A DNA stretch of 26,122 nt from Pseudomonadota bacterium. GTDB lineage: Bacteria > Pseudomonadota > Alphaproteobacteria > Caulobacterales > Hyphomonadaceae. The notes under the pieces were generated by a model that was given only the letters and a program-made list of their open reading frames with translations, did not search any database and was not told the origin of the DNA. The number at the start of each line of letters is the position of its first letter. Position 1 is the first letter of the stretch. Shown here one piece after another: positions 1-26,122 of this stretch. The position numbers and the translations under genes are program-made. The DNA lies in contig JBCCBN010000023.1 of assembly GCA_039034035.1 (NCBI GenBank), positions 1 to 26,122 of the forward strand, written 5' to 3'.

Positions 1-685
1 GGCGCCCCCTCCCAAGCCTCCCCCCACCGCGCCCATGCTATTGTCCCCCCATGGATCTCCTCATTCTCCTCTGTGTGTGTTTGCCCGTGCTGGCCGGTCT
101 TCGGATCGGCTGGCCGGCTGCGCATGGGCGGCGCTTGATTGACCTTCACGGGACCGGCGACAGGCCGGCAAGCTCTGGGCGGCGCGCGGCCGACCGGGCG
201 GAGCATCCATTGGGTTCGGTTCGGGTTTCACACCGGGCGTCCGCGCCGCCCCCCGCGCTGGAAAACACGCGCGCCCATCACGGCCTTCGGGCCGATGGGC
301 GCCGGCCAGTCGCGGCTCCCCGGCATGGGCACACGCCCCCGCCGGGCAATGCTGTTTGGCGGCGCCATGCCTCGCCATCGGTCACGATCACATCACGCGC
401 GGGCGCCACGGGCGTCCAGGCCGGGGCCACGGCTCCGGGCCCTCATGCGCGCGGTGTTTCCGGGCGGCCAGCTATGCCAGCCACGCCCGCTCCATCGGTC
501 CTGCACGCCGCCTAGAGGCCCCAGGACCCGCACAGCCCCTACCGGACGCGCCAAGGCGCGGACCGAACAAACCTGCTGGAAAAAACAAACCCGGGTGCGA
601 AGCGCGAACAAAGGGCAAGGCCCGCCGGGCGGTCAGCCCGCCCCCGCGGAGGCGAAGGCGAAGCCGACAGCCGTGAGCGAAATAA

Positions 686-1378
686 CTACTCGCTGTACCG
701 GTATCCCACGCCATACAGCGTCTCGATACTATCGAACTCGCCATCCACCTCGCGGAATTTCTTCCGCAGGCGCTTGATATGGCTGTCAATGGTCCGGTCG
801 TCCACATAGATCTGGTCGTCATAGGCCGCGTCCATCAGCTGGTCGCGGGATTTCACATAGCCGGGTCGTTGGGCCAGGCTCTGCAGGATCAGGAATTCGG
901 TCACCGTCAGGCGCACCGGATGGCCGTCCCAGGAGACCGCGTGCCGGTTCGGGTCCAGCGTCAGCCGGCCGCGCACGATGGGCTTGGCGTCGCCCTCCTC
1001 GCTGCCTGGCGCCCCGCCCCGGGCCCGGCGCAAAACCGCCTTCACACGGGTCGCCAGCAGCCGGTTCGAGCACGGCTTACGCACAAAATCATCGGCGCCG
1101 ATATTGAAGCCGATCACCTCGTCGATCTCCTCATCCTTGGAGGTCAGGAAGATCACCGGCAATTCCGAGCCCTGGCGCACCCGGCGCAACAGCTCCATCC
1201 CGTCCATCTTGGGCATCTTCACGTCGAGAATGGCGATATCGGGCTGGTTTTCCGTCAGCCCCTGAAGAGCCGCTTCGCCGTCATAATAGGTGCGGACCTG
1301 GTAGCCCTCGGCCTCGAAAAAGATCTTCAGGGACGCAACAATATTCTCGTCATCATCCACAAGTGCGATGGTGGCCAT
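686..1378 (-). CDS. chvI: OmpR-family two-component response regulator ChvI
   Basis: 230 aa. The receiver domain reads [13 protein letters not shown]...[17 protein letters not shown]...[14 protein letters not shown]...GADDF. The C-terminal winged helix reads [17 protein letters not shown]...[17 protein letters not shown]...[10 protein letters not shown]. Both match ChvI of Sinorhizobium/Agrobacterium/Caulobacter almost motif-for-motif. Confidence 0.9.
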
Positions 1379-1607
1379 GCTCTCCCCTCCATCCTCAACA
1401 ATACCGGCAGCGCCCGTGCAGCGCTTGTAAACGCCAGTTCAACCACGCTTCGATGGCCGGGCAAAGCCCTGCCGTCGAAACCAGCCTCCAGCGCTGGCAA
1501 GACCGGGATGGGGAAAGCTTACGGCAATTTCATGGTTTCCCGCGCCCGCCCCGCCTTGGAAACGCCGCGAACCGTGCTCTCTGGCGTGAGCTGGCCCGGT
1601 CGTTCGT

Positions 1608-2000
1608 CTATTTGGTGGTCGCCTTAGGCGTGCCTTTGGCTTTGCCGTTCCGCTTCCCGCCAGCAGCCTTGGCCTTCAGCGCCACATCCAGCGCCCGCCG
1701 CCCCCAAGCGCTCGCCTCGGCCGGATCATCAGCCGCGGTATCGGGCAGCCGCCAATAGCCCATCACCGCCTGCTCGCCATTCTTGGTGGTGAACACAAAC
1801 GCCTCAGAGCCCTCGACCTCAAGATCGGCCCGAAGTGCTTCATCGACTTTCACGAACACTTCCCCATCGGCCAGCAAGCCAAACATGACCCCATGGAGAT
1901 AGACCCCCGCCCCGCCAAACATCCGCTTGATTGTCACCGTGCCTAAGGGCGCGAAAAGGTCCTCCACCACGTCAAAGAACGGATCGCGCGGTTTCGCCAT
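1608..2000 (-). CDS. TfoX N-terminal domain protein (Sxy/TfoX_N family)
   Basis: 130 aa with the diagnostic KRMFGGAGVYLHGVMFGLLADGEVFVKVDE core, followed by a Lys/Ala-rich tail. Its ATG lies 3 nt after the stop of the upstream SPFH gene, so the two are translationally coupled. Confidence 0.75.
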   Translation of the reverse strand: MAKPRDPFFDVVEDLFAPLGTVTIKRMFGGAGVYLHGVMFGLLADGEVFVKVDEALRADLEVEGSEAFVFTTKNGEQAVMGYWRLPDTAADDPAEASAWGRRALDVALKAKAAGGKRNGKAKGTPKATTK

Positions 2001-2003
2001 GGC

Positions 2004-3173
2004 CTAGTCCCCCTCGCCAGGTCCGGACGCTGTATCGGCGCCCCGCCGGGCCAGGGTCACCAGATTGTTCACCAGCCCATCCAGCCCCTGCCCGGTCGCA
2101 GATGTCGTCACATCCAGCCGCCCGATCTTCTCGGTCAGCTTCTCCAGCGTCTCCAGCTCCTTCAGCCGCAGCAGCAGCGGATTGTTCTCCATCAACCGGG
2201 CCGTATTCAGCAGCGACCGCGTAGCGGCGGTCTCCTCGTGCCGGCGGATCAGATTCGCCTGCGCCTGTTTTTCCGCCTCCACCACCCGGTTCAGGATCTC
2301 CCGCATATCGCCGGGCAGGATCACATCCTTCAACCCGACGGACTGAACCTCGATGCCAAGATCGTCCAGCGCATCAAGCGACGCCACCGCATGGGTAAGT
2401 TCTCCATCCAGGCTGCCACGCGCATCCAGCAATCCACCCAGCGTCCGCCGCGCGACCGCATCCCGGATCGCAAACTGGATATAGCGATAGAGCGCGTCCT
2501 TAAGGTCCTTCGCCTGACCCGCTTTCTCGGGATCAGACACCCGCCAGAAGGCTGAGAGCGTTACCCGAACCGAGACCCGGTCCTCGGTCAGGATTTCCTG
2601 CGCAGTGACCTCAAGTCCCTGCCCACGCATATCAACCACAGTGAACGCCACCGCCTGCACCCCCGTCCAGGCGCCATGCCGACCTGGCCCGAGAACGGTG
2701 CGCAAGGCTCCATCCACATGCATCAACGCCTTGTGCCCGACCGGAACAGATTGAACCGAAACCAGTCCAGGCGCCACCCACTCGAATGCGGCAATGTCCT
2801 TTCCGGCGAGCATCGGGGCGTCAGCAATATCGACGATCTCTGCCGAATGTTCCGCCAAGGCCTGCCAGTACGCGCGCCTTTCCCGCGGTGGCACCACATC
2901 GATAACCCGCGTGCCGGCCCGGATGATCCCCACCGAAACCTCGCCCGGCTCCACCACGAGGAAATGTTTCGCCACCAGGTCGGGCCGGTCCCGCTCGATC
3001 GCCTCGAACCGCACGCCGGAATAAACGGGGTGGCGCACGTCCTGGATTTCCACGCGCGTCCGCGGTTCCCGGCCGATCCGATGCCGCCCCGGCCCAAGCA
3101 CGTCCCGAACCCGTCCATCCCGTATCAGCAGGGCCCGCTGGTGGTCTTCAATCGTCACGTGCCGCCGAAACAT
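2004..3173 (-). CDS. SPFH/Band-7 (stomatin/slipin-like) domain protein, no N-terminal TM segment
   Basis: The Band-7 core reads TAQEILTEDRVSVRVTLSAFWRVSDPEKA...YRYIQFAIRDAVARRTLGGLLDARGSLDGEL...LGIEVQSVGLKDVILPGDMREILNRVVEAEKQAQANLIRRHEETAA, followed by a coiled-coil tail. Start chosen at ATG 3173 (MFRRHV..., GGAG at -11). The longer ORF to 3200 would begin with TTG. Confidence 0.75.
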   Translation of the reverse strand: MFRRHVTIEDHQRALLIRDGRVRDVLGPGRHRIGREPRTRVEIQDVRHPVYSGVRFEAIERDRPDLVAKHFLVVEPGEVSVGIIRAGTRVIDVVPPRERRAYWQALAEHSAEIVDIADAPMLAGKDIAAFEWVAPGLVSVQSVPVGHKALMHVDGALRTVLGPGRHGAWTGVQAVAFTVVDMRGQGLEVTAQEILTEDRVSVRVTLSAFWRVSDPEKAGQAKDLKDALYRYIQFAIRDAVARRTLGGLLDARGSLDGELTHAVASLDALDDLGIEVQSVGLKDVILPGDMREILNRVVEAEKQAQANLIRRHEETAATRSLLNTARLMENNPLLLRLKELETLEKLTEKIGRLDVTTSATGQGLDGLVNNLVTLARRGADTASGPGEGD

Positions 3174-3507
3174 CGGGTGTTCTCCAGATAACAGATCCAA
3201 CGGCCTAGCCGATGCGGTTGCCCTTCGCCAAGCGGCAAAGAGAGAACCAGGTCCGCCTCAATCGAACGCCTGCGGGCCATCCGGCATCCACGGACGGGCA
3301 GCGGGGCCTTTCGACGATGCGTCGCCAGCCTTGGCCAACGCGGCACCGCGCCGGTTCCCCACCAGCCGACCATCTCCGCCAGCGGCACAAGGCCGGCGCT
3401 CAATTTGCCGCTCGATGCTGCCCGCTCCCGAAGGATTGGACCGCACCGTCGGCTGAGGGGACCCGGCCTCCCCGATCATTGGACGAGGTTTCTTTCGAAG
3501 ACCTCGG

Positions 3508-3580
3508 GAGTTGCTGAAGGAATCGAACCTTCTACCGTCAGATTAAGAGTCTGATGCTCTACCAGATGAGCTAAGCAACA
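3508..3580 (-). tRNA. tRNA-Lys (anticodon CUU)
   Basis: The reverse complement folds as a cloverleaf. D-arm GCTC/ATCTGGTA/GAGC. Anticodon stem TCAGA/TCTGA with loop CTCTTAA, so positions 34-36 are CTT. Variable loop CGGTA. T-arm GAAGG/TTCGATT/CCTTC. Acceptor TGTTGCT/AGCAACT has 6 base pairs plus a T:T mismatch at 1:72. Discriminator C. No CCA is encoded; the gene is followed by CCG. Confidence 0.8.
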
Positions 3581-4064
3581 TGCGCGTGTGAGGCACATGT
3601 GGTGGCTTTGAAGACTGGAATACGAAACTGGCAGTGCCGCCCGCACCGGCGGGGTCCGGAAGCCCCAACCAAAGTCCAGAAAACCGCGAAAAGACTAGCG
3701 CCGAACTGCCTGCGGTTCCACCCCCATAAGACCCGCTAACGGCTCCTATCCCGACACCTAGACGTCCCAGCGTCCAGCCACGTCTATCTTGACCCAAACG
3801 GACGACGAAACCTTAGGTCGTACGCTTCGTGTTATAGGAGTTTCGGTGGTCGGTCCGTGGTCAATCACGCAAATCCATCACTGATCGTAGCGTATTCCGA
3901 AAAAAGTGCGAAGTGCCGACCGCGCAATCAACGCCTCGCGACGAGCCGCTTGGCCTGCCCCGGACGGACGCATCAGGATTTAGCCGAACGGATCGTTCCG
4001 CACTCAAAATGACATCTACCCACAGAATTCGGGCCGATCCCACGAGCGCTCCTACGACCCATCC

Positions 4065-4373
4065 TCATGTCGCCCCGCCTGGCCCCGTCGCCTCTTTCCC
4101 GGGCAGCCCGAGCCGATACACGCCCTTGAAACCGTCTGGATCAACCGCTCGCCCCTTTCGGTAGATCGCAATCGTTCCTGCCTTCGCGAGCCGGACCGCC
4201 TCGGCTCTCACTTCGGGCAAGACGCTGCGCCAGTTCGCCGGGCTAACGACCTTCGCCGCCTCGGTTGGACAGATCGTCTTTCCGATACCCCGGACCTCAA
4301 CCAGTTCAAGAATCGCTGCGTGCACCGGCTTGCGGGCAGGTTCGTCGCTGCTTTCAGCCATCGATTGCGGCAT
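4065..4373 (-). CDS. DUF3253 domain protein
   Basis: 102 aa. The segment HAAILELVEVRGIGKTICPTEAAKVV...WRSVLPEVRAEAVRLAKAGTIAIYRKGRAVDPDGFKGVYRLGLP matches the conserved DUF3253 pattern (GKTICPSE...W...V..AA..LA..G.I...QKG..VDP). Overlaps the upstream hydrolase gene by 20 nt. Confidence 0.65.
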   Translation of the reverse strand: MPQSMAESSDEPARKPVHAAILELVEVRGIGKTICPTEAAKVVSPANWRSVLPEVRAEAVRLAKAGTIAIYRKGRAVDPDGFKGVYRLGLPGKEATGPGGAT

Positions 4374-5589
4374 AGACCAATTGCTGGAATTGCGGCCGGA
4401 TCGGAAAACACCCTGAGGGGATCATTTGGGTCATCTGGATCGCGACCAGGTCTTCCACCGGATCGATCCAGAAGAAGGTGTTCGCCAGCCCGCCCCAACT
4501 GAACGTGCCCAGCGAACCGGGCGACAGCGTTTCGGCGACATCGACAACAACGCTGCCGCCCAGGCCAAAGCCGTTCCCCTCCATCCGCGCTTCGGAGAAG
4601 GTCCTGTCGCCCATTTCCTTGATCGTCTGATTTCCCGGTAGATGGTTCAGGGTCATGAATTCCACGGTCTTGGGCGACAGAAGGCGGACATCTCCTCGCC
4701 GGCCGCCATTCAAGAGGCACTGGCAGAACTTAAGGTAATCCCGCGGCGTCGATACCAACCCGCCACCGGCATTCAGCAAAGGCGGCTGGCTCCGATAGAG
4801 CCGGCTTTCCGGCCCTCCGCCATCGCTGAGACTGATCTCGCCCGTCTCGGGATCGCGGGCATAACAAGCCATGAGGCGCGACAGCTTGGCCTCGGGAACG
4901 AAGAAATCGGTGTCCGCCATGCCGAGCGGTCCGAAAATCCTTTCGCGGAAGAACGCATCGAGCGTCTTGCCCGACGCGACTTCGACAATCCGGCCCAGCA
5001 CATCTGTCGAGTGGCCATAATTCCAGCGCGTTCCGGGCGAGAAGACCAGCGGCAGGGCCGCGAGCCGGTTGCACATCGCTTCGAGGGTTTCATCCGGTCG
5101 GGCGATCTTGTGCTCGCGATAAAGCGCATCCACCTCGGTCTGCATGAGGAACCCATAGGTCAGCCCCGACGTGTGGGTGAAAAGATCCCGCACCTGCATG
5201 GATCGGTCGGCGGGGCGGGTCTTGATACCATCGGGTCCTGCGCCATCGAAGACTTCGGTGCCGGCAAAAGCGGGGATATAGCGCGAAACCTCGTGGTCGA
5301 GCCGGATTGCGCCTGCCTCGAACAACATCATCGCAGCGACGGAAGTGATCGGCTTGGTCATCGAATAGATGCGGAAAATCGTATCTGAGTCGATGGATTG
5401 ATTACCGCCCAGCTCAGTACAGCCCCGATAGGCCTCGTGAACCACCGTGCCTTCCCGTGCCACCAGAGTGGCCATGGCGGGGAGTTTGCCGCTGCTGATA
5501 TAGGCGGACGCGAAGAAGTCCGGGATGGCATCGAGCCGCGCCGCATCCATGTTCATTGCGGCCGGTGCCGCCCCGCTTAAATCGTCCAA
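4354..5589 (-). CDS. serine hydrolase, class-C beta-lactamase/esterase family (PBP4*-like)
   Basis: 411 aa. The active-site S-x-x-K lies within FRIYSMTKPITSVAAMMLFEAG. YGHSTDVLG and a WGG...G motif follow, as is typical of AmpC-related esterases/transpeptidases. The start could be the internal M (MNMDAARLD). Confidence 0.8.
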   Translation of the reverse strand: MDDLSGAAPAAMNMDAARLDAIPDFFASAYISSGKLPAMATLVAREGTVVHEAYRGCTELGGNQSIDSDTIFRIYSMTKPITSVAAMMLFEAGAIRLDHEVSRYIPAFAGTEVFDGAGPDGIKTRPADRSMQVRDLFTHTSGLTYGFLMQTEVDALYREHKIARPDETLEAMCNRLAALPLVFSPGTRWNYGHSTDVLGRIVEVASGKTLDAFFRERIFGPLGMADTDFFVPEAKLSRLMACYARDPETGEISLSDGGGPESRLYRSQPPLLNAGGGLVSTPRDYLKFCQCLLNGGRRGDVRLLSPKTVEFMTLNHLPGNQTIKEMGDRTFSEARMEGNGFGLGGSVVVDVAETLSPGSLGTFSWGGLANTFFWIDPVEDLVAIQMTQMIPSGCFPIRPQFQQLVYAAIDG

Positions 5590-5654
5590 TCATGCCTCCC
5601 AGGCGTTTATTCTCATCATCTCATCTGTTCCATCCATTCGCGGAACCCAGCTCC

Positions 5655-6815
5655 CTACAATGCGCCGGCCTTGGCCTGCTTGGCCAGTTCGCGGCCAATG
5701 ATGATCTGCTGGATCTGGGTTGTGCCCTCATACAGCCGAAAGATTCGAACATCGCGATAGAACCGCTCGATACCATAGTCCGCCACATAGCCGGCCCCAC
5801 CGAATACCTGCACCGCCCGGTCGGCCACCCGGCCCACCATTTCCGAAGCGAACAGTTTGCACGATGAAGCGAGCATGGTGACGCTTTCGCCCGCGTCGCG
5901 CCGGCGGGCCGCATCCAGAACCATGCATTTGGCGGCATAGGTTTCGGCCTGGCTGTCGGCCATCATTGCCTGGATCAGTTGGTGGTCAGCCAGCGGCTTG
6001 CCGAATTGCTGGCGCTCCACCGCATAGGTCGCCATCTCCTTTACCAGCCGCTCGGCGACGCCCACGCACACTGCAGAGATGTGCAGCCGGCCCTTGTCCA
6101 GTACGCTCATGGCCACCTTGAACCCCTCACCTTCGCCGCCGATCCGGTTTTCCACAGGCACCCTGGCGCCCTCGAATATCACGTCGCAGATATGGGCGCC
6201 CTGTTGGCCCATCTTCTTCTCCGGCGCGCCGATAGAAATGCCGGGCGTGGCGCGGTCGACGACGAAAGCCGAAACGCCCTTGGCGCCAGGCGTACTGGGG
6301 TCAGTGCGCGCCAGAACGGTGAATACATCCGCAACGTTCGCATTGGTGATATAGCGCTTGGTCCCGTCGAGGACATAGTGGTCGCCATCGCGAATTGCGC
6401 GGGTTTGAAGGCTGCCTGCGTCTGATCCGGCCTCCGGTTCGGTAAGGGCGAAGCTGGCAATCAAATCACCGGATGCGATGCCCGGCAGGTATTTCTCTTT
6501 TTGCGCATTGGTACCGAACAGGACCAGGGCCTGGCTGCCGATCCCGACATTCGTTCCGACAACCGATCGGAACGCTGGGCTTGTGTGACCCAGTTCCATG
6601 GCCACCAGGCACTCGGTCTCCATATCGAGACCCAGCCCACCATAGGCTTCCGGCACCGCTATTCCAAACAGGCCAAGTTCCTTCATGGTGTCGACCACGC
6701 CGGGCGGCACCATGTCTTCATCGCCGACCTGGCCCTCGATCGGGATGCAAGTTTCGGTGACGAAACGGCGCACCGTCTCGATCAGCGCCGCACGGAGTTC
6801 GGTATCAAATGCCAT
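5655..6815 (-). CDS. acyl-CoA dehydrogenase
   Basis: ACAD hallmarks throughout. N-terminal alpha domain ends in GLFGIAVPEAYGGLGLD. Middle beta-barrel contains LTEPEAGSDAGSLQTRA...YVLDGTKRYITNA. C-terminal region has QVFGGAGYVADYGIERFYRDVRIFRLYEGTTQIQ. Start taken at MAFDTEL (ATG 6815, GGGAG at -10). The ORF extends in frame to 6866. Confidence 0.9.
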   Translation of the reverse strand: MAFDTELRAALIETVRRFVTETCIPIEGQVGDEDMVPPGVVDTMKELGLFGIAVPEAYGGLGLDMETECLVAMELGHTSPAFRSVVGTNVGIGSQALVLFGTNAQKEKYLPGIASGDLIASFALTEPEAGSDAGSLQTRAIRDGDHYVLDGTKRYITNANVADVFTVLARTDPSTPGAKGVSAFVVDRATPGISIGAPEKKMGQQGAHICDVIFEGARVPVENRIGGEGEGFKVAMSVLDKGRLHISAVCVGVAERLVKEMATYAVERQQFGKPLADHQLIQAMMADSQAETYAAKCMVLDAARRRDAGESVTMLASSCKLFASEMVGRVADRAVQVFGGAGYVADYGIERFYRDVRIFRLYEGTTQIQQIIIGRELAKQAKAGAL

Positions 6816-6950
6816 CAGGCGGTCTCCCGGTTCTTGTATCCATCTGCGTGACAGAATAAGCCGCAATCATGGACTTGTCGAAGGTGAAACCGGCTCGGGG
6901 TCTCGCGCCCGTTCGCGCGGTGAGCCAGCAACAGGAATGAGGGGCGGAGC

Positions 6951-7391
6951 ATGGCGACAAAGATCGTCGAAACGGGCGAATTCAGCGGTTGGACCTATTG
7001 GGACAATGAGCCCTTCGAAGCTGAAACAGTCGGTCCGTTCTACTTTCGGGTCGATGAGGCCGGTCCTGTCGCGGCCTTCCGCGCCGAGCGCCGACACATG
7101 AATGCCGGCGGGGTGGTCCATGGCGGTTGCCTCATGGCGTTCGCCGACTTCTCGCTGTTCGCCATCGCCCACACCGCCACCGATGGATATGGGCTGACCG
7201 TGGCCTTCACATCGGAGTTTCTTGCCGGCGCCCAACAGGGCGCCCGCATCGAAGCGCGCGGAGACATTCTTGGCGGTGGACGGTCTATCACATTTGTCCG
7301 CGGCCTGGTTACGACGGATGGCACGCCATGCCTCAATTTCTCTGGAACGATCAAGCGCCGGTCGGGACCGCCGGCAGAGCTCTCCAGCTGA
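6951..7391 (+). CDS. PaaI-family hotdog-fold thioesterase
   Basis: 146 aa. MNAGGVVHGGCLMAFADFSLFAIA contains the HGG motif of PaaI/YbgC-type thioesterases. ...IEARGDILGGGRSITFVRGLV... is the hotdog beta-sheet. Divergent from the ACAD gene. Confidence 0.75.
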   Translation: MATKIVETGEFSGWTYWDNEPFEAETVGPFYFRVDEAGPVAAFRAERRHMNAGGVVHGGCLMAFADFSLFAIAHTATDGYGLTVAFTSEFLAGAQQGARIEARGDILGGGRSITFVRGLVTTDGTPCLNFSGTIKRRSGPPAELSS

Positions 7392-7427
7392 TCGGCCGGC
7401 TTGGAACGGCATCGAACACCCAGGCCC

Positions 7428-8006
7428 TCAGCCCTCAGCCAGCAGGGCGTCCAGCAAGCGGTCGAGCCTGGCAACAAACTGGGCGCGCGGCACGCCCACG
7501 CCCCGGGCCATCACCACGAATTCGGTGCCCCGACATGTGGCCAGGACGTGGCGAGCCGCTTCGATGGGGCGAGTAACGCCGAGGGTTTCGAGCACGTCGG
7601 AGAGAATGGGCTCCATCGTCCGCTGCCAGGCCTTCACTTCCGATGAAAGCCCCGATGAACGGTGGGCCAAGAGCGCCATCTCATACTCTATTGCGGTGAC
7701 CGTGAGTTGGTCCGGCGTGAGAGCGGTGGTGCTGGCGAGGAACTTGACCAAGGCCTCGCGGGTCTCGATCGGCGAAGCGCCGATCGCAGTCGACAGGGTT
7801 TCCTGATAGTCGGCGACGTATTGAGAGAAGGCAGCCGAGATGAGATCGTCCCGCGCGGGAAAGTGATAGCTCACCGTCCCCGGAGAAACGCCGGCGCGCT
7901 GGGCGGCGCTACGGTGCGTCACCTTGTCTATGCCAAGCTCGCCAATGAGGCCCAGCACACCGCGTAAAATCGAGTTCCGGGCTCCCTGTCGCGCTTTCTC
8001 CACCAT
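7428..8006 (-). CDS. TetR/AcrR-family transcriptional regulator
   Basis: 192 aa. N-terminal HTH reads ARNSILRGVLGLIGELGIDKVTHRSAAQRAGVSPGTVSYHFPARDDL. The C-terminal ligand domain is alpha-helical. Divergently oriented from the repeat-protein gene across an AT-rich spacer. Confidence 0.85.
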   Translation of the reverse strand: MVEKARQGARNSILRGVLGLIGELGIDKVTHRSAAQRAGVSPGTVSYHFPARDDLISAAFSQYVADYQETLSTAIGASPIETREALVKFLASTTALTPDQLTVTAIEYEMALLAHRSSGLSSEVKAWQRTMEPILSDVLETLGVTRPIEAARHVLATCRGTEFVVMARGVGVPRAQFVARLDRLLDALLAEG

Positions 8007-8261
8007 ACGCTCCGTCTATCGTCCATCCGCACGAAGTTTGTGCAACAAATATCCGGCCAAGTCAAAACGCAAGTCCAATTTTCTTTTACTCAAGTACTCG
8101 TTTCTCGAAATCTGGAATATCGCGCCTCCATTTCGGGAATCACGCTCCGACGAGCGCATTCGCTTTTGCATGGTCTTTTCAACTCGAATAACAAGCGACC
8201 TCTTTACTTGTGCGTCTATTTCATTCACCAACACTGTAATGATCGAGTTTGGGAGCGGCAC
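8007..8261. promoter_or_regulatory. AT-rich (~40% GC) divergent promoter region between the TetR gene and the repeat-protein gene
   Basis: Runs such as caattttcttttactcaagtactcgtttctcgaaatctggaatatcg and ctctttacttgtgcgtctatttcattcacc contrast sharply with ~65% GC in the flanking DNA. It ends in a GGGAG RBS 6 nt before TTG 8262. Confidence 0.6.
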
Positions 8262-9266
8262 TTGAAACATCTTCTGTCCTTGATTTTCGCCAGTCTCGCT
8301 GTCGCCGCGCCGGTGTATGGCCAGGCCGCCGATCTGCCGCCCAGCGCGTTACCGGGGCAGTGTTTCACCCGGGTTGTTTCGCCTACAATCACAGAGACCG
8401 TCACTGAAACCGTTCTCGTCCGGCCTGAGACAGAGCGATTCGAACTCGTGCCCGCCGTGTTCCGGCCATCGACTGAACGCGTGCTCATTAAGGAGGAAAC
8501 GGTCGCATTTCAGATGGTGCCAGCCGTGTACGAAACCGTCACCGAGGACATCCTCGTTGAGCCAGCACGGACGGTGACCGAGCCGGTGGCCGCCCAATAC
8601 GAAACCTACAGCGAAACGATAATTATCACGCCCGAGAGGCAAGTCTGGAAACCCGGCCGCGGCCTGATGGGACGGTCATCCGCAACGCCCGAGGGCAGCC
8701 CGCAGGCGACGGGCGACCTGTTGTGCCGGGTTGTCGAACCGGCGGTGACCCGGACCGTGGAACGGATCCGGCTTATCTCGCCACCAACGACACGGGAACG
8801 GATGATCCCCGCAAGATTTGAAACCGTTTCCCGCCGCGTGATCGTGACGCCGGCCCGGATCGAAGAAGTGATAGTTCCGGCTGAATACCGCGACGTGCCG
8901 ACCCAGGTGCTCGTCACCCCAGCCGAAGAGCGGCGTGTCGTGGAGCCCGCGGTCTATGAAACCGTCACTCGGCAAGAGCGCGTGGGCGGGGGAGACGTGG
9001 TCTGGGCCGAGGTGCTGTGTGAAACCAACACAACCCGCTTCAAAGTCGCCGAGATCCAGGGTGCGTTGACAGACGCCGGCTATCCAACGCGGGTCGACGG
9101 CGTGTTCGGGCCCGACACATTGCGGGCGATGCAGCGGTTCCAGCAGGACGAGGCCCTCGCCGAAGGATACCTGACCATTGATACGGTGCAGGCGCTTGGC
9201 ATAAATCCCTATGAACGACCACCAGATCTGGTCTTCGCCCTGCTTGGATCCCACGCTGACGCGTGA
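8262..9266 (+). CDS. secreted tandem-repeat protein with C-terminal peptidoglycan-binding (PG_binding_1-like) domain
   Basis: Reannotated start TTG 8262 (GGGAG RBS at -6). The listed ORF from 8040 runs through the AT-rich, promoter-like DNA. Signal peptide LKHLLSLIFASLAVAAPVYG/QAAD. Then ~8 degenerate repeats, e.g. VPAVFRPSTERVLIKEE, VPAVYETVTEDILVEPAR, VAAQYETYSETIIITPER, IPARFETVSRRVIVTPAR, VPAEYRDVPTQVLVTPAE, EPAVYETVTRQERV. The C-terminus AEIQGALTDAGYPTRVDGVFGPDTLRAMQRFQQDEALAEGYLTIDTVQAL fits the PG-binding-domain pattern. Confidence 0.7.
   Translation: MKHLLSLIFASLAVAAPVYGQAADLPPSALPGQCFTRVVSPTITETVTETVLVRPETERFELVPAVFRPSTERVLIKEETVAFQMVPAVYETVTEDILVEPARTVTEPVAAQYETYSETIIITPERQVWKPGRGLMGRSSATPEGSPQATGDLLCRVVEPAVTRTVERIRLISPPTTRERMIPARFETVSRRVIVTPARIEEVIVPAEYRDVPTQVLVTPAEERRVVEPAVYETVTRQERVGGGDVVWAEVLCETNTTRFKVAEIQGALTDAGYPTRVDGVFGPDTLRAMQRFQQDEALAEGYLTIDTVQALGINPYERPPDLVFALLGSHADA
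8370..8984 (+). repeat. protein-level tandem repeats (~8 x 22-24 aa, consensus [VI]-P-A-x-[YF]-E-T-V-[TS]-E-x-[VI]-L-V-x-P-[AE])
   Basis: Periodicity was read directly from the translation (residues ~111-315 of the listed ORF). The DNA copies are diverged, so they are not a simple nucleotide repeat. Confidence 0.6.
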
Positions 9267-9337
9267 TTCGGGGTGGTATACGGGTAAGATCGTGCAAATG
9301 ACCGATCATTTCGGATCAAGGAACGAGGACGATAGGG

Positions 9338-10336
9338 GTGTTTACGCTTTCCATCCTTGACCCGACGCCAATCCGGACCGGCCAAACCGCCGCAGCAGCC
9401 TTGGATGAAACGCGCGCGCTCGCAGAGCTGGGCGACCAACTTGGATACCGCGCATACTGGGTCCAGGAACACCACAATACAGCAAGCTTTGCCGGCACCG
9501 CGCCAGAGGTCCTGATCGCCGATCTTGCCGCCCGGACACGCAAGATTCGCGTAGGATCCGGGGGAGTCATGCTTCCCAACTACTCTCCCTTGAAAGTGGC
9601 AGAGCAATTCATGACGCTTTCGGCGCTCAATGCAGGCCGGATTGATCTGGGCATCGGGCGCGCCACGGGCGCTGATCCCCGCACCTCCGCTGCCTTGCTG
9701 GGTCCCGGCGCGCAGAGTTTTCCGGCCCTGTTTCAGCTCCTGAAAGATTGGCTGCTGGAAGCTGCAGGCACGCCGCTACCCGACAATCACAAGGCAGTGG
9801 GCATCCATGCCCGTCCCATGGCCGGGTTGCCGGACCTATGGCTGCTGGCATCATCGGCCGAAAGCGCCGCTTATGCCGGGGCAGTTGGCGTGAAACTCGC
9901 CTTCGCAGAATTCTTGTCGCCGACTGGCGCCGCTGAAGCGATCGCGGCCTATCGCGACAGCTTCTCCCCGTCGCGCTTCTGCGCAACGCCTCACGCTGCC
10001 ATCGGCACCCTCGCCCTGGCCGCCGATACCGAGGCGGACGCTGAGCGGGAAGCGCGGGTTGGCCTCGCCTGGAACGTTGTTCGCGCCACTGGCCGTTTCG
10101 CACCATTCCCATCGCCTGAAGAAGCAGACGCGATCCTCGCCCGCGCAGACACGGCTCTGTTGCCAACCTTACGCGCGCGAAACTTGTCCGGAACGGCCGT
10201 CGATGTCGCGCAGACGCTGCGCTCGCACATGTCGGAAATCAACGCAGACGAGGCATTTGTCCTAACGATTTCGGCAACGATTCCCGCGCGGGCCCGATCC
10301 TATCAACTCCTGATGCAAGCGTGGCGGGACCGCTGA
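9338..10336 (+). CDS. LLM-class flavin-dependent oxidoreductase (luciferase-like monooxygenase, MsnO8-type)
   Basis: 332 aa with a GTG start. MFTLSILDPTPI...ALDETRALAELGDQLGYRAYWVQEHHNTASFAGTAPEVLIADLAARTRKIRVGSGGVMLPNYSPLKVAEQFMTLSALNAGRIDLGIGRA is the canonical N-terminal TIM-barrel signature of this family. Confidence 0.85.
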   Translation: MFTLSILDPTPIRTGQTAAAALDETRALAELGDQLGYRAYWVQEHHNTASFAGTAPEVLIADLAARTRKIRVGSGGVMLPNYSPLKVAEQFMTLSALNAGRIDLGIGRATGADPRTSAALLGPGAQSFPALFQLLKDWLLEAAGTPLPDNHKAVGIHARPMAGLPDLWLLASSAESAAYAGAVGVKLAFAEFLSPTGAAEAIAAYRDSFSPSRFCATPHAAIGTLALAADTEADAEREARVGLAWNVVRATGRFAPFPSPEEADAILARADTALLPTLRARNLSGTAVDVAQTLRSHMSEINADEAFVLTISATIPARARSYQLLMQAWRDR

Positions 10337-10358
10337 CCTGCCGGCCGCACTGCCGGGA

Positions 10359-10976
10359 CTATGGGGCGGCAAACGGAAGGGCTTTCATGCGGGCACGCCA
10401 AGCGCCGATGTGTTCGTACTCCTCATGCGGTTTCCATCGCATGAGCGCACAAAAACCGCAGGTCAAATGGGTCGTGATGTCAGCAATCGAAAACCGACCT
10501 GCCGCGACAAACTCATGGTCCTTGAGGTGGTCATCCAGCCGCTTCACAAAAGCCTTCACGTTGCGCTCGGCTTTTTCGGCGGTGCCTTCGCATTGCGGGT
10601 TTTCAAGCGGGGCCATTGCCGGATGGCTGTTCCGAAACCATTGGGCGAACGGCATCATGAACATGAATTCGATGCGGCGGTCCCACATCTCGATCAATCC
10701 ACGCTCTTTCGGGTCGGTTCCCATGAGATTGGGATCGGGGAAAAGGCCTTCGAGATAGGTGCAAATGGCGCGGGATTCGGTCATCGCCGTGCCGTCGTCG
10801 AGCACGAGCACCGGAACCTGCGCGAACGGGCTGAGCGCGCGGTAGGCATCTGTCCGATGCTCCTGCTCCATGATCGAGACTTGCTCGATCTCAACCGTAT
10901 CGAGCCGTCCTTTCGCCCGAAGAAAGTGCACGACGCGTTCGGGGTTTACGGCTTTGGGTGCGTGATAGAGTTTCAT
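10359..10976 (-). CDS. glutathione S-transferase
   Basis: 205 aa. N-terminal thioredoxin-like domain: MKLYHAPKAVNPERVVHFL...AQVPVLVLDDGTAMTESRAICTYLEGLFPDPNLMG. C-terminal helical domain follows. GGAGG RBS at -5. Confidence 0.8.
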   Translation of the reverse strand: MKLYHAPKAVNPERVVHFLRAKGRLDTVEIEQVSIMEQEHRTDAYRALSPFAQVPVLVLDDGTAMTESRAICTYLEGLFPDPNLMGTDPKERGLIEMWDRRIEFMFMMPFAQWFRNSHPAMAPLENPQCEGTAEKAERNVKAFVKRLDDHLKDHEFVAAGRFSIADITTHLTCGFCALMRWKPHEEYEHIGAWRARMKALPFAAP

Positions 10977-11012
10977 GGCGAGGCCTCCAATCGCGGATTT
11001 GATGTGACGGGT

Positions 11013-13115
11013 TCAGCGGAACCGTTTCCGGATACCGAATGTGGCATTCAAAGGCTCACCTGGGAAATAGCGGTCATTGCCGAATGCGAAATCTGCCCGG
11101 TCGGCATACTCCAGATCGAAGAGGTTACGGACGAGCAAGAACCCGTCGAGCGTTTCGGTGATCGCGTGCTCCAGCCGGAGATGGGTCAGTGTGTGCCCGG
11201 GATACTGTCGCGAGCCGGACGGGTTTGACACGTATTCGCCGATGTATTCGAAGCGCAGCGACACATCTGTCCGGTCGTCATGGGCATAGGTCAGCGCCGC
11301 ATCGGCCAGCCATTCCGGCGCGGTGTCGATGGGCTCGCCCTGTTTGATCGCTTCGGACGCGTTGCCGACAGGACGGCTGAAATCATAGGTCTGGTCCGAC
11401 CAGGCGAGCGAGCCCGACAGGCGCAGTTCGCGTCCCATGACCAGCGTCGACTGCCAGAGCAGTCCATTGAGCGCCAGCTCCAGCCCCATATGGTCTGTCC
11501 GCCCATCGGGCACGTTCAGCCCATCGGCATCGCGGAAGAAGAAATTCTTCTTCTCCATCCGGTAGACCGCCGCGTCAAAGGCCAACTCACCGATCAGTCC
11601 CCGAATGCCCAACTCACCTGAATCAAGCGTCTCCGCTTCCACTTCTCCGGCGATCTGCTGCGATTGCAGCCGGTAGAGATCGCTCGCCTGGGGCGCCCGT
11701 TCGCCCCGCGCATAGTTGGCGTAGACGTCCACCGTCTCGCTCACTGCGAACACGGCGCCGAGCTTCGGCGTCAGCAGGGCGAACGAATCGGACCGGTCTT
11801 CGGCCACGTTGAACCGGCCATTGATCCCCGCCGGAATGTTGGTGGTATAGTCATAGTCATGGTTCTCGGCCCTGAGGCCGGCCAGCACGAACAGCCGGCC
11901 GGTCACCTGCCAGTCCACCTCGCCCCAAAGGGCATAGGCCTGGGTCTCGACATCGTAGTCATAATGGGTGCCGACCGGGAACCGCGTGTCGCCCGGGAAG
12001 AAGCCGAACGGATCGTCCTGGGTTTCCTTGAGAAACCCAGTCGCGATATCGGCATCGGCCCCGAGGGTTACCGACACGGCCTCCGACAGGGCGATGTCCT
12101 CCCACCGCGCCTGGACTCCGCCGCCGGTATGCCCGTTCTCCTCGAAGCCGCGATAGGGCAGGAAGTGCTGGCGGAAGCTCATGTTCTGGGTGCGGGCGAA
12201 GGGGGTCAGGCTGAGCGTGCCGGCGGCGGCGGCACGCTCAAACCGGATCGCAGCGCGGGCCGAGCGGGCGTCGCGGCCGGCTTCCGGATTGGGGTTTGAG
12301 CGGGCGATATCCCGGTCGCGATAGGCCTTGAAGCCCTGGATGAAGCCGGCGGTTTCCTGGTGCATGTTCTGCAGGCTGAGCCAGGCCGTCGCGTCCCAGC
12401 CGCCGAGCCGGCTCTCGCTCACCAGCGACAGTTTCTGCTGGTCAAGGCCAGTGAAGTCCCGCCAGCCCACATCCTTCTGGAGCGACACGCCGACGGTCGT
12501 GGATCGCCCGAGGTCGATAGTGCCTTCGCCCTTGTAGCGTTGGAGCGTCGATGCCGAGAGACGCAAGTCCGCACCGCCTTCTCGCCCGCCCGGCTCTGGA
12601 AGGAAGACGTTGATGAGGCCGTGGACAGCATTAGAGCCGAACTTCGCGCTGCCCGGCCCGCGCACCACTTCCACCGCAGTCGCCACCTCATGGTGCGGCT
12701 CGATGAGGCTGTTGACGTTTCCAAACGCCGGCGATCGGGTCGGCACGCCGTTTTCCAGGATCAGGAAGCTGCCCTGCCCCGCCCCGCCGGTCAGTACGGG
12801 TGAGCGGATGGCGATCAGGTGCTCCTGGCCGGAATTCATCTGGATGTTGACGCCCGGCAGCGTGTTCAGGAGTTCCGCCGGATGGTCGGCCGCCAGCGTG
12901 ATGACGGTCTCCGCGTCAATCACGGAATAGCTGCCCGGCTCCCCTTCCGCCCGGTCGCCATAGACAACGACCGGATCGTACACGATCACGCCCGAATCGG
13001 GCGCACTCTGCCGGCCCAGTGCCGCGTCCGCCCCTTCCGCATCACTCCCCTGCGCGCTCACCGACAAGGCGAACGCCGCCGCGCCGCCCACCAAGCTCAA
13101 GCCTCGCATACTCAA
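11013..13115 (-). CDS. TonB-dependent outer-membrane receptor
   Basis: 700 aa. Signal peptide MSMRGLSLVGGAAAFALSVSAQG. TonB-box/plug region reads VIVYDPVVVYGDR...SVIDAETV...LNTLPGVN...RSPVLTGGAGQGSFLILENGVP...VEVVRGPGSAKFGSNAVHGLINV, followed by a long beta-barrel. The C-terminus ...FGIRKRFR is slightly atypical because it is not a terminal aromatic. Its start lies 3 nt after the nupC stop. Confidence 0.85.
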   Translation of the reverse strand: MSMRGLSLVGGAAAFALSVSAQGSDAEGADAALGRQSAPDSGVIVYDPVVVYGDRAEGEPGSYSVIDAETVITLAADHPAELLNTLPGVNIQMNSGQEHLIAIRSPVLTGGAGQGSFLILENGVPTRSPAFGNVNSLIEPHHEVATAVEVVRGPGSAKFGSNAVHGLINVFLPEPGGREGGADLRLSASTLQRYKGEGTIDLGRSTTVGVSLQKDVGWRDFTGLDQQKLSLVSESRLGGWDATAWLSLQNMHQETAGFIQGFKAYRDRDIARSNPNPEAGRDARSARAAIRFERAAAAGTLSLTPFARTQNMSFRQHFLPYRGFEENGHTGGGVQARWEDIALSEAVSVTLGADADIATGFLKETQDDPFGFFPGDTRFPVGTHYDYDVETQAYALWGEVDWQVTGRLFVLAGLRAENHDYDYTTNIPAGINGRFNVAEDRSDSFALLTPKLGAVFAVSETVDVYANYARGERAPQASDLYRLQSQQIAGEVEAETLDSGELGIRGLIGELAFDAAVYRMEKKNFFFRDADGLNVPDGRTDHMGLELALNGLLWQSTLVMGRELRLSGSLAWSDQTYDFSRPVGNASEAIKQGEPIDTAPEWLADAALTYAHDDRTDVSLRFEYIGEYVSNPSGSRQYPGHTLTHLRLEHAITETLDGFLLVRNLFDLEYADRADFAFGNDRYFPGEPLNATFGIRKRFR

Positions 13116-13118
13116 CTC

Positions 13119-14396
13119 CTAGAGAAACAGTCCGACCGGCAACGCCCCCACAACCGCTCCTGACATGCACGTAGCCAAGGTACCAGCAATCAATGTTTTC
13201 CAAGCCAGCGAAAGGAACGTGTCCCGGCGTTCGGGTTCAATAATCGTTAAGCCGCCGATCAGGATGCCCATTGAGCCGAAATTGGCGAAGCCGCAAATGG
13301 CGTGAGCGGTGATGATGCGGGTCCGTTCGCTCATTTCCGCGTCGGGGGTTGCGGCGAGTTGGAGGAACGCGACGAACTCGGTGAGAACGGTCTTCACACC
13401 CATAAGGGAGCCCGAGCGGGCCGCTTCCTCCAACGGCACACCGATCATGTACATCAGCGGCATGAAGAGCCATCCGAGGACGCGCTCGATCGAGAGGGGC
13501 GCTCCGGCGACGTCTGGCAGGGCTCCGAGCATGGCATTTGCGAGATACAGTAAGGCGAGCGCGGCGATCAGCATCGTCATGATGTTCAGGACGATCTTCA
13601 GTCCGTCGGCGGCCCCGGTGGCGAAAGCGTCCATGGTCGACTGGTATTCGAAATCGGGTTCGTGGGCGCGTTGTTCGGTGGCCGTCGCTTCGGGGACCAT
13701 GACGAGGGCGAGCGCGACGGCAGCGGGGGCGGCCATGATTGAGGCGGTGAGAAGCTGTGCAAGGGGATTGAAGCTGACGCCGGCGTCTTCAAGGAAGGTG
13801 ACATAGATGATCAGGACACTACCGGCGATGGTGGCAAAACCGGTGGTCATCAGAATGAAGAGTTCTGACCGGGTCATGCCCTTGAGATAGGGCTTCACCA
13901 GGACCGGCGCCTCGGTCATGCCCATGAAGACATTGGCTGAGACCGCGAGCGATGTGGCCCCACCCAGGCCCATGGCACGGCGAAAGACGAAGGCGAACCC
14001 CTTGGTGACCCATCGCAGGATACGCCAATGCCACAGCATGGCCGATAGCGCTGCCACGACGATGACGATGGGCAGGATCTGGAAGAAGAAGAGCGGCGGC
14101 GCGTCGCCGGCCATGATCGCGCTGGCTTGCTCGTTGTTGCCGATATAGCCGAACACGAAGCCGGTCCCGGCCCGGGTGGCGTCTTCCAGGGCATCGACAA
14201 TGATATTGGCGCTAAACAGGACGCCGCGGACGGGTGGCACCCCGAACAGCAACAGGGCAAAGACGAATTGGAGCGCCACCGCGCCAAGCACGATGCGCCA
14301 GGGAAACACAGAACGATTTTCAGACAATCCAAACGCTATGCCGATGATGAGGGCGATACCAAGCAGTGCCCTGAGATTATCCCACCCCCATTCCAT
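13119..14396 (-). CDS. nupC: concentrative nucleoside transporter, NupC/CNT family
   Basis: 425 aa polytopic membrane protein. The N-terminal MEWGWDNLRALLGIALIIGIAFGLSENRS is family-typical. The C-terminal GFANFGSMGILIGGLTIIEPERR corresponds to E. coli NupC SFANFSSIGIIAGAVKGL. GGAGGG RBS. Confidence 0.85.
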   Translation of the reverse strand: MEWGWDNLRALLGIALIIGIAFGLSENRSVFPWRIVLGAVALQFVFALLLFGVPPVRGVLFSANIIVDALEDATRAGTGFVFGYIGNNEQASAIMAGDAPPLFFFQILPIVIVVAALSAMLWHWRILRWVTKGFAFVFRRAMGLGGATSLAVSANVFMGMTEAPVLVKPYLKGMTRSELFILMTTGFATIAGSVLIIYVTFLEDAGVSFNPLAQLLTASIMAAPAAVALALVMVPEATATEQRAHEPDFEYQSTMDAFATGAADGLKIVLNIMTMLIAALALLYLANAMLGALPDVAGAPLSIERVLGWLFMPLMYMIGVPLEEAARSGSLMGVKTVLTEFVAFLQLAATPDAEMSERTRIITAHAICGFANFGSMGILIGGLTIIEPERRDTFLSLAWKTLIAGTLATCMSGAVVGALPVGLFL

Positions 14397-14578
14397 ATGC
14401 CCGACTTCCCTCCAATACTGCCGAACGGACGCTAGACGGCCCCGGTGGAAAATGAAACAATCCTTTCACATTCGGAACACCGCCGCCTCGAAGGAGGGCA
14501 CTGCTTGACCGCCGGCTCACCCGCCCGCCTGGAAGGACTTCCTGGCGTTGACGCGAAACGATGCGGAGGACTGGTAGA

Positions 14579-14983
14579 ATGAGTATCGAGCGTGACCTGA
14601 GGGGTCACCACCCGGAAGATGACGCGATTGGCCTGAATGAGGGCCTTTTGCCGGAGGACCTTCAAGGGCTCACCACCGACGACATTGCCGGCATACTGGC
14701 CTCGACCGAGACGCTTGAGGCGCGCCATCAGCGCCTGGTGTCGATCCGTGACCAGCTTGAGACGCTGAGCCACACAGGCGGCGAAGATGTCGACGGCGCC
14801 GGTGCAGTCGGGACGCTGATAAGCGCCGTGGAGGGCGCGCTGCAGCGGCTTGAACATGGGCGGAGCCATCCAGGCGGGCGGTATGGCGCGGGGCTCGACC
14901 CGGACGGCAGGGCCGATACCCAATCGCCTGACGATTTGCTGGCTGATGATTGGCGCTTGTCGGTGGATCCGACCCATCTCTAG
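14579..14983 (+). CDS. hypothetical acidic protein
   Basis: Start at ATG 14579 (MSIERDL...), with a GGAGGA RBS 6 nt upstream. The Asp/Glu-rich sequence has no recognisable domain. The overlapping minus-strand ORF 14432..15097 is Arg-rich and was judged a shadow. Confidence 0.4.
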   Translation: MSIERDLRGHHPEDDAIGLNEGLLPEDLQGLTTDDIAGILASTETLEARHQRLVSIRDQLETLSHTGGEDVDGAGAVGTLISAVEGALQRLEHGRSHPGGRYGAGLDPDGRADTQSPDDLLADDWRLSVDPTHL

Positions 14984-15130
14984 GATGGGGTGGGCGCGGA
15001 GGTGAACCGGGCGACGCCGAATTGTGCCTGATCGTGGCCGCCTGTTCGGCGCCTGGGCATCTGAACGCTTTCGTCCCGGGCCCTCCTCTCGCGGCATCGT
15101 CGCGTCGTAGCGAAGATGCCGCCGGCTGGA

Positions 15131-15628
15131 TCAGTAGCTGTTCTTGATGAACATGACCTTCCGGATGATCGACACGGTCTCGTCTTCGAGGCCCATATAA
15201 TCAGAGATTTTCTTCAGAAAGGCTTCTTCGCTATCGCGGAACTTCCGGTCGGCCAGGACGATGTCCATGCAATGGGTATAGACCGACATGCGCATGTCGC
15301 GGGGGAGCACCCGGCAGGCCTCCTTGATAGAGCCTTCCCGGTCGGCCTTCACGCGATCGATCACGGTCTGGTTGACCTGCGCCAGGCGCTCGGGGGTAAG
15401 CCGCTTCATGGTTCGGCAGCGCCGGACAAGGGCGGCGATTTCCTGTCGCTCTTCGGCGGCCATTTCGCCGTCGGCAAAAGCGGCTTCCAGGACCAGGCAC
15501 AAGAACGCTTCCGGCATGCTCCAATCGGAGTCGCTGTCGTCGAACATCCGCTCCGCTTCGTCCAGATCGGGGAGTTCGTTGGGTTCAGGGTCACCCGCGG
15601 GGAAAAGGATCCTCATTTCGGTCGTCAT
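15131..15628 (-). CDS. TerB-like (tellurite-resistance TerB family) domain protein
   Basis: 165 aa, all-helical. FLCLVLEAAFADGEMAAEERQEIAAL...ACRVLPRDMRMSVYTHCMDIVLADRKFRDSEEAFLKKISDYMGL matches the TerB pattern (aDG.v...E ... and a second half with D/E). GGGAG RBS. Confidence 0.6.
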   Translation of the reverse strand: MTTEMRILFPAGDPEPNELPDLDEAERMFDDSDSDWSMPEAFLCLVLEAAFADGEMAAEERQEIAALVRRCRTMKRLTPERLAQVNQTVIDRVKADREGSIKEACRVLPRDMRMSVYTHCMDIVLADRKFRDSEEAFLKKISDYMGLEDETVSIIRKVMFIKNSY

Positions 15629-15755
15629 CTTACACTCCCAATGCAGACCTGGCCCGCATTCGCCAAGGTCTCATCTCTACCTATAATTCTGTCACAGGCC
15701 CACGCAATGTTCCACTCGGTTGAACGGATGCGATAATAGCGGGAGCCCGTATCGC

Positions 15756-16361
15756 CTAACAATTCTCAGGATCCGTACATGGGCGCGGCTGGGGACCCGC
15801 ACGGCGCGCTAGGCTATCACGTTGCCGTTGCAACGCTGCCAAGTGATTTCGGAGACTGGTCTGCGCTGTGCCAAGCTCGAGGATGAGCGTTTCGCGATTC
15901 CAATCAGGGGTTTCTGGCGGGGTAGCGTCCCGTTGCGAGATCGAAGCCCCTCGAGAGCGGCGTTCGCGCACCACATCCGCGATTTCGGCCTTCTTCGCTT
16001 CGATATCCTGTTCGAGCCCTTCAATCTCGGCGACGCCGCGTGAGATTTCGCCGAGCCCGGCAAGCTGGTCGACCAATCGGTCGCGTTCGTCGGTGATGCG
16101 CTCCAACTCTCTGACTTCGGCCTCAAGCCGGATCTTGTCCTGTTCGAGGCTGCTGACATTCCCCGACAAGAAGAACCATGTGGCGCCGGCTGCGAGGGCG
16201 GCAACCAGCAGGGAGAGCAAGATGGCGGATGCAGTCGAAAGGCCCACGCGCTTATACTCTATTTCGGCTTCGTGTGAGGGGTGGGGAAACAGGGTTCGGG
16301 CTTCAACCACCATGGGCGGCGGCCTGTCCTGGGGATCTACGTCGTAATCACTGGACGCCAT
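15756..16361 (-). CDS. hypothetical membrane-anchored coiled-coil protein
   Basis: 201 aa. Pro-rich N-terminus, one TM helix (ILLSLLVAALAAGATWFFL), then heptad-like LEQDKIRLEAEVRELERITDERDRLVDQLAGL...IEGLEQDIEAKKAEIADVVRERR. Strong GGAGGG RBS. Confidence 0.6.
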   Translation of the reverse strand: MASSDYDVDPQDRPPPMVVEARTLFPHPSHEAEIEYKRVGLSTASAILLSLLVAALAAGATWFFLSGNVSSLEQDKIRLEAEVRELERITDERDRLVDQLAGLGEISRGVAEIEGLEQDIEAKKAEIADVVRERRSRGASISQRDATPPETPDWNRETLILELGTAQTSLRNHLAALQRQRDSLARRAGPQPRPCTDPENC

Positions 16362-16425
16362 TCTTGCCCTCCATGCTGGGTCGTGCCCGTCGTTCTGCCG
16401 TCATCTTGTCACCCATGGTCGTAGC

Positions 16426-18525
16426 CTACGGCGTGCACAGGCGCGCGCTGTAAGTATTGAGGAAATTCTGAACATCGCGATAGTCCCGGCCATCGTCGGG
16501 GAGATTGAAATCGTAGTCGCCATTGCAGGCCAGCGAGGCTTCCTTGAGGTAGATGAGGATTTTCTCGGTGCCGACGGGTGGCAGGGTTTCGGCGCGGGGC
16601 CAGTCAAAATCGGTCACATCCTCATCGGTCACCGTACTGAGGGCGAAGTCGAGATTACTCCGCGCAATCTGGCGGGCGGCGCGCGCACCGGAAACGCTGA
16701 GCCGCTGGGCCCGGCGCATCTGGAACATTGCCTGTAGGAGGAGTTCGTCGGGGGATGTGCCGAGGGAGCATCGCGGCTCATCGCTGTCATTCGTCCAGCG
16801 CCCCCCGGCACGGATGCGCGCAAGGCAGGCGATTCGGGTGTAGCTCTCATCAGAGCGGCGGAGGTCAGCAGCCCGGTCGGCGTTCTCTACCGCGGTGGAA
16901 AACCGGTTTGAGAGCGCATTCACGGAGCTGAGCAGACTATAGGCCTCGGCCTGAAACGTGGGCGCATCAACAAAGGTCTGGGTGGCGTTTGAGCCTGTCA
17001 GCGCTGCAAGCGTGGCCGCCGCCGCGGTCTCATCGCCATGCTTGAACTGATGGCCGGCAAGTTTGAGCACGGGCTTGGCGGACCGGGGCGTTTCGGCGCG
17101 GGCGGCAAGGAGGATGTCGCGCACCTCATCGGGGTTGCGGCCGGCCGCATCGGCTGCGCTGGCCTGACGTAACAGAGCGTCCGATAGTGCGTTGGGCGAC
17201 GCTTCTGGATCGGCTCTCAACTGAGCCACGGCTTGGTTGAACTTGTCGGCCGCGCAGGCCCAATCCCGCTTGCGCTCGCAGGCGCTGGCCCAGCCGAGCA
17301 GGTCTTCCGCTTCACCGGAGAGGCTGGCGGCTTGCTCATAATCGAGTAGCGCCCGGTCGAACGGATCGAGGCCACCCGTGATGTCACGCGCGTCGCCAAT
17401 GCTGGCGAGGGCTTCCCATGTGCCGGCGCGTCCTCGGAAGGCTGCGGCCTGGGCTAGCGGTTCTGTGTCGGCAGCGAGGGCGCGGGAGAAATACTCTTCG
17501 GCCTGGCGCAGGAGAGCCGCATCCTCATCGTCGGTTCCGAGCCGGAGATGGGCATTGCCAAGGCCGGAAAGCGCACGGGCGCTTTGGCGGTTTGCCGCGA
17601 GCGCGCGGGTATAAAGCTGGATCGCGCCGCGCTCGTTCCCGTCTTCGGCGAGCGCGGTGTCGGCCAGCTCTACAGCATAGCTTTCCAGCCGCTCACGGGC
17701 ATCAGCCTTGAGTGGTCCATTGATCGGGCTGTTGACCACGGTTTCATACGCATCAATGGCATCCTGACCATCGAGCGCTCCATCTCGAGCGCGGTGGAGA
17801 TCGCCGAGCAGCAGATGGAAACGGTCATATTGTTCACCGCGGGTTCCGTCTTCTAGGCGCGCATAGGGCTGGGCGACCTGTCGGTCCTGGCTCATTCGGT
17901 CGATTGCGAGGCTAAGGCAGGTCTCTCGGCGGGTGCAGGTGGCGCGGCGAGGGTCGAGGCGGGCAGTCTCGACCGTCTCGGAAAGGGACGTCAAGGCTGT
18001 GGCATAGGCAAGGACGCGGTCGAGGCGAAAGGCCTGGGTCTGAGCCGTCCACGCGCGGATCGCTCGCTCGCGTTCGGCCTCACTCCGCACGGTCCGGAGG
18101 GTCTCGGGCACCGTATTCAGCCAGCCATCGGTGTTCTGGAGGTTGTCGAATGAGGCGCGCAGCAAGGCGACCGATGCCTGCAGGGGTTCAATGGAGGGCT
18201 GGCCGCTGCTCATGGACGCGGCGTCAAGATAAGCGCGGCCGGCATGGTAGTAGGCGACGCCGCGCTCCCTGACGCGCAAGTTTGTATCATTGTCTGCCAC
18301 GCTTTCACAGCGCCGGGCCAGATCGAGCGCGTCGGCAGCGCCTGACGCACGCGGAGCGGCGAGGTCGATACAACTTGCGCTAGCGGTGGATATGGGTGCT
18401 GGACCGGGTGTGGGCGCTGTCGTCGTGGTCTCGCATGCGGCCAGCGAAACCAGGGAAATTGCTGCAAACACCCGTGAAAGGAACGACCTGTCCATGGTCA
18501 AAGCTACACTCCCCGAACGCGCCAT
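16426..18525 (-). CDS. hypothetical TPR-like helical-repeat lipoprotein
   Basis: 699 aa. Lipoprotein signal with lipobox (…FAAISLVSLAAC/ETTTT) when read from the internal start MDRSFLS (18495). The remainder is Ala/Leu/Arg-rich helical-repeat sequence with several TPR-like A-x-x-x-Y/L-A spacings and multiple Cys. No catalytic motif recognised. Confidence 0.65.
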   Translation of the reverse strand: MARSGSVALTMDRSFLSRVFAAISLVSLAACETTTTAPTPGPAPISTASASCIDLAAPRASGAADALDLARRCESVADNDTNLRVRERGVAYYHAGRAYLDAASMSSGQPSIEPLQASVALLRASFDNLQNTDGWLNTVPETLRTVRSEAERERAIRAWTAQTQAFRLDRVLAYATALTSLSETVETARLDPRRATCTRRETCLSLAIDRMSQDRQVAQPYARLEDGTRGEQYDRFHLLLGDLHRARDGALDGQDAIDAYETVVNSPINGPLKADARERLESYAVELADTALAEDGNERGAIQLYTRALAANRQSARALSGLGNAHLRLGTDDEDAALLRQAEEYFSRALAADTEPLAQAAAFRGRAGTWEALASIGDARDITGGLDPFDRALLDYEQAASLSGEAEDLLGWASACERKRDWACAADKFNQAVAQLRADPEASPNALSDALLRQASAADAAGRNPDEVRDILLAARAETPRSAKPVLKLAGHQFKHGDETAAAATLAALTGSNATQTFVDAPTFQAEAYSLLSSVNALSNRFSTAVENADRAADLRRSDESYTRIACLARIRAGGRWTNDSDEPRCSLGTSPDELLLQAMFQMRRAQRLSVSGARAARQIARSNLDFALSTVTDEDVTDFDWPRAETLPPVGTEKILIYLKEASLACNGDYDFNLPDDGRDYRDVQNFLNTYSARLCTP

Positions 18526-18861
18526 GAGGCGCCGATGAATAAACAGGTTAATGCCTGTTAAGTAAAGTCAGCGCGTTGAACGAAGATTATCCAATCGCGT
18601 CAAGGCGATTTCGACGCGGTGAGACGCGAACAGATGCAGACTTGTCACACTTTTCGGCCCCTGCCCGAAGCCGGCGCAGGACGGTAGCTGAGGGGTGTGA
18701 ATGCGGGTGTGTCGCTTCGGTTGTTGCACGTGAACTGCATGGCAATCGATGTGCAATCATTGAAAAGCGATATGTAGCTCTCCATCTGCGCGATATTGGC
18801 AAGCGGGCCTCGTCCAACCTGCCAGCGACTTGGACGAGTGTCAGACTGAAAAGGAAAATCC

Positions 18862-19056
18862 ATGCAACCCACTGCACGTGAAGCTGCCTTGGCCGAAATT
18901 GCCGCCAGCCTGAATTCGGACGCCCCTGACCCTTATGAAAAGATCCTGTTCGGGCACTTGGAAGAGAGCGTCACCGAACCGGCGCGTGAACCCGCTGGTA
19001 ACCCGGTCGTCGGCGAGCGCCGGACAGCGGTGCCTGGTGATCGAGAAGCGACTTGA
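18862..19056 (+). CDS. hypothetical small protein (64 aa)
   Basis: ATG preceded by an aaaaggaaaatcc RBS-like purine tract. Third-position GC bias is coding-like. The acidic sequence MQPTAREAALAEIAASLNSDAPDPYEKILFGHLEES... has no known domain. Convergent on the 485-aa gene. Confidence 0.3.
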   Translation: MQPTAREAALAEIAASLNSDAPDPYEKILFGHLEESVTEPAREPAGNPVVGERRTAVPGDREAT

Positions 19057-19062
19057 GGCGAC

Positions 19063-20520
19063 CTAGGTGCAATTGGGGGTGAAGTCGGGGTGCTCTGATT
19101 GCAGGAGGGCGGCGGCCAACTCGTAGTGGGGCGGTTTGAGCAGCTTGCGGATCTCGCACATGTTGAACTCGTCGGCCTGGAACAGCGCCACATTGCGGCG
19201 GGCGTCTTCAGCCGCGCCGGCGACGCCAATCTCGCGGGCCACAAAAGCGCGCACCAGTTCGTTCCAGGCGAATAGACCGGTCCGCTCGACCGCCTCGGCA
19301 TTGGCAAAGGCGCCGCTGAAGTCATCATCAAGGAGATAGGCGAAGCTGATATTCTCGCCCGACCCGCTCACCTGGTTCTCGGTTTGCTGGAGTTGGCGGC
19401 GCAAGTCGATGGCCCGCTGCAGGCAGGCGTGCATGAGGCGTGTGCGATCAGAACCATAGGTGATTTCGCCCGTGGGACAGGCATCGCGCGCCAAGTCGTG
19501 GGCGGAGTTGACCGACTGGTATCCGCCCGCATCGGCGGCGATCAGGACCGTTCCAAGACCGTGGAAGGCATTCATCTCAAGGGTGAGCAGGGCCTCCCTA
19601 CGGGCCGCACTTCCGCCGGCATCATCGGTGGATACCGCTTCGCTGCGTTGAACGGCCAGGCTGTAGTTCCGGAGCGCTTCTTCCACCAGCCCCTGTTTTC
19701 GAGCGCATTGTCCGCGCCAGTAAAGCTGCTGGGGGCCAAGCGTCTCTAGTGCGCCGATGGCGTCGGTGGCAGCGAAAAGGGCGTCACAGTCTTCAAGCGC
19801 ATAGTTGGACCGAGGTGAGGAGGCATTCTCGAACGCGATCCAGGCCAGCCCGGTCTTGGCGATACCGGCGAGACCGGGCGCCGACTGAACGGACGTGAAG
19901 GCGTCCTGGGCCTCGCGGAGGGTTTGGGGCAGACCGGTTGCACCACGAGGAATTTCGTCTCCGCCGCGCTCCCATTCCATCAAGAGGAGGACGCCATTGA
20001 ACAGCGCGGTCTGGGATGCAGTTGCGGTGGTCCCGGTTGGATCAGCCGCCTCGATACTCTGTTCGAGCCTTTGTTCGCTGGCAAGGGATCGGACACCGCG
20101 CTCGAGGAAGTCGATAGAGGCTTCGAGGCCGCTATCGATCGATACGGACTGGTCGCCGACCTGAGTGATGGAGAGCATTTCGGCATAGTTGCGGCGGATC
20201 GAGGCTTCCTGCCCGGCAATCCGGTTACTGAGATCGGAGGCGAGGATCCGGGTTTCGAAAGCGCGGCGTTCGAGACGCTCGGAATCCTCGGCCAGGGTCT
20301 GGGCGACGAAGTAATAATAAGCGCCCAAGGCCGCGGACATGGCGACGACGAGGAACAACGCGCTGAACCCAGCTACGAGAATGCCGCGCATGCCGCGTTG
20401 CTCAGCGGCGACCAGGGCAATGAGTTCTGAATCTTCTTTTTCCGTCACTGCGGCCCCTCTCAACCGACAACCGATCCGATCATATCCATCCAGATGCTCC
20501 GCTTGGACTTGCTGGCGCAT
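19063..20520 (-). CDS. hypothetical membrane-anchored protein (N-terminal signal-anchor plus ~440-aa soluble domain)
   Basis: 485 aa. One TM (GILVAGFSALFLVVAMSAALGAYYYFVAQ) follows a short basic N-terminal tail. The remainder is helical and Ala/Leu-rich with 5 Cys. An alternative start is ATG 20391. It overlaps the upstream 2-TM gene by 61 nt if read from 20520. Confidence 0.6.
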   Translation of the reverse strand: MRQQVQAEHLDGYDRIGCRLRGAAVTEKEDSELIALVAAEQRGMRGILVAGFSALFLVVAMSAALGAYYYFVAQTLAEDSERLERRAFETRILASDLSNRIAGQEASIRRNYAEMLSITQVGDQSVSIDSGLEASIDFLERGVRSLASEQRLEQSIEAADPTGTTATASQTALFNGVLLLMEWERGGDEIPRGATGLPQTLREAQDAFTSVQSAPGLAGIAKTGLAWIAFENASSPRSNYALEDCDALFAATDAIGALETLGPQQLYWRGQCARKQGLVEEALRNYSLAVQRSEAVSTDDAGGSAARREALLTLEMNAFHGLGTVLIAADAGGYQSVNSAHDLARDACPTGEITYGSDRTRLMHACLQRAIDLRRQLQQTENQVSGSGENISFAYLLDDDFSGAFANAEAVERTGLFAWNELVRAFVAREIGVAGAAEDARRNVALFQADEFNMCEIRKLLKPPHYELAAALLQSEHPDFTPNCT

Positions 20521-20936
20521 TGCAGCTGGCTGACGAAGCCGGCAAACAGCTTCATCCGGCCCGCCCGCGCCGCATAGAGCGATCGGTCGATGGAATTGAC
20601 GCAGTTATGGGCAGCGCACCAACTGGCGAAGAAGCCGACCATTGCTGCGGAAATCGGGGCCAGGATCTGCATCAGCGTGAGCCAGATACCGCTCGATCCA
20701 CCGCCGGACGAATTGGCGAACAAGTACGCAATTGTGGCCATGGCGCCGAGCAGGAGCACGAAACTGAAGACGAACAATCCAAAGCAGATCGAGCGGATCC
20801 GGCAATGGTGCCGTTTCTCGTTCTCGAGGATGTTCGCAAGAACGTCCACGTCACCCGTTTCGATTGATGATTCGATCATCTGGGATGTCCCGCGTGCCAG
20901 CGTTGCGACGTTAGTGGCAGACCCATCGGCGCGCAA
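20460..20936 (-). CDS. hypothetical small inner-membrane protein (2 TM helices)
   Basis: 158 aa. TM1 CFGLFVFSFVLLLGAMATIAYLF. A Gly/Ser linker. TM2 LTLMQILAPISAAMVGFFASWCAA. Start is ambiguous: TTG at 20936 or ATG at 20879 (MIESSIE). Local GC (~57%) is lower than the surrounding genes. Confidence 0.5.
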   Translation of the reverse strand: MRADGSATNVATLARGTSQMIESSIETGDVDVLANILENEKRHHCRIRSICFGLFVFSFVLLLGAMATIAYLFANSSGGGSSGIWLTLMQILAPISAAMVGFFASWCAAHNCVNSIDRSLYAARAGRMKLFAGFVSQLQCASKSKRSIWMDMIGSVVG

Positions 20937-21047
20937 GCTGAACGCGTGTGGCGACTGCGAATTGGAGGGCGTGCGGTTTGGCGATGGGATTGGGGCGTTC
21001 GAGCGAGGCCTTGACCATTGGGGTGTCTGGCGCCCAAGCGCTGAAGC

Positions 21048-22460
21048 ATGGACCCGACCTCGCCCGCCCCTACCCCCGCGTCCTCGTCGCCTCGCGAAAC
21101 CGCGCCGCTAAGCCGGTTACGGACGCTGGCACTGGCCTGGCCGATCGTGCTGGCGCAGGCCGCGACGGCGACCACCAGCACGGTCGATACGCTGGTCATG
21201 GGCCGATATGGCAGCGCAGAGGCGCTGGGCGCGGTTGGGGTCGCGTCGGTGGCAACGCTGTTCCTGTTCTGGGCGTTCGGCTTCCTGCGGATGGCGACGA
21301 CTGGGCTGGCAGCCCAGGCCGATGGCGCCGGCGATGAGGGTGAGGTTGGGGCGGTCCTGATTAGGGGGTTGTTGCTGGGCGCGGGGCTTGGCGTAACCAT
21401 CATCATCGTGTTCCCGATCTTTCGCTGGGGCGCATTGGCCGCGTTCGCGGCGGACCCGGCGGTCGAGACCCTTGCGAGGGGATATTTCAATGCCCGGATC
21501 TGGGGAGCGCCGGCCGCGCTGATGGGGTATGCAGTGACCGGATGGCTGATCGGGACCGGGCGGACGCGCAGCCTGCTTGCTTTTCAAGTCGTGTTGAACG
21601 CGGTCAATGCGGGCCTGGATGTATGGTTTGTAGCGGGGCTGGACCTGGGTCCGGCGGGGATCGGTGCAGGGACGGCGATTGCGGAGTGGGTGGCGCTGGC
21701 CTTCGGGCTGGCGCTGGTGCGGACGTCGCTGCGGCGGACTGAAGGCCTGTTCGACAGGGCCAGGCTGATGGCCCTGTTTGCGGCCAATCGGGACATCATG
21801 ATCCGCACGCTCGCCTTGCTGTTCGCTTTTGCATGGTTTGTGAACGCAGGCGCCCGGGTCGGAACCGCTGCGCTCGCGGGCAATGAGGTGTTGCGCCAGT
21901 TCGTGACGGTGATGGCGTTCGTGCTGGACGCGTTTGCGTTTGTCGCCGAGAAGGAAGCGGGAGCGGCGTATGGTGCGCGCGACCGGGAACGGTTCCTGCG
22001 GGCTGTGCGGATCACTAGCGAGCTGTCCTTTGCGTTCGCATTGGGTTTCAGCGCGCTCTTCCTACTGCTTGGCGGGCCTGTGATCGAAGCGGTGGTGAGC
22101 GATGCTGACGCTCGTGCGGCGGCACTGACCTATGTGCCGGCTATGGCCGCGGTGCCGCTGGTGGGTTGGATGGCCTACCAGTTGGACGGCATCTTCATTG
22201 GCGCAACGCGCGGGCATGCCTTGCGGAATGCGGGCGTGGCGGCGACGGTGCTGTATGTGGCCACCGATAGCCTGCTGCGCCCGGCATTTGGCAATTGGGG
22301 GGTCTGGGCGGCATTCCTGGCTATGTTTGCCTATCGGGCCGGCGGGTTGCTGGTCTACTGGCCTGGATTATTGGCGGATGTCAGCGAAGATCAGCGCCCA
22401 CCGCCGCCGCCACCGTCTCGAAGCCGTCAGAGCGGAGCGCGCCAGCCAGTTCGAGATTGA
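21048..22460 (+). CDS. MATE-family efflux transporter (DinF/NorM-like)
   Basis: 470 aa with ~12 TM segments. LALAWPIVLAQAATATTSTVDTLVMGRYGSAEALGAVGVAS opens repeat unit 1. ALAGNEVLRQFVTVMAFVLDAFAFVAEKEAGAAYGAR opens repeat unit 2. The last ~30 residues (…EDQRPPPPPPSRSR…) look non-native and overlap pyrD on the other strand. Confidence 0.8.
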   Translation: MDPTSPAPTPASSSPRETAPLSRLRTLALAWPIVLAQAATATTSTVDTLVMGRYGSAEALGAVGVASVATLFLFWAFGFLRMATTGLAAQADGAGDEGEVGAVLIRGLLLGAGLGVTIIIVFPIFRWGALAAFAADPAVETLARGYFNARIWGAPAALMGYAVTGWLIGTGRTRSLLAFQVVLNAVNAGLDVWFVAGLDLGPAGIGAGTAIAEWVALAFGLALVRTSLRRTEGLFDRARLMALFAANRDIMIRTLALLFAFAWFVNAGARVGTAALAGNEVLRQFVTVMAFVLDAFAFVAEKEAGAAYGARDRERFLRAVRITSELSFAFALGFSALFLLLGGPVIEAVVSDADARAAALTYVPAMAAVPLVGWMAYQLDGIFIGATRGHALRNAGVAATVLYVATDSLLRPAFGNWGVWAAFLAMFAYRAGGLLVYWPGLLADVSEDQRPPPPPPSRSRQSGARQPVRD

Positions 22461-23487
22461 TCGTCTCGACAAGGGCCGGTCCGCCATAGACCAACGCGGT
22501 ATAGAGCTGGACCGCGTGGGCACCGGCGCGGATCTTCCGGTAGGCGTCCAGGCCGTTGGCAATACCCCCCGCGCCGATCAGGTCGAACCGGCCATCGAGG
22601 CGGCGGGCGAATGCGCGAAGCACATCCGTGGAGGCCGCCATCAGCGGCGCGCCGGAGAGGCCGCCCTGCTCGAACCGGTCCTTTGCCTTCAGCGTTTCGG
22701 GCCGCTCAAGCGTGGTGTTGGAGATAATCAGCCCCGATAACCAGCCGCCGTCGGTCTTGAGCACCGAAACAATGTCGTCGATCGCAGTTTCGTCCAGGTC
22801 GGGGGCGAGTTTGAGCAAAACTGGGCGCTTGCCGGGGGCATGCGATTGGTCGCCCCACATGGACAGGAAGGTGTGATGGGCGGTGGCCCTGGCCGCTTCA
22901 CAGCGGACCAGCAGCGCGGATAGGGCTTCGGGGTCCTGCAGGCCTCGCAGCCCCGGCGTGTTGGGCGAGGAGATATTGATCGTGATGTAGTCGCAATGGG
23001 CATAAACAGCCTCAATCCCAGTGGCGTAGTCGGCGATCCGGTCCTCGGCAGTCTTGTTGGCCCCGACATTGGCGCCGAGAATGCCGGGCCTGCGGGGCGA
23101 AGCGGACAGGTTGGCGACGAAGGCGTCGAGCCCGCGATTGTTGAAGCCCATCCGGTTGATGACGGCGCGATCTTCCTCGAGGCGGAAGAGGCGCGGCTTG
23201 AAATTGCCCGGTTGCGGGCGGGGGGTCACGGTCCCGCATTCGACAAAGCCGAAGCCCATCTGGAACATGGGGGTGAATACATCAGCATTCTTGTCGAACC
23301 CGGCGGCTAGCCCGACGGGATTGGGCAGGTGTAGGCCCGAGCGCGGCAGGGTGATGGCCGTGGACCATTGCGCCGGATCGGCGCGCGAGACGCCGAGCCC
23401 GGCCTTCAACGCCCGGATGGTTGCGATGTGGGCAGCTTCGGGTGGCAGCCGCCGGACGGCCGATAATCCGAGATCATTGAGCGCCAT
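22381..23487 (-). CDS. pyrD: dihydroorotate dehydrogenase (quinone), class 2
   Basis: 368 aa. Contains LPNPVGLAAGFDKNADVFTPMFQMGFGFVECGTVTPRPQPGNFKPRLFRLEEDRAVINRMGFNN..., ...YITINISSPNTPGLRGLQ..., ...LIGAGGIANGLDAYRKIRAGAHAVQLYTALVYGGP. The N-terminal membrane-association helix is typical of class 2. Confidence 0.95.
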   Translation of the reverse strand: MALNDLGLSAVRRLPPEAAHIATIRALKAGLGVSRADPAQWSTAITLPRSGLHLPNPVGLAAGFDKNADVFTPMFQMGFGFVECGTVTPRPQPGNFKPRLFRLEEDRAVINRMGFNNRGLDAFVANLSASPRRPGILGANVGANKTAEDRIADYATGIEAVYAHCDYITINISSPNTPGLRGLQDPEALSALLVRCEAARATAHHTFLSMWGDQSHAPGKRPVLLKLAPDLDETAIDDIVSVLKTDGGWLSGLIISNTTLERPETLKAKDRFEQGGLSGAPLMAASTDVLRAFARRLDGRFDLIGAGGIANGLDAYRKIRAGAHAVQLYTALVYGGPALVETINLELAGALRSDGFETVAAAVGADLR

Positions 23488-23492
23488 GGCGG

Positions 23493-23837
23493 TTAGAGGT
23501 CCCCGGGCACTTGTGGCACCCCGTCTTCGCCCCGGGTGAGAACCCAGCGCCGGGTTGCCTGTTCCAGCCGCAGTGGACCGTAGAGATGGGGGAAATCAGC
23601 GCCGCCTCGGGAGGGTTCCCAGACAAGCTCATTGCCGAGATCGCTGACGCGGAACGCGTAGAGCACGACCTGATCGAGATCCCGGAAATGGCGCGTGAGC
23701 GTTTCCCCGATCTGCGGCGCTGTCGAGAGATGGACGAAGCCGTCTGCCGCATCGATCGCTGCACGGCTCGTTCCTATCGCCTCGGACGGGGCAACTTCCT
23801 CTGGCCGCAAGGCCTTGTACACGATCGCATAGGTCAT
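23493..23837 (-). CDS. DUF952 domain protein
   Basis: 114 aa. MTYAIVYKALRPEE...DGFVHLSTAPQIGETLTRHF...LVWEPSRGGADFPHLYGPLRLEQ matches the DUF952 consensus. Its stop is 5 nt upstream of pyrD, which is the pairing commonly seen in alphaproteobacteria. Confidence 0.8.
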   Translation of the reverse strand: MTYAIVYKALRPEEVAPSEAIGTSRAAIDAADGFVHLSTAPQIGETLTRHFRDLDQVVLYAFRVSDLGNELVWEPSRGGADFPHLYGPLRLEQATRRWVLTRGEDGVPQVPGDL

Positions 23838-24039
23838 CGGAGGGGTTCAAGCAGGCTTCAGAACTGGCGGCAAGGCCTGCAGCGACCGGGTTGGCAAAAC
23901 CCCTCTCCTCCCCTATCCCGCGCCCTTCGCCAGGCATGGGTGCGCATAACTCCTGCGTTGCGGTAGGTTGTTATTCCTATTCCGATCCTTCATACAATTG
24001 CCCGAACGGCTGGGTCAGATCGCCTGAGGAGGCTCTGTC

Positions 24040-24660
24040 ATGCGCCATGATGACATATGGAGAGGCATAGATGCCCTCGCCGCCGCGCATGGCATGTCCG
24101 CATCGGCCTTGGCGCGCAAGGCTGGACTGGACGCCACTGCGTTCAATCCGTCAAAACGGTTCAGCAGTGGCGGTCGGCCCCGCTGGCCCTCGACCGAAAG
24201 CGTCGGCCGGGCGCTCGAAGCGGTCGATGCATCGTTGGGGGACCTTGCTAATCTGATCGCGAACAAGCCGGACGGAAGCCGGATACCGATCATTGGTTTT
24301 GCTGAGGCGGGTCGGGACGGTTTCTTCGACGCAAAAGGGCTGCCGACCGGGCGGGCCTGGTCGCAGGTCACCCTGCCGGCCGGCACCGATGATGCGCTGT
24401 ATGCGTTGGAAGTTTCTGGCACCTCGATGTTACCAACTTTTCGTCCAGGTGACCGCCTTATCGTTGCGCCGAAAGCAGATGTTTCACCCGGTGACCGGAT
24501 TGTCTTGCGGACCAGTGATGGAGAGGTCATGGCCAAGGAGTTGGTTGAGCGGAGAAAGGGGCTGGTTTCGGTCCGTTCCTTGAACCCGGACTTTTCGCCT
24601 CGCTCGGTGCCTGAATCGGAGATAACATGGCTGGCGCGCATTCAATGGGTAAGCCAGTAA
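24040..24660 (+). CDS. CI/LexA-like transcriptional repressor (N-terminal HTH plus C-terminal S24 peptidase domain)
   Basis: 206 aa. HTH: MSASALARKAGLDATAFNPSKR. S24 domain with Ser nucleophile in ALEVSGTSMLPTFRPGDRLIV and the downstream Lys region ...DGEVMAKELVERRKG.... GAGGAGG RBS. Confidence 0.7.
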   Translation: MRHDDIWRGIDALAAAHGMSASALARKAGLDATAFNPSKRFSSGGRPRWPSTESVGRALEAVDASLGDLANLIANKPDGSRIPIIGFAEAGRDGFFDAKGLPTGRAWSQVTLPAGTDDALYALEVSGTSMLPTFRPGDRLIVAPKADVSPGDRIVLRTSDGEVMAKELVERRKGLVSVRSLNPDFSPRSVPESEITWLARIQWVSQ

Positions 24661-24718
24661 GTACAACAGTATGGGGCGCGGCTTGACATTCGGCCCGCGA
24701 CATTGACGGGTCACGCCG

Positions 24719-25636
24719 ATGGACTGGAGCAAGCTCAAATCATTTCACGCAGCGGCGGAATCTGGCAGCCTGACGGGTGCCGGCGAGAAGCTGGGTATCT
24801 CGCAATCGGCGGTGTCACGGCAGATCGCTGCGCTCGAGGAGCATCTCGGCGTATCCCTGTTCCAGCGCCATGCGCGGGGCCTGGTGCTGACCGATGCTGG
24901 GCACACCCTGCACACGTCGACCCAGGACATGGCCGCGGCGGCCGCATCAGCGAATTCAGCCTTGCAAGACCAGCAGGATACGCCGCAGGGCGAATTGGTG
25001 GTGACTGCGCCGGTAGCGTTCGGATCGACCTGGCTGGTTCCGCGGTTGGGCGGATTCATCGACCGGCACCCGGACCTGCATCTGGACCTGCGGCTGGATG
25101 ATCGCGAATACGACCTGCTGAAGCTGGAGGCCGAATGCGCGATCCGTTTGTGGGCGGCCGACAAGGCGGACCTGATCCAGCGCAAGCTCGCCTCGGTTGC
25201 CACAAGTCTCTATGCGGCACCGGCTTACCTAGAACGCTATGGCGTGCCTGAACGCGCGGCAGACCTGGACAGGCACCGCATCATCGGTTTCCGGCAGGAC
25301 GGCGCGCCGGCACAGATGCAGGTGATGAACTGGGCCCGCCAGATTGGCCGGGATGACGCGCCCCCGCGACCAGCAGCGCTGCAGGTCAACAATGTGTTTG
25401 CAATGCTGCGGGCGGTTCATGCCGGGTTGGGCATTGCCGACATTCCCGACTATATGGCCGCCACCCTGCCTGACCTGGTCCGGTTGCTGCCCGATGAGAC
25501 CGGACCAGCGTTCGATCTCTACTTCATATATCCGAGCGATTTGCGGCGGTCGAAGCGGATTTCTGCGTTCAGGGATTTTCTCACCGGCGAAGCAGAATCG
25601 CTGCGCTTGAACCGGAATGCGCGCCCCCGATCATAG
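24719..25636 (+). CDS. LysR-family transcriptional regulator
   Basis: 305 aa. The N-terminal LysR HTH reads MDWSKLKSFHAAAESGSLTGAGEKLGISQSAVSRQIAALEEHLGVSLFQRHARGLVLTDAGHTL. The C-terminal substrate-binding domain follows. Confidence 0.9.
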   Translation: MDWSKLKSFHAAAESGSLTGAGEKLGISQSAVSRQIAALEEHLGVSLFQRHARGLVLTDAGHTLHTSTQDMAAAAASANSALQDQQDTPQGELVVTAPVAFGSTWLVPRLGGFIDRHPDLHLDLRLDDREYDLLKLEAECAIRLWAADKADLIQRKLASVATSLYAAPAYLERYGVPERAADLDRHRIIGFRQDGAPAQMQVMNWARQIGRDDAPPRPAALQVNNVFAMLRAVHAGLGIADIPDYMAATLPDLVRLLPDETGPAFDLYFIYPSDLRRSKRISAFRDFLTGEAESLRLNRNARPRS

Positions 25637-25816
25637 CGACATCCGGGTGGATCACCGCATCTGCTCAAGCCAGGTAGTCGAAAATGCATGCCAAATCGGG
25701 ACGTTTCCCCTTGCCGGTCTCATGCTGGATCTTATGTAAACGGCATAGCCGAGGTCCCTGGCGCAACCCGATCAACCTCCGATTGGGCGTTTCCTCCCCT
25801 TAGGGACCACACTTCA

Positions 25817-25854
25817 GGCCGGGCGCGTTCATTCGCTGCCCGGCCTTTTCTTTT
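25817..25854 (+). terminator. rho-independent terminator
   Basis: An 8-bp GC stem ggccgggc / gcccggcc with a 13-nt loop is followed immediately by ttttctttt. It lies ~180 nt after the LysR stop and ~85 nt before hppD. Confidence 0.7.
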
Positions 25855-25902
25855 CCGGCTCGGGCGCAGCAATCGAACGTCTTGCACCAGCCGATGATAT
25901 TA

Positions 25903-25916
25903 GTTACATTTGTAAC
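25903..25916. promoter_or_regulatory. perfect 14-bp palindrome GTTACA-TT-TGTAAC (candidate operator) 21 nt upstream of the hppD start
   Basis: Seen directly in the sequence. It sits between the terminator and the hppD RBS (ctggagga), where a promoter/operator is expected. Confidence 0.55.
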
Positions 25917-25937
25917 AATCATCTGGAGGACGCTGCG

Positions 25938-26122
25938 ATGCGTGATCTGTTCGACAACCCTGCCGGTCTGGATGGGTTCGAGTTCATCGAGTTTTCGGCA
26001 CCGGAGAAGGGCATCCTTGAGCCGGTGTTCGAAACCATCGGGATGACCAAAGTCGCGGTCCACCGTTCAAAAGATGTGACGCTATGGCGGCAAGGTCAGA
26101 TCAATTTCGTCACCAATTACGA
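25938..26122 (+). CDS. hppD: 4-hydroxyphenylpyruvate dioxygenase, N-terminal fragment (truncated by window end)
   Basis: [61 protein letters not shown] closely parallels the Pseudomonas HppD N-terminus ([20 protein letters not shown]....LEPIFE.MGFTKVATHRSKDV.LYRQG.IN...N). GGAGGA RBS. Confidence 0.85.

What the first reader, a model, noticed from the sequence alone, without database searches (positions are those of the whole stretch)
8262..9266. Unrecognised secreted tandem-repeat protein ending in a peptidoglycan-binding domain
The mature protein starts at a TTG with a good RBS and signal peptide. After that it is essentially ~8 diverged copies of a 22-24-aa unit. The unit has a conserved V/I-P-A-x-Y/F-E-T-V-T/S-E-x-V/I-L-V-x-P-A/E core whose alternating polar/hydrophobic pattern suggests beta-hairpins. 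A Gly/Ser-rich break after repeat 4 is followed by a C-terminal ~60-aa PG_binding_1-like module (ALTDAGY...VDGVFGPDTLRAMQRFQ). I do not recognise the repeat as any named family. The architecture (repeat array plus wall anchor) suggests a periplasmic structural or ligand-binding protein tethered to peptidoglycan. Its regulation by a dedicated divergent TetR gene and an AT-rich promoter suggests conditional expression. This is the most clearly novel protein-level object in the window.
Basis: partly seen in the sequence, partly recalled or inferred. Interest (0 to 1): 0.72.

Follow-up and report, generated by a model that had tools for sequence, protein, structure and literature searches.

The report
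Wall-anchored periplasmic beta-repeat protein, uncharacterised
This gene encodes an exported protein made of eight 23-residue beta-hairpin repeats followed by a peptidoglycan-binding domain; it belongs to a large, widespread bacterial family that databases name only by that last domain and whose repeat module has no described family, solved structure or known function.

Summary

The repeat block matches nothing in Pfam, NCBIfam, PHROGs, PDB sequences, or the PDB and BFVD fold libraries. AlphaFold2 (pLDDT 80) predicts an all-beta meander of alternating 12- and 7-residue strands.

The protein is not unique. At least 1,332 cluster representatives (50% identity) carry the module, and all ten scanned carry PG_binding_1. 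Most members with long N-termini add a lipobox, and several a helical stalk. I therefore read the family as non-enzymatic envelope proteins docked on peptidoglycan, probably tethers, spacers or scaffolds. This gene would be a non-lipidated Hyphomonadaceae paralogue.

The divergent TetR is conserved only in this paralogue clade; the main clade sits beside purB. A conserved 16-bp palindrome lies next to tetR, and related copies lie just after the gene's stop codon. That makes TetR control plausible but unproven.

The function is inferred, not shown. Interest is moderate.

The parts
7428..8006 (-). Divergent TetR-family regulator gene (192 aa)
   Evidence: TetR_N (31.7 bits) and TetR_C_31 (36.8 bits), both above their cut-offs. 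It is a conserved divergent neighbour in the paralogue clade.
8019..8034 (.). Perfect 16-bp palindrome TCGTCCATCCGCACGA, the candidate TetR operator. It lies 13 nt upstream of the tetR start codon, directly before the tetR RBS.
   Evidence: Conserved at 8-15 nt from the tetR start; 12 of 15 TetR-adjacent loci have an upstream match. Background density is 0.036-0.049 matches per kb. Binding was not tested.
8203..8231 (+). Candidate promoter of the repeat gene: TTTACT, 17 nt, CACCAA
   Evidence: A CTTTAC(T/G) block with a spaced CAyMAn hexamer is conserved in the alignment of seven intergenic regions. The consensus sigma-70 scan did not call it. This is inference only.
8251..8255 (+). Ribosome-binding site GGGAG, 6 nt before the TTG
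   Evidence: Read directly from the sequence. The same arrangement occurs in L006 and L013.
8262..9266 (+). Coding sequence of the 334-aa precursor (the end coordinate includes the stop codon)
   Evidence: identical to P0001. Full-length homologues have 41-74% identity.
8262..8324 (+). Sec-type signal peptide (aa 1-21; cleavage at VYG|Q, or two residues later at GQA|A)
   Evidence: Lys2, a hydrophobic core with mean KD 2.19, and small residues at -3/-1. The family consensus is AxAQ. There is no lipobox.
8325..8360 (+). Conserved N-terminal motif QAADLPPSALPG, preceding Cys34
   Evidence: P26 and G32 are invariant; A23 and P27 are conserved in at least 90% of 40 homologues. 97 of 161 short-N-terminus members have A-D-x-P-P.
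8361..8657 (+). Repeat block 1 (aa 34-132): Cys34 strand, four 23-aa units, closing strand with invariant Trp129
   Evidence: Periodicity statistics, unit HMM, AF2 strands 34-132 with pLDDT 74-87.
8646..8717 (+). Junction (aa 129-152): invariant W-K-P-G-x-G-L-x-G-R motif, then a variable Gly/Ser/Ala-rich loop
   Evidence: W129, G132, G134, G137 and R138 are invariant; K130 and L135 are conserved in at least 90%. W-K is also invariant in the lipoprotein subfamily. pLDDT is below 50 at 134-139 and 145-148.
8718..9014 (+). Repeat block 2 (aa 153-251): Cys155 strand, four 23-aa units, closing strand with invariant Trp248
   Evidence: Offset-119 self-similarity to block 1, z 8.4. AF2 strands 153-251. 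Unit HMM.
9045..9197 (+). PG_binding_1 domain (aa 262-312; the helical domain starts near invariant Cys253)
9198..9263 (+). C-terminal tail (PYERPPDLVFALLGSHADA region), specific to the TetR-adjacent paralogue clade
   Evidence: Present in P0001-P0025 and absent from the purB-adjacent clade, which ends at ...LGVSPY.
9290..9326 (.). Two further operator-like palindromes (9290-9305, one mismatch; 9311-9326, two mismatches), between the stop codon and the next gene (luciferase-like monooxygenase, starts 9338)
   Evidence: Equivalent copies lie 24-139 nt after the stop codon in L003/L008/L009, L007, L011, L012 and L041. They are not part of a significant RNA hairpin.

Best explanation
The gene encodes a Sec-exported, non-enzymatic envelope protein.

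Its C-terminal PG_binding_1 domain docks it non-covalently on the peptidoglycan sacculus. The rest of the mature protein is a water-soluble all-beta array. Two blocks each contain four 23-residue hairpin units, a 12-residue strand and a 7-residue strand joined by Pro-containing turns. Each block opens with a conserved Cys strand and closes with a conserved Trp strand. An invariant WKPGxGLxGR motif and a flexible loop join the blocks.

I read the array as a passive structural element, either a spacer/tether or a docking surface held at the cell wall. Across Proteobacteria the same array plus PG_binding_1 is usually fused to an N-terminal lipid anchor, often with a helical stalk. The number of units also varies between proteins.

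The window's copy belongs to a Hyphomonadaceae subfamily that lacks the lipid anchor, and within it to a paralogue clade kept next to a TetR repressor gene. Its expression is probably conditional, governed by that TetR through palindromic operators flanking the gene.

Shown here: export signal features, repeat periodicity, the PG_binding_1 match, the predicted beta secondary structure, the family architectures, and the synteny and palindromes.

Inferred: peptidoglycan binding itself, the tether/scaffold role, the three-dimensional shape of the array, and TetR control.
For: PG_binding_1 scores above Pfam's threshold and matches solved PG-binding domains by fold.

No catalytic domain is detectable, and no invariant His, Ser or Asp lies upstream of the PG-binding domain (first invariant Asp is D279). 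The invariant residues of the repeat region are P, A, G, W, C, R, T, V and E.

Five residues (V, E, T, R, P) make up 63% of the repeat region. It has no hydrophobic segment and GRAVY -0.14, which indicates a soluble, exposed beta structure rather than a membrane barrel.

AF2 gives pLDDT 80 with 18 strands alternating 12 and 7 residues. The same pattern appears in the lipoprotein member P0127, behind a 29-residue helix.

All ten diverse members scanned carry PG_binding_1, and one also has OmpA.

Most members with long N-termini have a lipobox.

Unit count ranges from 3 to 16 with a mode of 8, and some homologues have whole 23-aa units inserted.

The gene is stand-alone, with no conserved enzyme partner in distant loci.

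The TetR clade is monophyletic and carries conserved palindromes.
Against: No experiment on any family member was found.

I cannot tell whether the array is an extended ribbon or a two-block sandwich.

The window protein has no membrane anchor. For this copy a 'tether' role would need a second, unknown attachment.

The strongly conserved WKPGxGLxGR loop and the three invariant Cys suggest a specific interaction or chemistry that a purely passive spacer does not explain.

The tetR-proximal operator is about 170 nt from the candidate promoter of the repeat gene, and the sigma-70 consensus scan found no promoter-like site on the + strand of the region scanned (7900-9450).
Confidence: 0.5

Rival explanations
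1. It is a regulator or scaffold of peptidoglycan enzymes. The beta array, especially the invariant WKPGxGLxGR loop, would bind and position or modulate L,D-transpeptidases, lytic transglycosylases or endopeptidases at the wall. This is how non-enzymatic envelope proteins such as DalA, NlpI or LpoA/B work.
For: The most conserved stretch outside the PG domain is a loop, not a strand. That is typical of an interaction site. In Rhodobacter sphaeroides a generically named 'PG-binding domain-containing protein' (RSP_1880) co-precipitates with the divisome lipoprotein DalA and with L,D-transpeptidases (PMC10470522). It also belongs to the CenR envelope regulon (PMC9275681).
Against: I could not check whether RSP_1880 belongs to this family. 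No PG enzyme gene is a conserved neighbour in any of the loci examined. Repeat-number variation is easier to explain for a spacer than for a specific enzyme-binding surface.
Confidence: 0.22
2. It is doubly attached to the wall as a strap. The mature N-terminus (…A-D-x-P-P) would be covalently linked to meso-DAP by L,D-transpeptidases, as with the alanyl-aspartyl N-termini of Brucella and Agrobacterium outer-membrane proteins. The C-terminus would bind peptidoglycan non-covalently.
For: In 97 of 161 non-lipidated members, A-D sits three residues before the invariant PP and within a few residues of the predicted signal-peptidase site. The alternative cleavage GQA|AD would expose A-D as the new N-terminus. 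The subfamily with this motif is the one that lacks the lipid anchor, as if one attachment replaced the other. The Brucella precedent is described in PMC10787603.
Against: The cleavage site is not determined. AxA|Q is the more canonical site, and it leaves Q-x-A-D rather than A-D at the terminus. The window's closest relatives often have A-Q, A-E or A-S instead of A-D. The precedent concerns beta-barrel outer-membrane proteins in Rhizobiales, not soluble proteins in Hyphomonadaceae. Nothing was tested.
Confidence: 0.08
3. It is a cryptic enzyme. The beta region would carry a new catalytic activity on the cell wall, using one of the invariant cysteines, with PG_binding_1 as the usual targeting domain of a hydrolase.
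For: PG_binding_1 is most often found fused to wall hydrolases; all PHROG hits are endolysins and most PDB hits are wall enzymes. Three Cys are invariant across both subfamilies. The authors of PMC9275681 speculated on autolytic activity for RSP_1880.
Against: No His, Ser or Asp is invariant upstream of the PG-binding domain (first invariant Asp is D279) to partner a Cys. The region is a low-complexity repeat with variable unit number. It matches no enzyme family by sequence or fold. One Cys opens each block, which looks structural.
Confidence: 0.07
4. It is a surface or secreted adhesin or matrix protein, for example associated with the stalk, bud or holdfast. In that case the PG_binding_1 domain would bind an extracellular polysaccharide rather than the sacculus.
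For: Acidic beta-repeat arrays rich in Thr, Val and Glu are common in adhesins. The family is abundant in marine surface-attached Hyphomonadaceae.
Against: There is no autotransporter, T1SS, T9SS or sortase-type signal. The lipoprotein relatives and the OmpA-containing relative point to the periplasm. No secretion genes lie nearby.
Confidence: 0.05

Closest known systems
Outer-membrane-to-peptidoglycan tethers: Lpp (Braun's lipoprotein), Pal, and OmpA-family lipoproteins such as R. rubrum PapS (PMC11369160)
   Same: Small, abundant-type, non-enzymatic envelope proteins with a wall-binding end. The lipidated relatives of this protein have the same overall logic: lipid anchor, often a helical stalk, then a wall-binding domain. 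One relative even carries an OmpA domain.
   Different: There is no sequence or fold relationship. Wall binding is through PG_binding_1, not an OmpA-like domain or a C-terminal Lys. The spacer is a beta-repeat array rather than a coiled coil alone. The window's own protein has no lipid anchor.
PG_binding_1 (PF01471) proteins with solved structures: SleB N-terminal domain (6tci), phage endolysins (5nm7, 3bkh), L,D-transpeptidases (4lpq, 8da2), EpsAB/GspA periplasmic domain (4g54)
   Same: The C-terminal 60 residues are a bona fide member of this domain family by sequence and predicted fold.
   Different: In nearly all of those proteins the domain targets an enzyme. Here it follows a repeat array with no detectable catalytic domain.
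DalA (RSP_1200) and RSP_1880 of Rhodobacter sphaeroides (PMC10470522, PMC9275681)
   Same: Alphaproteobacterial envelope proteins that bind peptidoglycan non-covalently and lack enzymatic domains. RSP_1880 carries the same generic name as this family and is found with divisome and L,D-transpeptidase proteins.
   Different: DalA is annotated as an SCP/PR1 (CAP)-domain lipoprotein, which is a different family. Homology of RSP_1880 to the window protein could not be checked with the collections available.
Single-layer beta-sheet repeat proteins such as Borrelia OspA (comparison from my own knowledge, not tested)
   Same: A meander of solvent-exposed antiparallel strands rich in Thr, Glu, Lys/Arg and Val, without a classical hydrophobic core.
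N-terminal alanyl-aspartyl wall-linked outer-membrane proteins of Brucella and Agrobacterium (Godessart et al. 2021, as summarised in PMC10787603)
   Same: An A-D dipeptide lies at or near the predicted mature N-terminus in most non-lipidated family members. The organisms are Lpp-less Alphaproteobacteria.
   Different: Those proteins are beta-barrel porins. The exact mature N-terminus here is unknown, and no linkage was tested.

Membership tests
PG_binding_1 (Pfam PF01471) | Profile score above the curated gathering threshold | tested here: met
   34.7 bits against a cut-off of 23, E 2e-8, aa 262-312 covering profile positions 5-57 of 57.
PG_binding_1 (Pfam PF01471) | Small three-helix bundle fold, as in solved PG-binding domains | tested here: met
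PG_binding_1 (Pfam PF01471) | Actual binding to peptidoglycan | not testable with these tools
   Needs a sacculus co-sedimentation assay.
Sec-exported periplasmic protein | N-terminal signal peptide with n-, h- and c-regions and a signal peptidase I site | tested here: met
   Lys2, hydrophobic aa 4-17 (mean KD 2.19), VYG|Q or GQA|A. The pattern is conserved in 40 homologues. It was judged from sequence features only, because no SignalP-type predictor was available.
Bacterial lipoprotein (Lpp/Pal-type tether) | Lipobox [LVI][ASTVI][GAS]C at the end of the signal peptide | tested here: not met
   The first Cys is residue 34, in PGQC, 17 residues after the hydrophobic core. Lipoboxes are present in most distant members with long N-termini.
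OmpA-like / Pal wall-binding proteins (PF00691) | OmpA_C-like domain | tested here: not met
   No PF00691 hit in the window protein. It is present only in relatives such as P0149.
Any described repeat or domain family for aa 34-251 | Significant match in Pfam-A, NCBIfam, PHROGs, PDB sequences or fold libraries | tested here: not met
Outer-membrane beta-barrel | Amphipathic transmembrane strands, aromatic girdles, C-terminal beta-signal | tested here: not met
   The repeat region is 15% acidic and 12% basic with GRAVY -0.14. The C-terminus is a helical domain plus a tail ending ...SHADA.
TetR-family repressor with divergent target (for the neighbour gene) | TetR_N helix-turn-helix plus a ligand-binding C-terminal domain | tested here: met
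   TetR_N 31.7 bits and TetR_C_31 36.8 bits.
TetR-family repressor with divergent target (for the neighbour gene) | Palindromic operator in the shared intergenic region, conserved among orthologous loci | tested here: met
   TCGTnC-N4-GnACGA is perfect at 8019-8034; 12 of 15 TetR-adjacent loci have an upstream match, against 1 of 71 other loci.
TetR-family repressor with divergent target (for the neighbour gene) | Operator overlaps the promoter of the repeat gene, and TetR represses it | tested here: inconclusive
   The operator abuts the tetR RBS and lies about 170 nt from the candidate promoter of the repeat gene. Extra copies lie after the stop codon. Binding and repression cannot be tested here.
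L,D-transpeptidase-linked proteins with an alanyl-aspartyl N-terminus | A-D at the mature N-terminus | tested here: inconclusive
   The A-D-x-P-P motif is present in the window protein and in 97 of 161 non-lipidated members. Whether A-D is the first dipeptide depends on the undetermined cleavage site.
L,D-transpeptidase-linked proteins with an alanyl-aspartyl N-terminus | Covalent bond to meso-DAP | not testable with these tools
   Needs mass spectrometry of digested sacculi.

The most novel reading that the evidence does not exclude
The beta-repeat plus PG_binding_1 family is a previously unrecognised, widespread class of envelope struts in Lpp-less Proteobacteria. A beta-ribbon, whose length is set in 23-residue steps, would fix the distance or load path between a membrane (through a lipid anchor, or in Hyphomonadaceae through an N-terminal A-D end linked by L,D-transpeptidases) and the sacculus. 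The window's TetR-controlled paralogue would be an inducible variant that remodels this connection in response to a small-molecule signal, possibly lipid-derived.
Probability: 0.12. Interest if true: 0.75.

Novelty: new variant of a known kind. Interest (0 to 1): 0.45.

Why it matters
Many Alphaproteobacteria and other Proteobacteria lack Lpp. How they couple the outer membrane to the wall, and how they set periplasmic width, is only partly understood.

A family this large (over a thousand 50%-identity clusters) that is found in Alpha- and Gammaproteobacteria (one hit is labelled Nitrospira) is a reasonable candidate for part of that answer. It always keeps the same beta-array-to-PG_binding_1 order and often carries a lipid anchor.

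At minimum it defines an unannotated domain (a 23-aa hairpin repeat organised in Cys...Trp blocks) that merits a family entry and a structure. The predicted 12/7-strand meander has no match among solved folds.

The paired paralogues in Hyphomonadaceae, one beside purB and one under a TetR with flanking palindromes, also offer a simple genetic handle. Nothing here is surprising enough to overturn current views, and no function is shown.

Tried and rejected
- Longer ORF from GTG 8040 (408 aa): rejected. Homologues and the public gene call start at the TTG.
- Recent DNA-level tandem duplication: rejected. Tandem Repeats Finder finds only a 12-nt, 2.1-copy trace at 8389-8413, and the units share only 32% identity.
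- Riboswitch or other known RNA in the long AT-rich leader: no Rfam match at E up to 0.1.
- Downstream palindromes as terminator hairpins: rejected. Fold z-scores run from -1.3 to +0.25, and the scan found no terminator after the gene.
- TetR operator in front of the acyl-CoA dehydrogenase/thioesterase pair: no match within 2 mismatches in the 6867-6950 intergenic region (nearest hit 6964, inside the thioesterase gene).
- First iterated unit HMM for counting repeats: unstable, finding 6 of 8 units. It was replaced by a profile of 312 register-anchored units.
- Conserved functional neighbours in distant members: none found.
- Literature: searches for the motif, for RSP_1880, and for lipoprotein/coiled-coil/PG_binding_1 combinations found no characterised member.
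- Plasmid collection: a single weak hit, a short Methylobacterium relative.
Full report
**1. What is in the sequence**

The ORF at 8262-9266 (+) starts with TTG, six nucleotides after GGGAG (8251-8255), and encodes 334 residues. The identical protein is in the public collection (P0001, from a 26,122-nt contig, which is this window). It is named only 'MAG: peptidoglycan-binding domain-containing protein [Pseudomonadota bacterium]'.

The start is supported in two ways. Homologues begin at the same place (P0002, 73% identical, starts MKHLL). The TTG with a GGAG-type RBS is conserved in two diverged loci. The longer in-frame ORF from GTG 8040 is not used.

The N-terminus has Lys2 and a hydrophobic core (aa 4-17, mean Kyte-Doolittle 2.19). 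It has small residues at VYG|Q or GQA|A. The mature part has no other hydrophobic segment. This fits a Sec signal peptide cleaved by signal peptidase I. There is no lipobox.

**2. The repeats are real**

Self-comparison of aa 35-246 gives a best off-diagonal local alignment of 193, against 45.6 +/- 9.4 in 100 shuffles (z 15.7). Diagonal sums peak at these offsets:
- offset 23: z 10.9
- offset 46: z 5.9
- offset 69: z 3.3
- offset 119: z 8.4, which aligns block 1 with block 2

Anchoring on the conserved Pro gives exact 23-residue spacing: P41, P64, P87, (A110), then P160, P183, P206, P229. That makes eight units in two blocks of four, with 32% mean pairwise identity.

A profile of 312 register-aligned units from 40 homologues has the consensus V-I-P-A-V-Y-E-T-V-T-E-Q-V-L-V-R-P-E-R-T-E-x-x. 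Pro3 is 98% conserved, Ala4 86% and Thr8 82%.

At the DNA level there is no tandem repeat beyond a 12-nt trace. The duplication is therefore old.

Five residues (V, E, T, R, P) make up 63% of the region. It is acidic (pI about 5) and not hydrophobic.

**3. Block architecture**

An alignment of 40 full-length homologues (41-74% identity) shows that each block opens with a Cys strand. These are G-x-C34-F-x-R-V and T-G-x-L-L-C155-R-V. Each block closes with a Trp strand (V-W129-K, V-W248-x-E-V).

After block 1 comes an invariant W-K-P-G-x-G-L-x-G-R motif and a variable Gly/Ser/Ala loop (aa 133-152). After block 2 the Trp strand runs straight into L-C253-E-T-N-T-T, and the PG-binding domain follows.

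C34, C155 and C253 are invariant here and in the distant lipoprotein subfamily, as is W-K. Longer relatives have one Cys per block plus one; P0121 has seven.

Some homologues carry one or two extra whole 23-residue units. Across 345 family members the unit count runs from 3 to 16, with a mode of 8.

**4. The C-terminal domain**

Residues 262-312 match PG_binding_1 (PF01471) with E 2e-8 and 34.7 bits, against a cut-off of 23. A family profile hits PG-binding domains of solved wall enzymes (4xxt, 5tv7, 6tci).

**5. Predicted structure of the repeats**

With the 40-sequence alignment, AlphaFold2 gives mean pLDDT 80.4 and pTM 0.45. Residues 34-132 and 153-251 are each nine beta-strands that alternate about 12 and about 7 residues, joined by two-residue turns at the Pro positions. 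The linker is disordered.

A distant lipoprotein member (P0127) shows the same pattern behind a 29-residue helix. Its confidence is lower, at pLDDT 64.8 from 14 sequences.

From the strand lengths alone, a meander of alternating long and short hairpins would climb diagonally, which would give an elongated ribbon. The two blocks could equally pack face to face. I had no coordinates or PAE, so this remains open.

No library gave a fold match for the repeats:
- Foldseek against PDB returned only long-hairpin pore toxins at TM about 0.1.
- BFVD returned nothing meaningful.
- The AlphaFold database library was unavailable.

**6. No named family**

Pfam, NCBIfam and PHROGs hit only the PG-binding domain. 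No paper in the library contains the motif YETVTE. Searches for characterised relatives found none.

**7. The family is large**

The full protein finds at least 1,999 proteins in the 90%-identity collection. The best 120 listed are mostly 310-370 aa, and nearly all align over most of the query. The repeat block alone (aa 34-246) finds 1,332 representatives at 50% identity with E up to 1e-3, of which 692 have E up to 1e-10. Their lengths range up to 922 aa.

All ten diverse representatives scanned carry PG_binding_1. One also has an OmpA domain, and one has a CAP domain.

Named sources include Hyphomonas, Henriciella, Ponticaulis, Hirschia, Amphritea, Acidiferrobacterales, other Gammaproteobacteria and Nitrospira.

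Among members carrying the N-terminal PP...G-x-C motif, 161 have a short N-terminus like the window protein. 71 have a long one, and most of those start with a lipobox; several then have a helical, coiled-coil-like stretch.

A short Methylobacterium relative has 2 + 2 units and a Gly/Tyr-rich tail instead of PG_binding_1.

**8. Genomic context**

A genome scan returned 80 loci. Those with a family-level label are mostly Hyphomonadaceae; single records are labelled Maricaulaceae, Caulobacterales and Rhodobacterales. Clustering of flanking ORFs shows two neighbourhoods:
- In 54 of 86 loci the divergent upstream gene is adenylosuccinate lyase (purB). Examples are Hyphomonas johnsonii and the ORF clusters.
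- In 14 loci, including the window, it is a TetR gene.

The TetR-adjacent proteins form their own clade in a neighbour-joining tree. They share a C-terminal tail (PY-x-RPPDLV[FY]ALLG...) that the purB clade lacks.

Several MAGs carry one copy of each type, for example L013 + L014, L006 + L015 and L008 + L026. These are therefore paralogues, and the window holds the TetR-linked one.

Upstream synteny is kept across this clade: beta-lactamase-like, acyl-CoA dehydrogenase, 4HBT thioesterase, then TetR. Downstream genes differ between loci. Distant lipoprotein members have no conserved neighbours.

**9. Regulation**

The intergenic region 8007-8261 is 47% GC, against about 62% around it.

An alignment of seven such regions shows a conserved palindrome, TCGTnC-N4-GnACGA. 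In the window it is perfect at 8019-8034, 13 nt from the tetR ATG and directly before its RBS.

- 12 of 15 TetR-adjacent loci have an upstream match within one mismatch, against 1 of 71 other loci.
- Elsewhere its density is 0.036-0.049 per kb.
- Further copies lie 24-139 nt after the stop codon of the repeat gene in 8 of 15 loci. In the window these are 9290-9305 (one mismatch) and 9311-9326 (two mismatches), just before the luciferase-like monooxygenase gene.
- In L003 the downstream copies sit between convergent genes, so they are not simply the operator of a downstream promoter.
- They do not form significant RNA hairpins.
- No copy lies in front of the acyl-CoA dehydrogenase/thioesterase pair.

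A conserved CTTTAC(T/G)-N17-CAyMAn block (window 8203-8231) is a candidate promoter for the repeat gene. It lies about 170 nt from the tetR-proximal operator, and the sigma-70 consensus scan did not call it.

My reading is that TetR autoregulation is well supported by position. The gene is bracketed by TetR-type sites, which argues for a functional unit. Repression of the repeat gene is plausible but not shown.

**10. Most likely function**

There is no catalytic signature. No His, Ser or Asp is invariant upstream of the PG-binding domain (the first invariant Asp is D279, within it). Several features point to a non-enzymatic, wall-docked structural protein. These are the soluble charged beta array, the constant pairing with a wall-binding domain, the frequent lipid anchor with or without a helical stalk, the unit-number variation, and the stand-alone genes.

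I put about 0.5 on a tether, spacer or scaffold role. The window's copy would be a non-lipidated, conditionally expressed paralogue.

The main rival (about 0.2) is a scaffold or regulator of wall enzymes that acts through the invariant WKPG loop. In R. sphaeroides, a protein with the same generic name (RSP_1880) co-precipitates with DalA and L,D-transpeptidases and is CenR-regulated (PMC10470522, PMC9275681). I could not test whether it is a homologue.

A speculative lead concerns most non-lipidated members. They have A-D-x-P-P at or near the predicted mature N-terminus. This recalls the alanyl-aspartyl ends by which Brucella outer-membrane proteins are linked to the wall (PMC10787603).

**11. 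Verdict**

The object is one member of a big, already-deposited but uncharacterised family, and the TetR link is specific to one paralogue clade. The repeat module is undescribed and has no structural match, which makes it worth a family definition and a structure. No function is demonstrated here.

- Novelty: new variant of a known kind (a peptidoglycan-anchored envelope protein with a new repeat module).
- Interest: 0.45.

Noticed in passing
window 9290-9305 and 9311-9326; L003 6116-6131 and 6174-6189; L007 5124-5139; L011 4803-4818 and 4840-4855; L012 5050-5065: Copies of the tetR-proximal palindrome TCGTnC-N4-GnACGA recur 24-139 nt after the stop codon of the repeat gene in several diverged loci. 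The gene is therefore bracketed by operator-like sites. In L003 they lie between convergent genes. They are not significant RNA hairpins.
   Followed up: partly
L006+L015, L013+L014, L008+L026, L009+L027, L007+L031, L011+L033: Single Hyphomonadaceae MAGs carry two paralogues. One sits beside purB and ends ...LGVSPY. The other sits beside a TetR gene and has an extra C-terminal tail (PYxRPPDLV[FY]ALLG...). The two types form separate clades.
   Followed up: yes
window 8646-8675 (aa 129-138): W-K-P-G-x-G-L-x-G-R, between the two repeat blocks, is the most conserved motif outside the PG-binding domain. W-K is also invariant in the distant lipoprotein subfamily. It lies at the edge of a low-confidence loop, and its role is unknown.
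   Followed up: partly
window 8328-8342 (aa 23-27, A-D-L-P-P): Most non-lipidated family members have A-D-x-P-P within a few residues of the predicted signal-peptidase site. [quoted passage not shown]
   Followed up: partly
L089 2294-3007 (Methylobacterium bullatum NZ_LR743510.1, unannotated there): A 237-aa relative has only 2 + 2 repeat units and the same Cys...Trp block design. It has a Gly/Tyr-rich C-terminal tail instead of PG_binding_1.
   Followed up: no
P0149, P0315 (about 735 aa); P0123 (755 aa): These are other architectures of the same repeat module. P0149 and P0315 combine repeats with an OmpA domain and PG_binding_1. P0123 combines repeats with PG_binding_1 and a CAP/SCP domain, the domain type annotated for DalA (RSP_1200) of R. 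sphaeroides.
   Followed up: no
window 16426-18525 (-) and 19063-20520 (-): Two long ORFs (699 and 485 aa) have no Pfam match at E up to 1e-5.
   Followed up: no
window 4354-7391: A conserved block lies upstream of tetR: a beta-lactamase-like protein, an acyl-CoA dehydrogenase and a 4HBT thioesterase. It is kept in the TetR-adjacent loci L002 and L003 but has no copy of the palindrome in its own intergenic region.
   Followed up: partly
window aa 216-298 of the protein (nt 8907-9155): There is a weak NCBIfam hit (E 0.001, 17.9 bits, far below the cut-off of 329) to NF004786 'hypothetical protein' (PRK06132.1-3, 418-position model). It spans the last repeat unit and the start of the PG-binding domain and may mark a distantly related, equally unnamed family.
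   Followed up: no

Follow-up and report, generated by a model that had tools for sequence, protein, structure and literature searches.

A window of 26,122 nucleotides from a Pseudomonadota bacterium (GCA_039034035.1 JBCCBN010000023.1:1-26122), the whole stretch of DNA analysed here, contains a gene for a concentrative nucleoside transporter, nupC, followed by a gene for a TonB-dependent receptor, and this nupC-receptor operon is real and conserved. Judged from gene context alone, the operon is best read as a system for energised outer-membrane nucleoside uptake, a reading that we give about an even chance. The conserved pairing suggests that the receptor is the nucleoside importer.

Three genes lie on the minus strand, where Pfam scans and the sequence confirmed the CNT permease, full-length receptor and glutathione S-transferase (GST) called by the first-pass annotation. 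The first operon gene, nupC (14396..13119), encodes a 425-aa CNT-family (SLC28/NupC) transporter. The second encodes a receptor with Pfam Plug and barrel domains and starts at an ATG (13109..11013, 698 aa) or a TTG (13115..11013, 700 aa), and the third (10976..10359) encodes a 205-aa cytosolic-type GST with Pfam GST_N and GST_C domains. At the nupC/receptor junction (13110..13121, minus strand; ctc-TAG-GAG-TTG-AGT-ATG), the nupC stop TAG (13121..13119) overlaps an AGGAG Shine-Dalgarno sequence that is separated by a 6-nt spacer from the ATG at 13109. The gap of 3 nt first given for these genes is correct for the alternative TTG start within the junction; the start at 13109, with a gap of 9 nt, appears more likely because AGGAG stands 6 nt before this ATG and the 9-nt spacing between nupC stop and ATG recurs in many related loci. 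The distance of 36 nt from receptor to GST gene was confirmed, with GGAGG ahead of the GST ATG, and gaps of 3-9 nt and 36 nt, together with the overlap of Shine-Dalgarno sequence and nupC stop, bear out the operon-like packing of the three genes. We infer that nupC and the receptor gene, with the GST gene in the marine clade, are co-transcribed as one transcription unit.

A consensus scan of 10200..15200 found no promoter-like sites, including between the genes, and two terminator-like sites (one within nupC, one near 15123..15140), fewer than the 3.2 expected from shuffling, so that terminator-like sites do not exceed chance. The 164 bp upstream of nupC (14397..14560), which nupC shares with a divergent 140-aa ORF, are presumed to be the operon promoter or regulatory region; they contain no sigma-70 consensus match, and Rfam finds nothing in them up to E<=1. 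Control by a riboswitch or leader was set aside, with no Rfam match at gathering score over the window and none over nine orthologous loci, as was a conserved operator, with no 7-10 nt k-mer common to 57 orthologous upstream regions (the commonest is in 17). A TGAAA-N7-TTTCA-like repeat seen by eye upstream of nupC in the window is not conserved. A 221-aa minus-strand ORF upstream of nupC (14432..15097) is Arg/Pro-rich, has no Pfam match, and was treated as spurious, shadowing the plus-strand ORF 14561..14983.

Related loci were collected with a search based on an alignment of 23 receptor sequences. Where receptor identity is at least 52%, about 65 of 69 Hyphomonadaceae loci carry nupC immediately upstream and on the receptor's strand. 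The nupC-receptor synteny that the first-pass annotation proposed to examine thus extends across this family, which it had named correctly. Carriers of the pair are Hyphomonas, Henriciella, Ponticaulis, and MAGs. The two genes are mostly 0-100 nt apart (about 100 nt or less in 58 of 65 loci); six loci have a TauE-like gene between them and one has a 6 kb separation. In the 40 related loci whose 7-kb flanks are complete, nupC is found in 39 and the GST gene in 38, with other window neighbours in 0-21. A non-marine Hyphomonadaceae clade has the order S46 peptidase-nupC-receptor, without GST. The pairing is more than chance. It has a single evolutionary origin in one family, the Hyphomonadaceae, and the roughly 70 paired loci are therefore not independent observations. 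No nupC was found within 5-7 kb of receptor homologues at 41-47% identity (12 alphaproteobacterial loci) or of gammaproteobacterial and metagenome relatives (86 loci). Neighbours at these 12 and 86 loci vary and include no universal partner gene, and the attempt to read a family-wide substrate from gene context was abandoned. A queuosine-precursor link survives as no more than a weak lead: a divergent queF occurs in 13-14 of the 86 loci, which appear to be one syntenic lineage because SRP RNA and tRNA genes are common to them, and which have no preQ1 riboswitch.

In NupC, Pfam Nucleos_tra2_N, Gate, and Nucleos_tra2_C each score above the gathering score (Nucleos_tra2_C at E 9e-66), and the protein aligns over its full length to vcCNT (3TIJ, E 5e-68), nwCNT, and CNT3. 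It scores 320.8 bits against NCBIfam TIGR00804 (nupC subfamily), below the cut-off of 442, and by sequence is a divergent member of the CNT superfamily outside the narrow NupC subfamily. Eight of the nine residues of the vcCNT nucleoside-binding set (HP1 G153-Q154-T155-E156, V188, HP2 E332, TM7 F366/N368/S371) are identical in NupC. In the pocket, N155, G159, T161, E162, and V194 match vcCNT N149, G153, T155, E156, and V188, while E340, F370, N372, and S375 match E332, F366, N368, and S371. The vcCNT ribose-contact and Na+ site residues are all retained in 60+ NupC orthologues, and the nucleoside-binding pocket is intact. NupC has M160 in place of vcCNT Gln154, which is in direct contact with the base (PMC4139061). 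Of the 64 marine-clade loci that cover the pocket positions, 62 have Met here, as the window does; the non-marine clade has Gln. Met here is the hCNT2-type state, and the hCNT1 substitutions S319G/Q320M make selectivity broader or shift it toward purines (PMC7440666). In the marine clade, to which the window belongs, the pocket is of a G-M-S-V type that resembles hCNT2 and probably accepts purines; the non-marine pocket is of the canonical G-Q type.

As read from the sequence, the receptor starts with a signal-peptide-like N-terminus, MRGLSLVGGAAAFALSVSAQ, and ends in Phe, and its residues 46-53 form a conserved PVxVYGDR motif. Pfam found Plug (E 7.5e-11) and TonB_dep_Rec_b-barrel (E 2.4e-40) and no other domains. 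An AF2 model built from 24 sequences has 22 barrel strands; with plug pLDDT <50, it served for strand count and fold search only, and its Foldseek matches are TonB-dependent transporters throughout. The protein is a full-length, putatively TonB-dependent receptor of an uncharacterised subfamily. Matches at E<=1e-30 put its family at 339 or more clusters of 50% identity, and the family is widespread among Alpha- and Gammaproteobacteria of the sea. Every NCBIfam model stays below its cut-off with the receptor, including the siderophore (93 bits vs 223), haemin (69 vs 317), BtuB (49 vs 836), and PqqU models. Its best sequence matches among solved structures are Bordetella CrtA/BfrG (copper) and Pseudomonas PhuR (haem), at E about 1e-9 to 2e-9 over a partial barrel, and therefore too distant for substrate transfer. 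Across NCBIfam, solved structures, and Foldseek, all characterised homologues are too remote to point to any substrate. The nupC-linked receptors form a discrete clade without Cys and with invariant plug residues Q112, N120, and G130. Only 11 positions are clade-specific, H417, T423, and V435 among them, compared with 87 conserved family-wide, and the substrate may therefore be common to a family otherwise unlinked to nucleoside genes.

These family-wide features lend weight to a different reading, unlikely yet the one that most needs weighing, in which the receptor imports a non-nucleoside (for instance a metal chelate, or some other cofactor or small nutrient) and its adjacency to nupC is inherited tight packing, bringing co-expression at most and no shared pathway. 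The varied neighbourhoods of the 12 and 86 unpaired loci, the few clade-specific substitutions, and the single origin are all consistent with it, as is synteny beyond the trio in the full-flank loci (ACAD in 21/40, beta-lactamase in 13/40). The cluster is also functionally mixed, because GST is the third gene and an S46 peptidase precedes the pair in the non-marine clade. Mere packing, however, accounts less easily for a pair that outlasts divergence to 52% (receptor) and 58% (NupC), the lowest identities among paired loci, in marine and non-marine lineages where most neighbours have been replaced, or for short gaps on one strand with the receptor start coupled to the nupC stop; and the siderophore, haem, B12, and PqqU models all fall under cut-off.

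Under the nucleoside reading, nupC and the receptor gene (with GST in the marine clade) would encode a two-membrane scavenging route. The receptor would act at the cell surface as a high-affinity nucleoside binder, moving its ligand into the periplasm via TonB-ExbBD and the proton-motive force, after which the CNT-family symporter would concentrate it into the cytoplasm; the receptor would fill the role of the passive enterobacterial Tsx channel. The first-pass claim that the receptor imports nucleosides gains from the synteny and the intact NupC pocket, and we infer a nucleoside substrate as a reasonable case of guilt by association. Its limits are the single origin of the pairing, an operon that holds neither enzyme nor regulator for nucleosides, and the distance of every characterised homologue. 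A bolder form of the proposal, tentative and somewhat short of an even chance, is that in the Hyphomonadaceae passive Tsx-type entry gave way to a TonB-energised gate, dedicated to nucleosides, of high affinity, and in translational coupling with a CNT symporter, with Gln to Met retuning of base recognition on the move into seawater.

In E. coli, tsx and nupC are in separate operons. The logic of E. coli Tsx with NupC/NupG is alike, a dedicated outer-membrane nucleoside entry feeding a cation-coupled symporter, and the inner-membrane family is the same CNT family, judged from the vcCNT match and conserved pocket. Tsx, however, is a small passive substrate-specific channel without plug or TonB box (PMC11658791), whereas the partner here is a 22-strand plugged TonB-dependent receptor, and entry would therefore be energised and of high affinity. 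No match to the Tsx family was found by Pfam in the receptor or in the window's other scanned ORFs. TonB-dependent receptor genes often cluster with the gene for an inner-membrane transporter of the same substrate, as in the fhu and fec operons and the Xanthomonas CUT loci (suxA-suxC), and the nupC-receptor pair likewise joins a receptor gene to an inner-membrane transporter gene. The route would fit the Caulobacterales, where TonB-dependent receptors import small nutrients: the MalA and NagA transporters of Caulobacter crescentus, of the same order, depend on TonB to take up maltodextrin and N-acetylglucosamine, sub-600-Da nutrients rather than iron chelates (PMC11658791), and one account of this species mentions missing porin genes (PMC4659666). 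The MalA, NagA, and CUT systems differ in having sugar substrates and usually catabolic enzymes and a regulator; of the hallmarks of a CUT or PUL-like locus, the operon has the clustered receptor and inner-membrane transporter, without degradative enzymes or a dedicated regulator. Their receptors have no close sequence relationship to the window receptor, because no characterised family reaches its cut-off.

Nucleosides were also said at first pass to be poorly documented as TonB substrates, and a 2024 review of TonB-transporter substrates agrees, mentioning them only for the Tsx channel (PMC11658791). A full-text literature search turned up neither a description of a nucleoside TonB transporter from Proteobacteria nor data on these Hyphomonadaceae genes; the only nucleic-acid-linked TonB systems it found are Bacteroidales SusC-type, for DNA or ribose. 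DdbCD, from a DNA-utilisation locus (PMC12478041), and the Rus ribose/nucleoside system, as described in a preprint (bioRxiv 574913), likewise use TonB-dependent outer-membrane transport for nucleic-acid-derived nutrients. They are SusC/SusD-type two-component systems of a different phylum, in PUL-like loci with nucleases or hydrolases, unlike the lone proteobacterial receptor paired here with a CNT symporter.

That DdbCD handles DNA breakdown products raises the prospect that the receptor imports a larger nucleoside-containing compound (nucleotides, short DNA or RNA oligonucleotides, NAD-type dinucleotides, or a modified nucleoside), which periplasmic phosphatases or nucleases encoded elsewhere would trim to the nucleoside taken by NupC. 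Periplasmic dephosphorylation ahead of nucleoside uptake is established in Haemophilus, and the operon evidence is the same as for free nucleosides. We nevertheless regard this as improbable: in none of the clades examined does the operon contain or adjoin a gene for a nuclease, nucleotidase, or phosphatase, the receptor is small (about 700 aa), single-component, and without a lid lipoprotein partner, and its top structural matches, PqqU/YncD, carry a 330-Da ligand, with a lead over other transporters that is marginal.

E. coli PqqU (YncD), a single-component receptor of similar size, is by analogy the best mechanistic analogue of the receptor; it scavenges a planar heteroaromatic ligand of roughly 330 Da at very low concentration, and its binding signature is Y99(F/W)/R304/R365 (PMC12124388). 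That the receptor is itself a PqqU-like importer of pyrroloquinoline quinone (PQQ) or a similar small aromatic cofactor is nonetheless very improbable and was rejected. In its favour, Foldseek ranks YncD and PQQ-bound PqqU first (TM 0.69-0.72, barely above Fiu and FecA), and two gammaproteobacterial relatives adjoin PQQ-dependent dehydrogenases (PQQ-ADH at L084, GSDH at L085). Against it, identity to PqqU is 18-21%, the NCBIfam PqqU equivalog NF041535 (cut-off 1200 bits) gives a score of 51, Y99/R304/R365 were not recovered (they align to A110/Q308/F368, in a low-confidence part of the profile alignment with a conserved R306 two residues from R304), and the nupC-linked loci have no PQQ enzyme nearby.

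The gene company of the pair is GST only (marine clade) or S46 peptidase only (non-marine clade), with no regulator, and in and next to the operon Pfam scans found neither a nucleoside-responsive regulator nor an enzyme of the nucleosidase, phosphorylase, or nucleotidase kind. The GST gene is co-conserved only in the marine clade, is missing in L059-L062, L065, and L169, and is probably accessory to the operon. Its product was discarded as a substrate clue, being a generic cytosolic GST with no known nucleoside link, whose closest solved relatives (4N0V and yeast Gtt2) have no informative substrate. A GST beside a Pseudomaricurvus relative has no detectable relation to the window GST at 1e-8.

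Marine heterotrophs have few proteins more abundant than TonB-dependent receptors, the majority of which lack an assigned substrate, and nucleosides and nucleotides are a significant labile share of dissolved organic nitrogen and phosphorus. If the nucleoside reading is true, the operon would add a new substrate class to proteobacterial TonB transport, within an already known kind of uptake system, and with its receptor Proteobacteria would gain their first TonB-dependent transporter specific for nucleosides. It would also provide a first substrate assignment and functional handle for the receptor family, make Hyphomonadaceae receptor matches in ocean metagenomes and metaproteomes interpretable, and offer a possible entry route for nucleoside-analogue antibiotics. 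Culturable carriers of the pair include Henriciella marina, Hyphomonas atlantica, and Ponticaulis koreensis.

Genes were called from the ORF listing and translation and then scanned against Pfam and NCBIfam. The minus strand carries nupC, a CNT-family nucleoside transporter of 425 aa (14396..13119; Pfam Nucleos_tra2_N, Gate and Nucleos_tra2_C), followed by a TonB-dependent receptor with Pfam plug and beta-barrel domains (13115 or 13109..11013) and a 205-aa glutathione S-transferase (GST) identified by the Pfam/NCBIfam scans (10976..10359). ORFs, domains, and junctions confirm this trio as the first-pass annotation described it, including the 36-nt gap between the receptor and the GST gene, which has its own GGAGG; the 3-nt gap it gave between nupC and the receptor holds if the TTG at 13115 is the receptor start. 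The junction reads TAG-GAG-TTG-AGT-ATG, and the receptor likely starts at the ATG at 13109, because an AGGAG overlapping the nupC stop lies 6 nt 5' of that codon and the 9-nt stop-to-ATG spacing recurs in many related loci. A consensus scan of 10200..15200 found no promoter-like sites, and the two terminator-like sites in this interval are below shuffled expectation.

Eighty related loci were collected, one genome per species, and searched with the window proteins. Receptor relatives at 57-77% identity are present in Hyphomonas, Henriciella, and Hyphomonadaceae MAGs, and one Hyphomonas and one Henriciella genome have the order nupC-receptor-GST with partly different flanks. The synteny check that the first-pass annotation proposed for Caulobacterales/Hyphomonadaceae is upheld across the Hyphomonadaceae: nupC lies upstream on the same strand in about 65 of the 69 loci with a receptor at least 52% identical (the remaining four are contig ends), and all such loci with adequate contig reach carry it. 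In 58 of the 65 loci no more than about 100 nt separate nupC from the receptor gene. Six others have a larger gap or extra genes there: L035 has about 850 nt, and L038, L041, L044, L046, and L052 each hold a membrane-protein gene (about 250 aa, TauE/SafE-like by eye only), which in L046 and L052 is accompanied by another membrane gene, of about 490 aa. One locus has the two genes 6 kb apart. Where flanks reach the full 7 kb (40 loci), NupC is encoded in 39, the GST in 38, the acyl-CoA dehydrogenase in 21, the beta-lactamase-fold protein in 13, and the LLM oxidoreductase in 4; no locus has any of the remaining window neighbours. The acyl-CoA dehydrogenase and beta-lactamase-fold gene pair, a few kb downstream of the operon (4354-6866, minus strand), recurs in a Hyphomonas genome (L001, 10724-13123), and some regional synteny therefore outlasts the trio.

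A second, non-marine Hyphomonadaceae clade keeps the nupC-receptor pair, with a NupC approximately 58-61% identical to that of the window, and lacks the GST; thus nupC and the receptor gene make up the conserved core, to which the marine clade, including the window, has added the GST. In the non-marine clade nupC is preceded by an S46 peptidase gene, annotated as Peptidase_S46 (dipeptidyl-peptidase) on the same strand at 2900-4969 of locus L169, where and in one further annotated locus its stop lies 26-32 nt before nupC. An ORF at 3349-5439 of L062 fits in size and position as a candidate S46 peptidase gene. The nupC-receptor pair has remained joined across substantial divergence, with most of the genes around it replaced.

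NupC aligns to vcCNT (3TIJ) with E 5e-68 and keeps vcCNT N149, G153, T155, E156, V188, E332, F366, N368, and S371, which include every ribose contact and are the same in 60+ NupC orthologues. The sole pocket change is Gln154 to Met (vcCNT numbering), at a residue that contacts the uracil base directly in vcCNT (PMC4139061). Pyrimidine-selective hCNT1 becomes broadly selective with S319G/Q320M and hCNT2-like, purine-selective with S353T/L354V in addition, and hCNT3 has G/Q/S/V at these four positions (PMC7440666). The window NupC has G/M/S/V, from which, read against the human mutants, we infer that it may accept or prefer purines. In the non-marine clade, NupC shows the canonical G-Q (89 of 120 matches), and receptor pairing is therefore independent of that residue. 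Judged by its predicted pocket, the window NupC is a credible nucleoside carrier.

We consider it most likely, at about an even chance, that the operon encodes a two-step nucleoside scavenging route, in which the receptor would capture nucleosides with high affinity and pass them across the outer membrane using TonB energy, and the CNT would subsequently accumulate them by cation coupling. Such a route fits the general rule that a receptor and the inner-membrane transporter of its ligand are encoded in one gene cluster. It also fits the way in which Caulobacterales take up small nutrients through TonB-dependent receptors such as MalA and NagA (PMC11658791; see also PMC4659666). The literature search found no proteobacterial nucleoside TonB transporter, and nucleosides appear for Tsx alone in a 2024 review of the substrates of TonB transporters (PMC11658791), bearing out the earlier remark that this substrate class is poorly documented. 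The nearest precedents come from Bacteroidales, in SusC-type systems for DNA products and for ribose or nucleosides. If true, the prediction would give a known kind of system a new substrate and offer a first clue to the function of a sizeable family of marine receptors. Since the evidence is gene context and pocket conservation in the partner protein, the idea is a sound, testable hypothesis and no surprise.

An exhaustive HMMER search at E<=1e-30 places the receptor in a discrete family that comprises 339 clusters at 50% identity, with many members in marine Gammaproteobacteria (Pseudomaricurvus, Porticoccus, Kangiella, Litorivivens). No nupC lies within 7 kb, and no other neighbour is shared, in the 12 loci with a receptor 41-47% identical (Robiginitomaculum, Maricaulaceae, and other Caulobacterales MAGs), and nupC is absent from all 86 gamma-type loci examined (6 individual and 80 metagenome). 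The nupC link thus has a single origin, at the base of the Hyphomonadaceae, and the many nupC-receptor loci are not independent confirmations. That the receptor has an unrelated substrate and merely inherited its place beside nupC is, for a pair kept through such divergence, somewhat unlikely. The commonest gamma-type neighbour is a divergent queF (preQ0 reductase), in 13-14 of the 86 loci, 16-282 nt upstream in L086, L088, L122, L131, L133, L137, L140, L147, L153, L155, L160, and L163 and 932 nt upstream in L109. The scanned queF-receptor loci, in which no riboswitch was found, have SRP RNA and tRNA genes in common and so appear to be one syntenic lineage; queF is a weak lead toward 7-deazapurine uptake.

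Three groups separate in an alignment of 168 family members. Gamma-type receptors are marked by four cysteines that are invariant, with a plug pair and an inserted C...GxGGC loop of about 10 residues, at sites corresponding to residues 112, 130, and about 428-436 of the window receptor. Because all alphaproteobacterial members lack these cysteines and the insertion, the alignment suggests that two disulfides were lost in that branch. The 41-47% group has Ala at both plug positions, and in the nupC-linked clade Q112 and G130 are invariant, cysteine is absent, and the loop is short. Eleven positions are specific to this clade (plug Q112, N120, and G130, with L189, D195, A356, T389, H417, T423, V435, and T690) vs 87 conserved family-wide, figures equally compatible with a modest specificity change or an unchanged substrate. 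The ligand could also be a larger nucleoside-containing compound trimmed in the periplasm, which we consider improbable.

No NCBIfam receptor family matches the window receptor at its cut-off. The nearest solved structures by sequence are the Bordetella copper transporter CrtA (9RVQ; PMC12914433) and PhuR, at E of about 2e-9 over part of the barrel only. In the AF2 model (mean pLDDT 64) the 22-strand barrel is well formed and the plug unreliable; the model's best structural matches are YncD/PqqU, narrowly above Fiu and FecA. Identity with PqqU was rejected: the equivalog model scores 51 bits vs a cut-off of 1200, and the binding signature Y99/R304/R365 (PMC12124388) falls on A110/Q308/F368 in a low-confidence stretch of the profile alignment to E. 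coli PqqU. By these sequence comparisons the receptor lies outside the PqqU family, and PqqU, a small receptor that works as a single component and scavenges an aromatic ligand of 330 Da, serves as a useful mechanistic analogue. Other gamma-type neighbours include a GST with an AraC regulator and, just upstream of the receptor, a PQQ-dependent quinohaemoprotein alcohol dehydrogenase (L084, a Porticoccus contig, 2347-4503) and a GSDH-type PQQ-dependent dehydrogenase (L085, a Kangiella contig, 3856-4986); import of a PQQ-like cofactor by the window receptor is nevertheless very hard to credit.

Upstream of nupC, 164 bp precede a divergent 140-aa ORF (14561-14983, plus strand) with no Pfam match and no homologue across the 80 related loci, which may be a lineage-specific gene or no gene at all; a 221-aa minus-strand ORF overlapping it (14432..15097) appears spurious. 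Next are genes for a 165-aa TerB-domain protein (15131-15628, minus) and a 201-aa protein predicted to span the membrane once, with a coiled-coil-like tail (15756-16361, minus); neither turns up close to the operon at related loci. Downstream, a convergent gene for an MsnO8-family luciferase-like oxidoreductase ends 22 nt from the GST stop. A Peptidase_S24 (LexA-like) gene found by domain scan (24040-24660, plus) and the following ORF (24719-25636), a LysR-type regulator by the look of its translation, are unrelated to the nupC-receptor finding. The sole RNA gene found in the window is tRNA-Lys (CTT) (3506-3580, minus). Pfam and translation give a 408-aa ORF with a C-terminal PG_binding_1 domain (8040-9266, plus), preceded by a long repetitive V/T/E/P-rich stretch (e.g. 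'VTETVTETV', 'ERFELVPAVF'); the GTG listed as its start probably lies too far upstream.

Follow-up and report, generated by a model that had tools for sequence, protein, structure and literature searches.

What do three adjacent genes of an alphaproteobacterial genome, none with a recognisable catalytic signature, do at the cell envelope, and do their products belong together? The genes lie in a 26,122-nt stretch of DNA from a Hyphomonadaceae bacterium (assembly GCA_039034035.1, contig JBCCBN010000023.1), the whole of which is referred to here as the window. A reading made from the letters and their open reading frames alone (the sequence-only reading) had described a periplasmic lipoprotein scaffold, a coiled-coil membrane partner and a cytoplasmic TerB module, and had proposed that the three form a signalling or stress-sensing complex. 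The features that bear on this question are listed below.

15131..15628, minus strand: cytoplasmic TerB-domain protein, 165 aa (Pfam TerB, phrog_632, no transmembrane segment or signal peptide)
15756..16361, minus strand: bitopic inner-membrane coiled-coil protein, 201 aa (hydropathy, Cys positions, ten-lineage alignment, heptad periodicity, PDB profile matches)
16426..18525, minus strand: periplasmic disulfide-rich TPR-solenoid lipoprotein, 699-aa ORF, probably 689 aa (ORF, coding signal, AF2, TPR fold matches)
19063..20448, minus strand: linked bitopic helical protein, 461 aa (sequence, NCBI call AAF253_04235, identity to relatives)
20460..20879, minus strand: linked small inner-membrane protein with two transmembrane segments, 139 aa (NCBI call AAF253_04240, identity to relatives)

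Gene products and their topology

Codon usage and GC3 of the trio are host-like, in frame 0 only, for all three ORFs, and the coordinates, strand and spacings first given for three co-directional genes are borne out, with 64 nt between the 699-aa and 201-aa genes and 127 nt between the latter and the TerB gene. The two ribosome-binding sites that had been called strong were also located: GGAGGG lies 5 nt 5' of the 201-aa ATG and GGGAG 6 nt 5' of the TerB ATG. Composition is host-like and the flanks are housekeeping genes. A search of Rfam found no RNA elements near the operon. None of the three proteins has an enzyme-family match in Pfam or NCBIfam scans, in agreement with the earlier statement that a catalytic signature is absent. 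Database entries label the trio proteins as 'hypothetical', 'coiled-coil domain-containing' or 'TerB family'.

The likelier start of the largest gene is the second ATG, at 18495, which gives a product of 689 aa and matches the NCBI annotation. Its signal is MDRSFLSRVFAAISLVSLAAC with the lipobox L-A-A-C, and the sequence ...SLVSL-A-A-C conforms to the pattern [LVI][ASTVI][GAS]C. The 11 Cys of the protein are the lipobox Cys and five sequential pairs, four of which are kept across the family; an exhaustive HMMER search of 1.84 billion proteins recovered about 24 representatives of it, in which Cys positions are invariant. The AF2 model is all-alpha and confident (pLDDT 86), and its TPR fold matches place the protein among the TPR-repeat proteins, confirming the helical-repeat protein with many Cys that had been read from the sequence. 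The type of anchor varies within the family: around half of the homologues carry signal-peptidase-I type signals rather than a lipobox, and AxA-type cleavage sites without a lipobox are found in the homologues from L011, L014, P0005 and P0011. As a secreted TPR solenoid stabilised by disulfides, the large protein carries a lipid anchor in the window organism, so the description 'lipoprotein scaffold' stands for the window protein but not as a trait of its family.

The 201-aa protein has a single transmembrane segment at about residues 47-65, and the K/R residues that precede it give the protein an N-in/C-out orientation. Its C-terminal 133 residues have a 3.5-residue periodicity (z=3.4), and its PDB profile matches are to coiled-coil proteins only, including the transmembrane/coiled-coil region of PilN; these properties sustain the claim of a single-pass membrane protein with a long coiled coil. 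The cytoplasmic tail carries the motif P.V..DRT(L/I)F..P, kept in ten of ten lineages (alignment A8), and a C-x5-C is present at the C-terminus. A short conserved motif in the cytoplasmic tail is thus combined, in one protein, with a periplasmic coiled coil that is variable and about 130 aa long.

The 165-aa protein scores 45.3 bits (E=1.3e-11) with the Pfam TerB model PF05099, for which the cut-off is 24.4, with residues 41-155 aligned to model positions 3-116 of 118, and has no hydrophobic segment, transmembrane segment or signal peptide, as would be expected of the cytoplasmic TerB module that had been claimed. It also matches phrog_632, 'tellurite resistance', and contains two 'A-D-G/R ... 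E-E' pseudo-repeats. A single-sequence AF2 model is all-helical with low confidence (pLDDT 55), and the only PDB match of its profile is a weak one, to 2ou3 (COG3793 TerB; E=0.24). The protein has neither the DjlA architecture of transmembrane segment, TerB-like domain and J-domain (NCBIfam DjlA 15.9 bits against 162, with no transmembrane segment or DnaJ match) nor the features of DUF533/YebE (PF04391, 19.8 bits against 29.6, with no hydrophobic segment). TerB is a widespread domain whose molecular function is, to our knowledge, not known.

Gene order and a second gene pair

Related loci were retrieved with a pattern from a four-sequence alignment (A3), the larger alignments, A1 of 12 sequences and A2 of 8, being too divergent. 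The order TPR, bitopic coiled-coil, TerB is found on the same strand, with gaps of 28-137 nt, in all ten independent full trios, namely those of the window, Henriciella aquimarina, H. pelagia and seven metagenomic lineages. Four partial loci agree with this order, every recovered locus of sufficient length carries the same three genes in it, and a TerB scan of metagenomes added at least three Henriciella-like loci. Because the order is kept in ten of ten lineages although the genes flanking the trio differ in each, a functionally linked unit is supported for the three genes; judged by sequence, the trio is an operon conserved in Henriciella (Hyphomonadaceae) and in uncultured marine Alphaproteobacteria related to it, present in at least ten lineages. 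The synteny in related genomes on which the sequence-only reading had staked itself therefore held, and no remote homology of any trio protein to a characterised pathway, unrelated or otherwise, was found in Pfam, NCBIfam, PADLOC, PHROGs, fold and PDB profile searches.

A chance adjacency of three unrelated lineage-specific genes could be argued from a word-indexed homology search, which returned only self-hits for each protein. HMMER found the family, however, and there are Henriciella homologues whose TerB is 55% identical; the 'orphan' reading of those self-hits was dropped, and the 'no homologue' outcome reflects the sensitivity of the search tool. With the ordered trio in all sufficiently long loci, chance adjacency is refuted by the synteny data and its probability is close to nil.

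In the window, a further two-gene unit lies upstream of the trio. Its first gene encodes the 139-aa protein, which has two transmembrane segments and a conserved C-terminal amphipathic segment, and which shares 78% (L007), 67% (L018), 45% (L011) and 41% (L016) identity with the product of the gene after TerB in those lineages. The 461-aa gene follows 11 nt after it, with a GTG start and a GAGGGG ribosome-binding site; the product has a transmembrane segment, a periplasmic coiled coil, a helical TPR-like domain whose TPR matches are weak and sub-threshold, and three Cys pairs, and is 57% (L007), 56% (L018) and 42% (L011) identical to that of the last gene of five-gene clusters. A paralogous relationship between the 461-aa protein and the TPR lipoprotein was considered and rejected (no BLASTP match; hhalign probability 1.5%), and neither the partners of TerB nor the second pair have specific matches in PADLOC, PHROGs, NCBIfam, Pfam or PDB profile searches. 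About six lineages have the second pair beside the trio, and three different arrangements occur among them. The pair is not obligatory: in Henriciella, L013 and L014 the 7-8 kb around the trio do not contain it. The functional unit is probably larger than three genes.

Divergence of the periplasmic genes and alternative readings

Across the ten lineages TerB has a mean identity of 56% (range 44-80%), the TPR protein one of 28% and the coiled-coil protein one of 26%. Since TPR and coiled-coil sequences in general diverge fast, little can be read into low identity by itself. The Mantel correlation between the TPR and coiled-coil proteins is r=0.80 (p=2e-4); the correlations with TerB are 0.31 for the TPR protein and 0.44 for the coiled-coil protein. 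Shared phylogeny and the co-inheritance of adjacent genes inflate such values, and in these alignments the covariation of the TPR and coiled-coil proteins is stronger than that of either with TerB. Within Henriciella, the TPR and coiled-coil genes form a sharply bounded divergent block with a DNA identity of about 0.4-0.5, against 0.7-0.9 for TerB and the flanks, and the allele types are reassorted relative to the similarity of TerB and the neighbouring genes. The chromosomal position of the trio is stable within the genus, and Henriciella-type flanks recur in all six Henriciella-like loci (a CoxE-like VWA gene downstream; a baeRF-like gene or one for a 162-203-aa membrane protein upstream). 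Among near-identical strains, dN/dS is about 0.10 for both periplasmic genes (from small counts), which indicates purifying selection and disfavours continuous positive selection as the cause of the divergence. If confirmed, cassette-like divergence beside a TerB that is 80% conserved would be out of the ordinary in the evolution of periplasmic proteins.

One tentative reading of this pattern, which we consider unlikely, is an undescribed envelope recognition system in which strains exchange, by recombination, a periplasmic cassette made up of the TPR solenoid and the periplasmic portion of the coiled-coil protein, while TerB and the docking tail stay constant; TerB would then be a general membrane-proximal adaptor for polymorphic periplasmic sensors of phage, bacteriocin or kin/non-kin cues. 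TerB also recurs in stress and phage-defence contexts, an association that the sequence-only reading had brought to this locus. TerB domains are present in the validated defence systems Dionysus (DinB), Shango (SngA) and Bunzi (BnzA), and the anti-jumbo-phage system Dionysus is a three-gene set of DinA (transmembrane and MAEBL-like), the TerB protein DinB and DinC, an alpha pore-former with four transmembrane segments (bioRxiv 10.1101/2025.09.30.679545). A Dionysus-like membrane surveillance against phage or other invaders, with the variable TPR/coiled-coil cassette reading a cue, TerB relaying it and the small two-transmembrane protein as effector, would accommodate the sharply bounded Henriciella block, its reassorted alleles and the linkage of the small protein in six lineages, but is doubtful. 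PADLOC v2, run on the window proteins and homologues from five loci, gave only faint matches of the TerB proteins to the candidate PDC-S48 (13-21 bits) and none for their partners, and the TerB subfamily was not found on the viral contigs scanned. Furthermore, the housekeeping flanks include no integrase, transposase or other defence gene, the Henriciella-type flanks recur in the Henriciella-like loci, codon usage is native, dN/dS is not elevated, the putative effector is missing beside the trio in Henriciella, and we know of no periplasmic TPR protein that acts as a defence sensor. With no PADLOC system match, no island or mobile context and a stable position, the link between TerB and phage defence does not extend to this locus.

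A part in envelope structure or assembly is also quite improbable. Here the coiled coil would span the periplasm, the TPR protein would scaffold envelope proteins as Tol-Pal/CpoB, LpoA or pilotin-type TPR lipoproteins do, and TerB would serve only as a cytoplasmic membrane anchor or chaperone-like partner. With its 130 or so residues, the periplasmic helical region could be roughly 19 nm long, and the disulfide-stabilised solenoid, the core-genome-like context within Henriciella and the purifying selection all agree with such a role. The related loci, however, have no consistently adjacent gene for a peptidoglycan-binding or OmpA-like protein, secretin, synthase or transporter, lipid anchoring is not kept across the family, which occurs in very few lineages only, and for a structural part with a housekeeping role it is unusual that alleles diverge so extremely between congeners. 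It is far less probable still that the locus represents a piece of a classical tellurite-resistance (Ter) stress cluster with TerB as its core and the other two genes incidental. The Pfam TerB and PHROG 'tellurite resistance' matches speak for it, but no homologue of TerC, TerD/TerE/TerZ, TerA or TelA, as in terZABCDE/TelA clusters, was found among the window ORFs or the called genes of related loci, and both partners are conserved with TerB in ten of ten lineages, hence not incidental.

The proposed complex and known systems

The preferred reading is an envelope operon with parts on both sides of the inner membrane that would link the state of the periplasm or envelope to a TerB module close to the membrane, and we give it about even odds (a probability of roughly 0.5). 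A trans-membrane TPR/coiled-coil/TerB complex is the best-supported interpretation, and the predicted topologies fit an arrangement across periplasm, inner membrane and cytoplasm. In such a complex the TPR solenoid would bind the periplasmic coiled coil or the C-terminal segment of the bitopic protein, and the conserved cytoplasmic tail of the latter may dock TerB at the inner membrane face, by analogy with the PilN tail and PilM. In many lineages the complex may work with the second membrane pair, that is, the two-transmembrane protein and the second bitopic, TPR-like protein. No kinase, sigma/anti-sigma, DNA-binding, enzymatic or other output domain is present in the trio, so that 'sensing' has no identified readout and the signalling or stress-sensing part of the sequence-only reading is not directly supported. 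Envelope monitoring or homeostasis is favoured over classic tellurite resistance.

The locus gives TerB simple, constant partners with a clear topology: a periplasmic TPR protein, a bitopic coiled-coil protein and a cytoplasmic TerB. The candidate docking motif and the cultivable hosts Henriciella aquimarina LMG 24711 and H. pelagia LA220 make the membrane binding partner of TerB directly testable. The family is rare (24 representatives among 1.84 billion proteins), which makes for a small sample of narrow taxonomic range and limits the importance of the locus.

Several known systems share parts of this design. In the Rcs relay, the outer-membrane lipoprotein RcsF, the inner-membrane protein IgaA and DjlA with its TerB-like domain (PMC11709261) offer, as an analogy only, the same series of periplasmic lipoprotein, inner-membrane protein and membrane-proximal cytoplasmic TerB-like domain, although the present locus has no RcsF or IgaA homology, J-domain or phosphorelay genes. 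Dionysus, compared by published architecture, is likewise a multi-gene membrane module around a small TerB and a single-pass membrane protein, and a small multi-transmembrane protein accompanies the trio in six lineages. It is, however, a system of Gamma- and Betaproteobacteria without a periplasmic TPR protein, its effector is described as having four transmembrane segments and a ClyA-like fold where the small protein here has two, and the present context is not island-like. The 165-aa protein matches the HMM of the TerB family (PF05099; TerB of terZABCDE, COG3793) over 115 of 118 positions, above the gathering score, but it stands alone with a conserved 35-residue N-terminal extension, and its constant partners are the bitopic coiled-coil and periplasmic TPR proteins, not TerC, TerD, TerA or TelA.

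In type IV pili, the short cytoplasmic tail of PilN binds PilM. The PilM-PilN-PilO-PilP and PilF/PilW system is similar in its bitopic N-in protein with a short conserved tail, an adjacent gene for a cytoplasmic partner, a periplasmic coiled coil and a TPR lipoprotein that belongs to the system. It differs in that no PilM-like ATPase-fold protein, PilO, PilP, secretin or nearby pilus genes are present here, the PilN match is at the coiled-coil/transmembrane level only, and the TPR protein is three times larger than PilF/PilW. All-helical TPR envelope scaffolds, sometimes lipid-anchored, are also known in CpoB/YbgF, LpoA, NlpI, BamD and LapB, and CpoB combines a coiled coil and TPRs in one protein. 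Sequence matches to these are sub-threshold only (LapB 18.9 bits against a cut-off of 363, NCBIfam), and the present TPR family is set apart from CpoB, LpoA, NlpI, BamD and LapB by a mature length of about 650 aa, four or five disulfides and a conserved C-terminal cap domain.

The TPR, coiled-coil and TerB genes and their products

The 26,122-bp contig that carries the trio comes from a MAG with the annotation 'Pseudomonadota bacterium' (locus tags AAF253_042xx). Spacers of 64 and 127 nt separate the ORFs, which lie just where the sequence-only reading had placed them:

16426-18525, minus strand, TPR lipoprotein gene (699-aa ORF)
15756-16361, minus strand, coiled-coil protein gene (201-aa ORF)
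15131-15628, minus strand, TerB gene (165-aa ORF)

Codon usage in the trio is host-like and high GC3 is confined to each gene's own frame, as in the housekeeping genes of the contig. The strong ribosome-binding sites noted earlier were recovered, GGAGGG 5 nt ahead of the 201-aa start and GGGAG 6 nt ahead of the TerB start. For the large ORF, the second ATG (18495) is the likeliest start, giving 689 aa as in the NCBI call; from there the product has a canonical lipoprotein signal, MDRSFLSRVFAAISLVSLAAC, and its lipobox Cys is followed by ten Cys arranged as five sequential pairs. The 201-aa protein has a single hydrophobic segment (residues ~47-65) with K/R ahead of it, and its C-terminal 133 residues are acidic and helix-prone, with a significant 3.5-residue periodicity (z=3.4) and a terminal C-x5-C. 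The 165-aa protein matches Pfam TerB at 45.3 bits (cut-off 24.4, E=1.3e-11) and no hydrophobic segment was found in it, while no enzyme family was matched by any trio protein in Pfam and NCBIfam scans. The earlier description of a Cys-rich lipoprotein, a single-pass coiled-coil membrane protein and a TerB-like protein, none with a catalytic signature, is therefore upheld for the window.

Sequence resemblance of the large protein to TPRs is limited to residues ~292-354 and falls under Pfam thresholds. AlphaFold2, given an alignment of 12 family sequences, produced a confident model (mean pLDDT 86, pTM 0.73) that is wholly alpha-helical save for a small hairpin in the C-terminal part. The protein is therefore a peptide-binding-type TPR scaffold, and nothing points to a specific activity. 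A word-indexed protein search returned the query alone for each of the three proteins, but exhaustive HMMER searching found relatives: for the large protein, 24 among 1.84 billion cluster representatives, with about a dozen full-length (619-744 aa, 25-39% identity). The word-indexed search overlooked homologues up to 55% identical (Henriciella TerB), even though the collection behind it includes, at the least, the coiled-coil protein of Henriciella aquimarina; its self-only matches should not be taken as orphan status. In the family alignment Cys 73, 567, 667 and 697 (query numbering) are invariant and Cys 203 nearly so, four of the five Cys pairs are kept across lineages, and the C-terminal ~140 residues are best conserved. 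A lipobox occurs in only about half of the family; signal peptidase I sites of the AxA type are seen in the proteins of loci L011 and L014 and in family members P0005 and P0011. 'Lipoprotein' therefore holds for the window protein and not for the family, whose common trait is that of a secreted periplasmic TPR protein.

Synteny and the second gene pair

Pattern-based retrieval among species-representative genomes found the trio in H. aquimarina LMG 24711 and H. pelagia LA220, where genes for a bitopic protein (206 and 228 aa, respectively) and a TerB protein (172 and 176 aa) come after the TPR gene in the same orientation. Exact look-ups of HMMER matches added seven further independent lineages (L007, L011, L013, L014, L016, L017 and L018), all seven with identical gene order (TPR protein 619-744 aa, 196-225-aa protein, TerB 160-181 aa); across lineages the two spacers span 28-69 nt and 33-137 nt. 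Partial contigs are consistent with the trio, L004 and L006 carrying the coiled-coil C-terminus followed by TerB, and L010 showing the coiled-coil N-terminus after the TPR gene. Outside Henriciella the flanks differ in each lineage, with NupC/MATE in the window and, elsewhere, MgtE and an ABC-F ATPase, DUF481, hydrogenase maturation genes, ribosomal protein L31 and an MFS transporter, or MerR and GlmU. These are housekeeping genes, and no integrases, transposases or known defence genes were found among the flanks of the window and related loci. The synteny on which the sequence-only reading had staked its proposal is thus kept in the Henriciella species and seven more lineages, and the shared arrangement amid differing flanks excludes chance adjacency.

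Several neighbouring features were also recorded. Upstream of the Henriciella trios is a protein of 377-388 aa that faintly resembles baeRF (release-factor-like) proteins (L002, the H. aquimarina locus, 6599-7732; L003, the H. pelagia locus, 5252-6418), and downstream a 393-aa protein (L002 ~11280-12480; L003 11562-12743), presumably a CoxE-like VWA protein; neither is present near the window trio. L011 (5704-6764) and L016 (525-1547) share a conserved upstream pair on the opposite strand, whose products are a secreted protein of 105 aa ending in a TM segment and a lipoprotein of 233-243 aa that weakly resembles Peptidase_C39. In the window, a 140-aa acidic ORF (14561-14983, plus strand; codon LLR +0.17, GC3 0.71, a coding signal) is convergent with TerB inside the 734-nt gap before nupC, with no family match and no homologue in related loci. 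The MATE transporter ORF (21048-22460, plus) and the pyrD ORF (22381-23487, minus) are convergent, with an 80-nt 3'-end overlap at 22381-22460. The sole RNA gene detected in the window is tRNA-Lys (CTT) at 3506-3580 on the minus strand, downstream of an SPFH/Band 7 gene (2004-3200).

A second pair of genes, 11 nt apart, lies upstream of the trio on the same strand:

20460-20879, minus strand, 139-aa 2-TM protein gene
19063-20448, minus strand, 461-aa bitopic helical protein gene (GTG start after GAGGGG; three Cys pairs)

Between pair and trio are ~335 nt of non-coding DNA and a 64-aa plus-strand ORF (18862-19056), a gene call in the Logan copy of the contig with no family match and no homologue in related loci. 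In L007, L018 and L011, homologues of both proteins are encoded directly 3' of TerB (identity to the window copies 78/67/45% for the small and 57/56/42% for the big protein), and in the truncated L016 the small 2-TM homologue is found there. In L017 a pair of equal sizes and architecture lies divergently upstream of the trio, its big protein weakly homologous to the 461-aa protein (29% over 139 aa). The same families in three different arrangements argue for a functional linkage of all five, and the second pair is probably part of the same system as the trio. In Henriciella, L013 and L014, however, it is missing from the 7-8 kb around the trio. A second TerB paralogue in L017 (4083-4589, plus; 61% identical to the operon TerB) adjoins the 486-aa gene of the divergent pair, and TerB may serve both sub-modules. 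No paralogous relationship was detectable between the 461-aa protein and the TPR lipoprotein.

Divergence of the periplasmic genes

Mean identity over seven lineages is 56% for TerB (45-80%), compared with 28% in the TPR protein and 26% in the coiled-coil protein. Conservation in the coiled-coil protein centres on a cytoplasmic tail motif, P.V..DRT(L/I)F..P, immediately ahead of the TM segment and a short P.W...A...L near the C-terminus. TPR and coiled-coil distance matrices (10 lineages) correlate strongly (Mantel r=0.80, p=2e-4) and TerB less so (r=0.31 with TPR, 0.44 with coiled-coil), with shared ancestry contributing to each value. Between H. aquimarina and H. pelagia, TerB and flanking genes are 70-90% identical in DNA, whereas identity drops to ~0.4-0.5 in the block that opens at the TPR start and closes with the coiled-coil gene (L002 7796-10675), with a sharp edge at the TerB start and a slight rise over the coiled-coil N-terminus. 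L010 has a neighbouring membrane protein 88% identical to that of H. pelagia and a TPR protein just 38% identical, while the TerB of L006 is nearest H. pelagia (89%), yet the C-terminus of its coiled-coil protein (...PPCSDPENC) matches the H. aquimarina type; in both loci allele types are reassorted with respect to the similarity of TerB and of neighbouring genes. In the near-identical H. pelagia-like strains L003 and L005, dN/dS is ~0.10 for both periplasmic genes, from small counts; the genes are therefore constrained. For their deep divergence, a swapping of old allele classes seems a better match than continuous positive selection, with a further contribution from the generally fast drift of repeats and coiled coils.

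Proposed role and relation to known systems

The trio is a conserved operon, with predicted locations of the TPR protein in the periplasm, the coiled-coil protein across the inner membrane (N-in) and TerB in the cytoplasm. Co-variation and the peptide-binding fold suggest that the bitopic protein is bound in the periplasm by the TPR solenoid. Its cytoplasmic tail would dock TerB, given that tail and TerB are both conserved and are co-encoded in every case. Most economically, the trio would be a trans-membrane module coupling a periplasmic or envelope state to TerB at the inner face of the membrane, often in concert with the second membrane pair. No output domain is encoded, and the signalling role in the sequence-only reading can therefore be entertained only as a hypothesis.

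A Dionysus-style defence system, comprising a TM protein, TerB and a multi-TM effector, would fit the cassette-like variability of the periplasmic genes and the linked 2-TM protein, but is unlikely given the lack of PADLOC matches and of viral copies in the searches, native codon usage, housekeeping flanks, a position fixed across Henriciella-like genomes and the absence of the 2-TM protein beside Henriciella trios. A purely structural envelope role is possible, although no envelope machinery is consistently linked to the trio, and classical Ter function is improbable because TerC, TerD and TelA are absent at every locus.

The putative coupling module is rare and taxonomically narrow, which limits its significance; the trio nevertheless offers a clean system in which TerB function could be tested, and its polymorphic periplasmic cassette is intriguing. 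TerB domains have been described as amphitropic or associated with membranes, with a molecular function that is unknown (PMC11709261; bioRxiv 10.1101/2025.09.30.679545). TerB, TPR and coiled-coil components are known, as are TerB-centred membrane modules; new are two protein families in the trio and two more in the second pair. The TPR/coiled-coil/TerB composition is absent from Pfam, NCBIfam, PADLOC and PHROGs and no published description was found. PilN, a short tail of which binds PilM, offers an analogy: the coiled-coil protein profile weakly matches the PilN TM/coiled-coil region, and its own short tail may similarly bind a co-encoded partner.

Follow-up and report, generated by a model that had tools for sequence, protein, structure and literature searches.

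A two-helix membrane protein and an anchored TPR-like protein form a conserved gene pair that commonly adjoins a TerB-containing gene cluster in Caulobacterales

The window, a 26,122-nucleotide stretch of DNA from a bacterium of the family Hyphomonadaceae, carries a pair of genes, D and E, that is conserved in Caulobacterales and commonly lies beside a second unit of three genes, A-B-C, whose last member encodes a TerB-family protein. Our preferred reading, to which we assign a probability of about one half, is that D-E and A-B-C together make up an enzyme-free scaffold or sensor consisting of two modules and reaching across the cell envelope. The five genes and the ribosome-binding site between D and E are as follows.

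20460 to 20879, minus strand: gene D, 139 aa, starting at ATG 20879 and ending with the stop TGA 20462-20460
20454 to 20459, minus strand: Shine-Dalgarno sequence GAGGGG for E, inside the 11-nt gap past the D stop and 5 nt before the GTG
19063 to 20448, minus strand: gene E, 461 aa, starting at GTG 20448 and ending with the stop 19065-19063
16426 to 18495, minus strand: gene A, 689-aa exported helical TPR-like protein, annotated start M11
15756 to 16361, minus strand: gene B, 201-aa bitopic protein
15131 to 15628, minus strand: gene C, 165-aa cytoplasmic TerB-family protein with no transmembrane (TM) segment

An earlier note on this DNA had correctly placed the open reading frames (ORFs) of D and E on the minus strand, and its arithmetic, a 61-nt overlap if E began at ATG 20520 or a 68-nt gap if it began at ATG 20391, is right as calculated. 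However, neither codon is the start of E: the homologues (95 clusters, 447 to 497 aa) align at GTG 20448, which also opens the 461-aa database protein entry of this contig, and the true spacing is 11 nt. ATG 20391 is excluded because the residues L9, L12, E16, Q17, R18, and R21, invariant or near-invariant in the alignment of homologues to the 461-aa protein, lie upstream of it. The length of 158 aa proposed for D was likewise too long, since its homologues (32 clusters, mean column identity of 68%) range from 137 to 148 aa, with an alignment that begins at ATG 20879, and the database entry counts 139 aa from that same codon. Among 39 relatives, the gap between D and E is 4 to 115 nt long (median, 15 nt). 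The layout of the junction is compatible with translational coupling, and the corrected starts of both genes matter for construct design.

The D protein is predicted to be a hairpin with both termini in the cytoplasm (N-in/C-in) and with invariant cytoplasmic cysteines. According to this prediction, an N-terminal amphipathic cytoplasmic helix is followed by TM helices at residues ~31 to 55 and ~66 to 90, with a short periplasmic loop between them, and by a basic cytoplasmic helix at the C terminus. Two hydrophobic segments were indeed found, in line with the two TM segments suggested earlier, and the charges of their flanks fit the positive-inside rule, with lysine plus arginine counts of 3.8 and 3.5 in the terminal flanks versus 0.7 in the loop. 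The family alignment contains 24 invariant columns, and H25, R29, C32, W87, C93, and C121 are invariant while C26 is nearly so. An AF2 model of D comprises three helices (pLDDT of 75), and the fold search that followed returned nothing more specific than long helical bundles or BAR-like folds; we do not read the BAR likeness as homology. The family is extremely narrow, with only 30 relatives (clusters) among 1.84 billion representatives. A Pfam search with D and its 32 relatives gave no family, LapA/DUF1049 included for D, and merely scattered chance matches to TM segments; a sequence search of the PDB with D and E gave nothing below an E value of 0.02.

That D could be a chance ORF upstream of a large gene can hardly be credited. 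Only the small size of the ORF and its missing annotation speak for this idea, and the ORF is intact in 40 of the 42 loci surveyed, where it retains 41 to 78% amino acid identity and the invariant columns described above. Its GC content of 57.4% comes with a GC3 of 0.757, which matches the neighboring genes and is typical for the genome. The homologue alignment and the locus survey thus refute the notion that D is not a gene. The earlier note had named an absent or frameshifted two-TM ORF in close relatives as grounds for refutation; what was found is an intact ORF, the best conserved of the five. Because D shows the highest identity to the window proteins (76 to 41%) and E the next highest (58 to 36%), both genes are under selection.

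The E protein combines, in its AF2 model (pLDDT of 94, pTM of 0.87), a conserved cytoplasmic N terminus of 21 aa, a TM helix at residues ~22 to 48, an unbroken helix continuing to residue 97 as a stalk, and an all-alpha TPR-like superhelix. Hydropathy analysis found one TM segment, at the N terminus, as expected from the N-terminal anchor that had been postulated. Judged on the model, the TPR-like fold class is established, with the right-handed superhelix of paired antiparallel helices by which TPR folds are recognized. At the sequence level, the Pfam TPR match of the window protein (TPR_1/TPR_2) is sub-threshold, at 18.3 bits versus a gathering score of 27, and a TPR motif at residues 241 to 268 reaches an E value of ≤0.01 in 30 of 57 family members. 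Fold searches with E gave generic TPR matches only, among which eukaryotic Pins/LGN outscored bacterial periplasmic TPR scaffolds. The superhelix also bears a conserved polar patch (R250, K251, H296, E365, N366, W395, and E397). Six cysteines are conserved (221, 248, 324, 342, 431, and 460), none of them in a CxxC motif, and exactly six cysteines follow the TM segment in 55 of 57 family members. Since the charge bias, though in line with the positive-inside rule, is moderate (lysine plus arginine of 3.05 in the N flank versus 1.56 in the C flank), the orientation of E leans mainly on this cysteine argument, from which we infer that the TPR domain and its disulfides are probably periplasmic. 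Save for the sub-threshold TPR motif in E, both proteins are as unrecognizable as had been stated and represent two families for which Pfam, NCBIfam, and PADLOC have no model. Paralogy between E (as a 485-aa ORF) and A (as a 699-aa ORF) was considered and rejected (BLASTP E values of ≥5; probability of 5% in an hhalign comparison of the family alignments).

Among the five proteins, C is recognizable as a member of TerB family PF05099, which it matches with 45.3 bits (cutoff of 24.4) over residues 41 to 155 and profile positions 3 to 116 of 118. The protein shares 49% identity with the TerB of the Hyphomonas clusters (tblastn E value of 5e-46), bears the NCBI name “tellurite resistance TerB family protein,” and has no signal peptide and no J domain. 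The first acidic motif, ADGEMAAEE, is intact, and the second reads ADRKF...E versus ADGxL...E in relatives; the window protein departs from the family at three nearly invariant positions (F117Y, G128R, and L130F). This TerB ORF at 15131-15628 is the one that completes the A-B-C unit as its third gene. A 221-aa ORF at 14432-15097, which is R/P rich, unannotated, and without a Pfam match, was rejected as a cluster member.

The A protein carries the lipobox LAAC in the window, and across the family either a lipobox or an SPI signal; its family alignment shows several conserved cysteine pairs, one of them at the C terminus, and its Pfam and NCBIfam matches are limited to sub-threshold TPR. It evolves fast, with ~28% identity to Hyphomonas A (E value of 7e-31 to a 694-aa protein of H. 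johnsonii), and a word-index homologue search recovered only A itself, which is too fast evolving or too compositionally simple for that method. A 706-aa gene upstream in locus L007, although similar to A in size, proved unrelated. For B, the predicted arrangement is a cytoplasmic N terminus with a conserved VxExRTLFP motif, a TM helix at residues ~47 to 65, a periplasmic coiled coil, and a C-terminal CxxxxxC motif (cysteines 195 and 201). The family HMM, for which the window's own B was one of the five seeds, scored 236.8 bits; a pairwise BLAST comparison of the window B with Hyphomonas B matched only the 25-aa N-terminal motif (E value of 0.004), and NCBIfam and PADLOC searches gave only generic coiled-coil matches. 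A, B, and E all bear conserved cysteines at or near their C termini, which, along with the signal peptide or lipobox of A, fit a shared oxidizing compartment. Of the five consecutive envelope-targeted unknowns previously proposed, D, E, A, and B keep that description, but C is a recognized TerB protein with neither a TM segment nor a signal peptide.

We surveyed the gene neighborhoods with an alignment-based genome scan, which succeeded where a single-sequence query gave no match; 42 loci were seeded on E, 41 species-representative genomes were covered, and a reciprocal scan seeded on TerB yielded 38 decidable loci. In 39 of the 41 genomes, all of them Caulobacterales, D immediately precedes E, so that the co-occurrence of the pair on which the earlier note had staked its proposal is borne out. 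In about 33 of the 42 E-seeded loci, D-E adjoins A-B-C(TerB), and it does so in at least four gene orders (ABCDE, (C)DEABC, DE><CBA, and <CBA DE>), i.e., colinear, permuted, convergent, and divergent. The units that rearrange are exactly D-E and A-B-C. One clade has an extra TerB gene directly upstream of D, giving the order C-D-E-A-B-C-C.

Either unit can occur without the other nearby. In about 8 of the 41 genomes (L017, L022, L030, L036, L039, L044, L045, and L046), no A-B-C lies within ±10 kb of D-E, and in the TerB-seeded scan D/E was adjacent in 23 of the 38 decidable loci, leaving 15 in which A-B-C has no D-E nearby (within 2.5 to 10 kb). Together with the 567 nt that separate the modules in the window, these loci are what could be expected if D-E and A-B-C were independent, neighbors through shared ancestry of one order, with D-E acting as a free-standing periplasmic TPR adaptor and its small partner. 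We consider such independence rather improbable, as the adjacency is kept through at least four orders and orientations while the flanks differ, which synteny inertia does not predict, and the additional TerB upstream of D and the lack of a sixth conserved gene family beside the cluster across the 42 loci argue in the same direction. The earlier interpretation is partly supported: its central idea, that the D-E pair belongs with A-B-C in a single larger uncharacterized envelope system organized as two units, is backed by this comparison of genomes, with adjacency recurring in varied orders, although the linkage is not strict.

The cluster was found in Hyphomonadaceae, Maricaulaceae, and Terricaulis, all within Caulobacterales. 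Its carriers are marine stalked bacteria that make up a narrow group, and the D/E family is seemingly missing from the majority of named Hyphomonas species in the match lists. Flanking genes are entirely different between loci and chromosomal contexts vary, while the divergence of D and E roughly follows taxonomy. Patchiness among Hyphomonas is easier to reconcile with an accessory role than with a core role in the envelope.

The region between the two modules in the window contains the following features.

18496 to 19062, no strand: spacer between E and A, 567 nt
18862 to 19056, plus strand: orphan annotated ORF of 64 aa inside the spacer, a singleton cluster
18614 to 18586, minus strand: weak sigma-70-like site inside the spacer, 9/12 matches

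The two modules share one strand, so that 18496-19062 separates tandem units and is not a divergent control region, contrary to the shared intergenic control region once placed at 18540-18861. No credible terminator was found in the spacer, the hairpin after E being no better than shuffled sequences (z = −0.79), and no inverted repeats were found there. Likewise, neither CtrA boxes nor a shared motif was found upstream of D in 40 loci, and an Rfam search of the window returned a tRNA-Lys only. The lower GC content (~57 to 60%) ascribed to the D-E interval does not hold for it as a whole, which has 61.7% versus 62.7% for the window (33rd percentile of same-size windows, about 0.6 standard deviation below the mean); only D is low. 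The composition of D-E is native, with GC3 as in the neighboring genes.

On the scaffold or sensor reading, D and E would be cotranscribed, probably translationally coupled, and would act as one inner-membrane unit. The cytoplasmic extensions of D may pack into an elongated three-helix bundle carrying the invariant cysteines, while the TM helix of E would continue as a periplasmic stalk of ~50 residues that holds the disulfide-stabilized TPR superhelix away from the membrane. Within an assembly of five proteins, D-E would be the accessory module in the inner membrane and A-B-C the other module, comprising A as an exported helical-repeat protein of ~700 aa (a putative lipoprotein in this window), B as a bitopic protein with a coiled coil in the periplasm, and C as cytoplasmic TerB. 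In the periplasm, E and A might contact each other, or a ligand in the envelope, through their TPR surfaces. The inner membrane would be spanned by B, D, and E, and TerB could dock on the short conserved cytoplasmic segments of these three proteins, either as output or as anchor. The scaffold or sensor role itself and the physical contacts between D and E and with TerB are our inference; TPR and coiled-coil folds indicate no specific function. No catalytic domain was detected in the cluster by domain searches. In its most specific form, which we advance only tentatively, the proposal describes an undescribed, Caulobacterales-restricted and enzyme-free trans-envelope apparatus in which two disulfide-bonded periplasmic TPR proteins are coupled to TerB through three small membrane proteins, one of them with a cysteine-bearing cytoplasmic bundle.

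If this is true, TerB gains a concrete structural context, and a new sensor of envelope state or a lineage-specific element of envelope architecture becomes possible. TerB is widespread, being found in Ter operons, DjlA, and defense systems, and its molecular role is undefined. Here it sits in a compact enzyme-free cluster of five genes whose other products are all membrane or periplasmic scaffolds, a small and tractable system for asking which partners TerB binds at the membrane, although the narrow range of taxa limits its significance.

TerB domains are known from defense systems and from the Ter operon, which acts in stress and phage inhibition, and literature matches include defense-system surveys. 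With TerB as the sole recognized domain, and with a patchy-looking distribution over varied chromosomal contexts, the five genes might instead be an accessory antiphage or stress resistance system of the Ter/TerB type, in which an envelope sensor of phage or membrane damage is connected to a membrane-acting or dormancy output. This appears distinctly unlikely. PADLOC-DB v2 gave nothing for D, E, or C (C being searched via an overlapping ORF only) and only weak, nonspecific matches for A and B (PDC-S28, E value of 0.011; JetC coiled coil, E value of 2e-4), and no nuclease, ATPase, helicase, protease, or pore-forming domain was found. The native composition, the divergence of D and E roughly along taxonomy, the lack of mobile-element genes in the window, and the lack of copies of E in a plasmid collection and of D in a phage collection also speak against it.

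Among known systems, the operon logic of D-E is shared by LapA(YciS)/LapB(YciM), in which a small two-TM protein is likewise encoded directly upstream of an N-terminally anchored TPR protein; these are also free of enzymatic domains and form an envelope-linked regulatory scaffold. The polar patch of E is moreover the kind of groove used by TPR chaperones, and a weak match to the LapB model was obtained, though in A and not in E. D-E could on these grounds be a functional analogue of LapA/LapB, regulating envelope lipid synthesis, or of a CcmI-type periplasmic TPR chaperone, but we regard this as very unlikely. E has no match to the LapB or CcmI NCBIfam models, A reaches 18.9 bits versus a LapB cutoff of 363, D lacks a LapA/DUF1049 or any other Pfam match, and D-E has no sequence relation to LapA/LapB. 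The TPR domain of LapB is cytoplasmic, and its C-terminal rubredoxin-like zinc site is built from two CxxC pairs; E, in contrast, lacks the C-terminal rubredoxin-type CxxC domain, and its TPR domain, with six conserved cysteines, is predicted to be periplasmic. No ccm or lpx genes lie near D-E in any locus. The pilotins PilF/PilW, NlpI, CpoB/YbgF, and CcmI show no family-level sequence match to E, their structural likeness being that of generic TPR proteins, and no pilus, Tol-Pal, or ccm genes were found in the D-E neighborhoods.

The cluster also differs from the Ter stress operon (terZABCDE), as no TerC, TerD, TerZ, or TerA appears in Pfam searches of the principal ORFs of the window or in the gene lists of related loci. 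Shango combines TerB with an ATPase and a helicase, and no ATPase or helicase gene lies beside the cluster in the window. TerB-like domains have been described as membrane-proximal modules with an undefined role, for example in DjlA, and the roles speculated for TerB include “stress-sensing ... and phage defense” (PMC11709261). As in Ter and DjlA, C belongs to PF05099 and the cluster is membrane centered; A, B, D, and E are families not described alongside TerB in the literature searched, where queries combining TerB with Hyphomonas, Caulobacter, TPR, or periplasmic returned nothing relevant. E. coli DjlA joins a TM segment, a TerB-like domain, and a J domain in one protein. C has neither a TM segment nor a fused J domain, and no remnant of a J-domain gene was found past TerB in the window. 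A J-domain gene comes next after C only in the two closest clades (L009 and L011), where the DjlA domain set is present as separate genes.

Two minus-strand open reading frames (ORFs) do lie within 19063-20936, as the earlier note had stated, and they form a conserved pair of genuine, uncharacterised genes, encoding the small two-transmembrane (TM) protein D and the anchored TPR-like protein E. The lengths of 158 and 485 aa first given to them were too long, since the corresponding database proteins measure 139 aa (D) and 461 aa (E). The start of D is ATG 20879, where the alignment of 32 homologue clusters (137-148 aa) begins, and that of E is GTG 20448, where the alignment of 95 clusters (mostly 447-497 aa) begins. 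Because L9, L12, E16, Q17, R18, and R21 of the 461-aa E are invariant or nearly so among homologues, ATG 20391 is excluded as its start. In addition, the homologue alignments span residues 25-485 of the 485-aa ORF (95%) and leave out the region upstream of the GTG, which argues against ATG 20520. The previously proposed 61-nt overlap (long start) and 68-nt gap (ATG 20391) are thus both artefacts of wrong starts; the true spacing is 11 nt, and the median D-E gap in 39 related loci is 15 nt.

Whole contig: NCBI metagenome-assembled genome (MAG) contig labelled "Pseudomonadota bacterium", locus tags AAF253_04215 to _04240
20462-20460, minus strand: TGA of D, followed by the 11-nt gap with GAGGGG at 20459-20454 and then the GTG of E, read from the sequence

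D has a mean column identity of 68% in its homologue alignment, with H25, R29, C32, W87, C93, and C121 invariant, and C93 and C121 are kept even in the most distant relatives. The family is very small, with 30 relatives at E <= 0.001 (20 at E <= 1e-10) retrieved by profile search from 1.84 billion representative proteins; 25 of the 30 measure 129-151 aa, and no Pfam model matched any family member. The possibility that D is a chance ORF is refuted. One library protein, P0145 (645 aa), is a long multi-pass membrane protein with D-like last ~100 residues, either a true fusion or a chimera from assembly or gene calling. In E, K+R is 3.05 before the TM segment versus 1.56 after it, and exactly six cysteines, all past this segment at conserved positions, occur in 55 of 57 family members. 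Together, these features suggest a periplasmic TPR domain, in which three disulfides would be expected. It is very improbable that D-E is an analogue of LapA/LapB, also a small two-TM protein with an anchored TPR protein, or of the periplasmic TPR chaperone CcmI, as membership did not hold for any feature tested.

E is closely followed, in the same orientation, by three genes:

16426-18495, minus strand: A, 28% identical to a Hyphomonas protein over its full length (E = 7e-31)
15756-16361, minus strand: B, sharing architecture and N-terminal motif with its Hyphomonas counterpart
15131-15628, minus strand: C, TerB ORF, 49% identical to Hyphomonas TerB (PF05099, 45.3 bits versus a cutoff of 24.4)

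A is predicted always to be exported throughout its family: a lipobox is present in the window protein and in several clades, and Hyphomonas has a signal of the SPI type. The family has conserved cysteine pairs, one at the extreme C terminus. B has one TM segment, preceded by a conserved N-terminal motif on the cytoplasmic side and followed by a coiled coil predicted to be periplasmic, with a cysteine pair at its C terminus. C is highly conserved and has no TM segment. At three positions that hardly vary in the family, the window TerB differs (F117Y, G128R, and L130F); G128R falls within the second D-G...E motif. By divergence rates, conservation ranks D > E > C > A > B, and no catalytic, ATPase, or nucleic acid-binding domain was detectable in any of the five proteins.

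Among the homologues, the same gene set recurred in Hyphomonas johnsonii and on several contigs from marine metagenomes, where D-E comes directly after genes for two unknowns (~700 aa and ~205 aa) and a TerB gene. A scan with the E alignment, limited to one genome per species, returned 41 loci, 40 of them labelled Caulobacterales (Hyphomonas, Henriciella, Terricaulis, Maricaulaceae, and Hyphomonadaceae MAGs) or only at class or phylum level. The remaining locus (L029, CAMEDD010000079.1), a complete Hyphomonas-like A-B-C-D-E in a "Candidatus Sulfopaludibacter" (Acidobacteriota) bin, probably reflects mis-binning of the contig. According to family HMMs, D directly precedes E in 39 of the 41 loci; one of the two exceptions lies at a contig edge and the other has a truncated E. 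The order was A-B-C-D-E in 15 loci, (C-)D-E-A-B-C(-C), as in the window, in 9, convergent D-E><C-B-A in 3, and divergent <C-B-A D-E> in 2; D-E had only an adjacent TerB gene in 2-3 loci and stood alone in about 8. All-against-all clustering (42 loci) raised the count of A to 33 and gave no sixth conserved family, and the flanking genes were entirely different from locus to locus. One clade (L019, L020, L024, L026, L031, and L089) carries C-D-E-A-B-C-C, i.e., three TerB paralogues, one directly upstream of D. In some loci E (L045 10001-11363, L046 9992-11375, and L047 3399-4234) or A (L003 4082-6294) is divided into two adjacent ORFs, which are either pseudogenes or the product of frameshifts introduced in sequencing or assembly.

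In the reverse direction, metagenome contigs were scanned with the TerB subfamily as seed. D/E was adjacent in 23 loci and lacking in 15 whose flanks reached 2.5 kb or more (mostly 6-10 kb) on each side, a further 40 being too short to decide; in loci with A-B-C only, no other partner family takes the place of D-E. The units of rearrangement are D-E and A-B-C, and since A-B-C is able to stand alone, D-E looks like an accessory module. The two stay together much more often than expected from drift of synteny, and we consider it unlikely that they are independent neighbouring systems. The pair belongs to a larger envelope cluster, as had been proposed; its fifth member, left unnamed in the earlier note, is the TerB protein C.

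Neither a compositional anomaly nor a shared control region accompanies the pair. The interval, described as visibly lower in GC, has 61.7% versus 62.7% for the window (33rd percentile among equal-sized windows), and the GC3 of its genes (0.73-0.76) is similar to that of flanking genes. The two modules run in the same direction and hence have no "shared" divergent control region between them. Ahead of A, the E-A spacer (567 nt) has a single weak site resembling a promoter, and its hairpin folds no better than shuffled sequence. It also holds an annotated ORF:

18862-19056, plus strand: AAF253_04230, hypothetical 64-aa ORF convergent with E

This ORF clusters with no other sequence among ~15 billion proteins, has no Pfam or NCBIfam match, and is probably not a gene.

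The most economical reading, to which we give a probability of about 0.5, is that the five genes encode an enzyme-free trans-envelope scaffold or sensor. D and E likely act as a unit, and their functional coupling to A-B-C is somewhat less secure but still favoured. B, D, and E would cross the inner membrane, with the TPR domain of E on a stalk and A in the periplasm; TerB may dock onto short conserved cytoplasmic segments of B, D, and E, and the cysteine-bearing bundle of D could be a metal or redox-sensitive element. Of this model, the conserved gene adjacency, the fold classes, the TerB membership, and the lack of enzymes are established by the analysis, and the orientation toward the periplasm, the disulfides, all contacts, and the role are inferred. 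A TerB-type defence or stress-resistance system is distinctly improbable given that family-level PADLOC matches, an effector, and a mobile context were all lacking.

Elsewhere in the window, the following features were found:

21048-22460, plus strand: DinF-type MATE transporter (234 bits to the NCBIfam DinF model, under the model's cutoff)
24040-24660, plus strand: S24-peptidase (LexA-like) gene
3506-3580, minus strand: tRNA-Lys (CTT), the sole Rfam or ARAGORN match, with no integrase or mobile-element genes beside it
14397-15130: 734 nt between the TerB gene and nupC, with no credible gene

The first two recall the lexA-dinF pairing of E. coli; the 1.6 kb separating them contains pyrD and a DUF952 gene on the opposite strand. 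A 221-aa R/P-rich ORF in 14397-15130 is missing from the NCBI annotation, and no J-domain gene remnant was detectable after TerB in the window. The window's two nearest clades do have such a gene, directly following C (sister MAG loci L009, 11569-12057, and L011, 1603-2001). A TerB-like and a J domain are also combined in E. coli DjlA, where the former is described as of "unknown function" (PMC11709261). The D-E cluster is placed here among TerB-associated membrane modules, with a narrow taxonomic range.
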